Position numbers and translations under genes: made by a program. Positions 1 to 64,000 of a stretch of 64,000 nucleotides of DNA are shown in pieces (position 1 is the first letter of the stretch; every line of letters starts with the position of its first letter). The stretch spans positions 7,993 through 71,992 of the forward strand of contig CAZKAF010000001.1 in NCBI GenBank assembly GCA_964550955.1, written 5' to 3'. This DNA is from an uncultured Candidatus Saccharibacteria bacterium (GTDB lineage: Bacteria > Patescibacteriota > Minisyncoccia > Phycocordibacterales > CAIZLB01). The notes below the pieces were generated by a model. The model did not search any database, was not told the DNA's origin, and saw only the letters and a program-made list of their open reading frames with translations.

Positions 1-750
1 TCGCTCATCATCATTCTCGGCTCGTATATCACTCACGGGTTCAACAAGACGACGACTTCGGCGGTAATCGGAATGATCATCACCATCTTGTTCACCGGAT
101 TCATGGCGGTGTACGCGGTCAGCGTCACAAGGCTTACGGGCTTCTTCTCTGAAGACGTCGTGTACCTGCATTTCAATACGGACGGCCAAATAAACATGCA
201 AGGATTGCTCCTTGGCGGAATTCTCATCGGCCTTCTCGGAGTCCTGTACGACGCGGCTATCAGCCAGGCGGTCGCCATCGAGGAGCTTGCAGTTCATGCG
301 CCGCATCTCTCGCGGAAGAAGCTTTTCGAGCGGGCGATGCGCATCGGACGCGAGCATATCGGCGCGCTTATCGACACGCTTGCTCTCGCGTATGTCGGCG
401 CGTCTTTGCCATTGCTTCTTCTTTTCTATTCTTCGGCGTCCACTTCGCTCATGAGCATCCTGAACAGGGAAGATTTTGCCACTGAAATCATGCGAACTAT
501 TATAGGAAGCATTGGCCTCATTCTTGCCGTGCCGATCACTTCGCTCGTGGCGGTGCTCATGCTCAAGAAAAAGGACGCAAAAAACAACGTGGCGGCGGGT
601 GTGGCGAGTAGCAGCGCTCAAGATGCTCGTCTGAGCACGGGTCCAGACATGAATACACGTGCGCATCAGCACGATGAAGACTGCGATGATCCTGTCGGCC
701 ATTCTCACGGCCACGTTTGCGGGCATGTCAGGAAGGAGCTGGGCAGGTAG
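1..750 (+). CDS. Polytopic integral membrane protein, 5'-truncated by the window edge. Possibly YibE/F-like. The C-terminal tail is His/Asp-rich (HQHDEDCDDPVGHSHGHVCGH).
   Basis: Frame 1 is open from position 1; the listed ORF 73..750 is the in-window part. The translation is hydrophobic and multi-helical (GGILIGLLGVLYDAAISQAVAIEEL...), with a poly-His/Asp tail suggesting metal binding. Family assignment is from memory only. Confidence 0.5.
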   Translation, partial: SLIIILGSYITHGFNKTTTSAVIGMIITILFTGFMAVYAVSVTRLTGFFSEDVVYLHFNTDGQINMQGLLLGGILIGLLGVLYDAAISQAVAIEELAVHAPHLSRKKLFERAMRIGREHIGALIDTLALAYVGASLPLLLLFYSSASTSLMSILNREDFATEIMRTIIGSIGLILAVPITSLVAVLMLKKKDAKNNVAAGVASSSAQDARLSTGPDMNTRAHQHDEDCDDPVGHSHGHVCGHVRKELGR

Positions 751-945
751 GGCGAACAAAATCGCGCTCATGATGCCTTTACAAACGCTCGGACGTAATG
801 TATTTTATCGGCAGAAACAGATCCCTGAAATCCGAGAGTCAGGGCAAGTCGGCACTAGCGTTTTGAACGTCTTCCAAGCATTTTCGGCAATCGATTTTGC
901 TTGCATGGGCGTGCGGCACGCTATTGCTGACTCTTTGAGTTCGGC

Positions 946-1635
946 ATGGAAGTCCTGGGCAGTTCCGGGCAAATTCAGCGAACTCAACGTATATCACACA
1001 TGCAACCGTCCATTACTACCGCATTCCAGACGCTTACGGGCACTCCGTTTCGCGTTCTCGTTACTGTTACCGACAAAACCGGTCTCGACCGCTTACGGCC
1101 TCTTCTCGACAGGGGAGCCGAATTCGTCTCTACCGGCGGCACTGCCGGGACCCTTCGCGACAAGCACGGCATTCCATGCACCGATGTTGCGAATGTCACC
1201 GGCTTCAAGGAAATGTTGGATGGCCGCGTCAAGATTCTTGACCCGCACATCTTCGCAGGCATTCTTGCCGACCAGTCTAATCCGGAGCATCTTCGTCAGC
1301 TGGATGAGGCGGAAATCGCCCCGTTTCACTTGGTCGTCGTGAACCTTTACGACTTTCTTGAGAGGCCCGGCATCGGTCAGATTGACGTCGGCGGTCCATC
1401 GGCACTTCGTGCTGCTGCGAAATCCGGCATCACCGTCATCGTTGACCCTTCCGATTACGAGCGTGTCATCCGCGAGGTCATGGCATCCGAAAGCGGACAG
1501 CCGTCGCTTGAGCTTCGGATTGATCTGGCGACCAAGGTGTTCCGGCATACGGCCGAGTACGACCGCCTCATCGCTGAATGGTTCGAGGATCAGGCTCTCG
1601 CGGACAAGAATCCCTTCGTCAGTGCTGGTCATTGA
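946..1635 (+). CDS. Standalone PurH-like MGS / IMP cyclohydrolase domain protein, lacking the AICAR transformylase domain.
   Basis: RVLVTVTDKTGL...FVSTGGTAGTLRDKHGIPCTDVANVTGFKEMLDGRVKILDPHIFAGIL...HLVVVNLYDF...DVGGPSALRAAAKSGITVIVDP matches the PurH N-terminal MGS-like domain motifs (SDKTG, STGGTA, MDGRVKTLHP, VVNLYPF, IGGP). The ORF is only about 229 aa. The start could instead be the ATG at 1000. Confidence 0.6.
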   Translation: MEVLGSSGQIQRTQRISHMQPSITTAFQTLTGTPFRVLVTVTDKTGLDRLRPLLDRGAEFVSTGGTAGTLRDKHGIPCTDVANVTGFKEMLDGRVKILDPHIFAGILADQSNPEHLRQLDEAEIAPFHLVVVNLYDFLERPGIGQIDVGGPSALRAAAKSGITVIVDPSDYERVIREVMASESGQPSLELRIDLATKVFRHTAEYDRLIAEWFEDQALADKNPFVSAGH

Positions 1636-1656
1636 TACTAGCTTTCTGATGCATAC

Positions 1657-1695
1657 AAAAAGCCAGGAACCGTTCGCGGTTCCTGGCTTTTCCAT
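1657..1695. terminator. Bidirectional rho-independent terminator between convergent genes.
   Basis: Perfect hairpin agccaggaaccg-ttcg-cggttcctggct (1661-1688), preceded by an A-run and followed by tttcc. Confidence 0.6.
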
Positions 1696-1742
1696 TAAAC
1701 GAAAACAAACTATCGGCTGAAGCCGACGGTTTTGTTGGAGTG

Positions 1743-3551
1743 TTATTTCTTGCCTGCAGCTCGCGCTTTCGCCCGGTCAGTATTCGTCAAATATTTCTTT
1801 CGAAGTCTTGCAGAAGTCGGAGTGATTTCCAAGTACTCGTCGTCATTGATCAGTTCGAGTCCTCGCTCGATAGTGATCTCGATTGGCGGAACAAGATACG
1901 TCGTCTCGTCCGTTCCGGAAGCTCGCATGTTCGTAAGCTGCTTTCCCTTAGTCGGGTTCACTTCCATCTCGTCTCCCTTCGAAGTGTTTCCGACGATCAT
2001 GCCTGCGTAAATCTCAGTACCGTGGCCGATGTAGAGCGTTCCTCGCGTCTGAAGGTTGCCGAGCGCGAATGTAACAGCTTTGCCATTTTCCATAGAGATC
2101 ATGGATCCTACGTCTCGCTTCTCGATTTCGCCCGCATACGGTCTGAATTCGATGAATCGCGATGACATGATTCCTTCGCCTTTTGTATCAACTACGAACT
2201 GGCTTCGGTAGCCAAGCAGTCCTCGAGTTGGAATATCGAAAGTCATTCGAGTCGTATTGTTGTCCTGCTTCATTGAAGACATGATGCCTTTTCGCTTTCC
2301 GAGCCTTTCGATGATGATGCCCGCGAATTCGTCAGGAGTATCGATCACAAGCTCTTCGTACGGTTCCTGCTTCTTTCCGTCAACTTCCTTGATGATAACT
2401 TCAGGCTGCGACACTTGGATCTCATATCCTTCTCGTCGCATTTGTTCCAGAAGGATGGCAACGTGAAGTTCGCCTCGCCCGTATACTTTCATGGTATCTC
2501 CGCTTCCGAAATCAACTTTAAGTCCAACGTTCACCTCAAGTTCTTTTTCAAGTCGGTCTCGGATCTGTCTGCTTGTAACGTATTTTCCTTCTCGTCCTGC
2601 GAAAGGCGAGTCGTTAACAAGGAAGTTTAGGGAAATAGTTGGTTCGTCGATAGAGATGGTTGGAAGCGAATGCGTATCAGGGCTGTCAGTGATGGTGTCA
2701 CCGATATATATGTTTGTAAGTCCGGCAATCATGGCAACGTCACCGGAGATTGCTTCAGCGGCATCTACTTTGCCCATGCCCGCGAATGTGAACAGTTTGA
2801 CTACTCGGCCTTGCTCAACCGTGCCGTCAGGCTTCTTGATGAATACGTTCTGGTTCGTCTTGATCTTTCCTTTCCAGATTCGAGCCACGGCAAGTCGTCC
2901 GAGGAAGTTGTCGTATGCCAAGTTAAATGGCTGCGCGACAAGCGGTTCCGAGCTTTCGTCTTTCGCCGGAGCGACTTTCTCGATGATGAGGTCAAAGAGC
3001 GGATCGAAGTCAACGAACTCGTCAGAGAGCTCTTTCTTGGCAACGCCGTCTCGTCCGATGGCGTAAATCATGGGGAAGTCGAGCTGCTCATCGTCAGCGC
3101 CGAGTTCCATGAAAAGTTCAAGCACTTCGTCATGCACTCTGGCAGGGTTTGCGGCCGGCTTGTCGAGCTTGTTCAGGATGACGATGGGCCGAAGTCCGAG
3201 CTCGATGGACTTCTTGAGCACGAATCGGGTTTGCGGCATCGGGCCTTCCTGCGCGTCTACGACGAGGAGCACGCAGTCGATCGATCGGAGGATTCGCTCC
3301 ACCTCAGAGCCGAAGTCGGCGTGACCCGGCGTGTCGATGATGTTGATCTTGTGCTCGACGCCGGTTTTCTTGCTCTTGTATGTAAGAGAAGCGTTCTTTG
3401 CATAAATGGTGATGCCTCGTTCCTGCTCAAGCGTATTTGAGTCCATTGAAGAAGCGTCTTTTACCATGCCGGTGTATCGCATCATCGAATCGACGATGGT
3501 TGTTTTTCCATGGTCTACGTGGGCGATGATTGCTATGTTTCGAATATCCAT
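1743..3551 (-). CDS. typA: Translational GTPase TypA/BipA
   Basis: N-terminus MDIRNIAIIAHVDHGKTTIVD...DSNTLEQERGITI...IIDTPGHADFGSEVER...NKLDKP is the trGTPase G-domain with BipA-type organisation, about 600 aa. Confidence 0.9.
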   Translation of the reverse strand: MDIRNIAIIAHVDHGKTTIVDSMMRYTGMVKDASSMDSNTLEQERGITIYAKNASLTYKSKKTGVEHKINIIDTPGHADFGSEVERILRSIDCVLLVVDAQEGPMPQTRFVLKKSIELGLRPIVILNKLDKPAANPARVHDEVLELFMELGADDEQLDFPMIYAIGRDGVAKKELSDEFVDFDPLFDLIIEKVAPAKDESSEPLVAQPFNLAYDNFLGRLAVARIWKGKIKTNQNVFIKKPDGTVEQGRVVKLFTFAGMGKVDAAEAISGDVAMIAGLTNIYIGDTITDSPDTHSLPTISIDEPTISLNFLVNDSPFAGREGKYVTSRQIRDRLEKELEVNVGLKVDFGSGDTMKVYGRGELHVAILLEQMRREGYEIQVSQPEVIIKEVDGKKQEPYEELVIDTPDEFAGIIIERLGKRKGIMSSMKQDNNTTRMTFDIPTRGLLGYRSQFVVDTKGEGIMSSRFIEFRPYAGEIEKRDVGSMISMENGKAVTFALGNLQTRGTLYIGHGTEIYAGMIVGNTSKGDEMEVNPTKGKQLTNMRASGTDETTYLVPPIEITIERGLELINDDEYLEITPTSARLRKKYLTNTDRAKARAAGKK

Positions 3552-3750
3552 ATGTTTTCTTTATGTTTAATATTGGGTCGATACCGTCCGCGAGCACGGC
3601 AAGCAAGTTGCCATAAGAAGTCTTATCGAGACGCGTGGGGAGCGATTTTTTAATTTCCTAAAATGAGCCTTGATTAAAGCATTAATTCTTAGTTTTGGCA
3701 ATTTATGGTATAGTGTCTCCAATTAACAAATAGCAATATCAACGCGCACC

Positions 3751-5313
3751 ATGAAAAGCAGATTTGGAAGAGTGAAGGCTTTATTCAGCAAGAAGAAGGT
3801 TTGGATACCTGCCTTGATCATCTTGGCAATCGCCGGCTTCAGCCTGTCCGGCAATAAATCTGACCAAAATGAGACGATTGTCACGGTCGAGCCCGCTACT
3901 TTCGTTCAGGAGGTCTCGGTTACGGGACAAGTCGTCGCGGCCAAGGACGCGAACATGGGCTTTGAGGCTTCGGGCAGGGTCGCGCGCGTAAATGCAGCCG
4001 TCGGAGATGTCGTCAGGGCCGGGCAGGTTCTCGCCTCGCTTTCAAATGCCGACGTCGTCGCCACGGTCGCTCAGCGGCAGGCGCAGGCAAGCGCTCAGGC
4101 TGCGCGATTGGCAGAAGTGCGCACCGGGTCAAGGCAGGAAGACGTGAATATCGCTCAGGCAGAATACGACGGCGCGATAACCGCATACGGCCAGAGCCTC
4201 CAGTCGCTCATCGACGATATCAAGGATGCATATTCGAAAGCGGATGATGCCGTGCGAACGAAAGTCGATCAGCTGTATTCGAATCCGCGAACGGTGAATC
4301 CTGAAATCATCCCGTTCGACAACTATCAGCTTCAGGCATCCCTGAATGCCAGAAGGTTGAGAGCCGGAGAAATTCTGGCCGAATGGAACAAGTCGCTTTC
4401 GACGCTGGCTGCCGATTCGTATTCGACTTCGTACCTGACGGAAGCCCGGGCGAACATCTCGTTCATGAGGGATTTCATGAACGACCTGTCCACGGCGGTT
4501 TCCTCGTTTCAGTCAAGCAGCGCGCTGACGCAGGCGACGCTGGACAAGTACAAGTCCGATGTCTCGAGCGCGCGAACGACCGTCAATTCCGCCCTTTCAA
4601 GCCTTTCTTCCGCCGAGCAGGCATATAAAAATGCCCTGACGGCAAAGCAGACGAAGGAGCAGCAGCTGGCTTTGAGAAAGTCCGGATCGACTTCGCAGCA
4701 GATCGCGCAGCAGCAGGCCCAATATCAGTCGGCAATGGCGGATGTCCAGTCCGCGCAGGCCGCAGTCTCAAAGACGCTCATCGTCGCTCCGTTTGACGGC
4801 GTCGTCACGAAGATCGACATCAAGGTCGGCGAAATCGTCTCAAGCAATGTCAGCGCCATTTCGCTGATAAGCGCTTCGGGCTTCGAAATCGAAAGCTTTA
4901 TCTCCGAAAACGACATTTCCAAAGTGCAGGTGGGACAGCCTGCCCGAGTGACGCTTGACGCGTACGGCCGGGACGTGATCTTCAGGGCGGAGGTCAGCCA
5001 GGTTGATCCGAGCGAGACGGTGAAGGACGGCGTGTCAACGTATAAGACGAAGCTGCAATTCGTCGAGGAAGACGGGCGAATCAGGTCCGGCATGACGGCC
5101 AACACCGTCATTCAGACTGCCGAGAAGCCCGCCGTCGTGATCATTCCTCAAGAGGCGCTCTTTCTCGAGGGCGCGGAGAAAGTCGTGACGGTCGTGGAAG
5201 GGAATTCAAGAACGAATCGGAAAGTGGTCACGGGCGGCATCAATACCAGGGGCGACATCGAGGTGATCGAAGGGCTGACGGTCGGAGAACGGATTGTCGT
5301 CAAGAAAAAATAA
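3751..5313 (+). CDS. HlyD-family periplasmic adaptor (membrane fusion protein) of a MacAB-like efflux system.
   Basis: N-terminal TM anchor, then a beta-barrel segment (VTGQVVAAKDANMGFEASGRVARVNAAVGDVVRAGQVLASL) and a long Ala/Gln-rich coiled coil. It lies directly upstream of an ABC permease and ATPase. Confidence 0.75.
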   Translation: MKSRFGRVKALFSKKKVWIPALIILAIAGFSLSGNKSDQNETIVTVEPATFVQEVSVTGQVVAAKDANMGFEASGRVARVNAAVGDVVRAGQVLASLSNADVVATVAQRQAQASAQAARLAEVRTGSRQEDVNIAQAEYDGAITAYGQSLQSLIDDIKDAYSKADDAVRTKVDQLYSNPRTVNPEIIPFDNYQLQASLNARRLRAGEILAEWNKSLSTLAADSYSTSYLTEARANISFMRDFMNDLSTAVSSFQSSSALTQATLDKYKSDVSSARTTVNSALSSLSSAEQAYKNALTAKQTKEQQLALRKSGSTSQQIAQQQAQYQSAMADVQSAQAAVSKTLIVAPFDGVVTKIDIKVGEIVSSNVSAISLISASGFEIESFISENDISKVQVGQPARVTLDAYGRDVIFRAEVSQVDPSETVKDGVSTYKTKLQFVEEDGRIRSGMTANTVIQTAEKPAVVIIPQEALFLEGAEKVVTVVEGNSRTNRKVVTGGINTRGDIEVIEGLTVGERIVVKKK

Positions 5314-5360
5314 AGCCTCGAATCCTGAATAAATCCATATCATAAGGCCATACATATATC

Positions 5361-6638
5361 ATGTCATTTTTCAAAAAAGAAACAGCTAGAGTCTGGAAGG
5401 TCGGCGTCTTTCTGGCATATCGCCAGATAAAGCGCGCGAGCCTTTGGACTACCATGCTGATCATCGCGGTGATGACCCTGACGTTTCTGAACCTCGTGGT
5501 AGTGAACGGCGTTCTGGTGGGCTTGATCGAGAGTTCCATTGACGCGACTCGGGACAGGGGAACGGGCGATGTCGTGATAACGAATTTGCAGCAGAAGAAT
5601 CAGATCGAGCGAAGCCAGGACATCCAAAACGTTCTCAGGAGCTTGCCCGAAGTGAGGGCGTTTTCTGCCAGGTATCTGGGGAACGGAGTCCTGAATGCGG
5701 ACTATCGGCGCCTGCTCAGGCAGGATGAGAGCTCGAACAGCGTCGGCGTGACCGTTGCGGGCATCGACCCGCTCAAGGAGAATTCAATCAGCCGCCTTTC
5801 AGAATACATAGTCGAAGGGTCATATCTCCAGCCGAACGATCCCGACGGCATCCTGATAGGGTCGAATTTCTTATATAAATATACTCCGATAGAGGTTTCA
5901 GGGTTCCAGACGCTGAAAGATGTCGAGATAGGGCAAAAGCTCAAGCTTACCGTCGGGAGCAGCTCGAAGGAGGTTGTCATACGGGGCGTGGTAAGGTCAA
6001 AAGTCGACTCTACGGATTTCCGCGTCTTCATGATCGAAAGCGAGGTCAGGAAAATGATCGGCAGGAGCGAATTGAACGTGAATGAAATTTCCATAAAGCT
6101 TGCGGCCGGGTCTACCGAGCAGGACGCGCTTCGGGTCAAGCAGCTGCTTCTCAATAACGGATTCGATGTCGGCGCGAGAATCCAGACGTATGTCGAGGCG
6201 CAGCCGAAATTCCTGAAAGACATGTCCGACACCTTCGGGCTTCTCGGAAACATGATCGGAAGCATCGGCCTCGCGGTCGCGTCGATCACCATCTTCATCG
6301 TCATATTCGTCAACGCCATCACCAGGAGAAAATTTATCGGCATTCTCAAGGGCATCGGCATCAGCTCGAAGGCGATTGAAATATCGTATATCATCCAGTC
6401 CATTTTCTATGCCGTTACCGGCTCGCTCCTGGGACTCTTGGTTTTGTACGGATTTCTTGTCCCGTACATCCAAGCGAATCCGATCGATTTTCCGTTCAGC
6501 GACGGATACCTGTATGCGCCTATCAACGGGACGATGCTTCGGGTGGTCGCGCTGCTCATCACGACCGTCATCGCGGGATACATACCTGCGAGAATGATCG
6601 TGAAGAAGAACACGCTCGATGCCATCCTCGGAAGATAA
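5361..6638 (+). CDS. ABC transporter permease, FtsX/MacB-like.
   Basis: N-terminal TM helix, a large periplasmic domain, then a C-terminal 3-TM FtsX-like region (IGSIGLAVASITIFIVIFVNAI...). Operon context supports the call. Confidence 0.75.
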   Translation: MSFFKKETARVWKVGVFLAYRQIKRASLWTTMLIIAVMTLTFLNLVVVNGVLVGLIESSIDATRDRGTGDVVITNLQQKNQIERSQDIQNVLRSLPEVRAFSARYLGNGVLNADYRRLLRQDESSNSVGVTVAGIDPLKENSISRLSEYIVEGSYLQPNDPDGILIGSNFLYKYTPIEVSGFQTLKDVEIGQKLKLTVGSSSKEVVIRGVVRSKVDSTDFRVFMIESEVRKMIGRSELNVNEISIKLAAGSTEQDALRVKQLLLNNGFDVGARIQTYVEAQPKFLKDMSDTFGLLGNMIGSIGLAVASITIFIVIFVNAITRRKFIGILKGIGISSKAIEISYIIQSIFYAVTGSLLGLLVLYGFLVPYIQANPIDFPFSDGYLYAPINGTMLRVVALLITTVIAGYIPARMIVKKNTLDAILGR

Positions 6639-6652
6639 CAACAATCAAAACA

Positions 6653-7345
6653 ATGAAACCAGACCTAAAAGAAAACATCATCGTGACAAGGGAATTGAAG
6701 AAGTCTTTCGTCGACGGGGACAAGGTGACCGAAGTCCTCAAGGGAATCAATCTTGAAATCAGGCGAGGGGAGTTCGTGGCGATCATGGGACGCTCGGGCG
6801 CCGGCAAAAGCACGCTGCTTTACCAGGTCAGCCTGCTGGATCATCTTACCTCCGGCGAGATTTACGTTGACGGCGTCCACGTGACGAACCTGCCCGAAGA
6901 CGCGCGCGTCTCCTTCCGCCTGAAAGAACTCGGATACGTGTTTCAGGATTACGCCCTCCTGCCTGACCTGACCGCAAGGGAGAATGTCGCCGTGCCGCTC
7001 ATCATGCAGGGCGTCGAGACTGCCGAGGCATACAGGATAGCGGAACAGACGCTCGGACGAGTCGGCCTCAGCCACAGGGTCGGGAATCTGCCGTCAAAGC
7101 TTTCGGGAGGGGAGCAGCAGCGCGTGAGCATCGCGCGGGCCATCGCGCATAAGCCGAAGATTCTTTTTGCGGACGAGCCGACCGCGAACCTCGATACCGA
7201 GTCATCGGCGCTGATATTGAAAATATTTCAGGAATTGAACGCGGAAGGCCAGACCATCGTCATGGTAACGCATGAAGACGAGTACGGCGCCGCCACCGAC
7301 CGGGTCATTTTCCTCAAGGATGGACAACTTTCGGAAGAAAGGTAA
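6653..7345 (+). CDS. ABC transporter ATP-binding protein, MacB/LolD family.
   Basis: Walker [13 protein letters not shown] signature [14 protein letters not shown], Walker B ILFADEPT and H-loop VTHE. Confidence 0.9.
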
Positions 7346-7465
7346 ACTAGCGGAAGGTCAGGACTTAGAAAAGGATGCCGGGCCTCGTGGCCCGGACGAC
7401 GGATGCGCTTCTATCGAACGCATCCTCTTTTCTTGCATTTGAAAACAAAATAGAAAGAGGTTGTT

Positions 7466-8545
7466 GTGAGCAATGAAAGAATTCAGAATTTACTGGACAG
7501 CGCATCGGGGGGTCCAAACCCCCTGTTCGCGAAAGCCGTCTTCGGCTTCTTGAATGCGGAGGGCGACTCGGCGTACTTCTCGACAGACAGGAGATTGGAG
7601 GCGGGAAGCCGTCCTGTCTCCCGGGAGTCCATCTTTGACGTGGCGTCCATCACCAAGGCTTTCTTGACGGTTCTCTGTCATGTCCTGCGGGAAAAGACGG
7701 AGAAATTCGACAACGATGCCAGGGTTGCCGGCACGCTTGAGATGCGGGGCGCCTTTACGGAGCATTTGACCGTCGGTCATCTGCTTCAGTTTTGCGCCCA
7801 GTTTACGGAAGGAGGGTATCCTACGCAGGATATCATCGCGCGGAAAAAAGGAGGCGGCGTGAGCGGGCTGCTTGAGGCGCTCCGCACATGCGGGCTTTGC
7901 AAGGAGCCGGGGCTGGAATGGACATACGGAAATCCGCATTCCATCCTTCTCGGGGTCTTTCTTGAGCGCGTCATGGGCGCCCCGCTTGAAGTTCTCATGA
8001 ATGAGCACCTCTTCGGGCCGCTCGGCATGGGAAGCACCATGCTGCGTCCCGTGTCCAAGCTGCACAAGGTCGTTCGGTCCCATCCCGACATCCCTCCCGG
8101 CACGATTCATGATCCGACCGCAAGGATAGCCTTGCAGGAAGGAAGGGCGATCGGTTCTGCCGGCTACTTCTCTTCGGCGGAAGACCTGCTCGGCTTTGCG
8201 GGCATGATTCTGAACAGGGGAATGCGCGGGCAGGATCGCATCCTTTCCGAGGAAACGGCGACATCCCTGCATCGGGGAATCCTGCCGAAATTCGGAAACG
8301 GTTTCGGCAAATGGAACGAGTTCAGGAAGAACCTCAGGCCCGAACCGTTCGCCGATGACTCGGCTCTTCACAAGCTGGGTCATACCGGATGCATCGTTTT
8401 CGTTTCCCCGAGGCACGGGGCATGCGGCGCGGTCCTGACGGATTTTCTCATGGCTTCTTCCGGCGACGGAAAAGACAGGAGGCGTCTGTATGAGCTGTTT
8501 GCCCAGCTGGCGACTTCGGCAGGGCTGCATCGGTTCGAAGCCTGA
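7466..8545 (+). CDS. Serine hydrolase of the beta-lactamase/transpeptidase superfamily.
   Basis: S-x-x-K active-site motif in FDVASITKAF. Size is about 360 aa, typical of class C-like esterases/PBPs. Confidence 0.65.
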   Translation: MSNERIQNLLDSASGGPNPLFAKAVFGFLNAEGDSAYFSTDRRLEAGSRPVSRESIFDVASITKAFLTVLCHVLREKTEKFDNDARVAGTLEMRGAFTEHLTVGHLLQFCAQFTEGGYPTQDIIARKKGGGVSGLLEALRTCGLCKEPGLEWTYGNPHSILLGVFLERVMGAPLEVLMNEHLFGPLGMGSTMLRPVSKLHKVVRSHPDIPPGTIHDPTARIALQEGRAIGSAGYFSSAEDLLGFAGMILNRGMRGQDRILSEETATSLHRGILPKFGNGFGKWNEFRKNLRPEPFADDSALHKLGHTGCIVFVSPRHGACGAVLTDFLMASSGDGKDRRRLYELFAQLATSAGLHRFEA

Positions 8546-8565
8546 TCCGTTCTGGTTGGTCCTGG

Positions 8566-8602
8566 CCCCTCGGCGCGCAAACGCGTGCCGAGGGGCTTTC
8601 AT
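8566..8602 (+). terminator. Rho-independent terminator
   Basis: gcccctcggcgcgc-aaacgc-gtgccgaggggc hairpin followed by tttc. Downstream GC drops sharply. Confidence 0.55.
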
Positions 8603-8826
8603 TACCCCTCTAAACCACCGGCTTCAGCCGGTGTGCGCATTTAAAGACAACGTCATATTATGAATACCACCTGATCAAGCGCACGAGTTGCGTTAACTAT
8701 AATTTATAATTATCTTTGCAACAAACACCCAATGTAAGCGTTTCTTGCTGTGCAATAAAAAATCCTAATGCAGCCTTGCGCACAATTTGCGTATTCTGGA
8801 AAAAGTTGTATTATTTATGTCTCACA

Positions 8827-10041
8827 ATGATCAAAAATAATATCGTTTATAGTGAATATTGCAATTATCGATTTAAGCTAAAACGTGCCGAAGGAAGCTA
8901 TCTTTGGGATGAAAATGGCAGGAAATATATTGATTTTACCTCTGGCTGGAACGTGACAAATTTGGGCTGGAATGACCCCGAAATTAATACTGCGATAAAA
9001 GAGCAGGTAGATAAAAACGTGTTCGCGCCTTTGTGGTGTTCTGACGAAATTCAAGAGAAATACGCTCAGAGACTGACAGAGTCCTTGCCCGAACCGCTCG
9101 ATACGTGCATAAAGACAACGGGCGGAACTGAAGCCGTCGAAGTGTCAATTAAAGTTGCTCGGGCTGCCACAGGACGAAAAAAAATTATTGGTTTTAAAAA
9201 CAGTTACCATGGGCAATTGTTCGCCTCGATGGCACTTGGTTTTACAGACAATTTGGTTGAGAAAATTTTACCATTAGTGCCTGAATTTATTCAGATCGAT
9301 TATCCCAGAGACAATGGTGATAAAGAAGTATTGAATAATTTTCTCATGGACCTTGAAAAAAGGATATCAAATCACGATGTCGCGGCAATCGTTACCGAGG
9401 CAAACATGATTACTGGCTGGGGGTCTGCATTCGTCGCGCCGATTGGGTATCTCAAGGCGGTAAGGGATCTTGTTTCAAAATACGGGACCCTGCTGATCGT
9501 TGATGAAGTGGGAACTGGTTTTTCAAGAACTGGAAAATTATTTGCTATTGAGCATGAGAACGTTGTTCCAGATATGATATGTCTCGCTAAAGGCATATCG
9601 AATGGCGGCGGTGCTTTAGGGGCAGTCGTTGGCAGTTTTGACCTTATTAATAATGTGATTGGAGTCACAAACATCATATCTACTTTTGGATGGGTTCCAA
9701 CGGCTTGTGCGGCAGCGCTTAAAACACTCGAGATTCATCAAAGGGACAAGGTGTGGGAGATGGCTGATTCTAAAGGGAGATATCTTTTGTCTGAATTAAA
9801 ATCTAAGCTGGCTAACAATCCAAAGGTTGTCGACGTAAGGGGTGTGGGCATGGAGATTGGAATTGAAATTCCGGTTGATGCGACCCGGTATAATAATATT
9901 ATAGATTTTGCTGCCAAAGAGGGGTTACATTTGACTGGGGATACAGAAAGCGTGATTCAGCTTATGCCGCCTCTCACTATTTCCAAAGAAGATATTGAAA
10001 AAGGCATTGATATATTAGTTAGGACGCTTTCTTCCTGTTAA
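8827..10041 (+). CDS. Class-III PLP-dependent aminotransferase (ArgD/GabT-like), first gene of an AT-rich operon.
   Basis: LIVDEVGTGFSRTGKLFA is the class-III aminotransferase PLP-region signature, alongside the ...GGTEAVE... motif. The ORF opens at 8716 but the likely start is ATG 8827 (MIKNNIV...). Confidence 0.8.
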   Translation: MIKNNIVYSEYCNYRFKLKRAEGSYLWDENGRKYIDFTSGWNVTNLGWNDPEINTAIKEQVDKNVFAPLWCSDEIQEKYAQRLTESLPEPLDTCIKTTGGTEAVEVSIKVARAATGRKKIIGFKNSYHGQLFASMALGFTDNLVEKILPLVPEFIQIDYPRDNGDKEVLNNFLMDLEKRISNHDVAAIVTEANMITGWGSAFVAPIGYLKAVRDLVSKYGTLLIVDEVGTGFSRTGKLFAIEHENVVPDMICLAKGISNGGGALGAVVGSFDLINNVIGVTNIISTFGWVPTACAAALKTLEIHQRDKVWEMADSKGRYLLSELKSKLANNPKVVDVRGVGMEIGIEIPVDATRYNNIIDFAAKEGLHLTGDTESVIQLMPPLTISKEDIEKGIDILVRTLSSC

Positions 10042-10055
10042 TAAAATATTATATT

Positions 10056-11558
10056 ATGCCAAAAAAATTGACGCCGAGACGGAACAAGCAGAGTGGATTT
10101 TTTGATTCTTTGGCAAAGAAGAGGAGTGAGCATGTCTTTGAATGCTCGGATATTAAAACCCTAAAAGGTTTTCTTAAGAGCCATAAAGAGGTTCGTTATC
10201 CTAAAAAGTTTGCGACGACGTTATATATGTGTGGTAGAAAAAAGATTTCTGGGAAACCTAAGCCACTATCTCACGCTGCTATTAAGGTGCGTTTTTATCA
10301 TGACAAACCGATGCATAGGTTTTTTATACCTAATAAAGATGCGGCGTGTATCACCGAGATCAAGACCCGTCCCAAGGATGACTGGGGGAGTACTGTTCGC
10401 CAGAAAGCTCGCTTTGGAGTTGATAGCATTATGAGTTATCGAGACCTAGAAAACGTGTCTGAAGAAGTGCTTTCGGGAAAAAAGATTAAGAAAATCAATA
10501 ATGAGACTGTATCGTTATCCAGGTGTCTTAAAAAGATAGCGAATGAATACAATCTTGTGACGTTTGAGGCTGTAGCGGCGACATCTTACAGAAGGAGGCA
10601 TTTTGACGCGGATAATCATCGAATTACAGTTGATAGTGACATAAAGTATTATCTTACCGCTACCCACGATAGGGATACATTGTTTTCTTTAGCTAGGCGC
10701 AGACCGGGGTTTGTGCTTGAGGTAAAGGTTGAGCATGTTGGTAAAAATCTTAAGAATGACGATGGCGACCATCTTCTAAAGGAGTTAGGGAAAATACCTG
10801 GTTTAATCGCCGAACCAAACAGAAAAGGAGCAGACCTGTTAGACCTTGTGTTACAAAAAGAACATCTTTTCCATGAGCCAGAACTTAAAGCGAAGTCCTC
10901 ATCAGAGTGGCTCGTCACGGAAAGAGAGATGAAGCTGGACGCAGATAACGATTTACGCGTGCAACTTGGTGGTATACGTTTCCCAGAAAATATCGCCGTT
11001 GGGATGATAAGGAAAGACAAAAGTTATCAAAGAATATACAGTCATGGTTCTAATATTGTTTTTTCAATGCAATATAATAAAGACAGCCCACCCTCAAAAA
11101 GGGTTATCAAATATAAGATGAATCTGAAGAGTTCAAGTTCAAAAATTAGCGTCAGACAGGAGACAGTCGAGCGTTATAGTAAAAAGAGGATATCTGAAAT
11201 ATTAGGAAATCCTGTCGATGATAAGTCGACCTTGATAACGTCCTATTTCTTGAGAGACAGAGCTATCTTGTCTGTGTATCTTAGCGACACAGGGAATGTT
11301 TTTGATATTTGCGTGGATGAAGTAAACTTTATTGGTAAGAAAAAAAGTATACCATTACACCAGCTTGAAATTGAGTTTGTTGGAGTAATCGGTGACAAGG
11401 ACGGTAAAAGTTTTATCAAAAACAATGTCAGGACGATTGAGTCCGATTTTATGGTAATTAGGAAAATCATCATGCATGAATATGCTAGATTAGGCATCGC
11501 TCTGCGAGACTCTCATATTACGAAAGCGATTTGGGCGATGAACCAAGTTTCAAGATAA
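10056..11558 (+). CDS. Hypothetical Lys-rich protein. The N-terminal half has a weak CYTH/VTC-like triphosphate-tunnel pattern.
   Basis: Possible tunnel-fold motifs: KVRFY...ACITEIKTRPKD...VRQKARF, YRRRHFDADNHRITVDSDIKYY, FVLEVKVEH and C-terminal LEIEFVG. The assignment is from memory of family patterns, not a search. Confidence 0.45.
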   Translation: MPKKLTPRRNKQSGFFDSLAKKRSEHVFECSDIKTLKGFLKSHKEVRYPKKFATTLYMCGRKKISGKPKPLSHAAIKVRFYHDKPMHRFFIPNKDAACITEIKTRPKDDWGSTVRQKARFGVDSIMSYRDLENVSEEVLSGKKIKKINNETVSLSRCLKKIANEYNLVTFEAVAATSYRRRHFDADNHRITVDSDIKYYLTATHDRDTLFSLARRRPGFVLEVKVEHVGKNLKNDDGDHLLKELGKIPGLIAEPNRKGADLLDLVLQKEHLFHEPELKAKSSSEWLVTEREMKLDADNDLRVQLGGIRFPENIAVGMIRKDKSYQRIYSHGSNIVFSMQYNKDSPPSKRVIKYKMNLKSSSSKISVRQETVERYSKKRISEILGNPVDDKSTLITSYFLRDRAILSVYLSDTGNVFDICVDEVNFIGKKKSIPLHQLEIEFVGVIGDKDGKSFIKNNVRTIESDFMVIRKIIMHEYARLGIALRDSHITKAIWAMNQVSR

Positions 11559-11563
11559 ATATT

Positions 11564-12718
11564 ATGGATACCCGTAAGAACATAAAATATATTCATGATT
11601 TAATCAAGGAATCTAGGAATAAAATTATCGATATCTTGACCGATATCGAGCCGTATTCGATAGCCGAGTTTGAGATTGATTCAGCATGCACCACATTATC
11701 GGAAATCTTGAATAATGTCGACCAAGTCAGGATTGACGTCAAAAGCATCGCGGTATATTTACCCGTCAACCTGCCCCTTTATTCATTGATTCTATACGGT
11801 ATTGTTCCGAGCCTACAAGCTGAAAATGTTTATGTGCGTCCACCAGTAGAGATAGGCGACATTACGAAAAAGATACGTGACTCATTCTTCAAAACAGTCA
11901 AGAACGTGCATGTTGTGGGTTTACCGAGAAGAGCATTTGGAGATGGGTTTACAGCCTGTGCAGACGTCGTAATATTTACAGGTAGGTACGATCCAGCTCT
12001 TGACCTTATAGAAAAATATAATCCGAAACTTTTTATTTATAATGGATCTGGGGTTAATCCAATTATTGTTGCTAAAGGGGCGGACCTGTCATTAGCAGTT
12101 GAAAAAGTGATTCACGCCAGAATCTTTAACGGTGGTCAAGACTGCTGTGCTCCAGATGCCATTTTTGTGGAGGATTCGATTAAGGCAGAGTTTATGTTTT
12201 TGCTGAAGAATCAGGTTGAAAAAATTAATGTCGGCAGTTATAAAGACCCAGATGTGACAGTAGGGAAGATCTTGGACAAGAAATATATTGCATCAGCAAA
12301 GGCTTTCCTCGAGGATAAAGCAGATATGATTGTTTTTGGCGGAAAGATAGATGAAGAGGGCGGGGTTATCTACCCTACCATTATTGATGAGGTAGACCAT
12401 CAAAGATACGATGATTTTCAAGAGCTGTACGCACCCATTTTCAATATTTTAACATTCAAGACACATGATGAGGTCGAGAGGGTACTTAACTCTAGAGAGT
12501 ATCAAGATTTCGCCATGTGCTACTCCATTTTTGGTAATATTAAAATCAATGTCGCCAACACCATTTTGCTTAAAAATCAGACTCTGCTCGATGTCGAAGG
12601 TGGAAATATACCATTTGGCGGTTATGGAAAAAAATCGAGTTTTGTCAGAAAAAATGGCAAAACTTTTCCAAGACCAATCCTTATCCCCTGGGAAATAAAG
12701 ACGATCGCGGAGGCTTAA
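11564..12718 (+). CDS. Aldehyde-dehydrogenase-superfamily protein, short form (ProA/acylating-ALDH-like, N-terminally truncated relative to canonical ALDH).
   Basis: Catalytic-Cys motif NGGQDCCAPD, then GGKIDEEGGVIYPTII and PFGGYGKKSSF (the ALDH PFGG motif). It is about 385 aa versus about 480 for typical ALDH. The ORF opens at 11531 and overlaps the previous gene; ATG 11564 is the likely start. Confidence 0.6.
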   Translation: MDTRKNIKYIHDLIKESRNKIIDILTDIEPYSIAEFEIDSACTTLSEILNNVDQVRIDVKSIAVYLPVNLPLYSLILYGIVPSLQAENVYVRPPVEIGDITKKIRDSFFKTVKNVHVVGLPRRAFGDGFTACADVVIFTGRYDPALDLIEKYNPKLFIYNGSGVNPIIVAKGADLSLAVEKVIHARIFNGGQDCCAPDAIFVEDSIKAEFMFLLKNQVEKINVGSYKDPDVTVGKILDKKYIASAKAFLEDKADMIVFGGKIDEEGGVIYPTIIDEVDHQRYDDFQELYAPIFNILTFKTHDEVERVLNSREYQDFAMCYSIFGNIKINVANTILLKNQTLLDVEGGNIPFGGYGKKSSFVRKNGKTFPRPILIPWEIKTIAEA

Positions 12719-12761
12719 TAATAATATTTTAGGGGTTGTTATAATACGCACATGTATTATA

Positions 12762-14480
12762 GTGATATCAAATATTATGAAAAATGGTGAGATAATTAAG
12801 GAACTACTAATTCGTGCCGCCGAGAGTCAAAATCTTCAAATGAGGGAGGTGTTGGTCATGTTCTCAAACGACCTGTCAAATGGTGACTATTCTTCCAATA
12901 TCGCCCTAGTGGCTGCAAAGGAGATTAAGACTTCGCCTAAGGCTTTAGCTGATAAATTGGTGGCAGCTTTGTATAAAAATGGCCTGCCTAAAGAAGTAAA
13001 AAAGGTAGAAGTAGCCGGCATCGGTTTTATTAATTTCTACCTGTCTTCACGTTATATGGATGAACAGATCAAGGGTATAGTCGATCTGCCGGAAAAATAT
13101 GGCGCATCTTTGATAAATGCCGGCAAGAAAATTCTCGTTGAGCATTCAAGCCCTAACCTTTTCAAACCATTTCACATAGGCCATCTAATGAATAACACTA
13201 TTGGAGAATCAATAGCTAGGCTCGCTCAATTCTCTGGCGCAGAAGTGACAAAAATATCTTACCCTTCGGATATATCGCTCGGGATTGGAAAGGCAATATG
13301 GGCACTTAACCAAGAAGATGCGATAAGGCTTGATTCTTTTGACAGCCTTGAAGAGAAAGTCGCCTTTTTGGGCGAATGTTATGTGCGGGGTACAAATGCT
13401 TTTATTGATAATGTAAACGTTCAACAGCAGGTTAGAGATATAACAAAAAAACTTTATGACAAGGTTCCAGGTGCAGAATTTGACATGTTTGAAAAGTGTA
13501 AAGAATTGAACCTGTCGTATTTCAAGTCTATCATCGAAAAACTTGGTTCAAGTTTCGACTCTTTTATTTTTGAAAGTGAGGCTGGTGTAGAAGGCGAAAA
13601 GATTGTTTCAGAAAATATTGGCAAGGTTTTTGAGAACAGCAACGGGGCAATCATATATAGGGGTGAGGATGAGGGTTTGCATACTAGGGTATTTGTTAAT
13701 CGCGAGGGCTATCCCACATATGAATCAAAGGATATAGGGTTACTTTCATTGAAGTTCAAGCGCTACAACCCAGATATATCAATTTTTGTTACGGATAATG
13801 AACAAAGAGCATATTTTGAGGTTGTTTCTTCTGCCGCAAGTAAGATTGACAAAGATTGGAGCGATAAGACGATACATCTTACTCATGGAAGAATGACATT
13901 TAAAGGCAAAAAAATGTCATCGCGTCTAGGTGGCGTTCCCCTTGCGACGACCATAATAGATGCCGTATCTGAAGAAGTGAAAAGCCGTAAGGAAGATCTG
14001 GATAATAGTAGTGCTGAGGCGATATCAATTGGTGCGGTGAAGTTTACTGTCCTTAGGGTTATGGCAGGAAAAGACATAAATTTTGACCCAGATACGTCAC
14101 TTTCTTTTGAGGGTGATTCGGGTCCATATCTTCAATATACCGCAGTAAGAGCGGCATCAATCCTTAAGAGGGCAAAAGAGGGGAATATGGTCAGTGAGAC
14201 TGTGAATTTTACTGAGGATAGAGATATCAGCAAGGTCGAAAGAATCGTCGTGCGTTTCCCGGAAGTTGTCGATCTGGCCATAAAGGAATGGTCGCCACAT
14301 CATTTGGTAACGTATCTTTTGGAGTTGGCGCAAGCCTTCAACGGTTGGTATGTAAATACAAAAGTATTAGATTCTTCAAATCCATCGATGCAAAATAACA
14401 TCATGTTAACATCGGCTGTATATACCGTAATCAAAAACGGTCTCAGGCTTCTGGGTATCCAAGTTCCTGCGAGTATGTAG
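12762..14480 (+). CDS. argS: Arginine--tRNA ligase
   Basis: HIGH region SSPNLFKPFHIGHLMNNTIGESIARL matches the ArgS pattern (SANPTGPLHVGH...GDSLAR). There is an N-terminal Arg_tRNA_synt_N-like segment, and the C-terminus ends ...PASM as ArgS proteins do. The gene lies inside the AT-rich segment. Confidence 0.85.
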   Translation: MISNIMKNGEIIKELLIRAAESQNLQMREVLVMFSNDLSNGDYSSNIALVAAKEIKTSPKALADKLVAALYKNGLPKEVKKVEVAGIGFINFYLSSRYMDEQIKGIVDLPEKYGASLINAGKKILVEHSSPNLFKPFHIGHLMNNTIGESIARLAQFSGAEVTKISYPSDISLGIGKAIWALNQEDAIRLDSFDSLEEKVAFLGECYVRGTNAFIDNVNVQQQVRDITKKLYDKVPGAEFDMFEKCKELNLSYFKSIIEKLGSSFDSFIFESEAGVEGEKIVSENIGKVFENSNGAIIYRGEDEGLHTRVFVNREGYPTYESKDIGLLSLKFKRYNPDISIFVTDNEQRAYFEVVSSAASKIDKDWSDKTIHLTHGRMTFKGKKMSSRLGGVPLATTIIDAVSEEVKSRKEDLDNSSAEAISIGAVKFTVLRVMAGKDINFDPDTSLSFEGDSGPYLQYTAVRAASILKRAKEGNMVSETVNFTEDRDISKVERIVVRFPEVVDLAIKEWSPHHLVTYLLELAQAFNGWYVNTKVLDSSNPSMQNNIMLTSAVYTVIKNGLRLLGIQVPASM

Positions 14481-14582
14481 GTTTGTTTCGGGTAATTTTA
14501 CTTTTTAAATAAAAGTTGTATGATATTGTCATAAGGAGAAGAACCTTAAAAATCTACAGTCAAAAGACCAACAACTAACCAA

Positions 14583-14593
14583 GGGGGGGGGGG
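14583..14593. repeat. G11 homopolymer tract
   Basis: aaggggggggggggcg read directly from the sequence; intergenic. Confidence 0.9.
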
Positions 14594-14710
14594 CGTCATG
14601 CCTATTGTGGTCCGAGTATCTGCATGCCCGACCAGGGCGAAGAAGGAAGCGTAGAAATCTGTCATAGGCTCACTGCTGCCGTCGAAAGCATCGAGGGGCT
14701 TGAACTCAAA

Positions 14711-14744
14711 TGACCAACCACCAGCTCATCGCTGGTGGTTGGTC
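14711..14744. repeat. Perfect 15-bp inverted repeat with a 4-nt loop (strong stem-loop).
   Basis: tgaccaaccaccagc-tcat-gctggtggttggtca; no clear T-tract follows. Confidence 0.9.
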
Positions 14745-14864
14745 ATTGATAAATTCGGAGATTGTGCTAAAAGTATGATGAATCTCTCAGGCGAACTTGA
14801 TTGTTCGCGGCCAAGTTCATTTGTTAAGCGCATAAAACCATAACCAAGAAAGGGAACACAGAAG

Positions 14865-15227
14865 ATGACTCCAGGCATCAATAGCATCGTCAGGCAGGTT
14901 GAATTCGATGAGGACGTAACTTTTTTGCTGAAGGATCCGCATTCCCGAAGCGAATCAGGGGCGGTGCACTTTCAAGGATTCGTCACGGTCCTCAAGAATG
15001 TGGCAGGGCCCGTTCAGGCGGAGGATGACAAGTGGCTGTTCGGGTTCGTCGTTTCTTTCTTCTCCGATGGGAAGATTCAGTGCGACGTGTATCAGGACGG
15101 CACGATCATCGGTCATCTGACCAGCGATAATCCTTCCGACGTTCCGCTGCCGGAATCAGGCAATGAGCGGCTGTGCAAATACGTCCTCGATGCGATCAGG
15201 AGATATCGCGAGGAAGAGGAAGGCTGA
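14865..15227 (+). CDS. Hypothetical protein (120 aa)
   Basis: Clean ORF with host-like codon usage, followed by a strong terminator. No recognisable motif. Confidence 0.5.
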   Translation: MTPGINSIVRQVEFDEDVTFLLKDPHSRSESGAVHFQGFVTVLKNVAGPVQAEDDKWLFGFVVSFFSDGKIQCDVYQDGTIIGHLTSDNPSDVPLPESGNERLCKYVLDAIRRYREEEEG

Positions 15228-15248
15228 ATTTGCCTGCCGAAAACTTGA

Positions 15249-15296
15249 AAGCCTCGCGTGCGCCCATGCACGCGAGGCTTTTCTTTCGCTTTTTTC
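15249..15296 (+). terminator. Rho-independent terminator
   Basis: 13-bp stem aagcctcgcgtgc/gcacgcgaggctt with loop gcccat, followed by ttctttcgcttttttc. Confidence 0.65.
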
Positions 15297-15368
15297 AGTA
15301 TTTCTGCTATATTTTGACTCACGTGCATATCCGTCGCGGAACCTGCAATGCGTAGCTACACATAATAT

Positions 15369-17279
15369 ATGAATCTTAAAAACATCCGAAACTTCAGCAT
15401 CATCGCTCATATTGACCACGGAAAGTCCACGCTTGCCGACCGCATGCTTGAGCTTACCAATACTATTGAGAAGCGAAAGATGATGAACCAGGTTCTCGAC
15501 AACATGGAGCTTGAACGGGAAAAAGGCATTACGATCAAGATGCGGCCGGTGCAGATGCATTATGCGGTCAAGCCTGATGTCGCCGCCGCGAAAGGCATAG
15601 AAGTGGGCGAGTATCAATTGAACCTCATCGATACCCCGGGCCATATCGACTTCTCATATGAAGTATCCCGCGCGCTCAAGGCGGTAGAGGGTTCCATTCT
15701 TCTGGTTGACGCGACGCAGGGCGTTCAGGCTCAGACATTGACCACGCTTCGAATGGCGCAGGATGTCGGCCTGAAAATTATCCCGGTGCTTTCCAAGGTC
15801 GATTCGCCACTCGCCCGGCTTGATGACATCAAGGAAGAAATGATCTCGCTTCTCGGCTGCGAGCTTGAAGATATCATCGAAACGTCCGGCAAGACGGGGC
15901 AGGGCGTTGAAGGATTGTTGCAGGAAGTCATCAAAAAGATCCCCGCGCCGGTCGAGGAAATCGTTCAGTCCGGAAGCTTCCGGGGCCTCGTCTTCGACTT
16001 TCAATATTCAAATCATAAGGGCGTAATCGTCTTCGTTCGAGTCATGGACGGATCGGTCAAAAAAGGCGACGAGCTGCTTTTCAAAATCGCCGATGAGAAG
16101 TTCTATGCGCTTGAAGTCGGCATCTTCACGCCGGGCGAAGTGGCGACCGGAACTCTCGATGCGGGCCAGATCGGCTACATCGTTACGGGCATCAAGCAGC
16201 CGGGCATCGCATCGGTGGGAGATACCATCACCCTTCTCAAGAAGCCGCTTCCCGAGCTTGCAGGTTACATGAGTCCTTCGCCCGTGGTCTGGGCTTCGGT
16301 GTATCCGGAGGATGCTGACGACTTCGAGCTTCTCAAGCAGGCGCTCGGTCGGCTGAGGCTTTCCGACTCGGCCTTTTCTCATGAGGAAGAATCTTCAGGT
16401 TCTCTCGGGCGAGGCTTCAGATGCGGTTTCCTCGGACTCCTTCACTTGGAAATCATTACTGAGCGACTGAAGCGGGAATTCAATCTCAATCTTGTCATAG
16501 CGACGCCGAGCATTACCTACGAAGTGACGCTCAGGGGCGGATCTCACGGAGCGGCGGTCCAAAACAGCCTGGGAAATATTTATTCCGGGCAAATAAAGGT
16601 GAACGAAGCGGGAGAGAAAACCGTGATGGTATATTCTCCTTCGCTTTTTCCGGACCATGGACAGTACGAACGGGTCAGGGAGCCATGGGTCAAGCTTTCC
16701 ATAATAACGCCGGACGCATACACCGGTCCCATCTATCAGCTCTTATACGATCACGAGGCCGAGCTTCGAGACACCGTCTCGTTCGGCGACGGCCGCGCGC
16801 AGCTTGTCATCGACATGCCGCTTCGGGAGTTGATGAGAAACTTTTTCGATGAGCTCAAGAGCATCTCTTCCGGATATGCGTCCTTGTCATACGAGTTTGA
16901 AGGACTGAGGGATGCGGACGTCACTCGGATGGACGTGCTCGTTGCCGACGAGCCGATTGAGGCTTTCACTAAAGTGGTTGCGAACAGAAGGACGGACGAG
17001 GAGGCGAACAAGACGGTAGACCGGCTTGAAGCCGTGCTTCCTCGGCAGCTTTTCACGACCAAGATTCAGGCGAAATGCAATGGGCGAATTATCGCGTCGC
17101 GAACTCTTTCCGCGCTCAGAAAAGACGTTACCGGATATCTGTACGGAGGCGACATTACTCGAAAGATGAAGCTCCTGGAAAAGCAGAAGAAAGGAAAGAA
17201 GAAGATGCTTGAGCGAGGCAGGGGCCAAGTGAACATCCCGCACGACGTGTTCTTGAAGATGATGAAGACGGGAGAATAA
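15369..17279 (+). CDS. lepA: Elongation factor 4 (LepA)
   Basis: MNLKNIRNFSIIAHIDHGKSTLADR...DNMELEREKGITIK...LIDTPGHIDFSYEVSR...; the LepA-specific C-terminus (...GRGQVNIPHDVFLKMMK) and about 600 aa length. Confidence 0.9.
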   Translation: MNLKNIRNFSIIAHIDHGKSTLADRMLELTNTIEKRKMMNQVLDNMELEREKGITIKMRPVQMHYAVKPDVAAAKGIEVGEYQLNLIDTPGHIDFSYEVSRALKAVEGSILLVDATQGVQAQTLTTLRMAQDVGLKIIPVLSKVDSPLARLDDIKEEMISLLGCELEDIIETSGKTGQGVEGLLQEVIKKIPAPVEEIVQSGSFRGLVFDFQYSNHKGVIVFVRVMDGSVKKGDELLFKIADEKFYALEVGIFTPGEVATGTLDAGQIGYIVTGIKQPGIASVGDTITLLKKPLPELAGYMSPSPVVWASVYPEDADDFELLKQALGRLRLSDSAFSHEEESSGSLGRGFRCGFLGLLHLEIITERLKREFNLNLVIATPSITYEVTLRGGSHGAAVQNSLGNIYSGQIKVNEAGEKTVMVYSPSLFPDHGQYERVREPWVKLSIITPDAYTGPIYQLLYDHEAELRDTVSFGDGRAQLVIDMPLRELMRNFFDELKSISSGYASLSYEFEGLRDADVTRMDVLVADEPIEAFTKVVANRRTDEEANKTVDRLEAVLPRQLFTTKIQAKCNGRIIASRTLSALRKDVTGYLYGGDITRKMKLLEKQKKGKKKMLERGRGQVNIPHDVFLKMMKTGE

Positions 17280-17296
17280 AAAAAACGAAATGATTA

Positions 17297-17340
17297 GGCC
17301 CATAAAGCTCTGCAGAGCTTTATGGGCCTTTTGTTCTTTG
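17297..17340. terminator. Bidirectional terminator: a 34-nt perfect palindrome flanked by an A-run and a T-run.
   Basis: aggcccataaagctctg|cagagctttatgggcct, preceded by aaaaaaaacgaaa and followed by tttgttctttg. Confidence 0.65.
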
Positions 17341-17347
17341 AATTTGA

Positions 17348-17455
17348 TTAAAACAGCGCCGGGATGTACATCAGGATCATCGAGGCGATCAGGATGATGC
17401 AGAGCGTCATCCAGATGAATTTGATGGCTTTCTGATTCTTTGGATTAAATAGCAT
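17348..17455 (-). CDS. Possible small membrane protein (35 aa).
   Basis: Minus-strand MLFNPKNQKAIKFIWMTLCIILIASMILMYIPALF* immediately after the bidirectional terminator. It is the only plausible part of the 202-aa minus-strand ORF that is antisense to the ftsB-like gene. Confidence 0.3.
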   Translation of the reverse strand: MLFNPKNQKAIKFIWMTLCIILIASMILMYIPALF

Positions 17456-17909
17456 GTCGTATATACTATCAATATTTATGAAAGAGTTCCAGCAGAGAAA
17501 CAAGGCGAAAAAAAGGCTATATTCAAAGACGGTTTTGTTCCTGCTTCTCGTCGTGCTCGTTCTTGTGTCGCGCGGGGTGGTAAACGTGTATCTGAAGGAA
17601 AAGGAAAGCCGCATAGAAATGGAGCGGGTGGCCGTGCAAAAAGCCGAGCTTGAGAACAGGTATGGCCAGATAAAGAACCGGGCGGACCATCTCGAAAGCG
17701 ATGCGGGGATAGAGGCGGAGATTAGAAGCAAGTTCGACGTGGTCAAGGAAGGGGAGGGCGTCATCGTCATCGTGGACAAGGAATTGCCCGTGGTCGAGGA
17801 GGATAATCGCGGCGTCTTGAAAAAATTCTGGGATTCGGTCATCGGAGTATTCAGGAAGGATGAGGCGACTACAACAAAGGCTGAAACGGGAAATGTTGTT
17901 TCGGAATAG
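17454..17909 (+). CDS. Septum formation initiator (FtsB/DivIC-like)
   Basis: Short basic N-terminus, a single TM (VLFLLLVVLVLV), a coiled coil (LKEKESRIEMERVAVQKAELENRYGQIK) and a C-terminal IEAEIRSKFDVVKEGEGVIVI resembling the FtsB/DivIC terminus. Confidence 0.6.
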   Translation: MSYILSIFMKEFQQRNKAKKRLYSKTVLFLLLVVLVLVSRGVVNVYLKEKESRIEMERVAVQKAELENRYGQIKNRADHLESDAGIEAEIRSKFDVVKEGEGVIVIVDKELPVVEEDNRGVLKKFWDSVIGVFRKDEATTTKAETGNVVSE

Positions 17910-17933
17910 CTTGCGAGGTATAATGGGCTGATT

Positions 17934-18230
17934 ATGACAATAAAAATATACAGCACGCCATCATGCGGTTATTGCAAGGTGGCAAAAGCATTCCTTACAA
18001 GTCACAATGTTGCCTTTACGGATATCGATGTATCGGTTGATGTCAATGCGCGGGAGGAGATGGTAGACAAGAGCGGACAGCTCGGAGTGCCCGTCTTCGA
18101 CATCGACGGCCAGATTATTGTCGGCTATAACGAGCAGCTCCTCTCCAAGGTTGCCGGCATCGGGCAGGCCAGCCCTTCTGCGGATGCGGGCGCGGAAGCT
18201 CCGGACGAGGCCCTGCCCAAAGCGGAATAA
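17934..18230 (+). CDS. Glutaredoxin-like thioredoxin-fold protein
   Basis: IKIYSTPSCGYCKVAKAFL (CxxC on the Grx/NrdH fold) with VPVFDIDGQIIVGYN matching the Grx V-P / GG-region. Confidence 0.7.
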   Translation: MTIKIYSTPSCGYCKVAKAFLTSHNVAFTDIDVSVDVNAREEMVDKSGQLGVPVFDIDGQIIVGYNEQLLSKVAGIGQASPSADAGAEAPDEALPKAE

Positions 18231-18284
18231 GCTTCGGGCAAGTTCGGCCGGACGAGGCGAAGGAAGCCTCTCTAAAATGTTCAA

Positions 18285-18695
18285 ATGAAGAAATTCAATA
18301 CAGCCATTATCAGCATCATCGCCATCCTCTTCGGAGCGTTCGCGACGTATTTCCTTTACCCCTACATGTCAGATTCATTCAATTCATCGGTCGTGCGAAG
18401 CGGCGACACGGTTTTCGTTCATTATACTGGCAAGCTGCAAAGCGGAGCCAAGTTCGACAGCTCGCATGACCGGGGCGAGCCGTTCGGGTTCGTGGTGGGA
18501 GTGGGAATGGTCATCAAGGGCTGGGACGAAGGGGTGCTCGGCATGGAAGTCGGCGAGAAGAAAACGCTGAGCATCCCTGCAGACAAGGCATACGGATCGC
18601 AAGGCGTGTCGGACGGGCTCGGCGGGTACGTCATTCCGCCCAACGCGCCGCTCATCTTTGATGTCGAAGTGATTAAGGTCGAGAAGGCCAAATAG
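18285..18695 (+). CDS. Membrane-anchored FKBP-type peptidyl-prolyl cis-trans isomerase
   Basis: N-terminal TM, then VHYTGKLQSGAKFDSSHDRGEPFGFVVGVGMVIKGWDEGVLGMEVGEKKTLSIPADKAYG...LIFDVEVIKV, which is the canonical FKBP domain. Confidence 0.85.
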   Translation: MKKFNTAIISIIAILFGAFATYFLYPYMSDSFNSSVVRSGDTVFVHYTGKLQSGAKFDSSHDRGEPFGFVVGVGMVIKGWDEGVLGMEVGEKKTLSIPADKAYGSQGVSDGLGGYVIPPNAPLIFDVEVIKVEKAK

Positions 18696-18815
18696 TCTGG
18701 CGGAAGAGCGAAAAGCCTTGAAAGCCTGGGCGGCCGCACGGCATTTGCCCGGCAAAAGCTGGTTATTTAGACAGAATGTCGGTTTTTCCATCTTTCGTGG
18801 TATAAAGTACACATT

Positions 18816-18890
18816 GCCCTCGTAGTTCAATGGATAGAACGAGCCCGTCCTAAGGGTTTGATGTCGGTTCGATTCCGGCCGAGGGCACCA
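18816..18890 (+). tRNA. tRNA-Arg(CCT)
   Basis: Cloverleaf folded by hand: acceptor GCCCTCG/CGAGGGC, D-arm GTTC-AATGGATA-GAAC, anticodon arm AGCCC-GTCCTAA-GGGTT (anticodon CCT), T-arm GTCGG-TTCGATT-CCGGC, discriminator A and an encoded CCA. Confidence 0.85.
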
Positions 18891-19067
18891 CAAGGGCACT
18901 TCTGTTTTGATGAATCAAAAAAAGTCGCACCGCAAAGGCGTCTCTGTTTCGCGCGCTTATGATAAATCGAAACGCGTCCGGGGTGCCACGTCCCACACCG
19001 GAAAACCCCCCAGTTATGCTCCTCGCCGTACTTCATGAAGTCTGACTTATGAGGTAAAATTGCAGGA

Positions 19068-20342
19068 ATGAAAACGAAAAAATATTTATCCAAAATCGGG
19101 CTGGCAATCCTTGCTCTCTCTTTCTTCTTCGCGCAATCAGCTCTGGTATACGCCTGCGGCATCAGCATGATTCCTTCGGCTGCCTCGGGATGGGCATACG
19201 GCAACGATTCCGCGGAACAATCTTTCATAAATTACCAGGACGGCATCGAGCACCTGATCATCAGCAGGACTTTTGAGAACGAAAGCGCTGATACGGTTTG
19301 GATCATTCCGATTCCCGCGGCGCCGGATTCCATAAATGTGGACGTTCTTTCGGAAAGTCCCAAGTTTTTTGGCTACGACATAATTCTCGAAGCGGAGGCA
19401 GAGCTGAAGAACATCAGGAAGAGGCTGCTTTCAACTCAGATTTATCCGGCTGTTCCGGGAATCATCGCTTCGCTGGGGAATAATGCCTTGGGATTGGACG
19501 GAATGGTCCGTTCTGCAGGGTCGCTTGGCGTGCCGGGCGGGACGGCCGGAGTGCGCGTGTACGAGCATATTGAAAAAGACGGCATGATTGCCGAAGTGCT
19601 TTCAGCTTCCGATTCCGACGCTCTCTATGATTACTTGCAAGGAAAAGGCCTCAATGCGGAAAAGGATTCTATTTCCATCTTCCAGGATTACATCGGCAAG
19701 GATTTTTCATTTGTCGCCGCATGGATCAGCCCTTCGGCTGAAACAGTTCAGGCAAAAGGAGTGCTCATGAAATTTCCCGCGGACAAGATTTTTTATCCCC
19801 TGAAGCCCGGGTCAGCGTATCCGGGAGAGGGAATGCCCGAAACCATTACGGTGGTCGGGCACGTCACGCCTGAGCTCTATTCCGGAATCAAGGACTTCGC
19901 ATACGTTGATTACTATCGCTCATACAGGCCATTGAATATCGCCGGGTTTTATTCGTCCGGGCAAGAGTTCAATTACACCAAAATAGTCGTCGATGCTCCG
20001 CCGCAAAATCTCACTGAAGACTTGCATATTTCTTCGAAAGCGCCGTTGAGGGTCATCGCCGCCGTTTCGATTTCCGAACGCCCGTTCGTGCATTTTATCC
20101 TGCTGCTCGCGCTGATTTCGCTCATTTCCTCCTATGCCGCAAGCAGGCTGCTCTTGGCGGACAGGCGTTTCGGAACGACCATAAAGATGGCTGTTGCCGG
20201 AAGCTTTACCCTGCTCGGCACGATTATCGGATCGCGATTCTTCCTTGCGGAAAAGCGCTGGAAATTTGTTCTGGCTCATTCTGTCGTTTTCGTTCTGGCG
20301 ACGCTCGCCTTGCTGTTCCTGTTCTTGACCATCTTCTCTTAA
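19068..20342 (+). CDS. Hypothetical secreted/membrane-anchored protein: signal peptide, large extracytoplasmic domain and C-terminal TM helices.
   Basis: N-terminus MKTKKYLSKIGLAILALSFFFAQSALVYAC and hydrophobic helices in the C-terminal roughly 90 aa. No known catalytic motif. Confidence 0.5.
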   Translation: MKTKKYLSKIGLAILALSFFFAQSALVYACGISMIPSAASGWAYGNDSAEQSFINYQDGIEHLIISRTFENESADTVWIIPIPAAPDSINVDVLSESPKFFGYDIILEAEAELKNIRKRLLSTQIYPAVPGIIASLGNNALGLDGMVRSAGSLGVPGGTAGVRVYEHIEKDGMIAEVLSASDSDALYDYLQGKGLNAEKDSISIFQDYIGKDFSFVAAWISPSAETVQAKGVLMKFPADKIFYPLKPGSAYPGEGMPETITVVGHVTPELYSGIKDFAYVDYYRSYRPLNIAGFYSSGQEFNYTKIVVDAPPQNLTEDLHISSKAPLRVIAAVSISERPFVHFILLLALISLISSYAASRLLLADRRFGTTIKMAVAGSFTLLGTIIGSRFFLAEKRWKFVLAHSVVFVLATLALLFLFLTIFS

Positions 20343-20475
20343 GACTTGATACCCTTTGACCTTTGCAGGGTTTTTCCTGCCGAGGGTCGAGTCTCGAAGC
20401 CTGCATGAAGTGAAGCCTGCATATTGCCGGCGCTATGGCTTAATGCGGATTATTGTGCTAAAAATAAAAAAACTA

Positions 20476-21429
20476 ATGCCAGAAAATTTGCATAAAAATT
20501 CAGCAGCGGCTCAGACCCGAACGCTTGTCTCGCCGGAACAGGCCGATTACGCCCTTCTCGATACAGGAGACGGCATGAAGCTCGAGCGATACGGCGATAT
20601 CGTCCTCGCGCGTCCCGACCCTCAGGTTCTCTGGAAGAAAAGATTGCCGGAATCGGAATGGGACAAGGCCGACGCTTTTTTTGCGCGGACTAAAGGGGAC
20701 GATCGAGGCGCCTGGGAATACAGGAAGAAGGATATTGAAAATGGCTGGAAAATCAATTACGACAATCTGGCGTTCAAAATCAGGCCGACTCCTTTCAAGC
20801 ATACGGGCCTGTTTCAGGAGCAGATAAGCAACTGGCAATGGGCGAGGGAAGCCATAGAAAAAAGAATCAAGGAGCGGGGCGGACGCGACAAGGGCGAGCC
20901 GATACGGGTCTTGAACCTCTTCGGATACACGGGCGGCGCGACTATATCCGCATCCAAGGCCGGGGCGGAAGTGACGCATGTCGACGCGTCAAAATCTTCC
21001 ATAACATGGGCGAAGGAAAATGCCGAGCTCTCCGGGCTTGCGAGCAGGCCGATTCGATGGATACTCGAAGACGCGCATGCGTTCGTCAAAAGGGAACTGC
21101 GAAGGGGCAGCACATACGACGCGATCATCATGGATCCGCCGGCATTCGGTCGCGGCGCCAAAGGGGAGGTCTGGAGAATTGAGGACGATTTCATTCCGCT
21201 TCTTGAGAGCTCGCTGAAGCTGCTTTCGGACAAGCCCCTGTTCGTCATTCTCAACGGATATTCCGCGGGATATTCGCCGCTGACATATCAGAACAGCCTC
21301 GTCGAGCTTCAGGAAAGATGCGGCGGTTCCGTTGAAAGCGGGGAGCTGGTCATTGCCGAAGAGCCGCGGTCCGGCCTTTCGTCGAGGCTTCTCGCCTGCG
21401 GAATGGTGAGCCGGTGGAAGAGCGCGTAG
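20476..21429 (+). CDS. Class I SAM-dependent rRNA methyltransferase, RlmI/YwbD-like.
   Basis: VLNLFGYTGGATISASKAGAEVTHVDASKSSI (motif I region) and DAIIMDPPAFGRG (DPP motif IV) resemble RlmI (LNCFSYTGGF...VDTS...VIVMDPPKF). The ORF opens at 20356; ATG 20476 is the likely start. Confidence 0.7.
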   Translation: MPENLHKNSAAAQTRTLVSPEQADYALLDTGDGMKLERYGDIVLARPDPQVLWKKRLPESEWDKADAFFARTKGDDRGAWEYRKKDIENGWKINYDNLAFKIRPTPFKHTGLFQEQISNWQWAREAIEKRIKERGGRDKGEPIRVLNLFGYTGGATISASKAGAEVTHVDASKSSITWAKENAELSGLASRPIRWILEDAHAFVKRELRRGSTYDAIIMDPPAFGRGAKGEVWRIEDDFIPLLESSLKLLSDKPLFVILNGYSAGYSPLTYQNSLVELQERCGGSVESGELVIAEEPRSGLSSRLLACGMVSRWKSA

Positions 21430-21537
21430 CTTGCAGAAAAGAACTCGCTGTCGCTTGTCACCGGTCGGACGGCCGATACGGGAGGGGCTGAACCTTCGGG
21501 CTGGAAAAACTCGGGCAAGTGTGCTAAAGTTCTCGGC

Positions 21538-21810
21538 ATGGACCAAGAAATCCAGGAGCTCAATGAAAAAATAGACGAGCTGCGAGTCATCGTGGAAGAG
21601 AATACCCGCATGACGGCCAGCTTGTATCGGCGGGCTCGTTTTTCCATGCTCATATCCGGAATCAAATGGTTCATCATCATAGGAGCGGCGGTAGGAGCAT
21701 TCTACTACGTGCAGCCTGCCGTGGATTCTCTCATGCAGACATATTCCGCCATCACGGGCGCGGAAGGAGGCTCAAGCCCGAACTTCATGAATTTCTTCAA
21801 GTCTTTTTAG
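21538..21810 (+). CDS. Small hypothetical protein with one TM helix
   Basis: Coiled N-terminus then FIIIGAAVGAFYYV; 90 aa. Confidence 0.4.
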   Translation: MDQEIQELNEKIDELRVIVEENTRMTASLYRRARFSMLISGIKWFIIIGAAVGAFYYVQPAVDSLMQTYSAITGAEGGSSPNFMNFFKSF

Positions 21811-21851
21811 GTCTCATTTGATAGGTTGATAGAGTTCAGGTGAAATTGAAA

Positions 21852-21976
21852 AAATAAAATATGCCGACCGGAGATGCATAATAGTCTCAGTTGGCAGAGC
21901 GAGACAGAACGATGGTTTAAAAAACAATATGCCGACGAAAGATTTCACAGTCTCAGTTGGTAGAGCAAGGGCTCAA
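21852..21976 (+). repeat. Two tandem degenerate tRNA 5'-half-like units (about 60-65 nt each) immediately upstream of tRNA-Phe.
   Basis: Each unit is aaaa(a)a(c/t)aa-tatgccga(c)-[12-14 nt]-agtctcagttgg(c/t)agagc..., compared with tRNA-Phe gccgagatagctcagttggtagagca. The units lack an anticodon arm and T-arm. Confidence 0.6.
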
Positions 21977-21990
21977 TAAAAAAACAATAT

Positions 21991-22066
21991 GCCGAGATAG
22001 CTCAGTTGGTAGAGCATTTCCCTGAAGAGGAAGGGGTCGCCGGTTCGAATCCGGCTCTCGGCACCA
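21991..22066 (+). tRNA. tRNA-Phe(GAA)
   Basis: Acceptor GCCGAGA/TCTCGGC, D-arm GCTC-AGTTGGTA-GAGC, anticodon arm TTTCC-CTGAAGA-GGAAG (anticodon GAA), T-arm GCCGG-TTCGAAT-CCGGC and an encoded ACCA. Confidence 0.9.
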
Positions 22067-22069
22067 TGC

Positions 22070-22102
22070 AATACGCGCGCGGAATTCATCCGCGCGCGTA
22101 TT
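22070..22102 (+). terminator. GC-rich hairpin right after tRNA-Phe; terminator-like but with a weak T-tract.
   Basis: aatacgcgcgcgg-aattcat-ccgcgcgcgtatt, then aatttgag. Confidence 0.45.
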
Positions 22103-22270
22103 AATTTGAGAAGGCAAATAAGCCCTTTTTAAAGAAGGCTTTCCAGGGTCGAAAGACTTGACATATTATTTAGATATAGTATAATATACAAGACGATGCA
22201 TAGCGGTGTTGCTGTGGATGAAGAAGACAGGATGAACCTGTCTTCGAACTGAAACAGCCAGACAAAACAC

Positions 22271-23059
22271 ATGAATACACCAATGCCTACCGCTTCCTGC
22301 ATCGTCATCAACTCCCGTTCTCGGGAGTTGAAAACAACCCTGGCCATCGTCAAGATTGCCAGGCAAACTAAGGACCCATTCCAGCTTTCTCCGCTGGTTA
22401 TCCGGCACTCGCTGGAAATCAGCGCGGACTTCGAAACATTCAGGGAGAGATACCCTGATCTGCCCATAGTCGTCATCACAGACGGTTACCGGGCGGTGAC
22501 GTCGGAGGGGTTTGTCGAGTGGGCCGACGGCGGCTCGTTTGGCAAGCATGCTCTTATCGTTGGCGAAATGCCAATCGGAAAGAGCCTTCGGACTCTCTCC
22601 CGGAGGTCTTCTCGGGCAATCGTGTTCCCTCCGGGAACACCGATAAAAAAAGTCCAAACACCTTCCGGGTCAAACTGGGAGTTGGCTGGTCTGGCAAGGG
22701 CAGGGCTTCGACTGCTAGCGGATGAACAATTCTACGAAGCCTTCCTGGTCACGGGTCAATCTGACTGGGTGAAAGCATGGGGATTCGTTCATCCTGAAAC
22801 AGACTGGTCGTGGTCAGAACATGTTCAGCTCGACCACCAATCCGACCGCTGGTCGGACGAAGGCCTTGCGAAAGACCTTCTGGTGAAAGTCGGAAGGCGT
22901 GACAGCGAAGGCAAACAGGCCTTCATTGATCGGACCAAGCAGGAGACGAGTCCTGTGGGAGAAATCCTCGGGGAAGAAAGGTTCCAGGAAGTCCTGGAAC
23001 AGCTCGTTCCAGAGCTAAGCCAAGAGGAGGCTGCCTTATCCGACGACGAACGTTGGTAG
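22271..23059 (+). CDS. Hypothetical protein (262 aa)
   Basis: Longest ORF in the region with host-like GC and no recognisable motif. It is antisense to the shorter 22166..22657 ORF. Confidence 0.45.
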   Translation: MNTPMPTASCIVINSRSRELKTTLAIVKIARQTKDPFQLSPLVIRHSLEISADFETFRERYPDLPIVVITDGYRAVTSEGFVEWADGGSFGKHALIVGEMPIGKSLRTLSRRSSRAIVFPPGTPIKKVQTPSGSNWELAGLARAGLRLLADEQFYEAFLVTGQSDWVKAWGFVHPETDWSWSEHVQLDHQSDRWSDEGLAKDLLVKVGRRDSEGKQAFIDRTKQETSPVGEILGEERFQEVLEQLVPELSQEEAALSDDERW

Positions 23060-23328
23060 GTCTGACCTCCACATACCCAAAGGGTTCTCTGTAACCATGA
23101 TACAGAGTTGGGCGCTGCGATGCGCTTCGTAAAAACCGACACAGTCGGCGTTTCTGGAGATTCGTAAAATCTCCGCCTTATTCAATCCATCAATCTATTG
23201 GTGAAGTGACAGGGACTGAAATCAAGCGCCGTCCTGTGCAGCAAACGCTTATTAACAGCCGCATCTGTTGACCTTTTGAAACATGTGTTATTATTAAGGC
23301 GCACATTACAAATTTCAGCAAAAAATCC

Positions 23329-23643
23329 ATGCAAGATAAAGATACAGAGTTTCTCGAATTTATTGTTAAATCGCTTGTCGAAAACGTAGATGCCGTGAAG
23401 ACTAGCAGGCGCGTTGATGATATGGGGGTTTTCGTTGAGTTGACTGTTGATCCGGTGGACATGGGCAAGATTATCGGCCGGAACGGCCATACTGCGCAGG
23501 CTATCCGAACTATCATGAAGGCGTTCGGAAAGAAGCATCAGGCAAACATCTCCATCCAGATCAAGGAGCCTGTAGGCGGAACTCGCGACGGCGCTTCGAC
23601 GGTCAAGACAGTGGACGAAGCGATTGCGGATCTGAAAATGTAA
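23329..23643 (+). CDS. KH-domain RNA-binding protein (YlqC/UPF0109-like)
   Basis: KIIGRNGHTAQAIRTIMKAF is the KH GxxG loop region. About 100 aa and directly upstream of trmD, as in the rpsP-ylqC-rimM-trmD neighbourhood. Confidence 0.75.
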   Translation: MQDKDTEFLEFIVKSLVENVDAVKTSRRVDDMGVFVELTVDPVDMGKIIGRNGHTAQAIRTIMKAFGKKHQANISIQIKEPVGGTRDGASTVKTVDEAIADLKM

Positions 23644-23658
23644 GCCACTCGAAGCATT

Positions 23659-23694
23659 AGGCAAAGGCCGCCTGTTTCAGGGCGGCCTTTGCCT
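23659..23694 (+). terminator. 14-bp stem hairpin after the KH gene (attenuator/terminator-like, no strong T-tract).
   Basis: aggcaaaggccgcc-tgtttcag-ggcggcctttgcct. Confidence 0.4.
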
Positions 23695-23774
23695 TGCATG
23701 GCGTGCAAATTTAACGACGGAAAGCAAAGCCTGTCAATTGAGCGGCGGATATGATATATTGCCAGACAATAAGT

Positions 23775-24476
23775 ATGAATTTCCATATCGTCACATTGTT
23801 TCCAGAGTCTTTGGCCTCGTATCTTGGCGAGTCTATCGTTGCGCGCGCGCAAGCTGAAAAACTGATATCCGTCTCGGCATATAACCCGCGCGACTTCGTC
23901 AAGCCGACCAGGACTCAAGCGAAGAACGAGAAGCCATATCTTCGGGTGGACGACAGGCCGTATGGCGGCGGTCCGGGCATGGTCATGCAGGCCGAGCCTG
24001 TGGCGAAGGCCGTCGACAAGGCGCTGGCAAAGGCGCAAAAGAGGAAATCGTTCAAAAAAGCGCTCATCGTTTTCTTAAGTCCTGCCGGCACGCAGTTCAC
24101 GAACGCCCTTGCGACGGATTATGTCAAAAAATATTCTGACGTCGTCATCGTTTGCGGAAGATACGAAGGGATTGATGCGCGCATTAAAAAGATTTTCAAA
24201 ACAGTCGATATAACCGTCGGCCCGTTCGTCACAACGGGCGGGGAGTTGCCGGCGATGCTAATGATAGATGTCATGGCACGTCAGATTCCGGGAGTCTTGG
24301 GAAAGTTCGAGAGCAGGGAGGAATCAAGGGTGTCTTCAAGCGACGTGTATACGCGCCCCGAGGTTTTGTCGTACAAGGGCAAAAAGTACAAGGTTCCGCC
24401 GGTGCTTCTTTCGGGCGACCATAAAAAGATCGATGAATGGAGGGAATCGATTGGGGGTGTTGGAAATTCTGCATAA
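23775..24476 (+). CDS. trmD: tRNA (guanine37-N1)-methyltransferase
   Basis: MNFHIVTLFPE..., then RVDDRPYGGGPGMVM, GRYEGIDAR and TTGGELPAM match TrmD SPOUT motifs. The ORF opens at 23751. Confidence 0.9.
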   Translation: MNFHIVTLFPESLASYLGESIVARAQAEKLISVSAYNPRDFVKPTRTQAKNEKPYLRVDDRPYGGGPGMVMQAEPVAKAVDKALAKAQKRKSFKKALIVFLSPAGTQFTNALATDYVKKYSDVVIVCGRYEGIDARIKKIFKTVDITVGPFVTTGGELPAMLMIDVMARQIPGVLGKFESREESRVSSSDVYTRPEVLSYKGKKYKVPPVLLSGDHKKIDEWRESIGGVGNSA

Positions 24477-24520
24477 GTGAAAAGTTAGAGTGCGGTACGC
24501 ATGTTATAATATAATTCATT

Positions 24521-24799
24521 ATGCGTGACATGCTGAAAACCATAGCTTGCGTTCTCGCACTTAGCTTTGCGAGCGCTCTGATTTTTGGTGTGGTCTCTTA
24601 TCCCGAAGAGTTCTCAATTTACGGTATTGGTTTTAAGATGAAGCCATTTATCATTGCGGCTTTTGTATTGGCGCTAGGTCTCTACCGGAATAATTTGAAT
24701 CCTCACGGTTATCGATTTCTTACACCTAAAGATCTGGCCATTTATCTTCTTACTACGGTAGCTTTAGTTGCGGCATATTTTGTAACAGCACTTCTTTAA
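24521..24799 (+). CDS. Small membrane protein (92 aa, 3 predicted TM helices) in an AT-rich insert.
   Basis: Hydrophobic helices (IACVLALSFASALIFGVV, FIIAAFVLALGLY, LLTTVALVAAYFVTALL); AT-rich codon usage. Confidence 0.4.
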   Translation: MRDMLKTIACVLALSFASALIFGVVSYPEEFSIYGIGFKMKPFIIAAFVLALGLYRNNLNPHGYRFLTPKDLAIYLLTTVALVAAYFVTALL

Positions 24800-24841
24800 T
24801 GATGTTGGGATTGGATTATGATAGAATCGAGCTATTAAATC

Positions 24842-25234
24842 ATGACTAATCTAACTTTGAAACAACCGGCTATTCATGTATTTATCGATGCTTCTAATTT
24901 ATGGCAAGCACAAAAGGCAAAAGGTAGGATGTTTGATTATGAAAAGCTTAAAAAGGTCCTTAAGGACAAATTTGCAGCATCAAAGATTGAATTTTTCTAC
25001 TATACTGCATATCCGGCAGAAGGTACGCGCGACCGCAGCATGGATGGTAAGCACAAATTTTATACATATCTAAAAAAGAATCTTGGTTTCACTGTAATTA
25101 AAAAAGTGTTCATCTTTTCTTCTAAAAATAATGTATCACAAGAGTTGAGAACGGGTGCTGACAAGTATTTTGACGTACTCCTTTTGGAAGAAGATGTTTG
25201 GGGACGGGCGCTTGAACGAAAGCAAGCCAGATAA
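24842..25234 (+). CDS. NYN-domain (LabA-like) putative ribonuclease, possibly C-terminally truncated or frameshifted.
   Basis: IHVFIDASNLW matches the NYN N-terminal motif (vFiDgaNl). It is only 130 aa, and an adjacent out-of-frame ORF (25155..25373) continues. Confidence 0.5.
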   Translation: MTNLTLKQPAIHVFIDASNLWQAQKAKGRMFDYEKLKKVLKDKFAASKIEFFYYTAYPAEGTRDRSMDGKHKFYTYLKKNLGFTVIKKVFIFSSKNNVSQELRTGADKYFDVLLLEEDVWGRALERKQAR

Positions 25235-25523
25235 ATTCAATCAAAGCGCACTTAGTATGGTTTTAAAAAGTAAGCAAAAAAGCAGCCCTCCTTGCGGAGG
25301 GCTGCCCTTGGATGTAGTACCCTTTCAGTTATGGAAACCGAAAGACTTGCCCAGTATACGGCTAGCCGGCTAAGAAATCAAGCCTGTGTACAGTTAACCA
25401 TATGAGAATTGAATTAATCGGAAAATCTGCAAAACAGTCCACCGTCAAGTGGAAAACCCGCCAAGACACAGAAATAAGGCTTTGAACCCCCTAGGTTGTA
25501 CCCAGGATGTCAACAGGCTAGCG

Positions 25524-25552
25524 TTGACACCTGTGGATAAATCGATTATCAT
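25524..25552 (+). promoter_or_regulatory. Near-consensus sigma70-type promoter (TTGACA-17 nt-TATCAT) in the long rpoB upstream region.
   Basis: ttgaca at 25524-25529, a 17-nt spacer, tatcat at 25547-25552. It is about 340 nt upstream of the rpoB ATG. Confidence 0.35.
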
Positions 25553-25891
25553 AAAGTTCCTGCGTTAGACGATTGAGTTATACGGGCCGGCTCTTTCGCG
25601 GACTTCATTCTTTTCTCATAAAACTTTGCCTATTTAGTTGGTCCGTCCGATGCCTTTATGCAAATTTTATGCTCGAAGTTTGAAGCAAACCCCACTACTA
25701 TTACCGGGAAACTAATAGTATTTTTAATATTTAGATTATTCTAAAAACTAACGCATCTGCATCGGTTTCAGAAATTTTGTTCGTTACCGTATATCCATAT
25801 ACGGCTCGATCGCAAAATCTCTTCCAACCGGCACATCTGCATTTAGTTTTTAAAAATAATCTTGTTCCACCTAACTAGACGCTAAAACCTT

Positions 25892-28800
25892 ATGCGCCAG
25901 AAAAAGTATTTTTCACGGTTTAAGGAGCCGCTCGCGCCGCTCCCGAACCTAGTTGAAGGACAGATTGAATCTTATAAATGGTTACTCGACAAAGGATTGA
26001 AGGAAGTTTTCAGCGAATTTGTCTCTATTAAGGACTATTCGGACAAGAAGTTCGAATTGGACTTTACCGGATTTGAAATTGTCGCTCCTAAGTATGATGA
26101 ATTTCATGCAAAGGAAAACAAGATGAACTACGAAGGCGGTCTCAAGGTGATGGTCAAGCTCAAAAACAAGATTCTCGGTTCTGTCAAAGAACAGGAGGTT
26201 TTTATGGCTGACTTCCCGATGATGACGGATCACGGCACATTTATCATCAACGGCATCGAGCGACTCATCGTTCCGCAGATCATTCGATCTTACGGGGCGT
26301 TTTTCACGTCTCAGGAAGTCAAAGGCAAGAACTACTTCGGCGCGAAGATCATTCCTGCGCGAGGCGCATGGATTGAAATCGAAAGCGATGCCGACGGCGC
26401 GGTTTACGTGCGAATCGACAGAAAGCGAAAGTTCCCGGTAACTTCGCTTCTTCGAGCTTTCGGCGTTGAAACTGATACGGACATGAAGGAGCTCTTCAAA
26501 GATAGCCAGTACGGAAAGCAGTATATCGAAGCTACGCTCGCCAAGGATCATGCGCGAACCAAGGAAGAGGCGTACATCGAAATCCACAAGCGACTTCGAG
26601 ACGGAGACCTGGCAACGGCGGAAAACGCGCGGGATTTCTTCAATGCGCTCATGAGCGCTGAACGATATGACCTTTCAAAGGTAGGACGATTCAGATTCAA
26701 CCAGCGATTCGGCAAGGACATGGGTGAGAAGGCCCTCTCACAGATGACTCTTACTGTCGACGACTTGGCATCTACAATAAAGATGCTTATCGAGCTTAAC
26801 CACAACCCCCTTGCTATCAAGGACGACATCGACCATCTCGGTTCGAGGCGGGTTCGATTCGTGGGCGAGCTTCTCCAGCAGAAAATCCGAGTCGGCATGA
26901 CGCAGATCAAGCGAAACATTCAGAACCGAATGTCCACTATTGATACGGATGCGAATCTCCCGGTTCAATTCATTTCTCCTCGACCTCTCCAGGCCCGAAT
27001 CAAGGAATTCTTCACGACGAACCAATTGTCGCAATTCATGTCGCAGGAAAACATCCTTGCGGAAATCGAGCATCTTCGAAGAATCTCAGCTCTTGGTCAA
27101 GGCGGTCTTACGCGAGAACGAGCGGGCATCGAAGTTCGAGACGTGCACCAGTCGCATTACGGGCGAATCTGTCCGATTCATACTCCTGAAGGCCAGAACA
27201 TCGGCCTCGTGCTCCAGCTTGCAACATATGCTCGAGTCAACCATTTCGGCATGATCGAGACTCCGTATGCAAAAGTTAAGGACGGAAAAATCACTAAAGA
27301 AATCGTCTACTTGAACGCGCTGGAAGAAGCTGGTCATAAGATTGCCCACGCTGCCACTAAGTACAATGACAAGGGCGTTATCGAAGAAGATATCGTGGAA
27401 GTTCGAGTCGACGGCGAGCCGATTCTCATCAGCAAGGACGAAGTGGACTATATCGACGTCGCGCCGGAACAGGCATTCTCGATCTCAACATCGATGATTC
27501 CGTTCTTGAACCACGACGATGCCAACCGAGCGCTCATGGGTTCAAACATGCAGAAACAGGCGACTCCTTGCATCGTTCCTGAAGCGCCTTTGGTTGCGAC
27601 AGGCATCGAAGAGAAAGCTGCTGAAGATACGGGGCGAGTTATCCTTGCTCCTGAAGAGGGAACTGTTACATATGTAGATGCCAAGAAAATCGTGCTTAAG
27701 GGCGCGAAGAAGGAGCATGAATACAGGCTGGCGACATATAACCGAACGAACCAGTTCACGGCTTCGCATCAGCGACCGACTGTTTCTTTGAATCAGAAAG
27801 TTAAGCGAGGCGATGTGCTTGCTGACACTTCTACATCTGTAGATGGTCAAATGGCTCTTGGTCAGAACTGTCTCGTTGCCTTCATGGCATGGTCAGGCGC
27901 GAACTATGAAGATGCCATCATTCTTTCTGAAAGACTTGTTAAGGACTCCAAGTTCACGACGGTTCATATTGAAGAATTCATCATCAACGTTCGAGACACG
28001 AAGCTTGGTCCGGAAGTCACGACTCACGACATTCCAAACGTGGGCGAAAACCGGCTCAAGAATCTCGACGTGGACGGCATCATCCGAGTAGGCGCTGAAG
28101 TTCGACCTGGCGATATCATCGTAGGTAAAATTACTCCAAAGACTGAAACTCAGCTTACTCCGGAAGAACGACTCCTTCGATCAATCTTCGGTGAGAAATC
28201 ACGAGACGTGAAGGACACTTCAAAGCGACTTGAAAACGGAAAGAAAGGACGAGTTATCGGCGTTAAAATCTTCTCGCGAGAGAAAGGCGACAAGCTCGAC
28301 TCAGGAATCATCAAGCGAATCCACGTTGAGGTCGCGGTTCTTCGAAACATCTCAGTGGGCGACAAGCTTGCTGGACGACACGGAAACAAGGGTGTCATCT
28401 CGCGAATCCTTCCTGTTGAAGACATGCCATTCATGGAAGACGGAACTCCGGTTGACGTCATCCTGACTCCGCTCGGCGTTCCTTCTCGAATGAACCTCGG
28501 ACAGATTCTCGAGCTCCACCTCGGCCTTGCTGCCAAGACGCTCAACTATCAGGCGATCGTTCCTCCATTTGCGGGCGCGACTGTCGATGAGGTCAAGAAA
28601 GAGCTTGTTACGGCCGGATTCAACGAAAGCGGAAAGATGAAGCTCTTCGACGGGCGAACGGGCGAAAAGTTCGAGCAGGACGTCGCGGTCGGATACATGT
28701 ATATCCTCAAGCTTCACCACATGGTGGACGACAAGATTCACATGCGATCCATCGGTCCGTACTCTCTCATTACTCAGCAGCCGCTTGGAGGCAAGGCTCA

Positions 28801-29083
28801 GGGCGGAGGCCAGAGATTCGGAGAAATGGAAGTGTGGGCATTGGCTGGTTACGGCGCGGCTCATACGCTCCGGGAAATGCTCACAATCAAGTCGGACGAC
28901 ATCCAGGGACGATCGCAAGCCTTCGACTCCATCGTTAAGGGTCAGAAGCTGCTTGAGCCAAACGCTCCCGCGTCATTCAACGTGCTCCTTTCAAACTTGA
29001 GAGGACTCGGCATCGACGTGGAGCTCAGAGGGGAAGATGAAGAAGGTCGAATTATCGAAGCAACGGACATTCTCGAAGTCTAA
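25892..29083 (+). CDS. rpoB: DNA-directed RNA polymerase subunit beta (short, 1063 aa)
   Basis: LPNLVEGQIESYKWLL N-terminus, FGEMEVWALAGYGAAHTLREMLTIKSDD, NRLKN..., RHGNKGVISRILPVEDMPF and other canonical RpoB blocks. Confidence 0.95.
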   Translation: MRQKKYFSRFKEPLAPLPNLVEGQIESYKWLLDKGLKEVFSEFVSIKDYSDKKFELDFTGFEIVAPKYDEFHAKENKMNYEGGLKVMVKLKNKILGSVKEQEVFMADFPMMTDHGTFIINGIERLIVPQIIRSYGAFFTSQEVKGKNYFGAKIIPARGAWIEIESDADGAVYVRIDRKRKFPVTSLLRAFGVETDTDMKELFKDSQYGKQYIEATLAKDHARTKEEAYIEIHKRLRDGDLATAENARDFFNALMSAERYDLSKVGRFRFNQRFGKDMGEKALSQMTLTVDDLASTIKMLIELNHNPLAIKDDIDHLGSRRVRFVGELLQQKIRVGMTQIKRNIQNRMSTIDTDANLPVQFISPRPLQARIKEFFTTNQLSQFMSQENILAEIEHLRRISALGQGGLTRERAGIEVRDVHQSHYGRICPIHTPEGQNIGLVLQLATYARVNHFGMIETPYAKVKDGKITKEIVYLNALEEAGHKIAHAATKYNDKGVIEEDIVEVRVDGEPILISKDEVDYIDVAPEQAFSISTSMIPFLNHDDANRALMGSNMQKQATPCIVPEAPLVATGIEEKAAEDTGRVILAPEEGTVTYVDAKKIVLKGAKKEHEYRLATYNRTNQFTASHQRPTVSLNQKVKRGDVLADTSTSVDGQMALGQNCLVAFMAWSGANYEDAIILSERLVKDSKFTTVHIEEFIINVRDTKLGPEVTTHDIPNVGENRLKNLDVDGIIRVGAEVRPGDIIVGKITPKTETQLTPEERLLRSIFGEKSRDVKDTSKRLENGKKGRVIGVKIFSREKGDKLDSGIIKRIHVEVAVLRNISVGDKLAGRHGNKGVISRILPVEDMPFMEDGTPVDVILTPLGVPSRMNLGQILELHLGLAAKTLNYQAIVPPFAGATVDEVKKELVTAGFNESGKMKLFDGRTGEKFEQDVAVGYMYILKLHHMVDDKIHMRSIGPYSLITQQPLGGKAQGGGQRFGEMEVWALAGYGAAHTLREMLTIKSDDIQGRSQAFDSIVKGQKLLEPNAPASFNVLLSNLRGLGIDVELRGEDEEGRIIEATDILEV

Positions 29084-29125
29084 AGAAATAGTTTCAAATA
29101 ACTATTCAAATAAAACAAAGAATAT

Positions 29126-32100
29126 ATGACTACAAAAACCCCTATCGAAATAAACAACAAGAATCATTCAATCGACGACTTCAGTTCAGTCGTATTGAAG
29201 CTCGCGTCGCCTGACAGAATCCGAGAATGGTCTTACGGCGAGGTCACGAAGCCTGAGACGATGAACTATCGAACTCAGCGAAGCGAGAAGAACGGCCTCT
29301 TCGATGAAAAGATATTCGGTCCTGAAAAAGACTATGAATGCTATTGCGGAAAATACAAAGGCATCCGATACAAAGGCATTGTCTGCGAGAAATGCGGAGT
29401 CGAGCTTACGCGATCCATCGTTCGACGAGAACGAATGGGACATATCGAGCTTTCAGTTCCAGTGGGACATATCTGGTACCTTCGAACGCTTCCTTCGAGA
29501 ATCGCCACGATTCTCGGCATGAGCGCCGCTGATGTGGAAAAAGTAGTGTACTTCGCGGGATATCTCATCACGGCCGTTAACAAGGACGAAAAAGAAAAGC
29601 TCCTTAAGGAGCTCGACGGCGAATTCAAAAGCAAGATCAAATCTTTGAGCGATGAAAAGTCAAAAGATGCCCTGACTGAGCTCCTGATGGGTGCCAAGCG
29701 GGAGATCGAAAGCATCGAGATCGGAAAAGTTCTCGACGAAGTTGAATACCATAAGTATTCGCTCAAGTACGGCGTCTGCTTTACGGCGGGCATCGGCGCT
29801 GAAGCTGTCTTCAATATTTTCAAACAGCTCGACATGAAGAAGCTCCTTGTGCAGCTTGAAGAAAACCTCCAGAAGGTTTCTGCTGCTGAGCGAGAAAAGC
29901 TCATGCGACGAGTGAGTCTCGTCAAGTCCATGTCACGATCAGGCATTCGGCCTGAATGGATGTTCATCAGCGCCCTTCCGGTTATTCCGGCGGCGCTTCG
30001 ACCTATGGTCGCGCTTGAAGGCGGACGGCATGCGACATCTGACGTAAACGACCTATATCGACGAGTTATTAACCGAAACAATCGACTCAAGAAGCTCAAG
30101 GAGATCAATGCTCCCGATGTTATCCTTCGAAACGAGAAGCGAATCCTCCAGGAAGCAGTCGATGCCCTTATCGACAACTCAATCCGAAGCGGCAGCGCGG
30201 TATATGCAGGGCTCAATGCTGCTCAGCGACGACCTCTTAAGTCTCTTGCGGATAACCTCAAGGGCAAGCGAGGACTCTTCCGACAGAACCTCCTCGGCAA
30301 GCGAGTAGACTACTCCGGACGATCAGTTATCGTCGTGGGTCCTGACCTCAAGCTCAACCAGTGCGGTCTTCCAAAGCACATGGCACTTGAGCTCTTCCGA
30401 CCATTCGTTATCTCGGAACTTCTTAAGCGAGAAATGGCTTTCAACATTCGAGGCGCATCGCGACTTATCGATGACGGCATTCCCGAAGTTTGGGCCATTC
30501 TCGAACAGGTGATTCAGAACAAGCGAGTGCTCCTTAACCGAGCGCCTACGCTTCACCGACTCTCTATCCAGGCATTCAAGCCGGTTCTCATCGAAGGAAA
30601 TGCGATTCAGGTTCACCCTCTTGTATGTTCTCCATTCAACGCGGACTTCGACGGCGACACCATGGCCGTTCACGTTCCGCTTTCGGAAGAAGCTCAGAAA
30701 GAAGCCGAGATGATCATGGAATCTTCCAAGAACATCCTCAAGCCTGGTTCCGGAGACCCGACGGTCACGAACAAGATGCTCGACATCGTTCTCGGATCAT
30801 ACTGGATGACAAAGAACGTTGCCGGAGAAAAAGGCGAAGGAAAAGTCTTTGTCGGTCCGGACGAAGCCATCTCGGCTCAGACATACGATCTCGTCTCATA
30901 TCGAGCGCAGATCAAGGTGCGAGCGCCTATCGACGGCCCTCAGGCTGACAAGTACAAGGAATTCGCCGGAACAATCTTTGAAACGACAGTCGGGCGAATC
31001 CTCTTCAACAATCTTCTTCCTGACGACTATCCGTTCATCAATAAAGAAATCACGAAGGGCGTGATGATGGCCCTTGTCGACGACATGATTACGCATCGAG
31101 GCATCGAGAACGTTCCCGCGCTCATCGACAGCATCAAGACATTCGGATTCAAGTACGTGACGCAGTCGGGCGTAACGTGGAGCATCGACGACGTTAAGGT
31201 GCCGGAAGGCAAGACCGCGGTGATCGACACGGCTCAGGCCAAGTCAAACGAGGTCATCTCTCAGTACAACGAAGGTCTTCTTTCAAAGGAGGAAAAGACT
31301 CGAAAGAACGTCGAAATCTGGCAGGATGCCAAGGCTCAGGTTGAAAAGCTGGTAGACCAGAACCTCAGCAAGAACAGTCCGGTCTTCGACATGGTGAACT
31401 CGGGAGCCCGAGGTTCCCTCGGTAACCTTACGCAGATGGTAGGAATGAAAGGCCTCATCTCGAACGCTCAAGGAGAGACAATCGAGCTTCCTATCGTTTC
31501 ATCCTTCAAGGAAGGTCTTACTCCTATCGAATACTTCGTAACGACTCACGGTGCCCGAAAAGGTATGACGGACACGGCCCTCAACACGGCGCGAGCGGGT
31601 TACCTGACTCGACGATTGTTCGTGGTCGCGCAAAGCGTCATGGTCACTGAAGAAGATTGCGGAGCCAAAGACGGCGTCGCTATCCAGCGAGTCGGCGCAT
31701 CAGGCATTGCCACATCGCTTGTAAAGAGCGTGACTGGACGAGTGTTGTCTAAGGACATCGCGAATTCAAAAGGCGAGGTTCTCTTCAAGAGGGATCATCT
31801 CATCTCAAAGGATGACGCGGGTCTTCTCGAAAAGGAAGGCGTGACTGAAGTGACGGTACGATCGCCGCTCATGTGCAAGACAGAACAGGGAGTATGCGCC
31901 AAGTGCTACGGATATGACCTCGGACGAAACAAGCTCGTCGAAGTAGGCGAAGCGGTCGGTACGATCGCCGCGCAGGCGATTGGCGAGCCGGGCACGCAGC
32001 TTACGATGAGAACCTTCCATGCCGGAGGCGTGGCTACGGTAGGCGGAGACATCACGCACGGTCTTCCTCGAGTTGAAGAAATCTTCGACAACCGAACGCC

Positions 32101-32836
32101 GAAGAACCCTGCAATCATCGCCACTCATGACGGCGTCATCACTGAAGTGAAGGAGGTCAACAAGGAACGGGTCATCAAGATTCTTCCTGATGTTCCGACT
32201 AAGTCAAAGAAGGGCAGCGAGGTGGAATACACGTTCCACTATGCGCGAGTTCCGGTAGTGAAAGTCGGTCAGCATGTTTCCAAGGGAGACTTCCTGACAG
32301 ACGGCTCAGCCGATCTTGAAGAGCTCTTCGAGCTTGGCGGGCGAGAAAAGGCTCAGGAATACATCATCTCTGAAGCGAAGAAAATCTACGAGCTCCAGGG
32401 CGAAAACGTTTCTCGAAAGCACCTCGAAGTAGTCGTTCGGGAAATGTTCGGACGAGTGCGGGTCAAGGAGCCGGGCGATTCGCAGTTCGCAGCGGGCGAC
32501 TATGTGGAGAAATTCCAGTTCGACGAAGTCAACAGGGAGGTGAAGGCTCAGGGCGGCATTGAGGCAAAAGCGGAACCTGTAATCATGGGCATCGCCGAAG
32601 CGTCTCTCAACCGAAGAAGCTTCCTTTCCGCGGCGTCGTTCCAGCATACGAACCGAATGCTTATCTCGGCATCGCTCAAGGCCAACAAGGATCCGCTCTA
32701 CGGCATCATGGAAAACGTGATCATCGGACGACTGATTCCTGCCGGCACCGGATTCAAGGGCAGCGCCAAGCATCAGATGATCGAGGATTTCAAGGCTCGA
32801 ATTGTCGAGAACGAAGACTCCGAATCGGAAGCATAG
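29126..32836 (+). CDS. rpoC: DNA-directed RNA polymerase subunit beta'
   Basis: Zn-finger YECYCGKYKGIRYKGIVCEKCGVE, the catalytic NADFDGD motif and many further RpoC blocks. Confidence 0.95.
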   Translation: MTTKTPIEINNKNHSIDDFSSVVLKLASPDRIREWSYGEVTKPETMNYRTQRSEKNGLFDEKIFGPEKDYECYCGKYKGIRYKGIVCEKCGVELTRSIVRRERMGHIELSVPVGHIWYLRTLPSRIATILGMSAADVEKVVYFAGYLITAVNKDEKEKLLKELDGEFKSKIKSLSDEKSKDALTELLMGAKREIESIEIGKVLDEVEYHKYSLKYGVCFTAGIGAEAVFNIFKQLDMKKLLVQLEENLQKVSAAEREKLMRRVSLVKSMSRSGIRPEWMFISALPVIPAALRPMVALEGGRHATSDVNDLYRRVINRNNRLKKLKEINAPDVILRNEKRILQEAVDALIDNSIRSGSAVYAGLNAAQRRPLKSLADNLKGKRGLFRQNLLGKRVDYSGRSVIVVGPDLKLNQCGLPKHMALELFRPFVISELLKREMAFNIRGASRLIDDGIPEVWAILEQVIQNKRVLLNRAPTLHRLSIQAFKPVLIEGNAIQVHPLVCSPFNADFDGDTMAVHVPLSEEAQKEAEMIMESSKNILKPGSGDPTVTNKMLDIVLGSYWMTKNVAGEKGEGKVFVGPDEAISAQTYDLVSYRAQIKVRAPIDGPQADKYKEFAGTIFETTVGRILFNNLLPDDYPFINKEITKGVMMALVDDMITHRGIENVPALIDSIKTFGFKYVTQSGVTWSIDDVKVPEGKTAVIDTAQAKSNEVISQYNEGLLSKEEKTRKNVEIWQDAKAQVEKLVDQNLSKNSPVFDMVNSGARGSLGNLTQMVGMKGLISNAQGETIELPIVSSFKEGLTPIEYFVTTHGARKGMTDTALNTARAGYLTRRLFVVAQSVMVTEEDCGAKDGVAIQRVGASGIATSLVKSVTGRVLSKDIANSKGEVLFKRDHLISKDDAGLLEKEGVTEVTVRSPLMCKTEQGVCAKCYGYDLGRNKLVEVGEAVGTIAAQAIGEPGTQLTMRTFHAGGVATVGGDITHGLPRVEEIFDNRTPKNPAIIATHDGVITEVKEVNKERVIKILPDVPTKSKKGSEVEYTFHYARVPVVKVGQHVSKGDFLTDGSADLEELFELGGREKAQEYIISEAKKIYELQGENVSRKHLEVVVREMFGRVRVKEPGDSQFAAGDYVEKFQFDEVNREVKAQGGIEAKAEPVIMGIAEASLNRRSFLSAASFQHTNRMLISASLKANKDPLYGIMENVIIGRLIPAGTGFKGSAKHQMIEDFKARIVENEDSESEA

Positions 32837-33023
32837 CAGCTTTCGGGAGCCGGCATCGGACTGCGCGGCCCGATGCCGGAATTGCGCGCGGCGCGAGATG
32901 TCTCGACGTCGGCATGGTAGTAAGATTAAATATTAGCCTCTAATACTTTAAATCTGGCTGCCTTGTGTGGGCCTGTTCACTGGCGGACGGGTCCTCAGAA
33001 GGCAGCCAGATAACAAACTACGA

Positions 33024-34838
33024 ATGTCATCAGCAGCAGAACAAATCAAGGAGCGGCTGGGGATTGCCGAAGTGGTCGGCGCATATATAAAGCTGGAAAA
33101 GGCGGGGGCGAACTACAAGGCTCGCTGCCCTTTTCATAATGAAAAGACCCCGTCCTTCTTCATCTCGCCCGGGCGAAACTCGTACTACTGCTTCGGCTGC
33201 GGCGCGAAAGGGGATGCCTTCACCTTCGTCCAGGAATTCGAAAAAGTCGATTTTGTCGGCGCGCTGAAAATTCTGGCCGAAAAGGCCGGCATCGAGCTGC
33301 AGTCGATGCGAAACGAGAACAAGGGCGAAACCGACAGGCTTCGAAGCGTTCTCGAGATGTCGACGAAATATTACCAGCAGGAGCTCTCGCGTTCGGGCAA
33401 GGCGCTCGAATACTTGAAAAGCCGAGGCCTTGCCGACAAGACCATTTCGGATTGGAGAATCGGCTACGCGCCGAACGAATGGAGAAAGCTCAGCGAATTT
33501 CTCGCTTCCAAAAGGGTAAGCGATGCCGACATGGAAACGGTCGGCCTCATCAAGTGGCCCGAGGACCAGGCGAAGGGCAGAAGCCCGTACGATCGGTTCC
33601 GGGCGCGCATCATGTTCCCGCTGTTCGACGCGTCCTCGCGCGTCATCGGATACTCCGGAAGAATCTTCGGCGTGCCCGATGCTGACGGGCCGAAATACTT
33701 GAACAGTCCCGACACGGTCCTGTTCAACAAGTCGGAAACGCTGTACGGGTTCCATAAGGCGAAAGAGGGCGTCCGCGAATGGAGATATGCCATTCTGGTG
33801 GAAGGCCAGATGGACCTGCTCATGTGCCATCAGTCCGGATTCACGAACGCGGTCGCGACGTCCGGCACCTCGCTGACGCCCCAGCACCTTGAAAAATTGA
33901 AGAAAATATCAGATAATTTGATGTTAGTATACGATGCTGACAAAGCAGGTCTCAAAGCGACGCTTCGCGCGTGGACCGGCGCTCTGGCAATCGGTATGGA
34001 TGTCAAAGTAGCGGGACTTCCGACGGGCGAAGATCCCGCCTCGATTCTTTTGAAAGACAAAGAAGAGTTCAAGAAAGCCCTCAAAAATTCAAAACACATA
34101 ATCGAGTACTACCTTGATATCCTTGCAAAGGAATCTAAAAAAGAAGGCCGGTCTCCGGAAAAATTTAAAAAATCAATACAGGAAGAGCTCCTGCCGTACG
34201 TGGCAGTCATAGAAAGCGCCATAGCGCGTTCAGGTTTCATATCAAAGATAAGCCTTGCAACGGGCATTCGCGAGGACGATATCCGCGAGGAGGTTGAGAA
34301 AATCATGAAAAATATCAGGGCGAATCAGCCCGCTCAGCCGTCAGGTTCCGGACAGCCGGCATCGCCCGCGTCCGACGGATCAAGATCGTCAGCCGGCTCG
34401 TCAGGCTCGCAGGATCAGGGCGCCGAGCGAAGCGTCATCATGCGCGACCCGTCGATACGAAGGCTTGTCGGACTCGTCCAATGGCTGATTTCGAAGAAGG
34501 ACGAGGATACGGCCGGTGCCATCACCGAGCGAGTCGAGACGCTCCTGTCGGCGGACGAATTGGCGGACTTCAAGACGCTCGTCGGCCAGCCGAGGGAAGA
34601 GCTCATTTTCGAAGCCGAAGTGCTCTTTCAGGGAAGCTCGAAAATAGACAGGGAGATAGGGCACATGGTGGACGGGATAGAGGAGCGGATGCTGAAGGAA
34701 AAATTATCAAAAAAAATGTCGGAGCTTCACATGGCAGAAGGCAGGAAGGACAAGAAGAAGGCGGAAGAATTGATAGAGGCCTGCCAGAAGATTTCGCAGC
34801 AATTATCAGATTTAAATAAGAAGAGGGTAAATTATTAA
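33024..34838 (+). CDS. dnaG: DNA primase
   Basis: CHC2 zinc finger [30 protein letters not shown] and TOPRIM region [30 protein letters not shown]...LVYDADKAG. The ORF opens at 32967; ATG 33024 matches the canonical DnaG N-terminus. Confidence 0.9.
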
Positions 34839-34843
34839 AAAAC

Positions 34844-36217
34844 ATGAAAAATAAAAAACAAAAGGAAATGAAACATAAGAAAACAGCCAAGTCCGCGCCG
34901 AAGCCGGCGAAATCCGGCAAATCAGCGAAGGCTTCAAGGCCCGTCGCCAGAGCCAAGGCGCCTGCCAAGAGTCCGGCCAAAGCTTCGAAAGCCGCGGTCA
35001 GGCATGCGAAATCCCCGGCGAAGCCGGCTGCAAAAGCCCAGGCTCACAAAAATTCCAAAACTCCGGCGAAAGGCCAGAAGGCTCCCGAAAAGCACGTGAA
35101 GACGACCCTCACTCCTGCCGAGCCGAAGAAGAAGACGAAGGAAGAAATCGCCTATGACGCGAAGGCGAACGTCCTGCTCCTTCGGGGGAAAGACAGGGGC
35201 TTCGTGACGTACGACGAGATCCTCAAGGAATTCCCTCATATCGAGCTTGATGTCATGTTCCTCGATTACCTCTACGAGAAATTCTCTTCTGCCGGCATCG
35301 ACATTCTCGAAGGAGGAGGAATGCTCAACTTCAAGCAGGAAGAGGAGGAGATGCTCAAGAAGTACAGCATGAACAAGAGCGACTCGACCTACGACTCCAT
35401 CCAGATGTACCTCAAGGAAATCGGCCAGTATCCGCTCATCAATGCGCATGACGAGAAGGAGCTCGCCAAGCGAATCCAAGCCGGCGACATTGAGGCCAAG
35501 AACTTGCTTGCCAAGGCAAACCTTCGGCTTGTGGTTTCCATTGCCAAGAAATACGCGAACAGAAGCCCTGACCTCACGCTTCTTGACCTCATTCAGGAAG
35601 GAAACCTCGGCCTCTTCAAGGCGGTTGAAAAGTTCGACTGGTCCAAAGGCTTCAAGTTTTCAACGTATGCGACATGGTGGATCAGGCAGTCTATCACGAG
35701 AGCCCTTGCCGACCAGTCGCGAACGATTCGAGTTCCGGTGCATATGGTAGAAACTATCGCAAAATACAAGCAGGTGGTGCGACGGCTCTTCCAGGATCTC
35801 GGACGAGAGCCGCTTCCTGAGGAAATTGCCACCGAGATGGGCATCGAAGTGGACAAGATTTATACTATTGAAAAAATCGACCAGAATACCGTGTCGCTCG
35901 ACACGCCCGTGAACGACGATGAGGACAAGTCATCCGCATTCGGAGACTTCATCGCCGATGACAAGATCCTTTCTCCTGATCAGGAATCTTCGCGAAGAAT
36001 CCTGGCCGACCAGGTCCAGGAAATCCTCGGCGACCTTTCGGAGAAGGAGAGGGAAATCCTCGCGCTCCGGCACGGTCTCAACGACGGAATCCAGCATACG
36101 CTTGAGGAGGTAGGAAAGATGTTCGGCGTGACGCGAGAGCGAATCCGGCAGATTGAAGCCAAGGCTCATGAGAAAATCCGGCAGCATGAGAAGGTGAATC
36201 GGCTGAAGAACTACTAG
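34844..36217 (+). CDS. rpoD: Primary sigma-70 factor with a ~100-aa Lys/Ala/Pro-rich N-terminal extension.
   Basis: Region 2 [39 protein letters not shown], region 1.2 [11 protein letters not shown], regions 3/4 ...[13 protein letters not shown]...[21 protein letters not shown]-terminal [54 protein letters not shown]. Confidence 0.9.
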
Positions 36218-36308
36218 AGAATTGCCAGCTGGCCGGCTTAAGGCTCAAGCAAACTTCCGGGCTTAAGTAAATTTCCGCGTAGGTCAAAATAGGCAAAAGC
36301 ATAAGAAA

Positions 36309-36345
36309 GCCCCTCTCACCGTTTCCGGGAGAGGGGCTCTGCTTT
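36309..36345. terminator. Bidirectional terminator between rpoD (+) and a convergent membrane-protein gene (-).
   Basis: gcccctctc-accgtttccggg-agaggggc then tctgcttt; upstream aagaaa. Confidence 0.6.
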
Positions 36346-36970
36346 ATCTCCAATACGAACGCACGAAGAGGCAAGCTATGCCGGCATAGAACGCGGCGGC
36401 AAAGACGATGACGATGAATCTCAAGGTCTTCTTCGATGATTCGGCCGCATTTATGCCGTAATGGTTGTCGCATGCCGCGAATGCCAAGGCCGGATACGCG
36501 AACAGCAGAGGGGCGCAGGCGGCGAAGAGCCGGTCCGTAAATGCGGCTCCGTGCGTCAGGAAGAACAGCGTGACATACGGTATGAGCCATAGCACTCTCG
36601 ACTGGTTTTCCTGAAGCTCGGGGTTTTTCCGCTTGCGACTTTCGCCGCATAGTTCCTCGTATTCTGCCCGTCGCTCGAATTCCTGCTTGACTCTGGCGAT
36701 GCGCCTCATGTGCGCCAAGACTGACGCTGATGAGAATGCATAAGTCGCGAATACGATGATCCACTGCAAGTCGGTAAGCTCGGCGGCTGCCGGTTTCCCG
36801 ATACCCCCGGCAATGAGCTTGATGCTCAGGAGGATTCCTAAAATGAGAAGCAGCCTTGCGACCGCGAACTGGCTCATGCCCGTCACCTTGTCTATCCATA
36901 TGACCGCGGGCTGAACGTACTCTTTCATCACGTGAATCTCAAGGTCGGCAATCGTCTCGATGTCTTTCAT
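36344..36970 (-). CDS. Hypothetical integral membrane protein (208 aa)
   Basis: Multiple hydrophobic helices (FAVARLLLILGILLSIKLIAGGI, WIIVFATYAFSSASVL, LWLIPYVTLFFL, FIVIVFAAAFYAGIACLFV). Confidence 0.5.
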   Translation of the reverse strand: MKDIETIADLEIHVMKEYVQPAVIWIDKVTGMSQFAVARLLLILGILLSIKLIAGGIGKPAAAELTDLQWIIVFATYAFSSASVLAHMRRIARVKQEFERRAEYEELCGESRKRKNPELQENQSRVLWLIPYVTLFFLTHGAAFTDRLFAACAPLLFAYPALAFAACDNHYGINAAESSKKTLRFIVIVFAAAFYAGIACLFVRSYWR

Positions 36971-37107
36971 TTTGAATGATCCTTTCCGTGTTGGTTGATT
37001 TGGCTTTCGTTTTCAAGGGTCATCCATTCGGACGACTGACTGATTTCACATGGATTTAATCACGCATGCTTGATTGAGTCAATGGTGTCGGCCTCGGAGC
37101 TTTCTCC

Positions 37108-40100
37108 GTGTATAATGATCGCATGTCATTCTCATTTGCGGAGCGGTATAAGAAGCTCAATAAGGCCCAGAAGCAGGCCGTGGACACCATAGAGGGCCCG
37201 CTGCTCGTCGTCGCCGGTCCCGGCTCCGGAAAGACCGAAATATTGAGCCTCAGGGTGGCTCAGATTCTCAAGGAAACGCAGGCTCTGCCCTCGAACATCC
37301 TCTGCCTGACTTTCACCGATTCGGCCGCGGTGAACATGCGGGACCGCCTCTCGAAGCTTATCGGGCAGGAGGCGTATCGGGTGGCTATCCACACGTTCCA
37401 CAGCTTTGCCATCGAGTGCATCCAGAAATATCCGGAGTTCTTCTACAAGGGCGCCGTTTTCGCGCCGGCGGACCCCATTTCCCAAATAGCGATTCTTGAG
37501 GAAATTTTCGGGAATCTTTCGCATGACAATCCGCTTCGCTCGTCGCATCCGGACCAGGGGTTCGTGTATCTTTCGGACGTGTCGCGAATCATCGGCCACC
37601 TGAAGAAGGCGGGCGTCAATCCCGACGAGCTCGACGAGCTGCTCAAGGAAAACGAGATCGACATGGCGCATGTCTCGGAACTTCTCGGACCCTTGATGTC
37701 GAAGACCGTTTCGGCGAAAGTCGTGGGGGAAATTGCCGCAGCCCAAAAGCAGCTGGCTGAAAAGGCGTCGTTCAAGAATGCGCATGCCGACATACATGCA
37801 AAGACCGGCTTCCCGTCGCTTTTGCATGCCGTGGCGATCTCTCTCGAAGAGGCTCTCATCCGCGCAAGCGATTTGGGCAAGAACGAGCCCGTCTCAAAAT
37901 GGAAGGAAAAATGGTTCAAGAAAGACGATTCCGGAACCAAAGTATTTCGAGACGTTCTTTCGCTGGAGAAAATAAAAGTGGTGTCGGGCATTTACAGGCA
38001 GTACAGGGAAACGATGCACGCCCGGTCGATGTTCGACTTCGATGACATGATTCTCGACCTCATCGCGGCCATCGAATCCCATCCGCGCCTTAGACACGAT
38101 CTCCAGGAGCAGTTCCAGTACATCCTCGTCGACGAATTCCAGGACACGAACAACGCGCAGATGCGAATCATCAAGCTTGTCGCGGACGCGCCGGTGCATG
38201 AGGGGAAGCCGAACATCATGGTGGTAGGGGACGATGACCAGGCGGTGTACAAGTTCCAGGGCGCGGAGCTCTCGAACATCCTCAACTTCAGGACTTCCTT
38301 TTCCGATGTCGGCGTCGTGAACATGACTTCGAACTACAGGTCGACTCAGGACATTCTCGACGTGGCGACGCATATCATCAGGAAGGGCGAGCACCGCCTG
38401 GAGAACCTCATACCTCAGCTCGAAAAGACGCTCGTGGCGTCAAATCCTGAAATCAAGCGCGGCTCGATCGTTCATAAGGTATTTGATACGAGCCTTCACG
38501 AGCTTCACTACGTTTCGAGGCGCATCAGGTCGCTTCTCGAATCGGGCGTTTCGGCGAATGACATTGCGGTCATCTCAAGCAAGCACAGGCAGCTCGAATC
38601 GCTTGTGCCGTACATGAAGGGCGCCGGCGTGCCCATAAAGTACGAGCGCGAGCAGAACGTCTTTCTCGAGCCGCATATCGCCCAGCTCATACTCATGGGC
38701 AGGTTCGTCAATTCGATCGCCCGGCACGGAAGTTCAGAGGCTGACGAGCACTTGCCGCGAATCCTGGCATTTCCGTTCTGGGGCTTGCCGCGGATGTCCA
38801 TTTGGAATATTTCAAAGACGGCTTATGCCGAAAGAAAGACATGGCTTGAAGCCATGGTCGGGTCAGAGGACGCTCAGGTCAGGCGCATTGCCGAGTTCCT
38901 GATCGACCTCGGCGAGCGGGCGCCGGACGAGCCGCTGGAAAGCCTGCTTGATCAGATGATCGGCGCGCACGTGCAGCTTGTTCAGGAGAATGAGGACGAG
39001 GAAGTGGAAGGCGAAGAAGCGGAAACTTTCAGGGGATCGGAAAGCGCGGCTGCCGGCAAAGCGTCCGGAGCTGTCGAAAAACTTGCAGTCGACGGGGATT
39101 ACGGCAGCCCGTTCAAGTCGTATTATTTCAACAAGGAAAGATTCGATCATGCCCGCGCGGAGTACCTGTCTTTCCTGTCGAGCCTCAGGGTTTTCGTGAA
39201 GGCGCTTCGCGAGTACAAGGGGAAGGCCTCGGCGGTCGAGACCTTGAAGCTGCAGGACATGATCGACTTCGTGGACATTCATCAGAAAAACGGCGTCGCC
39301 CTGAATGACCAGAGCCCGTTTGCCAACTCGACGAATGCGGTGCATCTGCTCTCGGCGCACAAGTCAAAAGGGCTCGAGTTCGACACGGTCTTCGTGCTTT
39401 CCTGCACGGACGATGTCTGGGCGGGAAGGGGCGGAAGCAGGAAGATAACCCTGCCCGCGAACATGCCGATCGAGCCGGCAGGCGAAAGCGACGATGACAA
39501 GCTCCGGCTTTTTTATGTGGCCCTGACTCGCGCGAAAAAGAACCTTTACATAACGTCGTATAAGGTCAAGGACGACGGCAAGGAGGCGCTCATGCTGCGC
39601 TTCCTGACTTCCGACTCGGAGCTGCATGAAGAAGTGCTCAAGAAGTTATATGCCCCGGAACAGGGAGATGAAGAAATGTTCAAGGAAACATATACGCCCG
39701 AAACTCACGAATTGCTTACCGCCTCGTGGATCCTGTATCATACTCCGCCGTTTTTCGGCGAGGAACGGGCGCTCCTGAAGTCCGTGCTTGAAAACTACCA
39801 GCTTTCGGTGACGCATCTGAACAATTACTTGAACGTGGCGAAAGGCGGACCTCAGCTTTTCCTGGAACAGAACCTGCTTCGATTTCCTCAGGCCAAGAGC
39901 CCTTCCGGCTCGTTCGGAACGGCGGTGCACAGGACTTTGGAAAAGGCGGGGGTGCACGTTCGCGCCGAAGGCAAGCTGCCCGGCAAGGATGAATTCCTGG
40001 CCTGGTTCAAGGCGCATCTCGCGCACGAGAGGCTTTCAAGGGCGGACATGAGGCTGTTTGAAGGACGGGGGATTTCCGCGCTCTCGGCATTTTATGATCA

Positions 40101-40653
40101 GAAGATGGACGGGCTGCAGGCGACGGACTTGCTTGAGGTGAACTTCAAGAACCAGGGAGTCATCCTGGCAATGCCCGATTCCGTATCGAATCCTTCCTCG
40201 GCCGGTCCGGATTTTGAAATTCATCCCGCGCATTTGGCGGGAAAAATTGACCGCATCGTGAAAGTCTCCGGCGGCGAATACGAAGTTCGCGACTACAAGA
40301 CGGGAAAGCCCAAGTCCGAATGGGAAGGAAAGGACGAGTACGAGAAGATAAAGCTGCACGAGTACGGTCGCCAGCTCATGTTCTACAAGATTCTCGTCGA
40401 GCATTCCCGGGATTATTCCGATTTCAAGGTAAGCCGAGGCGTGCTGGATTTTGTCGAGCCGCATAAGAACGGCAGCGTGGTCGAGCTCCGGCTCGATATC
40501 GACCCCGAGCTGCACGAGAGAACGAAGAGGCTCGCGGCGGTCGTGTTCGGCAAGATAATGAATCTTGATTTTCCGGACGTGGCAGGGAAGTATGAGCCGA
40601 CATTGAAAGGCATCCGGCAGTTCGAGGATGATTTGCTGGAAGGAAAAATATAG
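37108..40653 (+). CDS. UvrD/PcrA-family SF1 helicase fused to a C-terminal PD-(D/E)xK (RecB/Cas4-like) nuclease domain (AddA-like).
   Basis: Q-motif/Walker A [53 protein letters not shown], YRSTQ and [13 protein letters not shown]. The C-terminus has ...[10 protein letters not shown], consistent with a RecB-type nuclease motif. Confidence 0.8.
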   Translation: [1181 protein letters not shown]

Positions 40654-40659
40654 AAATAA

Positions 40660-40692
40660 AAAAACGCCCGCATTCAAGCGGGCGTTTTTTCT
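40660..40692. terminator. Bidirectional rho-independent terminator
   Basis: aaaaa-acgcccgc-attcaa-gcgggcgt-tttttt between convergent genes. Confidence 0.7.
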
Positions 40693-40742
40693 ATGCGATG
40701 AATCTGTTGCTCGAACCGATTTTCGCCATTCTCTGATCAGGA

Positions 40743-41495
40743 TTAAGAGCTGAGAAGCCTGTCCACGATGCTCTTGAGAGCTGCCGTCGGAAGCGCTCCG
40801 AGTCCGCTGCCGTTCGCATCGACGAGGGGAACTATCTCGGTCTTGTTGCCAGTCTTGACGATGATGACGGTATGCGGAGTTCCTCGCGCGCCCGCCTCAT
40901 ATCCCTTGGCTTTTTCTTCCTGAATCTTTGCTGCATATTTTCCGCTGTCCAAGCATGTCATGAACGCAGCCTTGTCCAAGTTGAGTCGTTCCGCGAAAGT
41001 CGGAAGGAGGGCAAGGTCGAGGCTGTCGTTTCCTTGGGTGTTTTCGTAAATCATGTCCACATAATTCCAAAAGGCGTCAGGGCCTCCGATTTCGGCCGCG
41101 CACTCGGTTGCCTCAGCTTCTTTCGGCGCCTGCTTGTGCATGTCGAGCGGGAAATGCCTGTACACCCACGCGACGTTTCCTGTCGCTTCATACTGCGCCA
41201 TGATCTCTTTCAGCGTAGAGTGGAATCTCTTGCAGAAAGGGCATTCAGTATCGGAATATTCGACGATGGTAACCTTCGCATCCCTGCTTCCTCGGACGTG
41301 ATCAGTCTGCCTGACCGGCTCAACGACCGGTTCCGGCTGCTCGGGCTTCAGCGCGGAATTGATGATGTCCTTGGCGCTTCCCGCCTTGTTGGACGAGAGC
41401 GTTCCGGTGCCTGATAAATATACGGCAAGCGCAATCAATCCTCCCGCAACGACGATCGCGACCGGAGTGACTATCTTGTTTAAATTGTTGTTCAT
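40743..41495 (-). CDS. Membrane-anchored DsbA-family thiol:disulfide oxidoreductase
   Basis: N-terminal TM, CxxC in EYSDTECPFCKRFH, and the thioredoxin-fold cis-Pro region GTPHTVI. Confidence 0.75.
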   Translation of the reverse strand: MNNNLNKIVTPVAIVVAGGLIALAVYLSGTGTLSSNKAGSAKDIINSALKPEQPEPVVEPVRQTDHVRGSRDAKVTIVEYSDTECPFCKRFHSTLKEIMAQYEATGNVAWVYRHFPLDMHKQAPKEAEATECAAEIGGPDAFWNYVDMIYENTQGNDSLDLALLPTFAERLNLDKAAFMTCLDSGKYAAKIQEEKAKGYEAGARGTPHTVIIVKTGNKTEIVPLVDANGSGLGALPTAALKSIVDRLLSS

Positions 41496-41611
41496 GCGTA
41501 CAAGTATATCACATCAAAAAAGCGGCCGTGAAGCCGTTTTGTGAATATATTGCGCGCGCTGTGCACAAGAGGATCGCCGTTCTCAGGGGAAACCGAGACC
41601 GGGCCAGTTTC

Positions 41612-42187
41612 CTAGAAGGGCAGGCTGAACGTCATCTTCACGTCCTCGGTCTTCTCCCAGTCCGTCGTGTCGATGGGGAATTCGGTGTCCGCGTCGCCCT
41701 CCTTGTACTTGAGCGTCTTCGTTCTCATGGCATAGTCGTGAACCTCTTTCGTGATTCGCACGTCTTCGAGGCAGTACTTGATGATCTTGTCGACTTCGCC
41801 CTTTTTCCACCATTCGATTGCCTCGAGCCCGTGCCCGCCTTTTCCGACGCCGAGCGTTGCCTGCGCGATGGAGCCGAGTCCGACTCTGAATCCGAGCGAT
41901 TTCCTAACCTCCTTGAGCAGGTCCAGGCTTTTGAGCCTCATGAGGTCGCCGGGGTAATATTTGTTGAGAATGGGAAGGTCAAAATGGTCGCCGTTGAACG
42001 TCACGATTGAGTCCGCCTTTTCAAGAATCGGCCAAAGCTTGTGCAGGTCTTCCTGAAGGTAGCTCGTGTATTTGTCAGTGGCCGTCTCGTAAATGCACAC
42101 GACCGAGATGTCCAGGAAGACGGGATCGCCCTTGCCGACTTCCTGAAATGAATTCCTCGTTTCAATATCTAAAAATACTTTGTTCAT
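41612..42187 (-). CDS. RNase-H-like 3'-5' exonuclease (YprB / PolB-exonuclease-like)
   Basis: VFLDIETRN (exo I), SIVTFNGDHFDLPIL (FNGxxFDxP) and YCLEDV (exo III) are typical of this family. Confidence 0.55.
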   Translation of the reverse strand: MNKVFLDIETRNSFQEVGKGDPVFLDISVVCIYETATDKYTSYLQEDLHKLWPILEKADSIVTFNGDHFDLPILNKYYPGDLMRLKSLDLLKEVRKSLGFRVGLGSIAQATLGVGKGGHGLEAIEWWKKGEVDKIIKYCLEDVRITKEVHDYAMRTKTLKYKEGDADTEFPIDTTDWEKTEDVKMTFSLPF

Positions 42188-42230
42188 TGGGTATGTTATT
42201 TTTTTTGTTTAATTTATCCTGACTCTTGCT

Positions 42231-43496
42231 TTATTCTGGCTTGGCGCCGGTCTCGGCATCGAGGTCTTTCATTTCGTACTTCCTGTCCCTGACCTCGTCC
42301 TCGCCGATGATGATGCACTTTGGAATGGATTGCTTCCTCGCATTCTTGATCTGATCGCCGATCGGCCTGTAGGAATAATTCACGGCAACGTTGGCGCCCG
42401 AATCTCTCAGTTCCCGCGCAACCTGAGTAGCATATTCTAAACAAGATTTGTCCATGATACAAATCATGACTTCGGCGGCAGGCACGTAAGCCGGCAAAAG
42501 GCCGCGCGTTTCCAGGAAATCCCTGAGCACGACGTCTCCCATTCCGAAGCCGAAAGCGGGAAGCGTCTCGCCGCCGAAAAGCGAGAGGAGATTGTCATAC
42601 CTGCCTCCGCCGAAGATCGAGCGATTGTTTTCAGGGTGCGTATCGAACACTTCAAAGACGGTTCCGGTGTAATAGTCGAAGCCTCGGATGATGTTCTCGT
42701 CATACATGGCGTTCTTGATGCCCGCGGCCTTGAGCGTCTCGATGATCTCGTCAAGCTCGTCCTTGGCCTGCTTGATGTCCGGAAATGCCATCGCTTCCTG
42801 ATACTGCGGACTGGAGGGGCTCAAGTTCAGGAATTCGAACGATTTGCCTATAACTTTTTCCGCCTCGCCGTAGAATACCTCCTGCGTCATCTTGTCCTTC
42901 TTGTCCATGAGCCGCTGGAATGACTTCGCCTGGTTCTCGTCGAGCTCGTACCAATTATTGAAAATGGCATTCAGCAGCTTCCTGCTGTTTACCCGGATGG
43001 AGAAGTCAGAATCGTCCGCGCCGAAGGCTTTCATTATGCTGTACGCAAGCTGGATCATTTCGATGTCCGCCTCGATGCCCGCAATGCCGAACGAATCCAC
43101 GTTCAGCTGCCAGTGCTCCCTGAGCCTGCCCCTCTGCGGCCTCTCATATCTGAAGACGTTCGGAATGGAGTACCATCGAACCGGAAACCCGAGCTCGCGC
43201 CTCCTGCCCGCGATCATTCTGGCCACGGTCGGAGTCATTTCGGGCCGAAGCGTGACCTCCCGCTCTCCTCTGTCAATGAAGGTATACGTCTGCTCGTTGA
43301 CGATCTCCTCGCTTGTCTTCGCCTTGTATAGTTCGGCAGGCTCAAGCACTGACGCGCCGTATTCGAGATAGCCGAATCTCTCGGCAGTTTTTTTCCATAC
43401 CGAGAATATGTGATTCTGCACGAACATGTCTTCGGGGTAGAAGTCCCTGACTCCTTTATATGGTTCGGTGCCTTGAGAGCTGGTGTTTTTTGTCAT
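42231..43496 (-). CDS. hisS: Histidine--tRNA ligase
   Basis: Class II motifs GVRDFYPED, RYERPQRGRLREHWQ and GFDYYTGTVFE, plus a C-terminal anticodon-binding domain. The ORF opens at 43544; ATG 43496 (MTKNT...) is the likely start. Confidence 0.9.
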   Translation of the reverse strand: MTKNTSSQGTEPYKGVRDFYPEDMFVQNHIFSVWKKTAERFGYLEYGASVLEPAELYKAKTSEEIVNEQTYTFIDRGEREVTLRPEMTPTVARMIAGRRRELGFPVRWYSIPNVFRYERPQRGRLREHWQLNVDSFGIAGIEADIEMIQLAYSIMKAFGADDSDFSIRVNSRKLLNAIFNNWYELDENQAKSFQRLMDKKDKMTQEVFYGEAEKVIGKSFEFLNLSPSSPQYQEAMAFPDIKQAKDELDEIIETLKAAGIKNAMYDENIIRGFDYYTGTVFEVFDTHPENNRSIFGGGRYDNLLSLFGGETLPAFGFGMGDVVLRDFLETRGLLPAYVPAAEVMICIMDKSCLEYATQVARELRDSGANVAVNYSYRPIGDQIKNARKQSIPKCIIIGEDEVRDRKYEMKDLDAETGAKPE

Positions 43497-43519
43497 ATAG
43501 GTATATATAATAGCGTATA

Positions 43520-44371
43520 ATGCAACCAAATGTAATCTCCTCAACGGATATTGACCGTGGTCTTGTTGATGGAATAATAGCCATATATAAGCATGAGGGA
43601 GAGACGCCGCTCGAATGCCTCGGAAGGCTCAAAATTCGTTTTCCCATTCTTCAAAACGTTCCCTTGAGCTATGCCGGCCGGCTTGACCCGCTGGCATCCG
43701 GCGTCATGCTGGTGCTCTCGGGCGAATTTAACAAGCTGCGCGAAAAATATCTCGGCTTTCCGAAGCAATACAAGATACGCGTGCTTTTCGGGATAGCCAC
43801 TGACACGGGGGATGTTATGGGGATGCTCCGCGGCGATAAAAACAAGCCCGGCTCCCTTGTCGACGCATCGACCGTCGAAAATATACGCCTTCAGGATGAA
43901 GACGGCATAAAAAGCGCATTAAGAAAATTCGTCGGACGATTCGAGGTGCCGTATCCCGCATATTCTTCGAAGCCCGTCCAAGGGAAGCCCTTGTTCGCAT
44001 GGGCGCAGGAAAACCGTCTCGATGAGATAGAGATTCCTATGCAGAGCTCGGAAATTCATGCGATTGACCTGCTTGGCATGGAGAAAGCTTCCGGCGCGGA
44101 AGTCGCCCGCCGGGCAATTGAAAGCGTATCGCTTGTCAAAGGAGATTTTCGCCAGTCTGAAATTTGCGAACAATGGGAAAATTTTGAGCGGCAATACGGA
44201 GACGCGCTTTTCATGCAAATTTCACTGTCAGTGCATGCGTCTTCCGGTACATATATGAGGTCTCTGGCCGAGCGGCTCGGCGCCGAATGCGGAACAAAAG
44301 CCCTGGCTTCCGAGATTGTCAGGACCAAGGTAGGGGAAATCGGAATCGAGGATGCGATTATCATAATTTGA
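43520..44371 (+). CDS. truB: tRNA pseudouridine(55) synthase
   Basis: YAGRLDPLASGVMLVLSGEFNK (catalytic Asp motif), IRVLFGIATDTGD and a C-terminal PUA-like segment. Confidence 0.85.
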   Translation: MQPNVISSTDIDRGLVDGIIAIYKHEGETPLECLGRLKIRFPILQNVPLSYAGRLDPLASGVMLVLSGEFNKLREKYLGFPKQYKIRVLFGIATDTGDVMGMLRGDKNKPGSLVDASTVENIRLQDEDGIKSALRKFVGRFEVPYPAYSSKPVQGKPLFAWAQENRLDEIEIPMQSSEIHAIDLLGMEKASGAEVARRAIESVSLVKGDFRQSEICEQWENFERQYGDALFMQISLSVHASSGTYMRSLAERLGAECGTKALASEIVRTKVGEIGIEDAIIII

Positions 44372-44473
44372 CGAGTCGCGGGAAATCTCGCCGCGCATCG
44401 CATCGCCGCTTTCGTCCAAGAATCTTCAGGGGTGCTTGAGCGGGAATTCATGCCGGCCGGCTAAACTGCCTGC

Positions 44474-45436
44474 ATGAATCCTGTCAGCGACAAAAGTCCT
44501 AAAAACATATCGGCGGCTTTCAAGGCGCGCGGAGCGAGCGGCTTCGTCAGCCTGATTCTTTCCGAGGCCTTGGCGCTGAATGCGAGCGACATACATATCG
44601 ACCCTCGTTCGGACATCGGGCACATGCAGCTTCGCATAAACGGATTCATGAAGCCGCAGTACGAGCTCGACAGGGTTCTGCTGCTCGAGTGCATAAGCAG
44701 GATAAAGATCCTGTCCAAGCTCCGGACCGACATTCATAACAAGGGGCAAGACGGTCGATTCATGCACTTGTCGCCGCTTGGCGAGAAGATCGATATACGA
44801 GTGTCGATCATGCCGACTTTTTACGGCGAGAATGCCGTTCTTCGGATCTTGCGGCCCAACAAGCAGCGCGCGCTGAAGTTCGCGGATTTGGGCATGGATG
44901 AAGCCCAGATTTCGACGCTTGAAAAATATGCGGAAGCGGGCCAAGGCGTGTTGCTCGTGGCGGGCGCGACCGGTTCCGGAAAGACGACTACGGTATATGC
45001 CATGGCGCGAATGCTCATTGCCTCGCAAAGAAACTTGGTAACTGTCGAGGATCCTGTCGAATACGTAATCGAAGGCGCCCGGCAAATACAGGTTTCTGAA
45101 AATTACTTCGGCTTCTCCGAAGCGCTGCGTTCCGTGCTCAGGCAAGACCCTGACGTCATTGTCGTCGGAGAAATACGCGACGCGGAAACCGCTCAGCTGG
45201 CTTTCAGAGCGGCCCTTACCGGTCACCTTGTCATCGCGACGATTCATGCGGAGGGCGCTTTCGGAGTCAGGGCAAGGCTTCTCGATCTCGGCGTGTCCGA
45301 AAACCTGCTGTCGCTTCTCAGGCTGGTCATCGGCCAAAAGCTGATTCCTCAGAAGGACGAGCAGATGAGGGTGGTTGCAAGGAAGGGGCTGTTTGAATTC
45401 ATAAACTTATCAGATTCAAAATCCGGGCATGAATAA
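44474..45436 (+). CDS. Type II/IV secretion-family assembly ATPase (PilB/GspE/ComGA-like, short form)
   Basis: Walker A GATGSGKTTT, VEDPVEY (Asp box), IVVGEIRD (Walker B) and TIHA (His box). Confidence 0.8.
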   Translation: MNPVSDKSPKNISAAFKARGASGFVSLILSEALALNASDIHIDPRSDIGHMQLRINGFMKPQYELDRVLLLECISRIKILSKLRTDIHNKGQDGRFMHLSPLGEKIDIRVSIMPTFYGENAVLRILRPNKQRALKFADLGMDEAQISTLEKYAEAGQGVLLVAGATGSGKTTTVYAMARMLIASQRNLVTVEDPVEYVIEGARQIQVSENYFGFSEALRSVLRQDPDVIVVGEIRDAETAQLAFRAALTGHLVIATIHAEGAFGVRARLLDLGVSENLLSLLRLVIGQKLIPQKDEQMRVVARKGLFEFINLSDSKSGHE

Positions 45437-46469
45437 GCTGCTTTTGCAAAAATATTTCAAATACGTTTCCCTGTACCTTGCATCGTCGCGAAGCCCCGAT
45501 GAGGCATTTGAATTGGCCCTTGCAAAAGTGAAGGACAAGAAGTTCGGAAAAGCTTTCGGCGTTTTCGTCGAAAGCGTCAAGTCCGGGAAAGACATAGACG
45601 CCTGCGTTCGGGCATTGCTTGCTGCCCGGGCCATAGACGGCACGCTGTACTCGCTGATCATTCTGGGCTACAAGACCGGGGCTCTTCAGGAGCATGTCCA
45701 GTACGGATATCAGTACTTGGACAAGAATCTTCTGTTCAAGAAGAAGATTGCCGGCGCGCTGGCGTATCCGGCGGTCGTGCTCTCCGCTTCCTTTCTGTCG
45801 GTAATCTACATCTCATATGCGGTGATGCCGAAGGTCGTGCCGGTCTTCGCGTCGCTGAAAGCTCCCTTGCCGCTCTCGACCAGATTTCTGCTCAGCGCGT
45901 CCGAATATGTCGCGGAATACGGATTCGCATGCGCGTTGGGAATCTCGGCATGCTCTGTGGGCCTGTTTCTGATTTACGGCAGGCATCCGGGATTCCGGGA
46001 TTTCGTTCAGAGGAATCAATACAGGGCGCCTTTGCTCGGGAGCCTCTTCTCGCTTTCGGACGTGCAAAGAATCTCGCTCAGCGTCGGAACGCTTTTGCGG
46101 GCGCAGGTTCCCGTAACTGACGCGCTGACCATAACGAGCGACGCGTGTCATAACGCGCATTTGGAGAATGGCCTGAATTTCATCAGGCGGCACTTCGAGG
46201 AAGGGAAGTCGTTGTCGGAATTGAAGGTGGAATCGCGCGTCATCAATCAGGATTTCTGCGACGCGCTCGTGCTCGGCGAGTCGACCGGCAGCATGCCCCA
46301 GGCGCTCCTTGACCTGAGCGAATTGTCCCGGCAGGAATATGAGGACCAGCTCAAAAAGATATCAAGCATGACGGAACCTCTGGCGCTTGTCGTATCCGCG
46401 GTTCTGGTCAGCGCCGTCGCGCTTTCCGTCATCAGTCCGATGTATTCACTGGTTCAGCATGTAAATTAA
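45429..46469 (+). CDS. GspF/PilC/ComGB-family inner-membrane platform protein
   Basis: Three-TM platform topology with paired cytoplasmic domains (GKSLSELKVESRVINQDFCDALVLGESTGSMPQAL ~ GspF motif); 8-nt overlap with the ATPase gene. Confidence 0.75.
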   Translation: MNKLLLQKYFKYVSLYLASSRSPDEAFELALAKVKDKKFGKAFGVFVESVKSGKDIDACVRALLAARAIDGTLYSLIILGYKTGALQEHVQYGYQYLDKNLLFKKKIAGALAYPAVVLSASFLSVIYISYAVMPKVVPVFASLKAPLPLSTRFLLSASEYVAEYGFACALGISACSVGLFLIYGRHPGFRDFVQRNQYRAPLLGSLFSLSDVQRISLSVGTLLRAQVPVTDALTITSDACHNAHLENGLNFIRRHFEEGKSLSELKVESRVINQDFCDALVLGESTGSMPQALLDLSELSRQEYEDQLKKISSMTEPLALVVSAVLVSAVALSVISPMYSLVQHVN

Positions 46470-46481
46470 TCGCGCGCGCAT

Positions 46482-47909
46482 ATGGATTCCGATTTAGCAA
46501 AATCAAATAGCGGCAGGCATGATCGGCCGCGACGGCGCAGGCCAAGTTACGGAAGCCTCGCGCGCGGCTCCGGCTTTCAGATTATCGAGGTCCTGCTGGC
46601 CGTTGCAATTTGCGCCATAGTCATAATTCCGCTCATCAATCTTCTTAACTCGGTCTATGTCGGCATGGTCAAGGACAGGAACGGCGCGCGGTTCCTGATG
46701 GCGGACGGGGCTTCCGATTCCGCATCCGGATTCTTGTCCAAGGGCAAGCAATGCCTGCTGACGGAAGTCATCGAAAGGATGATTGAAGGCAAGGAAGCCG
46801 GCGCGGAAGACATTGCTGACATGTTCAGCCTCGACGTTTTTACGCACCAGGAATTGGGCATCTCAGCCGTTACCGCCGTGACGGGCCTTTCTTTCAAAGG
46901 GCTGCTGCTTACCGCTTCGCTTGATTCTTCAAGCACGACCGATCCGGATCTCATGACCGTGGACATGGGGCCGTATGTTCAAACCGGAATGCACCATCTC
47001 GAGCCTTCCGGCTTCTTGGAAACCGGTCCGGGCATAGTCGCGCATGCAGCCGTTGGAAACGCGCTTTATACGGCAAACACGAGTTCTCTGGTGCAAGGCC
47101 ATGGATTGAAAATGCCGGAAAGGCTTCATGACGGAGCGGAAGGAGCAGGCGGCGGCGAAAGCGAAAGCCCGAATCAGGACGTTGTCAGATACGTCTTTCC
47201 GGGAGCAAATTCGCACAGCAGTCCGATTTCAAAAAGGATTCTGGTCGCGAACGATCTGGTGATTCTCGGAACGCAGAAAAGTCCGCTGTCCGAGATACAC
47301 ATATTTACCAAAGCAGGCGAGCTTGTCTCCATGATCAATACCGAGTACGGCATCAACGACATGCATCTGCATCAGAACGGCCTGATCGTGCTGGGTCCTC
47401 AGGATCCCGAGCTGCAGGTCTTCGACCTGTCTGATCCGTCGAATCCGATTCTTGCCGATGAGCTGGATTTTCCGGGAGGGTCAGGCAATGGGCGGTCCGT
47501 GGCGGCGCGCGGGCGAACCGCGTATCTGGGCAGGTCGAAGGGCGGCAATGAATTCTTGATTGCCAGCATCGGGCGCGGCATTGCGGAGGACGGCGGTACT
47601 GAGTTCTCGTCCGGAAAATTTATCGAAGCGGAAGCCTCGCTGAAGCTGAACGCGAGCATAGACAGGATCGCGGCTTCGCAAGGCGGCGCCTTGCTGTTTA
47701 CCTCGAACGAGCACGGGGAAGTGTATTTTGCATCGGCCAAAAGCAAGCCGGAGCGGTTCCTGCAATCTCCGTCGCCGTCGCTCACGCACTTCAAGGCGGA
47801 CTTGCCCGGAAGAGTCACGGACTATGCTTGCCTGGGCGACATGATATTTCTCTCGATCAAGTCGCCTGATTATCCGTTGGCGGTCTTAAGGCTCAAGCTG
47901 CGAATATGA
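46482..47909 (+). CDS. Large pilin-like protein with a type IV prepilin signal (G|FQIIE) and a roughly 400-aa C-terminal domain.
   Basis: ARGSG|FQIIEVLLAVAICAIVIIPL places Glu at +5 (class III signal). The C-terminal region has repeated beta-strand-like segments (LVILGT..., LIVLGP..., FLIASIG...). Confidence 0.6.
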   Translation: MDSDLAKSNSGRHDRPRRRRPSYGSLARGSGFQIIEVLLAVAICAIVIIPLINLLNSVYVGMVKDRNGARFLMADGASDSASGFLSKGKQCLLTEVIERMIEGKEAGAEDIADMFSLDVFTHQELGISAVTAVTGLSFKGLLLTASLDSSSTTDPDLMTVDMGPYVQTGMHHLEPSGFLETGPGIVAHAAVGNALYTANTSSLVQGHGLKMPERLHDGAEGAGGGESESPNQDVVRYVFPGANSHSSPISKRILVANDLVILGTQKSPLSEIHIFTKAGELVSMINTEYGINDMHLHQNGLIVLGPQDPELQVFDLSDPSNPILADELDFPGGSGNGRSVAARGRTAYLGRSKGGNEFLIASIGRGIAEDGGTEFSSGKFIEAEASLKLNASIDRIAASQGGALLFTSNEHGEVYFASAKSKPERFLQSPSPSLTHFKADLPGRVTDYACLGDMIFLSIKSPDYPLAVLRLKLRI

Positions 47910-48271
47910 AAGCGTCAAACGCAAGCCGAAAAGACGGCCGACCGAAAAGCGGGGGCATAACCCTGCTTGAGGTCCTGATATATGTGACCTTGTTTTCGTT
48001 CTGCTTTTCGACGCTCGGCCAGATTTCAATTTCGTCGCAAAAGATGGTCCAGAAGATTAACGCGGAGAAAGAAGCGCTTATGGTCGACATGCTCGTCCAT
48101 GCCTTCGCGCAGAATCACGCTCGCGGAAAAGGAGCATTCGTCGATGAGGAATCCGTAAAAGATTTTCTAGGCAGAATCCTTGTTCGGAGGGATACGACGA
48201 GGCGAGAATTGATCGGATCATTCGAAGCCTGGGCGTTCAGGTCGAGCTGCGTATTTTTCCGCCCGCGCTGA
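47906..48271 (+). CDS. Minor pseudopilin (prepilin-type N-terminal domain)
   Basis: KSGG|ITLLEVLIYVTLFSF, again with Glu at +5; 121 aa; 4-nt overlap with the upstream gene. Confidence 0.55.
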   Translation: MKASNASRKDGRPKSGGITLLEVLIYVTLFSFCFSTLGQISISSQKMVQKINAEKEALMVDMLVHAFAQNHARGKGAFVDEESVKDFLGRILVRRDTTRRELIGSFEAWAFRSSCVFFRPR

Positions 48272-48366
48272 ATCAGTTTGAAAAAGACGCGGCCGTGAAA
48301 TTTCAGAGGATAAGATATGAAATCGGCAATTCGCAGCGCTCATTGGAAATATATCTGCTATAATGC

Positions 48367-49089
48367 GTGCATATGGTATACGGATATAACGGAGGGGGAA
48401 TCGGATCGTACAAGAGCTCGCTGAACAGCGATGCCGGCGCGTCGGAACGATATCGAATTGACGCCGCCAAGAAAGAGATGGAGCGGCAGCAGAAAGACCG
48501 CGCCAAAATGCAGCTCGCGGACCTTAAGCGGAAATACGATCATAACAAGCTCGACATTTCTCATCGGGAAACTGAAATACGAAGGCTCGAATCCGAAATC
48601 GTGCATGGCGAGAGGGAAGTTCAGGAAATGGAGCGGATACTGAAGACGCTCGATGAAAAAGAGCATTCCTTCAAGGGGCGGATCGGAGATTCCGGCCTCC
48701 AGGTGAAGGAAATAGAGAAAAAGATGCACGACTTGCGCATGGAGTCGGACAAGAAGACTCACGAGGTGGTGCTGCTCGAAAGCCAGCTCCAGCATATTCA
48801 GCAAAAGCTGAACGCGGTCAAGCATGAGATAAGCGATATCGGCCAGACTATCCAGAAGCACGGGCTTGAGATCAAGCAGATCGAGGCGTCAGGTCACAAG
48901 TCGGCGCTTGACGCGGAACGGGCCAAGAGCGAGAAGATATACAAGCAGAAGGACGTGGACAACAAGGTAAGGTCCGTCGGATTCTTGAAAGACAAGAAAA
49001 CGCGGGAAAAGACCGAAGTCGAGCGCCTGAAGACTGAAAACCAGCGCATGGAAAGCGAAATCAGGATGCTTGAGCAGAAGGCGAGATAA
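48367..49089 (+). CDS. Hypothetical coiled-coil protein
   Basis: Heptad-rich, charged sequence (EIRRLESEIVHGEREVQEMERILKTLDEKE...); 240 aa. Confidence 0.4.
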   Translation: MHMVYGYNGGGIGSYKSSLNSDAGASERYRIDAAKKEMERQQKDRAKMQLADLKRKYDHNKLDISHRETEIRRLESEIVHGEREVQEMERILKTLDEKEHSFKGRIGDSGLQVKEIEKKMHDLRMESDKKTHEVVLLESQLQHIQQKLNAVKHEISDIGQTIQKHGLEIKQIEASGHKSALDAERAKSEKIYKQKDVDNKVRSVGFLKDKKTREKTEVERLKTENQRMESEIRMLEQKAR

Positions 49090-49449
49090 GCTGGACCGGT
49101 CCTTTTGCAATGGCAGATGGCCGCGCAGCGAGATATGCGCCGCTGAAGCGGTCATTTACAAGATTTTTAAATGGAGTAGGATTATCGGCATGACTTTGCG
49201 GGTGGGTGCCCGTCTTAGTTCTTCGACAAAGGCAAGGAAACTCAGACCATACCACGACCATGTCCATTCATTATCACAGGGCGCTTAATCCGGGCGGCAG
49301 GCCGCCGTCCAAGAAAAACAAGACAGCGCAGAAGCGCGAAAAGCAGCGCAACCGCCTGTTTCAGTCCAGCTGGTCGCCCTGGTAAGACAATGTCTTCTTC
49401 GGGCTCAAAAGCCCTGCCGTACGTCATGTATTGCAGGGCTTTTTCATTT

Positions 49450-49487
49450 AAAAAACACCGCGCATCTCTGCGCGGTGTTTTTTTGCT
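49450..49487. terminator. Bidirectional terminator downstream of eno.
   Basis: aaaaaa-caccgcgc-atctct-gcgcggtg-ttttttt. Confidence 0.65.
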
Positions 49488-49540
49488 GTATCGTATCGGG
49501 CCTATCCCCGTATCCGGGGCTTAAGGGCTTAAGTGCGCAA

Positions 49541-51031
<1,491 letters not shown>

Positions 51032-51243
51032 CTAAAAATGTCCTTTTCTGTGACGGGTGCTATTGTAGCATATTTGGCGAGTTGCTTGCAGGCGGCTCCT
51101 TCCGCCGCCTGAAATTGTTTTCGGACGCCTAAATGCCTCTTCCGGACGCCTGGGCACATCTTCAGGAAAACTTTACCGGGAATTCATGTCGGTCGGATAG
51201 ACTTGCACATAAGACGGTATTAGCATGGTAACCATAAAGCGAC

Positions 51244-51657
51244 ATGACTAAGGCAATTGAATTTGAACCAAGACCGGATGATGACGAGCTCGTGACGAAG
51301 GGGCATCTTCGAGATGCGCTGACTGATCGGCTGGGCAACTTCAAGCACGAGGTCAAGACTGAGATAAAGATGGAGCTGAAAGGGGATTTTGATGAGTTGA
51401 AAATGATGATTTCCAGCATTGCCGAAGACCAAAAGAATCTGCGCGAGCAAAATCAACGCGAGCACGAAGAGATGCGATTGGAGATGAGGGGCATCCGTTC
51501 TGATATTTCTGACATATGCAACAGGTGGGACCAGAAGTTTGAAAAGTGGGACCAAAAGTTCGAAGTTGTTCTGAAGTATATGGAGGGAAATGAGGAAGAT
51601 AAAAAGAGGACGAACAAGAGGCTCGGCGTACTTGAATCAAAAGTGCTGTTAGCGTAG
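51244..51657 (+). CDS. Hypothetical coiled-coil protein (137 aa)
   Basis: Charged heptad-like sequence with repeated WDQKFEKWDQKFE; no catalytic motif. Confidence 0.4.
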   Translation: MTKAIEFEPRPDDDELVTKGHLRDALTDRLGNFKHEVKTEIKMELKGDFDELKMMISSIAEDQKNLREQNQREHEEMRLEMRGIRSDISDICNRWDQKFEKWDQKFEVVLKYMEGNEEDKKRTNKRLGVLESKVLLA

Positions 51658-51669
51658 ACTGCACTGCAT

Positions 51670-52905
51670 ATGGCAAATCTGGGATTCTGGAAAAAATTGC
51701 ACGAAAGGGCGCAGGCTGAAAACAGGCCTCTTTTTGTCTTGGCGCCCATGGCGGACGTGACGGACTGCTCCTTTCGGCATGTCATAGCGAAGTATGGAAA
51801 GCCGGATGTCATGTGGACGGAGTTCGTCTCGGCCGACGGACTCATCCGGGCCACTCCTGAAGGCAGGGCCATTCTCATGCATGACCTTATATATAACACC
51901 GCGGACGCGCAGCCAGAATCTGCCCTTGGGCAGAATCAGAATGCCGGCAAGGCGGCTCACGCAGACCAAGACGGCCGAGTTTCTGAGCGACCGCTCGTGG
52001 CTCAGCTTTTCAGCTCGCATCCGGAATATATGGAGCAGGCATGCAAGCTCGTGGCCGAACTCGGGTATGACGGCGTGGACATAAACATGGGCTGTCCCGA
52101 CAAGGGAATCGAGAAGCAGGGCTGCGGCTCAGCGATGATTAAGAACCCGAAACTGGCTCAGGAAGTCGTGCGGGCGGCTCAGAAAGGGGCGGTCAGGATT
52201 CCGAAAAAAGAATTCAATGATGACCCTGAGCTTATTGCCCGATATGAAGCTGGGGATGAGGCTGCGCTTGTGCATCTGCCCGTGACAGTCAAGACAAGAA
52301 TCGGATATAACAAAGACGAGCTCGAAACGTGGCTGCCCGCCTTGCTTGAGGCCGAGCCTGCCGTCATTACGGTTCATGCGCGAACAAGAAAAGAAATGTC
52401 CAAGGTTCCTGCGCGCTGGGAACATGTGGCCCGAGCGATTGAGATTCGCGACGAATTCTACGTTAAGAAGTTTGCTGAAATGAAAGCTCTCGGAAAGGAT
52501 TTTGACGAAGCTGCAGCCCGCCTGTCGAGGACTCTGATATTCGGCAACGGCGACGTCAATACTGTTGCCGAAGGAATGATCAAATATCAGGAAACAAAAG
52601 CTGAGGGCATAATGATAGGCCGAGGCATCTTCGGCAATCCGTGGCTCTTCGAATCAATTCGAATGCCCGGCTTTGAGGCATATGTCCCGACCGTCGAGGA
52701 GAAACTGCGCGTGATGCTCGAGCATACGCATCTGTACGAAAAATATCTGGGCGGCGTCAAGAGCTTCGCGCTGATGAAGAAGCATTACAAGGCATACGTG
52801 AACGGCTTCGACGGCGCCAAGGAGCTTCGGCTGGAGCTCATGGAAAAAGCCGACTCTTTTGAGCAGGTGAGGGTGATTGTCGAGGATTTTTTGAAGAACA
52901 TGTAA
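51670..52905 (+). CDS. tRNA-dihydrouridine synthase (Dus family) with an internal insertion
   Basis: LAPMADVTDCSFRHV (Dus PMAGVTD.pFR motif), VDINMGCP, a catalytic-region Cys and a TIM-barrel layout. Confidence 0.8.
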   Translation: MANLGFWKKLHERAQAENRPLFVLAPMADVTDCSFRHVIAKYGKPDVMWTEFVSADGLIRATPEGRAILMHDLIYNTADAQPESALGQNQNAGKAAHADQDGRVSERPLVAQLFSSHPEYMEQACKLVAELGYDGVDINMGCPDKGIEKQGCGSAMIKNPKLAQEVVRAAQKGAVRIPKKEFNDDPELIARYEAGDEAALVHLPVTVKTRIGYNKDELETWLPALLEAEPAVITVHARTRKEMSKVPARWEHVARAIEIRDEFYVKKFAEMKALGKDFDEAAARLSRTLIFGNGDVNTVAEGMIKYQETKAEGIMIGRGIFGNPWLFESIRMPGFEAYVPTVEEKLRVMLEHTHLYEKYLGGVKSFALMKKHYKAYVNGFDGAKELRLELMEKADSFEQVRVIVEDFLKNM

Positions 52906-52980
52906 CCCTCTCCTTTTTTCTTCTGCCGCCGCGGCCCCATGAGGTCTTTTGTTCAAATTTCCTGAGATTAAGGTATAGTT

Positions 52981-55767
52981 ATGAGCATGAATGAAATTCG
53001 AAAAGAAGATAAAAAAAATAGCGGCCGGGCAGGCGCCGAGCTGAGCACTACCAGATATGCCCAGCCATATCTGAAAGATTCCTCCGAAGTCTTGTCTGAA
53101 CTCGAGACATCCATTCGCGGGCTGAGGCATTCCGACATTGCACCGCGGATGGAAAAATACGGCGCGAACAAGCTCCCCGAAGCGCCGAGAACGTCGCTTG
53201 CCACCATTTTCTTCAGGCAATTCCAAAGTTCCATCATTTACATACTTCTCATTGCGGCCCTGGTGGTTTTCATAATGGGAGACTACATTGACGCGGCGGT
53301 GATACTCGCGGTGCTCATCATCAATTCCATCGTCGGGACCGTGCAGGAAGGCAAGGCCGAGGACACGCTTGCCGCGCTCCGGAATTTCGCCACGACGACC
53401 TCGACCGTCATACGAAACGGCATCGAGGAAATGATTCCCGACACCGAGCTGGTGGTGGGAGACATTCTCGTCCTGAAGGAAGGGGACAAGGTCGGAGCTG
53501 ACGCCCGCCTGATGCAGGTGACGAGCCTGCGAATGGACGAATCGTCCCTCACGGGGGAATCGGAAGCGGTCGAGAAGAATATCGAGGCCTTGAGCGACAC
53601 CGCGGACATGGCCATCGAGGAGTTCAAGCAGAAGAACATGGTATTCAAGGGCACGAACGTCCAGGGCGGATCGGCGCTTGCCATCGTCACGGCGGTCGGC
53701 ATGGCAACGGCCATCGGAAACATTTCTCAGGAGCTTTCCGCCATCACTACGGAGGTTCCGCTCAAGGAGACAATCAGGAAGCTGTCGAAGCTGATCATCT
53801 ATGTCGTGCTGCTCGTCGGCGCCGTTACCTTCTCCATCGGCATCGCCAAGGGCTTCACGGTCGCCGTGATGGTCGCGACTGTCGTGGCAATGGCGGTGTC
53901 CGCGATTCCCGAAGGCCTGCCCGTGACCGTAACGCTCATCCTGGCGGCGGGCGTGTATCGAATGGGCAAGAAAAATGCATTGGTCAAAAAGCTGCAGGCC
54001 GTCGAGGCGCTCGGCCAGGCGGACATCGTGGCGACGGACAAGACGGGAACGCTTACGCTCAATCAGATGATGGTGCAGCAGGTGTATACCGGCGGAGAGC
54101 TGTACGACGTGACGGGCGCCGGATACGAGCCGAAAGGAAACATTACGCAAAGCTCGAACGGGGAAATCATCGACCCGAAGCTTCATGACGACGTGCTTCA
54201 CATGGCGCGCATCTCGGGCATCGTGGCGGATTCTCCGATCGCATACGACGAGTCGAAAGAAGAATGGAGAAGGGTTTCGGGCGATCCGACCGAGTCGGCG
54301 CTCACGGTGTTTGCGCAAAAGGTCGGGCTGCTGAAAGACGAGATGCTCAAGGAGTGGCCCATCCTGAACGAGATACAGTTTTCATCTGACATAAAATACC
54401 ATGCGGTGACGCATAAGGTTTTCAGCGAGACCATATATTTCATCGCGGGCGCGCCGGAAGTCGTTCTGGCAAAATGCGAGCGCTACGCGAAGGGCGTCAA
54501 GAATCACGAGATGACCGTTCAGGTCATGCAGGACGCGCATGACATGGTGGATCAGATGGCCTCGCAGGGCCTTCGGGTTCTCGCCCTTGCCATCCGAAAG
54601 GATCCGCCGGCATATGCGGAGGAGATCGGAAATATTCCCGATCTGACATTCGTCGGCCTTGTCGGAATCAGCGACGCCCTTCGGGAAAACATTCATGAGT
54701 CGGTCGTGAAGGCGCAGCAGGCCGGCGTGAAGATCGTGATGATTACCGGCGACTACATAGAGACGGCGAAAGCCATCGCGCGCAAGGCCGGAATATTCAA
54801 GGACGGCGACGAGGCCGTCACGGGAGACGACCTGGTCCGGATGTCTGACGAGCAGCTGTCCGAGGTCCTGCCGAAAGTGACGGTGTTCGCCCGCGTCTCG
54901 CCCGAGCACAAGTTCAAGATCGTCGAGCTGTATCGGTCTCGCGGCCTGACCATAGGCATGACGGGAGACGGAGTTAACGACGCGCTCTCGCTCGCGGCGG
55001 CTGACCTGGGCATAGCCATGGGCAAGACCGGAACCGAGGTTGCCAAGGAAGCGGCCGACATCGTGCTCCTTGATGACAACTTCAAGAGCATCGTCTCCGC
55101 CATCGAGGAAGGACGATACATCTATCACAGCATCAAGAAGATAATCACGTATCTCGCATCAACAAGCATTGCCGGTATTTTTATAATCATTACCGCGCTT
55201 CTTCTGGATTTCCCGCTTCCGATTTCCCCGAGCCAGATCATCTGGCTGAACTTCGTGACGGACGGATTCCTGGTCGTGGCGCTCGCCATGGAACAGAACA
55301 CGATGGGCGCCCGCATGTCGTCGCTCCATAGAAAAGGAAGGTCGCTGGTCACGCCCGTCATGGGAGTCAGGATCGCGCTCGGCGCTCTCGTCATGATGGT
55401 CGGCACGCTCATCGTCTTCGCATACTATCTCGACATTTCAAACTACGCCAAGGCGACGACGATGGCCCTAACGGTCATGGCCGCATATCAATGGTTCAAC
55501 GCCTGGAACTGCCGGTCCGAGAATCATTCGCTTTTCAAGATTCCGTTCTTCGCGAACAAGTATCTTGTCGTCTCAACGTTCCTGATCATCTGCATCCAGA
55601 CGCTCGGCATCTATTGGGGCCCGCTTCAGACCGTGCTCAGGACCGTGCCGCTGAATCTTTCGGATTGGGTAACGGTCATCATCACGGCATCGAGCATCAT
55701 CGTCGCCGACGAGCTTCGAAAGCTGATTTACAGATGGGTGAGGCAGGGAAGCGCGAAGCGGGCATAA
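52981..55767 (+). CDS. P-type cation-transporting ATPase (P2-type, Ca2+/Mg2+-like)
   Basis: DKTGTLT phosphorylation site, TGES actuator motif, the TGDGVNDALSL hinge, ten TM-like segments; 928 aa. Confidence 0.9.
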   Translation: MSMNEIRKEDKKNSGRAGAELSTTRYAQPYLKDSSEVLSELETSIRGLRHSDIAPRMEKYGANKLPEAPRTSLATIFFRQFQSSIIYILLIAALVVFIMGDYIDAAVILAVLIINSIVGTVQEGKAEDTLAALRNFATTTSTVIRNGIEEMIPDTELVVGDILVLKEGDKVGADARLMQVTSLRMDESSLTGESEAVEKNIEALSDTADMAIEEFKQKNMVFKGTNVQGGSALAIVTAVGMATAIGNISQELSAITTEVPLKETIRKLSKLIIYVVLLVGAVTFSIGIAKGFTVAVMVATVVAMAVSAIPEGLPVTVTLILAAGVYRMGKKNALVKKLQAVEALGQADIVATDKTGTLTLNQMMVQQVYTGGELYDVTGAGYEPKGNITQSSNGEIIDPKLHDDVLHMARISGIVADSPIAYDESKEEWRRVSGDPTESALTVFAQKVGLLKDEMLKEWPILNEIQFSSDIKYHAVTHKVFSETIYFIAGAPEVVLAKCERYAKGVKNHEMTVQVMQDAHDMVDQMASQGLRVLALAIRKDPPAYAEEIGNIPDLTFVGLVGISDALRENIHESVVKAQQAGVKIVMITGDYIETAKAIARKAGIFKDGDEAVTGDDLVRMSDEQLSEVLPKVTVFARVSPEHKFKIVELYRSRGLTIGMTGDGVNDALSLAAADLGIAMGKTGTEVAKEAADIVLLDDNFKSIVSAIEEGRYIYHSIKKIITYLASTSIAGIFIIITALLLDFPLPISPSQIIWLNFVTDGFLVVALAMEQNTMGARMSSLHRKGRSLVTPVMGVRIALGALVMMVGTLIVFAYYLDISNYAKATTMALTVMAAYQWFNAWNCRSENHSLFKIPFFANKYLVVSTFLIICIQTLGIYWGPLQTVLRTVPLNLSDWVTVIITASSIIVADELRKLIYRWVRQGSAKRA

Positions 55768-55899
55768 GCTGACTCCGTTCGCGACGCAGTTTCCGAAGGA
55801 ATATTGATTTAATATTAATATTGTGATATAATATATACAACGTCAGATGACGTCAGAACAAATCCAACAACAAAGTACCTTCAAAGGAGAAAATCGAAT

Positions 55900-56634
55900 A
55901 TGAGAGAAGAAACCATTGATCCGGCCCGGAAACTGACGGAATTGGCAGTTTTGGCCATCCTCATCCTGCATCGTCATTTTTACATTTCGTTTGCGAGGCG
56001 GTGGAACAGTCATCCTTCATTGGGGACTGTCAAGATTCTGGGCGCATACCTGAAATGCCCCGAAGAGGCAATCTCCGAGGCTGAAATGATAACCGCGGCG
56101 GCCATGGCGCAGGCCATCGTCAGCCGTCCTGACGGAAAGTCCGTCCGAGTGGAAGATTTGACGGAATTATTCGCCACGGCCATAACGGCCTCGACGATGA
56201 GAAAGTTCGAGGACTCCGTCCCCGAACAGGTCAGCGAGGCTGTCGGCGAAATAGTCGCGGAATTTCTTGCCGCAAAGCTGGGCTCCCAAAGCACCATGTC
56301 GCTGGCGCACAGCTTCATGGAGGGATATCAGTCCGCCTTGGCGCCGTTCGCGGGGTCATATCTGCGGATGTTCGGCCAGGGATCCTTCGCCATCGACATC
56401 CCTTCAAGCAAGGTGGACTTGCACGTCGCGCTTCATGTCCTGAAACTCTCAAAGCGAGCCGGACAGGAGTTCCTGTTCAGGGTTCGGGAACTCGTGATGA
56501 AGGGCGCCGCTCAGGAAATAGCCGCCGTCTCGAGGGACCATGCGCTGAACAGCGCCCAAGCTTTGGGGCAGCTTGGCTCTTCGGTCTGCGCCAGCATCCT
56601 GAAGGAAGCTGAATCTTCCGTCATTCCGTCGTAA
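55900..56634 (+). CDS. Hypothetical protein (244 aa)
   Basis: Clean ORF with a terminator downstream; no motif recognised. Confidence 0.4.
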   Translation: MREETIDPARKLTELAVLAILILHRHFYISFARRWNSHPSLGTVKILGAYLKCPEEAISEAEMITAAAMAQAIVSRPDGKSVRVEDLTELFATAITASTMRKFEDSVPEQVSEAVGEIVAEFLAAKLGSQSTMSLAHSFMEGYQSALAPFAGSYLRMFGQGSFAIDIPSSKVDLHVALHVLKLSKRAGQEFLFRVRELVMKGAAQEIAAVSRDHALNSAQALGQLGSSVCASILKEAESSVIPS

Positions 56635-56644
56635 GACGGCCCTT

Positions 56645-56708
56645 GGTCCCGAGAATCTTGCGCATCAGCAAAACGATGCGCGGGGTCCTCGGGGCTTTTT
56701 TTTATTTC
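56645..56708 (+). terminator. Compound stem-loop plus T8 tract
   Basis: cccgag...gcgcatc-agcaaaac-gatgcgc...ctcgggg then cttttttttatttc. Confidence 0.5.
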
Positions 56709-56842
56709 TTTCATTTTGTGGCTTATGCGCTTTCTCGGCTTGCCGGCCTGAGCCGTGCGCGTTCGGCTGGGACGCTTCCTCTTTTGGGTCTTCGAATGGA
56801 CTCCCGACTGCACAGAATCGCCGGATGCGATATAATACCTGC

Positions 56843-57997
56843 ATGTCAAAAATCTCAAATCCGCATCACGTATCCTTATACAGAAAATACAGGCCTGCCG
56901 GGTTCGGCGACATCTTGGGGCAGGATCATGTGGTGTCGGTCCTGAAGAAGTCGATTGCGGAAGGGAAGATCGCCCATGCCTACCTGTTCGCGGGATCGCG
57001 AGGCACGGGCAAGACGTCCATCGCGCGCATCTTCGCCAAGGAGCTCGGCACGAGCCAGAACGACTTGTATGAAATCGACGCGGCTTCGAACACGAGCGTC
57101 GACGACATTCGCGCGCTGTCCGAAGCGGTCGGCACGGTGCCGCTCGAGTCGAAGTACAAGGTATATATTTTGGACGAAGTCCACATGCTTTCCAAGGCCG
57201 CGTTCAACGCGTTCCTGAAGACGCTCGAGGAGCCGCCGAGGCATGTCATTTTCATATTGGCGACGACCGAGACGGAGAAGCTTCCCGATACCATCGTCTC
57301 GAGGTGCGAGGTGTACAATTTCAAGAAGCCGTCCGCGGACGCGCTCAGGAGCCATGTCATTGACCTGGCGAAAAAAGAAGGGATGAAGCTCGACGAGGCG
57401 GGAGCGAACCTGGTCGCCCTTCTCGGCGACGGATCGTTCAGGGACACTTTAAGCATTCTTCAGAAGGTGTTTTCGCTCGGGGCGAAGACGCTCGAAGAGG
57501 TCGAGGAAGTGACCGGCGCGCCGAAATCGGCCGTCATTTTTGACTATGTGAAGGGCATTCTTGCTGATGATGCCGAGCTCTCATATTCGGCCCTCCGGAA
57601 AATGGCCGAGAAGAACATCGATCCGAAAATGTTCGCCGACCTGGCGCTCGTGCGGCTGCGATACGTCCTGGCGCTGATGATTGCCAAGGCCGAAGCGGAG
57701 CAGATAGGGGCAAGCCTTTCGGAAGACGAGATTCGTGATATCGGAGCTTTGGCGAAGGAGCTGGCAGCAAGCGGAGCGGGCAGGGCCGGCGATTCGACAG
57801 GCGCCGCACATGGCGGTTCTGCTTCCGCAAATGCCGGCGCTTCAAGCGCTTCGGCTGCTTCGAACGCGGCCATTCCGTTCGGCCCGCAGAAGGTCGCGGG
57901 GGTCATAAAATCGGTGCTCGGCGTCTACAATTCGCTCGGAAAAACCTACATACCGAGCCTGCCCCTTGAACTTGTCATATCGGAGCATTCAAGGTAA
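56843..57997 (+). CDS. dnaX: DNA polymerase III gamma/tau subunit (short form)
   Basis: YRKYRP...GQDHVV...AHAYLFAGSRGTGKTSIARI (Walker A), ILDEVHML (Walker B), SRC (sensor-1 region) and GSFRDTLSIL (sensor 2). The ORF opens at 56825. Confidence 0.8.
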   Translation: MSKISNPHHVSLYRKYRPAGFGDILGQDHVVSVLKKSIAEGKIAHAYLFAGSRGTGKTSIARIFAKELGTSQNDLYEIDAASNTSVDDIRALSEAVGTVPLESKYKVYILDEVHMLSKAAFNAFLKTLEEPPRHVIFILATTETEKLPDTIVSRCEVYNFKKPSADALRSHVIDLAKKEGMKLDEAGANLVALLGDGSFRDTLSILQKVFSLGAKTLEEVEEVTGAPKSAVIFDYVKGILADDAELSYSALRKMAEKNIDPKMFADLALVRLRYVLALMIAKAEAEQIGASLSEDEIRDIGALAKELAASGAGRAGDSTGAAHGGSASANAGASSASAASNAAIPFGPQKVAGVIKSVLGVYNSLGKTYIPSLPLELVISEHSR

Positions 57998-58072
57998 ATT
58001 GGGTACCACGCGGCGGATTTAAGCCAGCATTCAAGCTTCAATTTTGAATTTTGGCCGCAATTGCCGCGTCAT

Positions 58073-58143
58073 TGCGGGATCGTCTAATGGTAGGACTGCG
58101 GATTTTGGTTCCGCCTATCTAGGTTCGAGTCCTAGTCCCGCAG
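58073..58143 (+). tRNA. tRNA-Gln(TTG)
   Basis: Acceptor TGCGGGA/TCCCGCA (a U1:A72 pair as in bacterial tRNA-Gln), D-arm GTCT-AATGGTA-GGAC, anticodon arm GCGGA-TTTTGGT-TCCGC (anticodon TTG), T-arm CTAGG-TTCGAGT-CCTAG, discriminator G, no encoded CCA. Confidence 0.8.
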
Positions 58144-58230
58144 CAACTTAGTTTTTCGTATCTAGCGACCTAGAGGGGTCAAAATACGTTAATTCCTAAA
58201 AACCCTTGTTTGTGGGATAATTGAGTCATT

Positions 58231-59454
58231 ATGAATCAGGCTCAAAAGAAAGAAAAATTCTATTTTTATAAAGGGAATATTAATGTTCTCGATAAGTTAG
58301 AAGATAAAACTAAAGAAAACATTCTCGCTCAGATTCAAAAAGAAATCTTACAGATTTTTGATGTAAAGAATTTATCTTTTTTACTTGGATCGGGCTGCTC
58401 ATCCTTTGTCAAAGAATCCGAGCAGATCGGGATTCCTACCATGGAACCTTTAGCAAAATTATTTTATGCGACACTTAATGCAGGCGATAAGGATGTTTTA
58501 AGGGATATTGTAAAGATAGATATCTCAATTGCTCCTTTTAATAACAATCTGGAAAGTTTTTTAGAAGTTTTGTTTAGCTTCAATTTTATTTATGACGTCC
58601 AGGGTGATAAAGCGCTTAAGCAAAAAATCCAGTCTTTGATTGATAAAACTAAAGAATTCATTCTTGAGAAATGTATTAACAAAGCAAATATAGCTCATAC
58701 TGATGTTATAGATTTATACAAGTTGTTTTATAAAAAACTTGTATATAGAAATAATAGCTTGTCAAAAGTTAATATTTTTACGACTAACTATGATTTGTAT
58801 TCAGAAAAGGCTTTGGACCAGCTCAGTATTTTATATAGTAATGGTTTTTCAGGAAATATAGAGAGATATTTCAATCCCACTACTTTTAACTATGCTTTCG
58901 CCGAACAGATGGAATTGAGTTCTAATAAATGGAATGTGATAGATAATTTTGTTTACCTATACAAACTTCATGGATCAGTAAATTGGGTAGAGACGGACAC
59001 AAAAGGAAAAATATTTAATATTCAAGAAATACAGGATCCAACAGAGAAAATCGAAGCATCGATGATTTACCCGACTCCTATGAAGCAGACTTCTAGTTTT
59101 GGTTCCCCGTACTCTGACTTATTTAGGGAATTTCAAAAAAAGTTAATGCAAGAAAAAAATATACTTGTAACAGCGGGGTACAGTTTTAGTGATCAACACG
59201 TTAATAATTTGATCTATCAAGCTTTAACAATCCCCACATTTCGTATTGTTATATTTCAAGATCCTGCAAAAGAAAGTATCAAAAGACTTCTAGATCTCAA
59301 TGATCCTCGTATATGGATTATTGGAGGGGAAATTGATTCAGAAAATATCCATTACTTTAGCTACATTGTTAATAACTTGTTACCTGATATTCGTCAGCAA
59401 AAAATTGAAAGTAGCATAGAGCAAGCTATAAAGAGTCTTATAGATAAAAAATAA
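58231..59454 (+). CDS. SIR2-family (SIR2_2-like) NAD+-dependent/NADase domain protein
   Basis: Rossmann Gly motif LLGSGCS, IFTTNYD and LYKLHGSVNW match the SIR2_2 defense-associated family signatures (TTNYD; HG with catalytic His). Confidence 0.75.
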   Translation: MNQAQKKEKFYFYKGNINVLDKLEDKTKENILAQIQKEILQIFDVKNLSFLLGSGCSSFVKESEQIGIPTMEPLAKLFYATLNAGDKDVLRDIVKIDISIAPFNNNLESFLEVLFSFNFIYDVQGDKALKQKIQSLIDKTKEFILEKCINKANIAHTDVIDLYKLFYKKLVYRNNSLSKVNIFTTNYDLYSEKALDQLSILYSNGFSGNIERYFNPTTFNYAFAEQMELSSNKWNVIDNFVYLYKLHGSVNWVETDTKGKIFNIQEIQDPTEKIEASMIYPTPMKQTSSFGSPYSDLFREFQKKLMQEKNILVTAGYSFSDQHVNNLIYQALTIPTFRIVIFQDPAKESIKRLLDLNDPRIWIIGGEIDSENIHYFSYIVNNLLPDIRQQKIESSIEQAIKSLIDKK

Positions 59455-59459
59455 CTCAA

Positions 59460-61487
59460 ATGATAATTGATGATAAAAAACGAGTTATTGGAAAAATAAT
59501 CTCTATAAACTCAGATAGGTTTTCAGTTGAACTTTTGAGTGGTACAAGAAACTTTAATGCAAATGGTTATGATGATATACATTATTTTGCTCAGATAAAC
59601 AGCTATGTTATTGTCCCTTATCAAAATTATTATATTGTGGCTGAAGTTGTAAGTGTGAGGGAAAAGGATGAAAAAACTCCAGAAGATATAAGGGAACAAG
59701 AACTAAATAAAAGTCATTCGATTAAATATCTTGATGTATTACCAATAGGTAGGATTTCCGAAGATAAGTTTGATTTTGGCGTATCTGTTTACCCTACATT
59801 ATACAGTGATGTTTTGTACATAAAAGATAGTGAACTAGACATTATATTTGATGTAAGAAATTATGAAGCTAATAAGTGTAATGGATGTAACTTGAATACG
59901 TGTGTTATACCAGAACACAAAACTCTAAAATATAAAAACAAAACCGCGATGCTTGCTTTGGAGATTGGAAGGTCAGCAATATTTCCAGACTACAAGGTTA
60001 AAATAAGTATCGATAAGTTTTTTGGTAGCCACTCAGCTGTATTGGGAAATACCGGAAGTGGTAAGTCTTGCACTATTTCATCCATGCTTCAGACATTGTT
60101 TAAGAAGAAAGATTTCTCTTCTCTAGGGGCAACCTTTTTAATATTTGATGTGAATGGTGAATACAAGAGCGCTTTTGAAGGATTACAAAATGCTGAAATT
60201 AAAATAAAAAATCTTAGCATTGAAGGTAAAGAAGGCTATGAGGAATTTAAGTTGCCACACCATTTTTTTAATTTAGAAGAATGGGAAATACTTTTGCAAG
60301 CAAGCGAAAAGACACAGAGACCAGTTTTAAGATCCGCCCTAGGGATAGCTACTCTATTTAGCAAAGAGGATGGTCAAAGTATCATAAAAACAAAGAACCA
60401 TATTCTTGCTACATGTATTACGTTGATAATGAGAGATGAGACTAGTAGTCCTTCGAAAAAAGATAGAATCATTTCAATTTTAAGAAAATTTAAGACAGAA
60501 GAAATTAAATTAACTAAGAAGTTTAGCGAAACACCGATTTCTTATGATAAGGGTGCAAAGACTAAGGAGGCGACAATCGAGAATAGTTTGTATGTTCATT
60601 TCGGAGAAATCATAGGTACTGATGAGCTGCATGATTATCTTGAGAGTAAGGACACAAACGGGGATTCAATATTTTTTAGGGATGATTTTGAGATGCCTAG
60701 TTATGACAAAGAAGCAGTTTTCAATTTTAATGAAATAGAAAACGCCCTAGAGCTTGCCCTGCTTTATGAAGAGGCACATGGTAATAAGCATATTAGAGAT
60801 TATTGCTCGTCACTTCTTACAAGATTTAAAAGTATAAAGGAAAGAAGTGATTTTAATTTTATTAAGGAGAAAGCCACTCTATCAAAAGAAAAGTATTTAG
60901 AAGATTTGTTGGGAATCAGTAAAAGTAAAAAGACTTCACAAGTAATTATTCTCGATTTGAACTCAGTCGAGGACGAGCTAATTGAGATTGTTTCAACTGT
61001 GGTAACAAGAATAATCTTTGATAAATTGAAAAGTTTAAAAAATAGAAATATTTTCCCAGTGAATCTTATCCTAGAAGAAGCCCATCGATATATATCAAAT
61101 GAGCCTCAGCGAAATTTTCTTAAAGAAAATCGAGTCTTTGATAGGGTTGCAAAAGAGGGAAGGAAGTATGGTCTATTCTTTTTGATATCTTCTCAGCGGC
61201 CTAGCGAATTATCTCGAACAGTTTTGTCTCAGTGTAATAACTTTATAGTTCATCGTATTCAAAACCCTGATGACTTGTCTCATATTAGACAGATTACACC
61301 TCATATCTCTGAGACTACATTGAGAAAGTTACCTTCAATACCTACACAGCATGCATTAATATTTGGGGGAGCTGTAAATATTCCGGCCTTATTTAAGGTC
61401 AATAATGCTGATCCATTGCCAAATAGTGATAACAATAAAGTAAGTGAGAATTGGTTTATAGCCAAAAACCAAGAAATTAAGTTTTAG
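59460..61487 (+). CDS. HerA-like (FtsK/HerA superfamily) ATPase
   Basis: Walker A HSAVLGNTGSGKSCT, Walker B VNLILEEAHRYI, an N-terminal HAS-barrel-like region and ISSQRPSEL (arginine finger region). 675 aa and 5 nt downstream of the SIR2 gene. Confidence 0.8.
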   Translation: MIIDDKKRVIGKIISINSDRFSVELLSGTRNFNANGYDDIHYFAQINSYVIVPYQNYYIVAEVVSVREKDEKTPEDIREQELNKSHSIKYLDVLPIGRISEDKFDFGVSVYPTLYSDVLYIKDSELDIIFDVRNYEANKCNGCNLNTCVIPEHKTLKYKNKTAMLALEIGRSAIFPDYKVKISIDKFFGSHSAVLGNTGSGKSCTISSMLQTLFKKKDFSSLGATFLIFDVNGEYKSAFEGLQNAEIKIKNLSIEGKEGYEEFKLPHHFFNLEEWEILLQASEKTQRPVLRSALGIATLFSKEDGQSIIKTKNHILATCITLIMRDETSSPSKKDRIISILRKFKTEEIKLTKKFSETPISYDKGAKTKEATIENSLYVHFGEIIGTDELHDYLESKDTNGDSIFFRDDFEMPSYDKEAVFNFNEIENALELALLYEEAHGNKHIRDYCSSLLTRFKSIKERSDFNFIKEKATLSKEKYLEDLLGISKSKKTSQVIILDLNSVEDELIEIVSTVVTRIIFDKLKSLKNRNIFPVNLILEEAHRYISNEPQRNFLKENRVFDRVAKEGRKYGLFFLISSQRPSELSRTVLSQCNNFIVHRIQNPDDLSHIRQITPHISETTLRKLPSIPTQHALIFGGAVNIPALFKVNNADPLPNSDNNKVSENWFIAKNQEIKF

Positions 61488-61492
61488 TTGAT

Positions 61493-62815
61493 TTATTCTA
61501 AAATTACTTTTTTGTGTATTAAAATCAACTTACTCTTGAACGATTGCATGAGTTCTCGCTTCTCCTCAACGGTTCCTTCTTTAAGTAAGTATTTTGCATA
61601 AGCTCTAACGTCAATCTTACTTTGCTTGTCTTCCTGATCTCGGGTGAGTCCTAGCACTTTATTTCTGAAGTTATTGAACCTACCCATTTCCAGCTCGAGC
61701 TTCTGCCGCACTCCGATCTTGTCCAGATCAATCTTCTCAATGATTTCGATGAGCTGCGTAATTAATTGTTGCTCGGGCAGGTAAGTGTTCTTGCAGTATT
61801 TGTCATAGAAGCGAGTGCAGCTGTAGTAGATATGTTTTCTTTGCGTGCCGTCGATAAGGCCTTTGAATTTCTCTTGCGCACAGACTCCTGAGTTGCAGAG
61901 TCCGCACTTCATCAATCTCGTGAATGCGAATTCCTTTCTAGTCGGTCCCTTAGGTTTGTTCATGTCCAGTTTCTCCTGAACCTTTTTGAATAGCTCTTGG
62001 CTGATGATCGGCTCATGCTGGCCTACAAACCATTTGCCGCTTTTCCTGGGATATTCAAGAAGTCCGCAGTAGAGGGGGTTCCTGAGAACTGTGAATATAT
62101 TTCCAAGTGAGAATGGCTTATTCCCTCTGGTCTTGAATTTGAGGTCTTCCTTCATCCATCTGTACAGATCCCGTCCGCTCCATTTCTCGTATGCGACTTT
62201 CTCGAACATGATTTTGATCGCATGGGCTCTCTGGGGATCCTGAATGATATGGCATTTCTTCGTCCTGTCCGGATGGTTCAGATATCCGGTAGGGGCGACG
62301 GATGGCCAGAGCCCCATCTCGATTCTTGTACGAAGCCCTCGCTTAACGTTGATGCTCTTGTTGTCGTTCTCAAGCTTTGCTTGTGAGCCGAGGATCATCA
62401 GCAAGAATTTCTCATTCGGATTATTCGTGAACTTCTGGCTATATGTCCTGATTTCGATTAGCTTCTTCTGGTCGAGAAGATCTACGAGTGCACCGAGATC
62501 TCCAGCGTTACGCGCAAGGCGATCAGGATGCCATACGAGTATTCCTGTGAACTTTCCCATTCGGATATCGGCAAGAAGCTGGTTGTAGACAGGGCGCTGC
62601 CCGCAGTCTTTTGCCGAATGGGATTCTCTGTAGATTTGCCCGACTTCCAGCCCGTTCTTCTGGGCAAGCTCCAGCATTTCCTTCACTTGGGAATCGATGG
62701 ACAAAGCCTGCTTTTCTTCCGCTTCGCTCGACTTGCGGGCATACAGGGCGTATTTGGTGGTTATTAATGGCTCGACCTCGTCAGGAGTCACTTGTAGCGG
62801 GTTTTGTATTTGCAC
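61493..62815 (-). CDS. Large serine recombinase (resolvase/integrase family)
   Basis: N-terminal resolvase domain YALYARKSSEAEEKQALSIDSQ (catalytic Ser), VWHPDRLAR, a recombinase domain and a C-terminal zinc ribbon (CGLC...SCTRFYDKYC) plus coiled coil. Confidence 0.85.
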   Translation of the reverse strand: MQIQNPLQVTPDEVEPLITTKYALYARKSSEAEEKQALSIDSQVKEMLELAQKNGLEVGQIYRESHSAKDCGQRPVYNQLLADIRMGKFTGILVWHPDRLARNAGDLGALVDLLDQKKLIEIRTYSQKFTNNPNEKFLLMILGSQAKLENDNKSINVKRGLRTRIEMGLWPSVAPTGYLNHPDRTKKCHIIQDPQRAHAIKIMFEKVAYEKWSGRDLYRWMKEDLKFKTRGNKPFSLGNIFTVLRNPLYCGLLEYPRKSGKWFVGQHEPIISQELFKKVQEKLDMNKPKGPTRKEFAFTRLMKCGLCNSGVCAQEKFKGLIDGTQRKHIYYSCTRFYDKYCKNTYLPEQQLITQLIEIIEKIDLDKIGVRQKLELEMGRFNNFRNKVLGLTRDQEDKQSKIDVRAYAKYLLKEGTVEEKRELMQSFKSKLILIHKKVILE

Positions 62816-62991
62816 ACCAACACAAGTACCGTAAAGACCTTTTCAAAGCTACCTAATACTACAACACGGAGCAGAAGGTTGAACAAGTCAACTACACATT
62901 TTTTAATAATGAAGCTAGATTTGTCAGTATGTTGTGTAATTCAAACAATCTATATGTAGAGGCTAATTTCCTATATAATAGGCTTAACATT

Positions 62992-64000
62992 ATGGTTTCT
63001 AGCCAGAAAAAATTGGAGAATTTACTTCGCAGACACAGTGTAATAGCTGAGGATGGTTTTTTTCTTATTTCGTTTATTTATATAAAGAAACACATTTTTA
63101 ATATCAAGGAATCAAATCTAGAAGAGATATTTAAAAAAGGAGATAAGATATTTAAAAAAATTAGCGCCGATAAGAATCTTGTTGCCTTTTTGGATGAGAT
63201 TGTTTTGTTAGATCCGTATGGAGAGCATTTGCCCGTATGGTATCAATTTTTTCTAAGCAGAAGATTTAGAGGTAATTCAGGTAAATTTTTTACACCTCGA
63301 TCAATTGCTAAGGCAATGGCAGACCTTCTGCCCATTAAAAAAGATGCGATCGTAATGGACCCTACTTGTGGAGGAGGAACCTTTTTATTGGAAGTGTCGA
63401 AAAGATGGGGAAATACACCCGTACATCTTGTGGGTAATGATTTAGATGAATCATTAATTGATTTATCCACTTTGGTTTTATCTATTGGTACGCAAAAGAA
63501 TCATAAGAAATCATTTTTAAATACAGACATCTATGAATCTCAGAAGTTCGGTATCTGGAAAGGAAAAGTTGATTACATTCTTGCTAACCCTCCTTTTTCT
63601 TTGCCGATAAAACAAGTTGAGTCTGGGAGCAATCTCTTTAATTTGGGCTATAAAACAAGCGATGCTGTTTTTCTAGATATATGCAAAGATCTTTTAAAAG
63701 ATGATGGTACTCTTGTTTGTCTGCTTCCTCATTCAATTATTGCTAATGCGGAGTATCAGCGTTTGAGAGAAGTTGTTGAGAATGACTGGAATCTTTTGGG
63801 GGTTATCGGTATGCCAGAAGGAATATTTCATCTCACAGCGGGAACTACAGCAAGGGCAGACATTGTAATGTTAAAAAAGAAAGGTAAAAAATCTCTCTCG
63901 GAATCAAAAACTTTTTTTGGATTTGCTCCTTCGATAGGGATACCTTTCAATAATAGACTAGCAACCTCAACAAAGAACGAATTGCAAGATCTTGTTAATA
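62992..64000 (+). CDS. N6-adenine DNA methyltransferase (HsdM/N6_Mtase family), 3'-truncated by the window edge.
   Basis: Hand translation of frame 1 from ATG 62992 gives GKFFTPRSIAKAMADLL (HsdM-type FxTPR), VMDPTCGGGTFLL (motif I) and ILANPPFS (NPPF motif IV). It is absent from the ORF track because no stop lies within the window. Confidence 0.75.
   Translation, partial: MVSSQKKLENLLRRHSVIAEDGFFLISFIYIKKHIFNIKESNLEEIFKKGDKIFKKISADKNLVAFLDEIVLLDPYGEHLPVWYQFFLSRRFRGNSGKFFTPRSIAKAMADLLPIKKDAIVMDPTCGGGTFLLEVSKRWGNTPVHLVGNDLDESLIDLSTLVLSIGTQKNHKKSFLNTDIYESQKFGIWKGKVDYILANPPFSLPIKQVESGSNLFNLGYKTSDAVFLDICKDLLKDDGTLVCLLPHSIIANAEYQRLREVVENDWNLLGVIGMPEGIFHLTAGTTARADIVMLKKKGKKSLSESKTFFGFAPSIGIPFNNRLATSTKNELQDLVN

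What the first reader, a model, noticed from the sequence alone, without database searches (positions are those of the whole stretch)
34844..35150. Histone-H1-like Lys/Ala/Pro-rich N-terminal tail on the primary sigma factor
About 100 residues of KxAK/PAK repeats ([49 protein letters not shown]...) precede region 1.2 of RpoD. Such tails resemble the DNA-binding tails of H1, Hc1 and HupB. A very similar tail is on enolase in the same window, suggesting lineage-wide tagging of housekeeping proteins with basic low-complexity extensions for nucleoid association or phase separation.
Basis: seen in the sequence. Interest (0 to 1): 0.55.

Follow-up and report, generated by a model that had tools for sequence, protein, structure and literature searches.

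The report
Lysine-rich disordered tail on sigma factor
The main transcription-initiation factor of this tiny uncultured (Parcubacteria) bacterium carries a real, about 95-residue, strongly positively charged floppy tail that every sampled relative also has, most likely a non-specific DNA-binding add-on like those known in actinobacteria; it is not part of a genome-wide tagging of housekeeping proteins.

Summary
ORF 34844-36217 (+) is a complete primary sigma factor. Its first ~95-100 residues are 29% Lys, 22% Ala and 11% Pro, with net charge +28, and the ORF starts 5 nt after dnaG. AlphaFold predicts residues 4-94 to be disordered.

One correction: the tail precedes a folded region 1.1 (residues 99-155), not region 1.2.

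The tail is a trait of the whole Parcubacteria group. All 318 sigma sequences examined carry one, 34-152 residues long and net +13 to +63. Sequence is not conserved (identity equals that of shuffled tails), but net charge is buffered. The reading frame stays open in all 79 species loci, so the tail is translated.

Enolase in the window has a similar ~50-residue tail. That tail is confined to a subclade, is independent of the sigma tail, and is not a DNA copy of it. Only about 4 of roughly 1,000 other sampled Parcubacteria genes have such tracts, so "lineage-wide tagging" is not supported.

Known counterparts are the basic N-terminal block of M. tuberculosis SigA and the lysine repeats of Streptomyces HrdB, TopA, Ku and HupB/HupS. 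The likely role, inferred rather than shown, is an electrostatic nucleic-acid tether that modulates initiation. I rate it a new variant of a known kind, of moderate interest.

The parts
34844..35137 (+). Polycationic disordered N-terminal tail of the primary sigma factor (aa 1-98): K/A/P-rich with degenerate xPAK units, net charge about +28
   Evidence: Composition. AF2 gives pLDDT <50 and no secondary structure for aa 4-94. No Pfam or PDB match for the tail alone. Conserved as a feature in all 318 related sigma sequences.
35099..35146 (+). Short conserved junction motif [16 protein letters not shown] (aa 86-101) between the tail and region 1.1. Close relatives have L(T/V)P..P.KK(S/T)K.E.
   Evidence: Seen in the N-terminal sequences of close homologues. 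pLDDT rises here. It is not conserved in more distant Parcubacteria.
35138..35308 (+). Folded sigma region 1.1 domain (aa 99-155)
   Evidence: Pfam PF03979, E = 2e-9. AF2 pLDDT 87-92 with helices 99-118, 123-129 and 137-149. Aligns to the solved sigma 1.1 domains 5MWW, 7L7B and 2K6X and to E. coli sigma70 residues 9-58.
35393..35488 (+). Sigma region 1.2 (aa 184-215)
   Evidence: Pfam PF00140, E = 5e-15.
35507..36184 (+). Sigma regions 2, 3 and 4 (aa 222-447)
   Evidence: Pfam PF04542, PF04539 and PF04545.
34844..36217 (+). Whole rpoD/sigA ORF (457 aa). A public annotation of the identical protein starts at the second ATG, 34868 (449 aa).
   Evidence: P0001, 100% identity, 449 aa. The first ATG is favoured because the homologue P0002 keeps MKNKKQK but has no second Met.
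32967..34838 (+). dnaG (primase), ending 5 nt before rpoD. The dnaG-rpoD pair is conserved in related loci.
   Evidence: Pfam. The upstream gene is a dnaG-sized ORF in most of 77 loci, with a median gap of 16 nt.
50852..51004 (-). K/A/P-rich N-terminal tail of enolase (aa 1-51, net +13)
   Evidence: There is no in-frame ATG/GTG/TTG between the start codon and the enolase core. The MASKPxKK start is conserved in relatives.
49541..50851 (-). Enolase catalytic body (Enolase_N + Enolase_C)
   Evidence: Pfam E = 8e-55 and 1e-124.

Best explanation
SHOWN: The region encodes a genuine, translated, intrinsically disordered polycationic N-terminal extension of the housekeeping sigma factor. It is attached to an otherwise canonical sigma made of a folded region 1.1 followed by regions 1.2, 2, 3 and 4. 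It is an ancestral trait of the Parcubacteria (Paceibacteria) group. Selection keeps bulk positive charge (about +25 to +33) but not sequence or length.

INFERRED: The tail has no matching acidic block in sigma, beta or beta-prime, and chemically identical Lys-rich tails bind DNA in HupB/Hlp, Ku, TopA, DdbA and histone H1. It therefore most likely acts as a flexible, sequence-independent electrostatic tether to nucleic acid, chiefly DNA. Such a tether would keep sigma or holoenzyme on the nucleoid and could modulate promoter search, open-complex stability or recycling. It would also reverse the net negative charge that region 1.1 gives the sigma N-terminus in E. coli.

The enolase tail is a separate, younger acquisition of the same type of appendage in one subclade.
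For: Real and translated:
- The frame is open across the tail in all 79 species loci, while the other two frames carry about 5 stops each (77 of 79 loci).
- Many tails have no internal ATG, and the ORF abuts dnaG (median gap 16 nt).

Universal in the group:
- 119 close homologues have tails of 43-137 aa, net +24 +/- 4.
- 79 GTDB species loci named Taylor-, Zambryski-, Yonath-, Nomura-, Campbell- and Vogelbacteria have net +27 +/- 6.
- 113 of 120 distant Parcubacteria sigmas (about 50% core identity) could be scored automatically: tails 57-152 aa, net +33 +/- 8. The other 7 printed sequences are also Lys-rich at the N-terminus.

Selection on charge, not sequence:
- Tail pairwise identity is 0.36, against 0.33 for shuffled tails and 0.74 for the core.
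- Charge density falls with tail length (r = -0.71).

Disorder and architecture:
- AF2 predicts a disordered tail and a confident region 1.1 fold.
- The region 1.1 match to solved structures begins at their residues 7-12, so the tail is an add-on.

No internal acidic partner:
- The rest of sigma is net about -10, region 1.1 plus linker is -7, and the most acidic 30-aa windows in beta and beta-prime are only -9 and -7.

Analogy:
- M. tuberculosis SigA residues 1-102 are net +20 and K/R/A/P/S/T-rich (sequence verified against PDB 7KIF_F).
- The full 205-aa N-terminal IDR of SigA raises steady-state transcription about 100-fold (PMC11888270).
- Streptomyces HrdB carries lysine repeats (verified against 8K60_F). 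The literature lists them with TopA, Ku and HupS as H1-like DNA-binding repeats (PMC7398561).
- Ku PAKKA repeats modulate DNA binding (PMC3553676). The H1-like domain of DdbA binds and condenses DNA (PMC3643593).
Against: - There is no direct functional data for any Parcubacteria protein.
- In M. tuberculosis, deleting the basic block (delta42, delta92, delta132) did not change promoter binding by SPR, in vitro transcription or complementation. Only removal of the acidic residues 132-179 did (PMC10011835).
- Removing the Ku tail increased DNA affinity, so Lys-rich tails do not simply add affinity.
- Enolase, which is not a DNA-binding protein, carries the same kind of tail. The partner could therefore be RNA, membrane or something else.
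- Other DNA enzymes in the window lack tails.
Confidence: 0.55

Rival explanations
1. The tail is a regulator directed at RNAP or at sigma itself, not a DNA binder. It would tune where region 1.1 sits, or sigma-core association and recycling. Alternatively it could serve as a hub for lysine acetylation or Ser/Thr phosphorylation.
For: - In mycobacteria the N-terminal IDR changes Vmax, and the direction of CarD/RbpA effects, without changing apparent promoter affinity.
- Phosphorylation in that IDR modulates activity (abstract of PMC10011835).
- The tail is directly fused to region 1.1.
- A short conserved motif sits at the junction in close relatives.
Against: - No acidic surface of matching size was found in sigma, beta or beta-prime.
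- Conservation is of bulk charge only, with no positional motif across the group. That fits a polyanion partner better than a specific docking site.
Confidence: 0.2
2. One reading: Lys/Ala/Pro tails are a lineage-wide address label that puts housekeeping proteins on the nucleoid or into condensates.
For: - Two unrelated housekeeping proteins in one 64-kb window carry similar tails.
- A few other Parcubacteria proteins have C-terminal Lys-rich tails: two treble-clef zinc-finger/RGG proteins and one protein of unknown family.
Against: - Only 2 of 53 window genes have such a tail.
- Only 4 of about 905 non-sigma genes in 80 rpoD loci and 0 of 88 in enolase loci have one. That is no more than the 6 of 704 in unrelated bacteria.
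- The enolase tail is missing in genomes that keep the sigma tail.
- The two tails are unrelated beyond composition.
- Sampling is limited to neighbourhoods of two genes, so a modest set of tagged proteins elsewhere is not excluded.
Confidence: 0.1
3. The tail is a tolerated low-complexity expansion with little protein-level function. One possibility is an A-rich 5' coding ramp that helps initiation on leaders without a Shine-Dalgarno sequence, which then drifted in length.
For: - The sequence evolves as fast as a shuffled sequence.
- Leaders upstream of rpoD are AT-rich and show no obvious SD.
- The spacer residues follow genomic G+C: V/I/N content against GC gives rho = -0.58.
- The M. tuberculosis basic block is dispensable in the laboratory.
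Against: - The tail was never lost in 318 sequences spanning about 50% core divergence.
- The minimum is 34 residues and +13 net charge.
- Net charge is buffered against length.
- A ramp would need only a few codons.
Confidence: 0.1
4. Start-codon artefact: translation really starts downstream of the tail, for example at the in-frame GTG at codon 85, and the tail is untranslated leader.
For: - An in-frame GTG exists at codon 85.
- One NCBI record for a Lloydbacteria RpoD is annotated without its tail, at 360 aa against 454 aa in other sources.
Against: - The open frame with Lys-rich translation is conserved in all loci, while the other frames are full of stops.
- Many orthologues have no alternative start before region 1.1, and there is no space between dnaG and the ORF.
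- The MKNKKQK-type N-termini are conserved among close relatives.
Confidence: 0.02

Closest known systems
Mycobacterium tuberculosis SigA N-terminal extension (sigmaA_N, residues 1-205/225)
   Same: - It is on the primary sigma factor, at the extreme N-terminus.
- It is predicted to be disordered.
- Its first ~100 residues are basic and K/R/A/P/S/T-rich: net +20, against +28 here.
- It is known to affect transcription output.
   Different: - In M. tuberculosis the basic block is followed by a -47 acidic IDR, and there is no region 1.1 fold. Here the tail is followed by a folded region 1.1, and the whole N-terminal region stays net positive.
- The M. tuberculosis block uses more Arg, Ser and Thr.
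- The M. tuberculosis basic block is dispensable in tested conditions.
- There is no sequence homology.
Streptomyces HrdB lysine repeats (AKKTT/AKKAA)
   Same: These are Lys/Ala-rich, H1-like low-complexity repeats in the N-terminal part of a primary sigma factor that also has a region 1.1-like domain. They have already been noted in the literature as "lysine repeats" shared with TopA, Ku and HupS.
   Different: - In HrdB the repeats lie between region 1.1 and region 1.2 and are followed by an acidic stretch. Here they lie N-terminal to region 1.1.
- HrdB has clear tandem pentapeptides. Here the units are only degenerate xPAK.
Actinobacterial/Deinococcus Lys-rich low-complexity tails on DNA-binding proteins (HupB/Hlp/MDP1, HupS, Ku PAKKA repeats, TopA C-terminal lysine repeats, DdbA)
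   Same: - The same K/A/P chemistry, disorder, rapid evolution and terminal position.
- They are proposed to have evolved repeatedly to modulate DNA-binding proteins.
   Different: - The host proteins and the phylum differ.
- DNA binding has been shown experimentally for those tails, not for this one.
Histone H1 C-terminal domain / chlamydial Hc1
   Same: Composition (Lys, Ala, Pro, Ser/Thr), a length of about 100 residues, and S/T-P-x-K-like units (SPAK, TPAK).
   Different: - The tail has no winged-helix globular domain and no Pfam match, so it is not homologous.
- It is attached to a sigma factor rather than being a free chromatin protein.
E. coli sigma70 region 1.1
   Same: A homologous folded domain is present here at aa 99-155.
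   Different: E. coli residues 1-95 are net -19 and start 8 residues before the domain. Here about 95 extra residues with +28 charge precede it, and the domain plus linker is only -7.

Membership tests
Group 1 (primary) sigma-70 family | Regions 1.2, 2, 3 and 4 are present in order | tested here: met
   Pfam PF00140, PF04542, PF04539 and PF04545, all above their gathering scores.
Group 1 (primary) sigma-70 family | Region 1.1 domain at the N-terminal side | tested here: met
   PF03979 at 37.6 bits against a cut-off of 22.5. Confident AF2 fold at aa 99-155. Aligns to the solved region 1.1 domains 5MWW, 7L7B and 2K6X.
Group 1 (primary) sigma-70 family | Housekeeping context (dnaG-rpoD operon arrangement) | tested here: met
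   dnaG ends 5 nt upstream. The same pairing occurs in most related loci and in L081 (rpoC-dnaG-rpoD) and L082 (dnaG-rpoD).
Linker histone H1 | Winged-helix globular domain (Pfam linker_histone) | tested here: not met
   No such hit for the whole protein or for the tail at E <= 1.
Linker histone H1 | Lys/Ala/Pro-rich disordered tail of about 100 residues | tested here: met
   K 29%, A 22%, P 11%. AF2 predicts disorder. The H1 values used for comparison come from general knowledge and were not recomputed here.
Linker histone H1 | S/T-P-K-K DNA-binding motifs | tested here: inconclusive
   The tail has SPAK twice, TPAK, KPAK and APAK, but no SPKK (read from the sequence).
Bacterial H1-like proteins (chlamydial Hc1 and similar) | Sequence match to the family profile | tested here: not met
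   The tail alone hits no Pfam family at E <= 1 and no PDB sequence at E <= 10.
Lysine-repeat low-complexity tails of bacterial DNA-binding proteins (a compositional class, not a homologous family) | Terminal, Lys-rich, degenerate repeats, fast-evolving, on a DNA-binding protein | tested here: met
   The class is as described in PMC3553676 and PMC7398561.
Lysine-repeat low-complexity tails of bacterial DNA-binding proteins (a compositional class, not a homologous family) | The tail itself binds DNA or alters the DNA transactions of its host protein | not testable with these tools
   This needs EMSA and transcription assays with and without the tail.
Mycobacterial sigmaA_N intrinsically disordered extension | Disordered N-terminal extension of the primary sigma | tested here: met
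   AF2 pLDDT <50 for aa 4-94.
Mycobacterial sigmaA_N intrinsically disordered extension | A basic block followed by a long acidic block, with no region 1.1 fold | tested here: not met
   Here the basic block is followed by a folded region 1.1 of only -7 net charge. In M. tuberculosis residues 103-225 are net -47.
Enolase (second tailed protein) | Enolase_N and Enolase_C domains | tested here: met
   E = 8e-55 and 1e-124. The domain starts at residue 52, after the tail.

The most novel reading that the evidence does not exclude
In Parcubacteria the housekeeping sigma factor doubles as a nucleoid-resident, H1-like polycation. Its +25 to +33 tail would keep sigma or RNAP permanently condensed on the small chromosome, possibly forming DNA-protein co-condensates. 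A few other proteins (enolase in one subclade, and the zinc-finger/RGG proteins) would have acquired the same "address" and so co-localise there. This would amount to a minimal chromatin-tethered organisation of core metabolism and transcription in ultra-small cells.
Probability: 0.12. Interest if true: 0.7.

Novelty: new variant of a known kind. Interest (0 to 1): 0.4.

Why it matters
Parcubacteria are a very large, uncultured, reduced-genome group whose transcription machinery has not been studied biochemically. A polycationic tail that is universal, charge-conserved and fused in front of a canonical region 1.1 reverses the usual acidic character of the sigma N-terminus. This suggests that their RNAP finds or holds DNA differently from the E. 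coli paradigm.

It also adds a second, independent phylum-level case to the actinobacterial sigma tails, whose function is still debated. That makes the general question, what a basic IDR on a primary sigma does, approachable by comparison.

On the practical side, gene callers sometimes clip this tail (a Lloydbacteria record at 360 aa against 454 aa), so annotations and structural models of these sigmas may be wrong at the N-terminus. The enolase tail is a small extra puzzle, because enolase has no known need to bind DNA.

Tried and rejected
- **Homology of the tail.** Searching the tail alone against PDB sequences and Pfam at E <= 1 found nothing. "H1-like" is therefore compositional only.
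- **Tandem repeats.** TRF found no real tandem array, so I rejected a recent microsatellite-type expansion.
- **Shared origin of the two tails.** I tested whether the enolase tail is a copy of the sigma tail. DNA and protein local scores are within the range of shuffles (z = 0.6 and 1.2), so I rejected this.
- **Internal acidic partner.** I looked for a compensating acidic block in sigma, beta, beta-prime and DnaG and found none.
- **Alternative starts.** I considered the second ATG (codon 9), which is possible and trivial, and the GTG at codon 85, which I rejected on comparative grounds.
- **Extending the proteome sample along the same genome.** One look-up added about 8 kb with no tailed genes. 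Two look-ups found no record.
- **Taxonomy of the 50%-cluster sigma representatives.** Cluster names were almost all missing, and the context look-ups gave synteny but no names. A profile search showed the distant tailed sigmas are still Parcubacteria/Patescibacteria. I could not establish whether other CPR classes share the trait.
- **Metagenome scan with enolase.** It returned mostly non-Parcubacteria enolases at 57-62% identity. These were useful only as a background rate.
- **Literature.** Searches for CPR/Patescibacteria sigma tails and for enolase Lys-rich extensions found nothing relevant.
- **Structure prediction.** It succeeded later.
Full report
**What is at the coordinates**

ORF 34844..36217 (+) encodes 457 aa. 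It begins with ATG 5 nt after the TAA stop of dnaG (32967..34838). Pfam finds a complete primary sigma factor:
- region 1.1 at aa 109-159
- region 1.2 at aa 184-215
- region 2 at aa 222-294
- region 3 at aa 303-380
- region 4 at aa 395-447

Residues 1-100 contain 29 Lys, 22 Ala, 11 Pro, 14 Ser+Thr, 4 Glu and no Asp, giving net charge +28.

This is far outside what the rest of the window's proteins show. P(>=29 Lys in 100) is 4e-11, and the maximum elsewhere is 18. A six-frame scan of the whole window finds only this tract and one other, at the enolase N-terminus.
- The tail precedes region 1.1, not region 1.2.
- It is a compositional low-complexity tract with degenerate xPAK units rather than a true repeat array.

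**Organism**

The closest proteins are named Candidatus Paceibacterota, Pacebacteria, Taylorbacteria or Parcubacteria. Related genome loci come from Taylor-, Zambryski-, Yonath-, Nomura-, Campbell- and Vogelbacteria. These belong to the Parcubacteria group of the Patescibacteria/CPR. An identical sigma (P0001) lies on a 696-kb contig and is annotated from the second ATG, 34868.

**Is the tail translated?**

Yes, as far as sequence can show.
- In 79 species-level loci the sigma frame is open through the tail. The two other frames of the same DNA carry about 5 stops each, with at least one stop in 77 of 79 loci.
- Many orthologues have no other in-frame ATG before region 1.1.
- The ORF typically starts within a few nucleotides of a dnaG-sized upstream gene (median gap 16 nt).
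- Close relatives conserve the extreme N-terminus (MKNKKQK...) even where the second Met of the window protein is absent.
- The in-frame GTG at codon 85 cannot be excluded for this one gene from its own sequence. The comparative evidence makes it very unlikely.

One caveat applies. Tail lengths from my ORF calls use the first in-frame start and so are upper bounds. Independent gene calls in the protein database give the same picture.

**Structure**

AlphaFold2, run on an 82-sequence alignment, gives pLDDT <50 and no secondary structure for residues 4-94. It gives a confident (87-92) small helical domain at residues 99-155.

That domain aligns to solved region 1.1 structures: B. subtilis 5MWW, C. 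difficile 7L7B and T. maritima 2K6X. A weaker match (E about 0.2) covers E. coli sigma70 residues 9-58. In all of these the domain begins 7-12 residues from the native N-terminus. The tail is therefore an add-on to a canonical region 1.1.

**Distribution and mode of selection**

Every sigma examined has a basic tail.

| Set | Number | Tail length (aa) | Net charge |
|---|---|---|---|
| Close homologues | 119 | 43-137 | +24 +/- 4 |
| Species loci | 79 | 34-145 | +27 +/- 6 |
| Distant Parcubacteria (about 50% core identity) | 120 (113 scored) | 57-152 | +33 +/- 8 |

In the distant set, the 7 sequences that could not be scored automatically are also visibly Lys-rich at the N-terminus.

Further points:
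- Tails align no better than shuffled tails (identity 0.36 against 0.33), while cores are 74% identical.
- Charge density falls as length rises (r = -0.71), so net charge is buffered.
- Lys is the constant. The spacer residues vary, and V/I/N content falls with G+C (rho = -0.58).
- The window's tail is among the five richest in Ala+Pro. The "H1 look" is thus a local flavour of a more general poly-Lys design.
- Among 150 diverse 50%-identity sigma representatives, about one in six has a strongly basic N-terminal window. Those that could be named are Parcubacteria.

**The enolase tail and the "tagging" idea**

Enolase (49541..51004, minus strand) has a 51-residue K/A/P tail of net charge +13 before Enolase_N. 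No alternative start lies between the ATG and the core, so this tail is also real.

It behaves differently from the sigma tail:
- It is long in the nearest relatives (conserved MASKPxKK start), shortens with distance, and is absent (MH...) in many Parcubacteria.
- The two tails share nothing beyond composition.

Such tails are rare elsewhere:

| Sample | Genes with a Lys-rich tract |
|---|---|
| Window | 2 of 53 |
| Non-sigma genes in 80 rpoD loci | 4 of about 905 |
| Loci around Parcubacteria-like enolases | 0 of 88 |
| Extra 8 kb of this genome | 0 |
| Unrelated bacterial loci (mostly ribosomal protein S13) | 6 of 704 |

The DNA enzymes next door (RpoB, RpoC, DnaG, a UvrD/PD-(D/E)XK helicase-nuclease and a pol III clamp-loader subunit) have no tails.

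The lineage-wide tagging interpretation is therefore not supported. The sampling covers only neighbourhoods of two genes, so a modest set of tagged proteins elsewhere cannot be excluded.

**How it most likely works**

What is shown: the tail is a conserved, disordered polycation with no matching acidic block in sigma (rest of the protein about -10), in region 1.1 plus linker (-7), or in beta and beta-prime (most acidic 30-aa windows -9 and -7).

What is inferred: its partner is an external polyanion, most plausibly DNA. It would act as a flexible, sequence-independent tether that affects how sigma or holoenzyme finds, holds or recycles on promoters.

The inference rests on analogy with Lys-rich tails that have been shown to bind DNA:
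- Ku PAKKA repeats and Hlp (PMC3553676)
- TopA lysine repeats, HupS and HupB (PMC7398561)
- the H1-like domain of DdbA (PMC3643593)

It also rests on the mycobacterial SigA N-terminal IDR. [quoted passage not shown]

The charge comparison is as follows. E. coli sigma70 residues 1-95 are net -19. M. tuberculosis SigA residues 1-102 are +20, followed by -47. The window sigma is +28, followed by -7.

Against a simple "more DNA affinity" reading:
- Deleting only the basic block of M. tuberculosis SigA (up to delta132) had no detectable effect on promoter binding, in vitro transcription or complementation (PMC10011835).
- Truncating Ku raised its DNA affinity.
- Enolase is not a DNA-binding protein.

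I therefore keep an RNAP-directed or PTM-hub role as the main rival, and a near-neutral low-complexity expansion as a minor one.

**Comparison with what is known**

By membership, the protein is a Group 1 sigma; all defining regions were tested and met. It is not a member of the H1 or Hc1 families: it has no globular domain and no profile match.

The tail belongs to the compositional class of bacterial "lysine repeats". That class has already been noted on a primary sigma factor, Streptomyces HrdB (sequence verified), and is present in M. tuberculosis SigA.

Three things are new here:
- The lineage: I found no paper on CPR sigma tails.
- The universality across a very large group.
- The architecture: a polycation directly N-terminal to a folded region 1.1, with no acidic counter-block. 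HrdB places the repeats between regions 1.1 and 1.2. M. tuberculosis has a basic-acidic diblock and no region 1.1 fold.

**Verdict**

The feature is real and conserved, and it has been described only partially elsewhere. I rate it a new variant of a known kind with moderate interest (0.4). The most novel reading still open is sigma as a nucleoid-resident H1-like polycation with a small club of co-addressed proteins. I give that reading about a 12% chance.

Noticed in passing
window 58073-62815: tRNA-Gln (58073-58144) is followed by a SIR2_2-domain protein (58231-59454), a HerA/DUF87 ATPase (59460-61487) and a large serine recombinase (61493-62815, minus strand). This looks like a small island integrated at the tRNA and carrying a SIR2-HerA anti-phage pair. 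The SIR2 and HerA proteins are not on record in the contig index, although the sigma factor and a gene from the window's left end are.
   Followed up: partly
L023 11138-11584; L057 19316-19984: These are small Parcubacteria proteins with N-terminal RGG/GGDR repeats, a treble-clef zinc finger (PF23477) and a C-terminal Lys-rich tail. One lies immediately downstream of rpoD. They are likely nucleic-acid-binding proteins of unknown role.
   Followed up: partly
L019 16151-16648: A 165-aa protein with no Pfam match has a C-terminal K/A/P tail (PKKPAAKMAVKPKVAAAKKAPAKKTAA). It is the only other clearly "KAP" tail in the 80 rpoD loci.
   Followed up: no
protein P0391 (NCBI OGZ11819.1) versus P0241/P0392: A Lloydbacteria RpoD is annotated in NCBI as 360 aa without its basic tail. 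Other sources call the same gene at 454 aa. The exact window protein is likewise annotated from the second ATG (449 aa). Gene callers are inconsistent at these N-termini.
   Followed up: partly
window 50852-50872 (enolase aa 45-51) and homologues: A short motif, PK(N/G)(A/L)LP, is conserved between the enolase tail and the enolase core in tailed homologues, and the start MASKPxKK is conserved too. This hints at more than bulk charge in that tail.
   Followed up: no
window 34290-34440 (DnaG aa ~442-490): DnaG has a Ser/Gly/Pro/Gln-rich, uncharged low-complexity linker ([33 protein letters not shown]) between the catalytic core and the C-terminal helicase-binding part. It is a different kind of disordered segment from the Lys-rich tails.
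   Followed up: no
window 25892-36217: The gene order is rpoB-rpoC-dnaG-rpoD on one strand. The rpoC-dnaG-rpoD arrangement recurs in another tailed-sigma locus (L081), so it may be a conserved Parcubacteria transcription/replication cluster.
   Followed up: partly
L082 3001-4641 (P0357): A 546-aa primary sigma from a different, unnamed lineage also starts with a K/A/P/V-rich tract (MAKVNPKKSPPQKKAKSVAKAPVKKVVAKKVAPKPAAKKP). Its neighbouring enolase (425 aa) has no tail. Basic sigma N-termini therefore exist outside the group studied here.
   Followed up: partly

Follow-up and report, generated by a model that had tools for sequence, protein, structure and literature searches.

An intact SIR2-HerA gene pair in an AT-rich island next to tRNA-Gln(TTG) on a Paceibacterota chromosome

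The stretch of 64,000 nucleotides analysed here, which we call the window, contains two adjacent genes that form an intact member of the already known SIR2-HerA antiphage family. We consider it highly probable that they make up a functional two-gene abortive-infection system that entered this Paceibacterota (CPR) chromosome by horizontal transfer, as cargo of an integrative element with a large serine recombinase, now located at the 3' side of a tRNA-Gln(TTG). The SIR2-HerA assignment had been proposed in an initial annotation, and PADLOC, Pfam, the nearest solved structures, the catalytic residues and the gene pairing all agree with it. As a system the pair is nothing unusual; its host and position make it only modestly notable.

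The SIR2 and HerA genes

The first gene (58231..59454, + strand) encodes a SIR2_2-family protein of 407 aa, predicted to be an NAD+ glycohydrolase effector, and the second (59460..61487, + strand) a HerA/FtsK-type P-loop ATPase of 675 aa, which is predicted to act as hexameric platform, sensor and activator. Both begin with ATG and are co-oriented, SIR2 first, with an intergenic gap of 5 nt. The two ORFs and the gap between them were found at exactly the coordinates given by the initial annotation, and inspection of the ORFs revealed neither frameshifts nor internal stop codons. No obvious Shine-Dalgarno sequence lies ahead of the SIR2 or the HerA start codon, and scans for promoters and terminators gave counts at chance level, with no convincing example of either.

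The 407-aa protein scores 45.2 bits against Pfam SIR2_2 (cut-off 24.5) and aligns with the PADLOC SIR2 model PDLC04084 over residues 6-406 (472.9 bits, E 1e-142). Its best sequence match in the PDB is SaSir2 of Staphylococcus aureus (8yhx_G, E 8e-39), and the only PDB entries matched by sequence are SIR2 chains of SIR2-HerA systems. The 39 best Foldseek matches of its AF2 model in the PDB are likewise all SIR2 chains of SIR2-HerA entries, free SIR2 included (8sxx, 8w9l), while KomC, ThsA and DSR2 rank behind them. The SIR2_2 fold proposed for this protein is thus supported by both the profile and the predicted structure, the model being poor at residues 204-295, where H247 is found.

All three SIR2 motifs quoted beforehand were located in the protein. 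The glycine-rich NAD-binding loop GSGCS (aa 53-57; 58387..58401, + strand) aligns with the GSGCST loop of SaSir2, and by the same alignment TTNYD (aa 184-188; 58780..58794, + strand) holds the catalytic N186 and the ribose-contacting T185, and LHGS (aa 246-249; 58966..58977, + strand) the catalytic H247. In a SIR2 family alignment of 30 sequences (A1), G53, G55, C56, S57 and S58 are invariant, as are T185, N186 and H247, so that the histidine singled out as catalytic is conserved in all 30. N186 and H247 correspond to N226 and H287 of SaSir2, both of which are needed for NADase activity, and N226, T225 and H287 have been described as catalytic or ADPR-contacting residues of that enzyme (PMC11514289). 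T185, Y317, H374 and Y375 align with the SaSir2 ADPR contacts T225, Y352, H412 and Y413, and with the exception of Y375 they are invariant or nearly so across the 30 homologues.

The 675-aa protein matches Pfam DUF87, the HerA central domain, at 85.8 bits (cut-off 23.2), and the PADLOC HerA model PDLC04102 at 844.1 bits (E 1e-254) over residues 1-672. The PADLOC check therefore returned defence-specific SIR2 and HerA models matched over their full length. This clade thus already figures in a defence-system database, and automatic annotation should recognise it. SaHerA is the best PDB sequence match (8yho_A, E 8e-48), followed by the HerA chains of DUF4297-HerA and other SIR2-HerA systems, and Foldseek places the AF2 model (pLDDT 73.7) closest to 8yhx_A (E 2e-30, TM 0.76, 649 aligned columns). 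The Walker motifs claimed for this protein are both present, Walker A as GNTGSGKS (aa 196-203; 60045..60068, + strand) and Walker B as LILEE (aa 536-540; 61065..61079, + strand). In the HerA family alignment (A2, also 30 sequences) all eight Walker A residues are invariant, together with L538, E539 and E540 of Walker B. Downstream of Walker B is an SQRP motif (aa 578-581), whose invariant R580 is a candidate arginine finger.

DUF87 and the full-length PADLOC match uphold the HerA identity of the second protein, but the HAS-barrel homology that was expected along with it is less firm, the Pfam HAS-barrel match being sub-threshold (14.6 bits, cut-off 25.2). A family profile of the HerA N-terminus (A3) found no match in the PDB. 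Four PADLOC HerA profiles begin aligning at residues 1-6, a weak phmmer domain pairs residues 10-131 with residues 4-121 of SaHerA (17 bits), and the AF2 model has six beta strands in residues 9-106, at a pLDDT of just 45-74. Both proteins fall far short of the NCBIfam equivalog cut-offs: SIR2 scores 123.2 bits against SIR2_antiphage NF042942 (cut-off 500), and HerA scores 215 and 203.7 bits against HerA_antiphage NF042943 and NF042944 (cut-offs 800 and 850). Judged from these sequence scores, both are homologous to the NCBIfam antiphage equivalogs but belong to another subfamily than their founders.

The pairing itself is conserved. In all 14 related loci examined, ten from genomes or metagenomes (L001-L010) and four from the closest viral contigs (L044-L047), the gene directly preceding HerA codes for SIR2, and clustering of all neighbouring genes in these loci did not reveal a third conserved gene. 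The 5-nt spacing, typical of the family operon, recurs in L001. HerA homologues with an adjacent SIR2 gene are also carried by plasmids of many phyla, 4-5 IMG/VR contigs bear relatives of the clade HerA that follow a SIR2 gene, and in Bacteroidota and other hosts the clade is AT-rich relative to its own flanks.

These observations bear on two other interpretations of the pair. One is that HerA and SIR2 serve DNA repair or housekeeping, comparable to archaeal HerA-NurA end resection, or that the SIR2 protein is a deacylase or ADP-ribosyltransferase and not an NADase. Some SIR2 families are indeed protein-modifying enzymes, and archaeal repair HerA models do match the ATPase, at lower scores (NF040937, 119.7 bits; PDB 4d2i, E 5e-27). 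We find this scarcely credible, since the defence HerA models score several times above the repair models, no NurA or Mre11/Rad50 partner is encoded among the neighbours, the SIR2 fold is nearest to NADase-type defence SIR2 proteins, and a patchy distribution over plasmids, viral contigs and AT-rich islands is unexpected for a housekeeping gene. The other is that decay or silencing has left the pair a remnant, devoid of current defence function and kept only through recent insertion. Its strongly foreign composition, described below, suggests a recent arrival, and the outcome of the promoter, terminator and Shine-Dalgarno searches points the same way. Against this, both uninterrupted ORFs are full length relative to the family profiles (6-406 of 407 and 1-672 of 675), every invariant catalytic or motif residue of the family is kept, and the operon spacing is intact, as in L001, which makes a remnant quite improbable.

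The AT-rich island and its probable integration site

The pair had been described as compositionally foreign, and each measure used places it as an outlier. Its GC content is 0.321, compared with a mean of 0.513 (sd 0.042, minimum 0.389) for same-sized windows in the rest of the 64 kb; GC3 of the two genes is 0.27-0.28 versus 0.57-0.76 in neighbouring genes; and the tetranucleotide distance of the pair is 0.70, with values of at most 0.50 elsewhere in the window.

The left edge of the island is marked by a tRNA-Gln with anticodon TTG (58073..58144, + strand; ARAGORN, Rfam tRNA 58.1 bits), and GC drops from 0.57-0.60 to 0.29 within 200 nt past it. The DnaX-tRNA-Gln(ttg) synteny is kept in seven related metagenomic loci, and three of these, which come from relatives of similarly high GC, show a low-GC island with other cargo starting immediately past the tRNA. 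In related Paceibacterota, two contig sets carry different low-GC cargo after tRNA-Gln, which includes AbiEii and Fic in L021/L022, and in L022 the 3' end of the tRNA recurs as a 15-nt direct repeat. The tRNA-Gln(TTG) is probably the integration target of the island. No att repeat was found in the window, and the right end of the island lies beyond position 64000.

Past HerA, and convergent with it, is the gene of a 440-aa large serine recombinase (61493..62815, - strand); the stop codons of the two genes lie 5 nt apart. The protein has the domains Resolvase (PF00239, 89.7 bits) and Recombinase (PF07508, 59.9 bits), with a sub-threshold Zn_ribbon_recom match (PF13408, 20.6 bits, cut-off 25.3), and it matches PHROG 95, annotated as integrase, at 233 bits. 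It is probably the integrase of the element. Next to it lies an N6-adenine DNA methyltransferase (62992..64000, + strand), of which the N-terminal 336 aa, with an NPPF motif, precede the window end; Pfam identifies it as N6_Mtase (90.2 bits) and Eco57I (29.8 bits). Its GC3 of 0.283 matches that of SIR2 and HerA, and it is a further AT-rich cargo gene of the island. The tRNA, the serine recombinase and the methylase said to flank the pair are thus all verified, and besides SIR2, the recombinase and the methylase, DnaX is the only other neighbour with a Pfam identity. The host genome, with a 696-kb contig and an RpoB 96% identical to that of a Paceibacterota MAG, is that of a small-genome Paceibacterota, in agreement with the small-genome lineage suggested at the outset.

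The relatives of the recombinase raise the question of which element owns the pair. Fifteen of them, at 42-64% identity, are found on IMG/VR contigs, at least nine with ParB-MTase, TerS and TerL directly upstream, and in four of the fifteen a convergent tRNA lies 0.1-4.3 kb past the recombinase stop codon. L034 has a tRNA-Gln 117 nt past this stop, with host sequence beyond. What follows the stop varies among the relatives and is often defence-related: type III RM, type II methylases or a GajB-like helicase.

The pair could on this evidence be superinfection-exclusion cargo of a CPR prophage or satellite that continues past the window, with the same molecular mechanism and another owner of the genes; SIR2-HerA would fill an accessory slot between integrase and att site and shield the lysogen from competing phages. 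The PHROG 95 match, the terminase-linked relatives, the tRNA-Gln of L034, the RM or helicase cargo in the same slot and the viral contigs that carry the clade HerA with its SIR2 all favour it, and the 5 nt between the HerA and recombinase stops leave no room for a second att site. On the other hand, phage structural and packaging genes are absent from the 64-kb window, and directly upstream of the recombinase is a divergent N6-methylase in place of TerL. The host-like GC3 of the recombinase (0.58, unlike the 0.27-0.28 of SIR2, HerA and the methylase) suggests a mosaic origin, in which recombinase and pair may have arrived separately, and the viral calls of IMG/VR may include non-phage islands, L032 being mostly type I RM. 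We regard prophage ownership as possible but rather unlikely.

The preferred reading, horizontally acquired cargo of an integrative element at tRNA-Gln, can be extended only tentatively to the recombinase family as a whole. This family might define phage-derived integrative elements of CPR and other uncultivated bacteria that insert beside tRNA 3' ends and retain, from the integrase stop to the tRNA, a slot in which defence cargo can be exchanged, occupied here by SIR2-HerA.

Proposed mechanism and significance

The mechanism proposed for the pair is taken by homology from the S. aureus, E. coli Nezha and Paenibacillus systems (PMC13434337, PMC11514289, PMC11472057). Six HerA subunits, each with a beta-barrel at the N-terminus, a helical insertion and a RecA-like ATPase, would form a hexamer that docks on a SIR2 dodecamer, giving a 12:6 assembly. 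In the uninfected cell, bound ATP would hold the complex quiet. On infection, the consumption of ATP combined with a phage protein or a DNA intermediate would release the SIR2 NADase, with catalysis through N186 and H247; in some subtypes a nuclease or helicase activity linked to HerA might be set free too. NAD+ would collapse and growth of the infected cell would stop before phage progeny are made, the abortive-infection outcome expected by analogy. The characterised E. coli subtypes differ in HerA activity, which is helicase/nuclease or nickase, and also in what triggers them (PMC13434337), so details of the mechanism may be different in the present pair.

SIR2-HerA is a well-characterised family, and knowledge of how it works is unchanged by the pair in the window. 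Paceibacterota have tiny genomes and were long held to be defence-poor, and the locus adds a well-preserved SIR2-HerA, diverged to about 25% identity from any solved system, to their short list of recognisable abortive-infection systems. The defence systems of CPR bacteria have been surveyed previously (PMC12259885). The locus also illustrates a route of arrival, the pair forming AT-rich cargo at tRNA-Gln with a phage-type serine integrase as its neighbour. If the element class suggested above were real, an obligate episymbiont whose genome measures ~0.7 Mb or more would harbour a suicide system that destroys NAD+ and is possibly phage-borne. The longer HerA of the clade could in addition aid comparative structural work on how HerA gates SIR2.

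Comparison with known systems

Several related systems were considered and rejected. The HerA of DUF4297-HerA (PDB 9C1M, 8XAU, 8ZIQ) is nearly as similar as that of SIR2-HerA, with E values of 1e-43 to 2e-39 by sequence and 1e-28 by fold; the system does not apply here, as the upstream partner is SIR2_2, the downstream gene a serine recombinase, and there is no DUF4297 nuclease. In Thoeris, ThsA is a SIR2 fused to SLOG with a TIR partner, and DSR2 is a single polypeptide of about 1000 aa. Both were discarded for a protein of 407 aa with only a SIR2_2 domain, whose fold matches them at E 1e-4 to 1e-5 versus 1e-17 for the SIR2 of SIR2-HerA. The archaeal HerA-NurA repair module was set aside because the neighbours include no NurA and repair HerA models reach 104-120 bits versus 844 for the defence model.

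The recombinase resembles phage-type large serine recombinases (PHROG 95; CcrB/XisF-like) in its Resolvase and Recombinase domains, its weak, sub-threshold Zn-ribbon match and its location, as an integrase at the element end convergent to a tRNA. Unlike these relatives, it is separated from the tRNA by a 3.35-kb SIR2-HerA module beyond its stop, and its composition is host-like in the midst of AT-rich neighbours.

Among SIR2-HerA systems, the PADLOC families PDLC04084 and PDLC04102, which the window proteins cover end to end, are bioinformatic, and to our knowledge no member of this clade has been experimentally tested. E. coli Nezha / SIR2-HerA (PDB 8J4U, 8SU9 and others) has the same architecture and fold class, with Foldseek E values of 1e-16 to 1e-17 for SIR2 and about 1e-24 for HerA, and would be expected to follow the same logic of an ATP-gated NADase leading to abortive infection. 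Identity is about 19-22%. The E. coli types I-III also vary in the phages they act against, and the HerA of one type cannot stand in for that of another (PMC13434337).

The best solved match of both proteins, by sequence and by predicted fold, is SaSir2-HerA of S. aureus (PDB 8YHO/8YHX; PMC11514289), and the E. coli Nezha and Paenibacillus complexes complete the group of nearest solved systems. The S. aureus pair has SIR2 and HerA in the same order as the window pair and shares with it the catalytic Asn and His, several ADPR contacts, and Walker A and B, at an identity of about 24-26%. The two systems differ in the N-terminal half of SIR2, which is scarcely alignable by sequence, and in the ADPR contact E382 of SaSir2, which corresponds to a Lys in the window protein. 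The window HerA is also 113 aa longer (675 versus 562 aa), with extra segments at about residues 132-165, which contain Cys and are of low confidence, and 354-424, a beta-rich insert. As far as sequence comparison indicates, the clade has diverged from every characterised SIR2-HerA system.

[quoted passage not shown]

The initial annotation described a SIR2_2-like protein of 407 aa followed 5 nt later by a HerA/FtsK-fold ATPase of 675 aa, and the ORF list contains both on the plus strand, each with an ATG start: SIR2 at 58231-59454 and HerA at 59460-61487, separated by 5 nt. All the quoted motifs are present in the translated proteins, namely GSGCS (aa 53-57), TTNYD (aa 184-188) and LHGS (aa 246-249) in SIR2, and GNTGSGKS (aa 196-203) and LILEE (aa 536-540) in HerA. 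Using Pfam, the first protein was assigned to SIR2_2 (45.2 bits, cut-off 24.5) and the second to the HerA central domain DUF87 (85.8 bits), FtsK, TrwB and HAS-barrel being sub-threshold matches of the latter. PADLOC models cover both proteins end to end, PDLC04084 matching SIR2 with 472.9 bits over residues 6-406 and PDLC04102 matching HerA with 844.1 bits over residues 1-672, and many further SIR2 and HerA models match with lower scores; the clade is thus already covered by this resource. The NCBIfam equivalogs for antiphage SIR2/HerA are also the top matches, yet they score far under their cut-offs (123 vs 500 bits for SIR2 and 215 vs 800 for HerA), implying that the pair belongs to a subfamily other than the founding one of those models.

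Among PDB sequences, SIR2 has only three distinct matches, all of them the SIR2 proteins of SIR2-HerA systems: 8yhx from S. aureus (E 8e-39), the E. coli Nezha entries 8j4u/8su9, and 8w9l from Paenibacillus. For HerA the best match is S. aureus HerA (SaHerA, 8yho, E 8e-48), followed by the HerA of DUF4297-HerA, by the HerA proteins of other SIR2-HerA systems and then by archaeal repair HerA. The proposed SIR2-HerA identity is therefore borne out by Pfam, the end-to-end PADLOC models and the nearest PDB sequences alike. DUF4297-HerA, HerA-NurA, Thoeris and DSR2 were considered as alternative assignments and rejected by membership tests.

The catalytic residues of S. aureus SIR2 (SaSir2) are N226 and H287, and T48, S55, T225, H412 and Y413, among others, make ADPR contacts required for NADase activity (PMC11514289). 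When aligned by phmmer, the window protein has T185/N186, H247, Y317 and H374/Y375 at the positions of SaSir2 T225/N226, H287, Y352 and H412/Y413. Across a SIR2 family alignment of 30 sequences, T185, N186, H247 and Y317 are invariant together with G53, G55, C56, S57 and S58 of the Gly-rich loop, and H374 is nearly so. The corresponding HerA alignment, also of 30 sequences, shows invariance of the whole Walker A motif (G196-S203), of L538-E539-E540 in Walker B and of an SQRP motif containing R580, so that the catalytic His of LHGS and the Walker residues singled out in the annotation are all retained. Both ORFs are full length with respect to the family profiles, and neither gene shows any sign of decay.

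AlphaFold2 monomer models were built from these two alignments. For SIR2 the model quality is moderate (pLDDT 65.5), with residues 204-295 poorly predicted. In a Foldseek search against the PDB the best 39 matches of this model are all SIR2 chains of SIR2-HerA entries (E 6e-18 to 8e-10), while KomC, ThsA and DSR2 match more weakly (E 1e-6 to 1e-4). The HerA model (pLDDT 73.7, pTM 0.74) combines six N-terminal beta strands (residues 9-106) with a helical region and a RecA-like core, and its best Foldseek match is SaHerA in the SaSir2-HerA complex, with E 2e-30, a target-normalised TM of 0.76 and 649 aligned columns. A beta-rich insertion in the helical region (aa ~354-424, window 60519-60731), across which SaHerA does not align, makes up much of the extra length relative to this protein (675 vs 562 aa).

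The evidence for the HAS-barrel expected of a true HerA is mixed. A number of PADLOC HerA profiles already align at the start of the protein, residues 10-131 align weakly to residues 4-121 of SaHerA, and a beta domain is modelled at the N-terminus with pLDDT 45-74; against this, the Pfam HAS-barrel match stays sub-threshold at 14.6 bits, and an N-terminal HerA profile spanning 135 residues found no significant match among PDB sequences. On balance, we lean towards a putative N-terminal HAS-barrel in this HerA. The low-confidence loop that joins the N-terminal beta domain to the ATPase core contains a Cys-bearing insert, CNGCNLNTC (aa 139-147, window 59874-59900). The family consensus partly retains two of its Cys positions, and the insert could bind a metal.

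Composition and host of the AT-rich module

The RpoB encoded in the window is 96% identical to a protein of a 'Candidatus Paceibacterota bacterium' and 74-88% identical to many Parcubacteria/Patescibacteria sequences, placing the host in Paceibacterota. The window's proteins are also recorded on an NCBI contig of 696,200 bp, and both results support the small-genome lineage suggested earlier. The pair is compositionally foreign: its GC content is 0.321, compared with a mean of 0.513 (sd 0.042, lowest 0.389) for same-sized windows elsewhere in the sequence, its GC3 is 0.27-0.28 while the neighbouring genes for DnaX and the P-type ATPase have 0.72-0.76, and its tetranucleotide distance from the window background reaches 0.70, with a maximum of 0.50 elsewhere. 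The drop in GC starts within 200 nt after the tRNA that precedes SIR2. Members of the same clade are AT-rich relative to their flanks in unrelated hosts as well (0.28-0.31 vs ~0.47 at locus L003 and 0.36 vs 0.55 at L001).

A second low-GC block lies at 8716-14480 (GC 0.38-0.44, GC3 about 0.39-0.40), where a class-III aminotransferase, a 500-aa ORF with no Pfam match, an aldehyde dehydrogenase and arginyl-tRNA synthetase are encoded. Since a housekeeping synthetase resides inside this block, low GC alone is no mark of foreign DNA in this genome. Elsewhere in the window, a 244-aa ORF of host-like GC and no Pfam match lies between the P-type ATPase and DnaX genes (55900-56634), and a 1181-aa fusion of a UvrD-type helicase with a PD-(D/E)XK nuclease, resembling AddA, is encoded at 37108-40653 and is probably ordinary repair machinery.

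A probable tRNA-Gln insertion site and the neighbouring recombinase

The tRNA, serine recombinase and methylase previously reported as neighbours were all located beside the pair. The tRNA is tRNA-Gln(ttg), at 58073-58144 upstream of SIR2. Scanning metagenomes with DnaX, which is encoded next to the tRNA, yielded 18 loci, in seven of which tRNA-Gln(ttg) follows DnaX as it does in the window. Three of the seven come from genomes of 53-57% GC, with L021 and L022 being two assemblies of one region and L024 independent, and in these related Paceibacterota contigs GC falls to 0.32-0.45 right after tRNA-Gln (low-GC cargo at 1256-9100 in L021/L022 and 1349-3400 in L024), returning to 0.53 about 8 kb later in L021/L022. 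The cargo of L022 is unlike that of the window, comprising a sodium:solute symporter, Fic/DOC, an AbiEii toxin, a GDSL lipase and a NUDIX-ASCH protein before BipA, and 15 nt of the tRNA 3' end recur 3.3 kb downstream as a perfect direct repeat. The differing low-GC cargo and this repeat indicate that foreign cargo has been inserted repeatedly after tRNA-Gln in this lineage. Within the window, searches with seed-9 repeats and with a 23-mer allowing 3 mismatches gave no direct repeat of the tRNA-Gln 3' end; the right end of the island lies beyond 64000. In a relative, the 207-kb metagenome contig L012 stops exactly at the 3' end of the tRNA-Gln(ttg) that follows DnaX (12173-12244), an assembly break that would fit with sequence varying between strains beyond the tRNA.

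Downstream of HerA, a 440-aa serine recombinase is encoded on the minus strand at 61493-62815 (Resolvase, Recombinase and a weak Zn-ribbon by Pfam; PHROG 95 'integrase'), and an N6_Mtase ORF with an NPPF motif (Pfam N6_Mtase, 90 bits) extends from 62992 past the window end. Fifteen relatives of the recombinase, 42-64% identical, were found on IMG/VR contigs, and in at least nine of them ParB-methyltransferase, TerS and TerL genes lie directly upstream on the same strand, a context that makes the family phage-associated. A convergent tRNA is located past the recombinase stop codon in four relatives (L032, L034, L040 and L041; one tRNA-Gln, two tRNA-Ser and one tRNA-Asn in all), at distances of 0.1-4.3 kb: 1.7 kb in L032 and L041, 4.3 kb in L040, and 117 nt in L034, where host sequence extends beyond a tRNA-Gln(ctg). 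The region past the stop codon is variable among the relatives and often holds defence genes, such as a type II methylase with a 498-aa protein (L040), type III Res and Mod (L039), type II methylases (L038) or a GajB-like helicase (L035); in L032 the recombinase is flanked on its opposite side by a complete type I RM system.

The window shows the same geometry, with tRNA-Gln, a 3.35-kb SIR2-HerA module and a convergent recombinase in succession, and the 5 nt between the HerA and recombinase stop codons are too few to accommodate a second att site. In two loci with SIR2-HerA of the same clade, L001 (at 3249-4904) and L010 (at 13837-15451), a convergent tRNA, tRNA-His and tRNA-Arg respectively, is overlapped at its 3' end by a large serine recombinase unrelated to that of the window (25-34% identity). 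The SIR2-HerA genes are located about 3.8-3.9 kb into each element. The window recombinase is host-like in composition (GC 0.466, GC3 0.578) and is flanked on both sides by genes of GC3 about 0.28, SIR2 and HerA on one and the N6-methylase on the other, so the island is mosaic. Judging from composition, recombinase and cargo may be of separate origin.

Relatives of the gene pair and comparison with characterised systems

In tblastn searches of ten related loci, two of them metagenome contigs (HerA 82% identical) and eight Bacteroidota/Campylobacterota genomes, a SIR2 homologue (47-70% identity) ends immediately before a HerA homologue (54-82%) in every case, and this order is repeated in all four of the closest IMG/VR loci. 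ORF clustering of these loci, which have only SIR2 and HerA in common, ruled out a conserved third gene. A genome-contig scan returned only relatives of 54-62% identity, all from Bacteroidota and Campylobacterota. Homologues of 41-46% identity adjoin a 'SIR2 family protein' on plasmids of Alphaproteobacteria and Actinobacteria, and hundreds of plasmids carry more distant ones. An Rfam scan of the window returned three tRNAs only, and hence no riboswitch or sRNA associated with the locus; promoter and terminator scans gave counts equal to the shuffled expectation.

By homology with studied systems (PMC11514289, PMC11472057, PMC13434337), a HerA hexamer would dock onto a SIR2 dodecamer and open the SIR2 active site, with ATP expected to hold the complex inhibited. 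Infection would then lift this inhibition through phage proteins, DNA ends and ATP consumption, and the released SIR2 would hydrolyse NAD+ to ADPR and nicotinamide, so that growth would stop. Trigger proteins such as phage SSBs are described for one E. coli SIR2-HerA subtype (PMC11514289, PMC11472057, PMC13434337).

CPR defence systems, especially those of Paceibacteria, have already been surveyed, and the aquifer defensome study treats CPR defence in general, with neither SIR2 nor HerA in its main text (PMC12259885). A literature search combining Patescibacteria, SIR2 and defence systems found no papers. The E. coli SIR2-HerA subtypes differ both in HerA activity, either helicase/nuclease or nickase, and in their triggers (PMC13434337), and given that the present clade is ~25% identical to characterised systems, such subtype details should not be assumed for it. 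The locus is a correctly identified further member of the well-studied SIR2-HerA family, of modest interest for its host, its divergence from the solved systems, its longer HerA and its position in an integrase-to-tRNA cargo slot.
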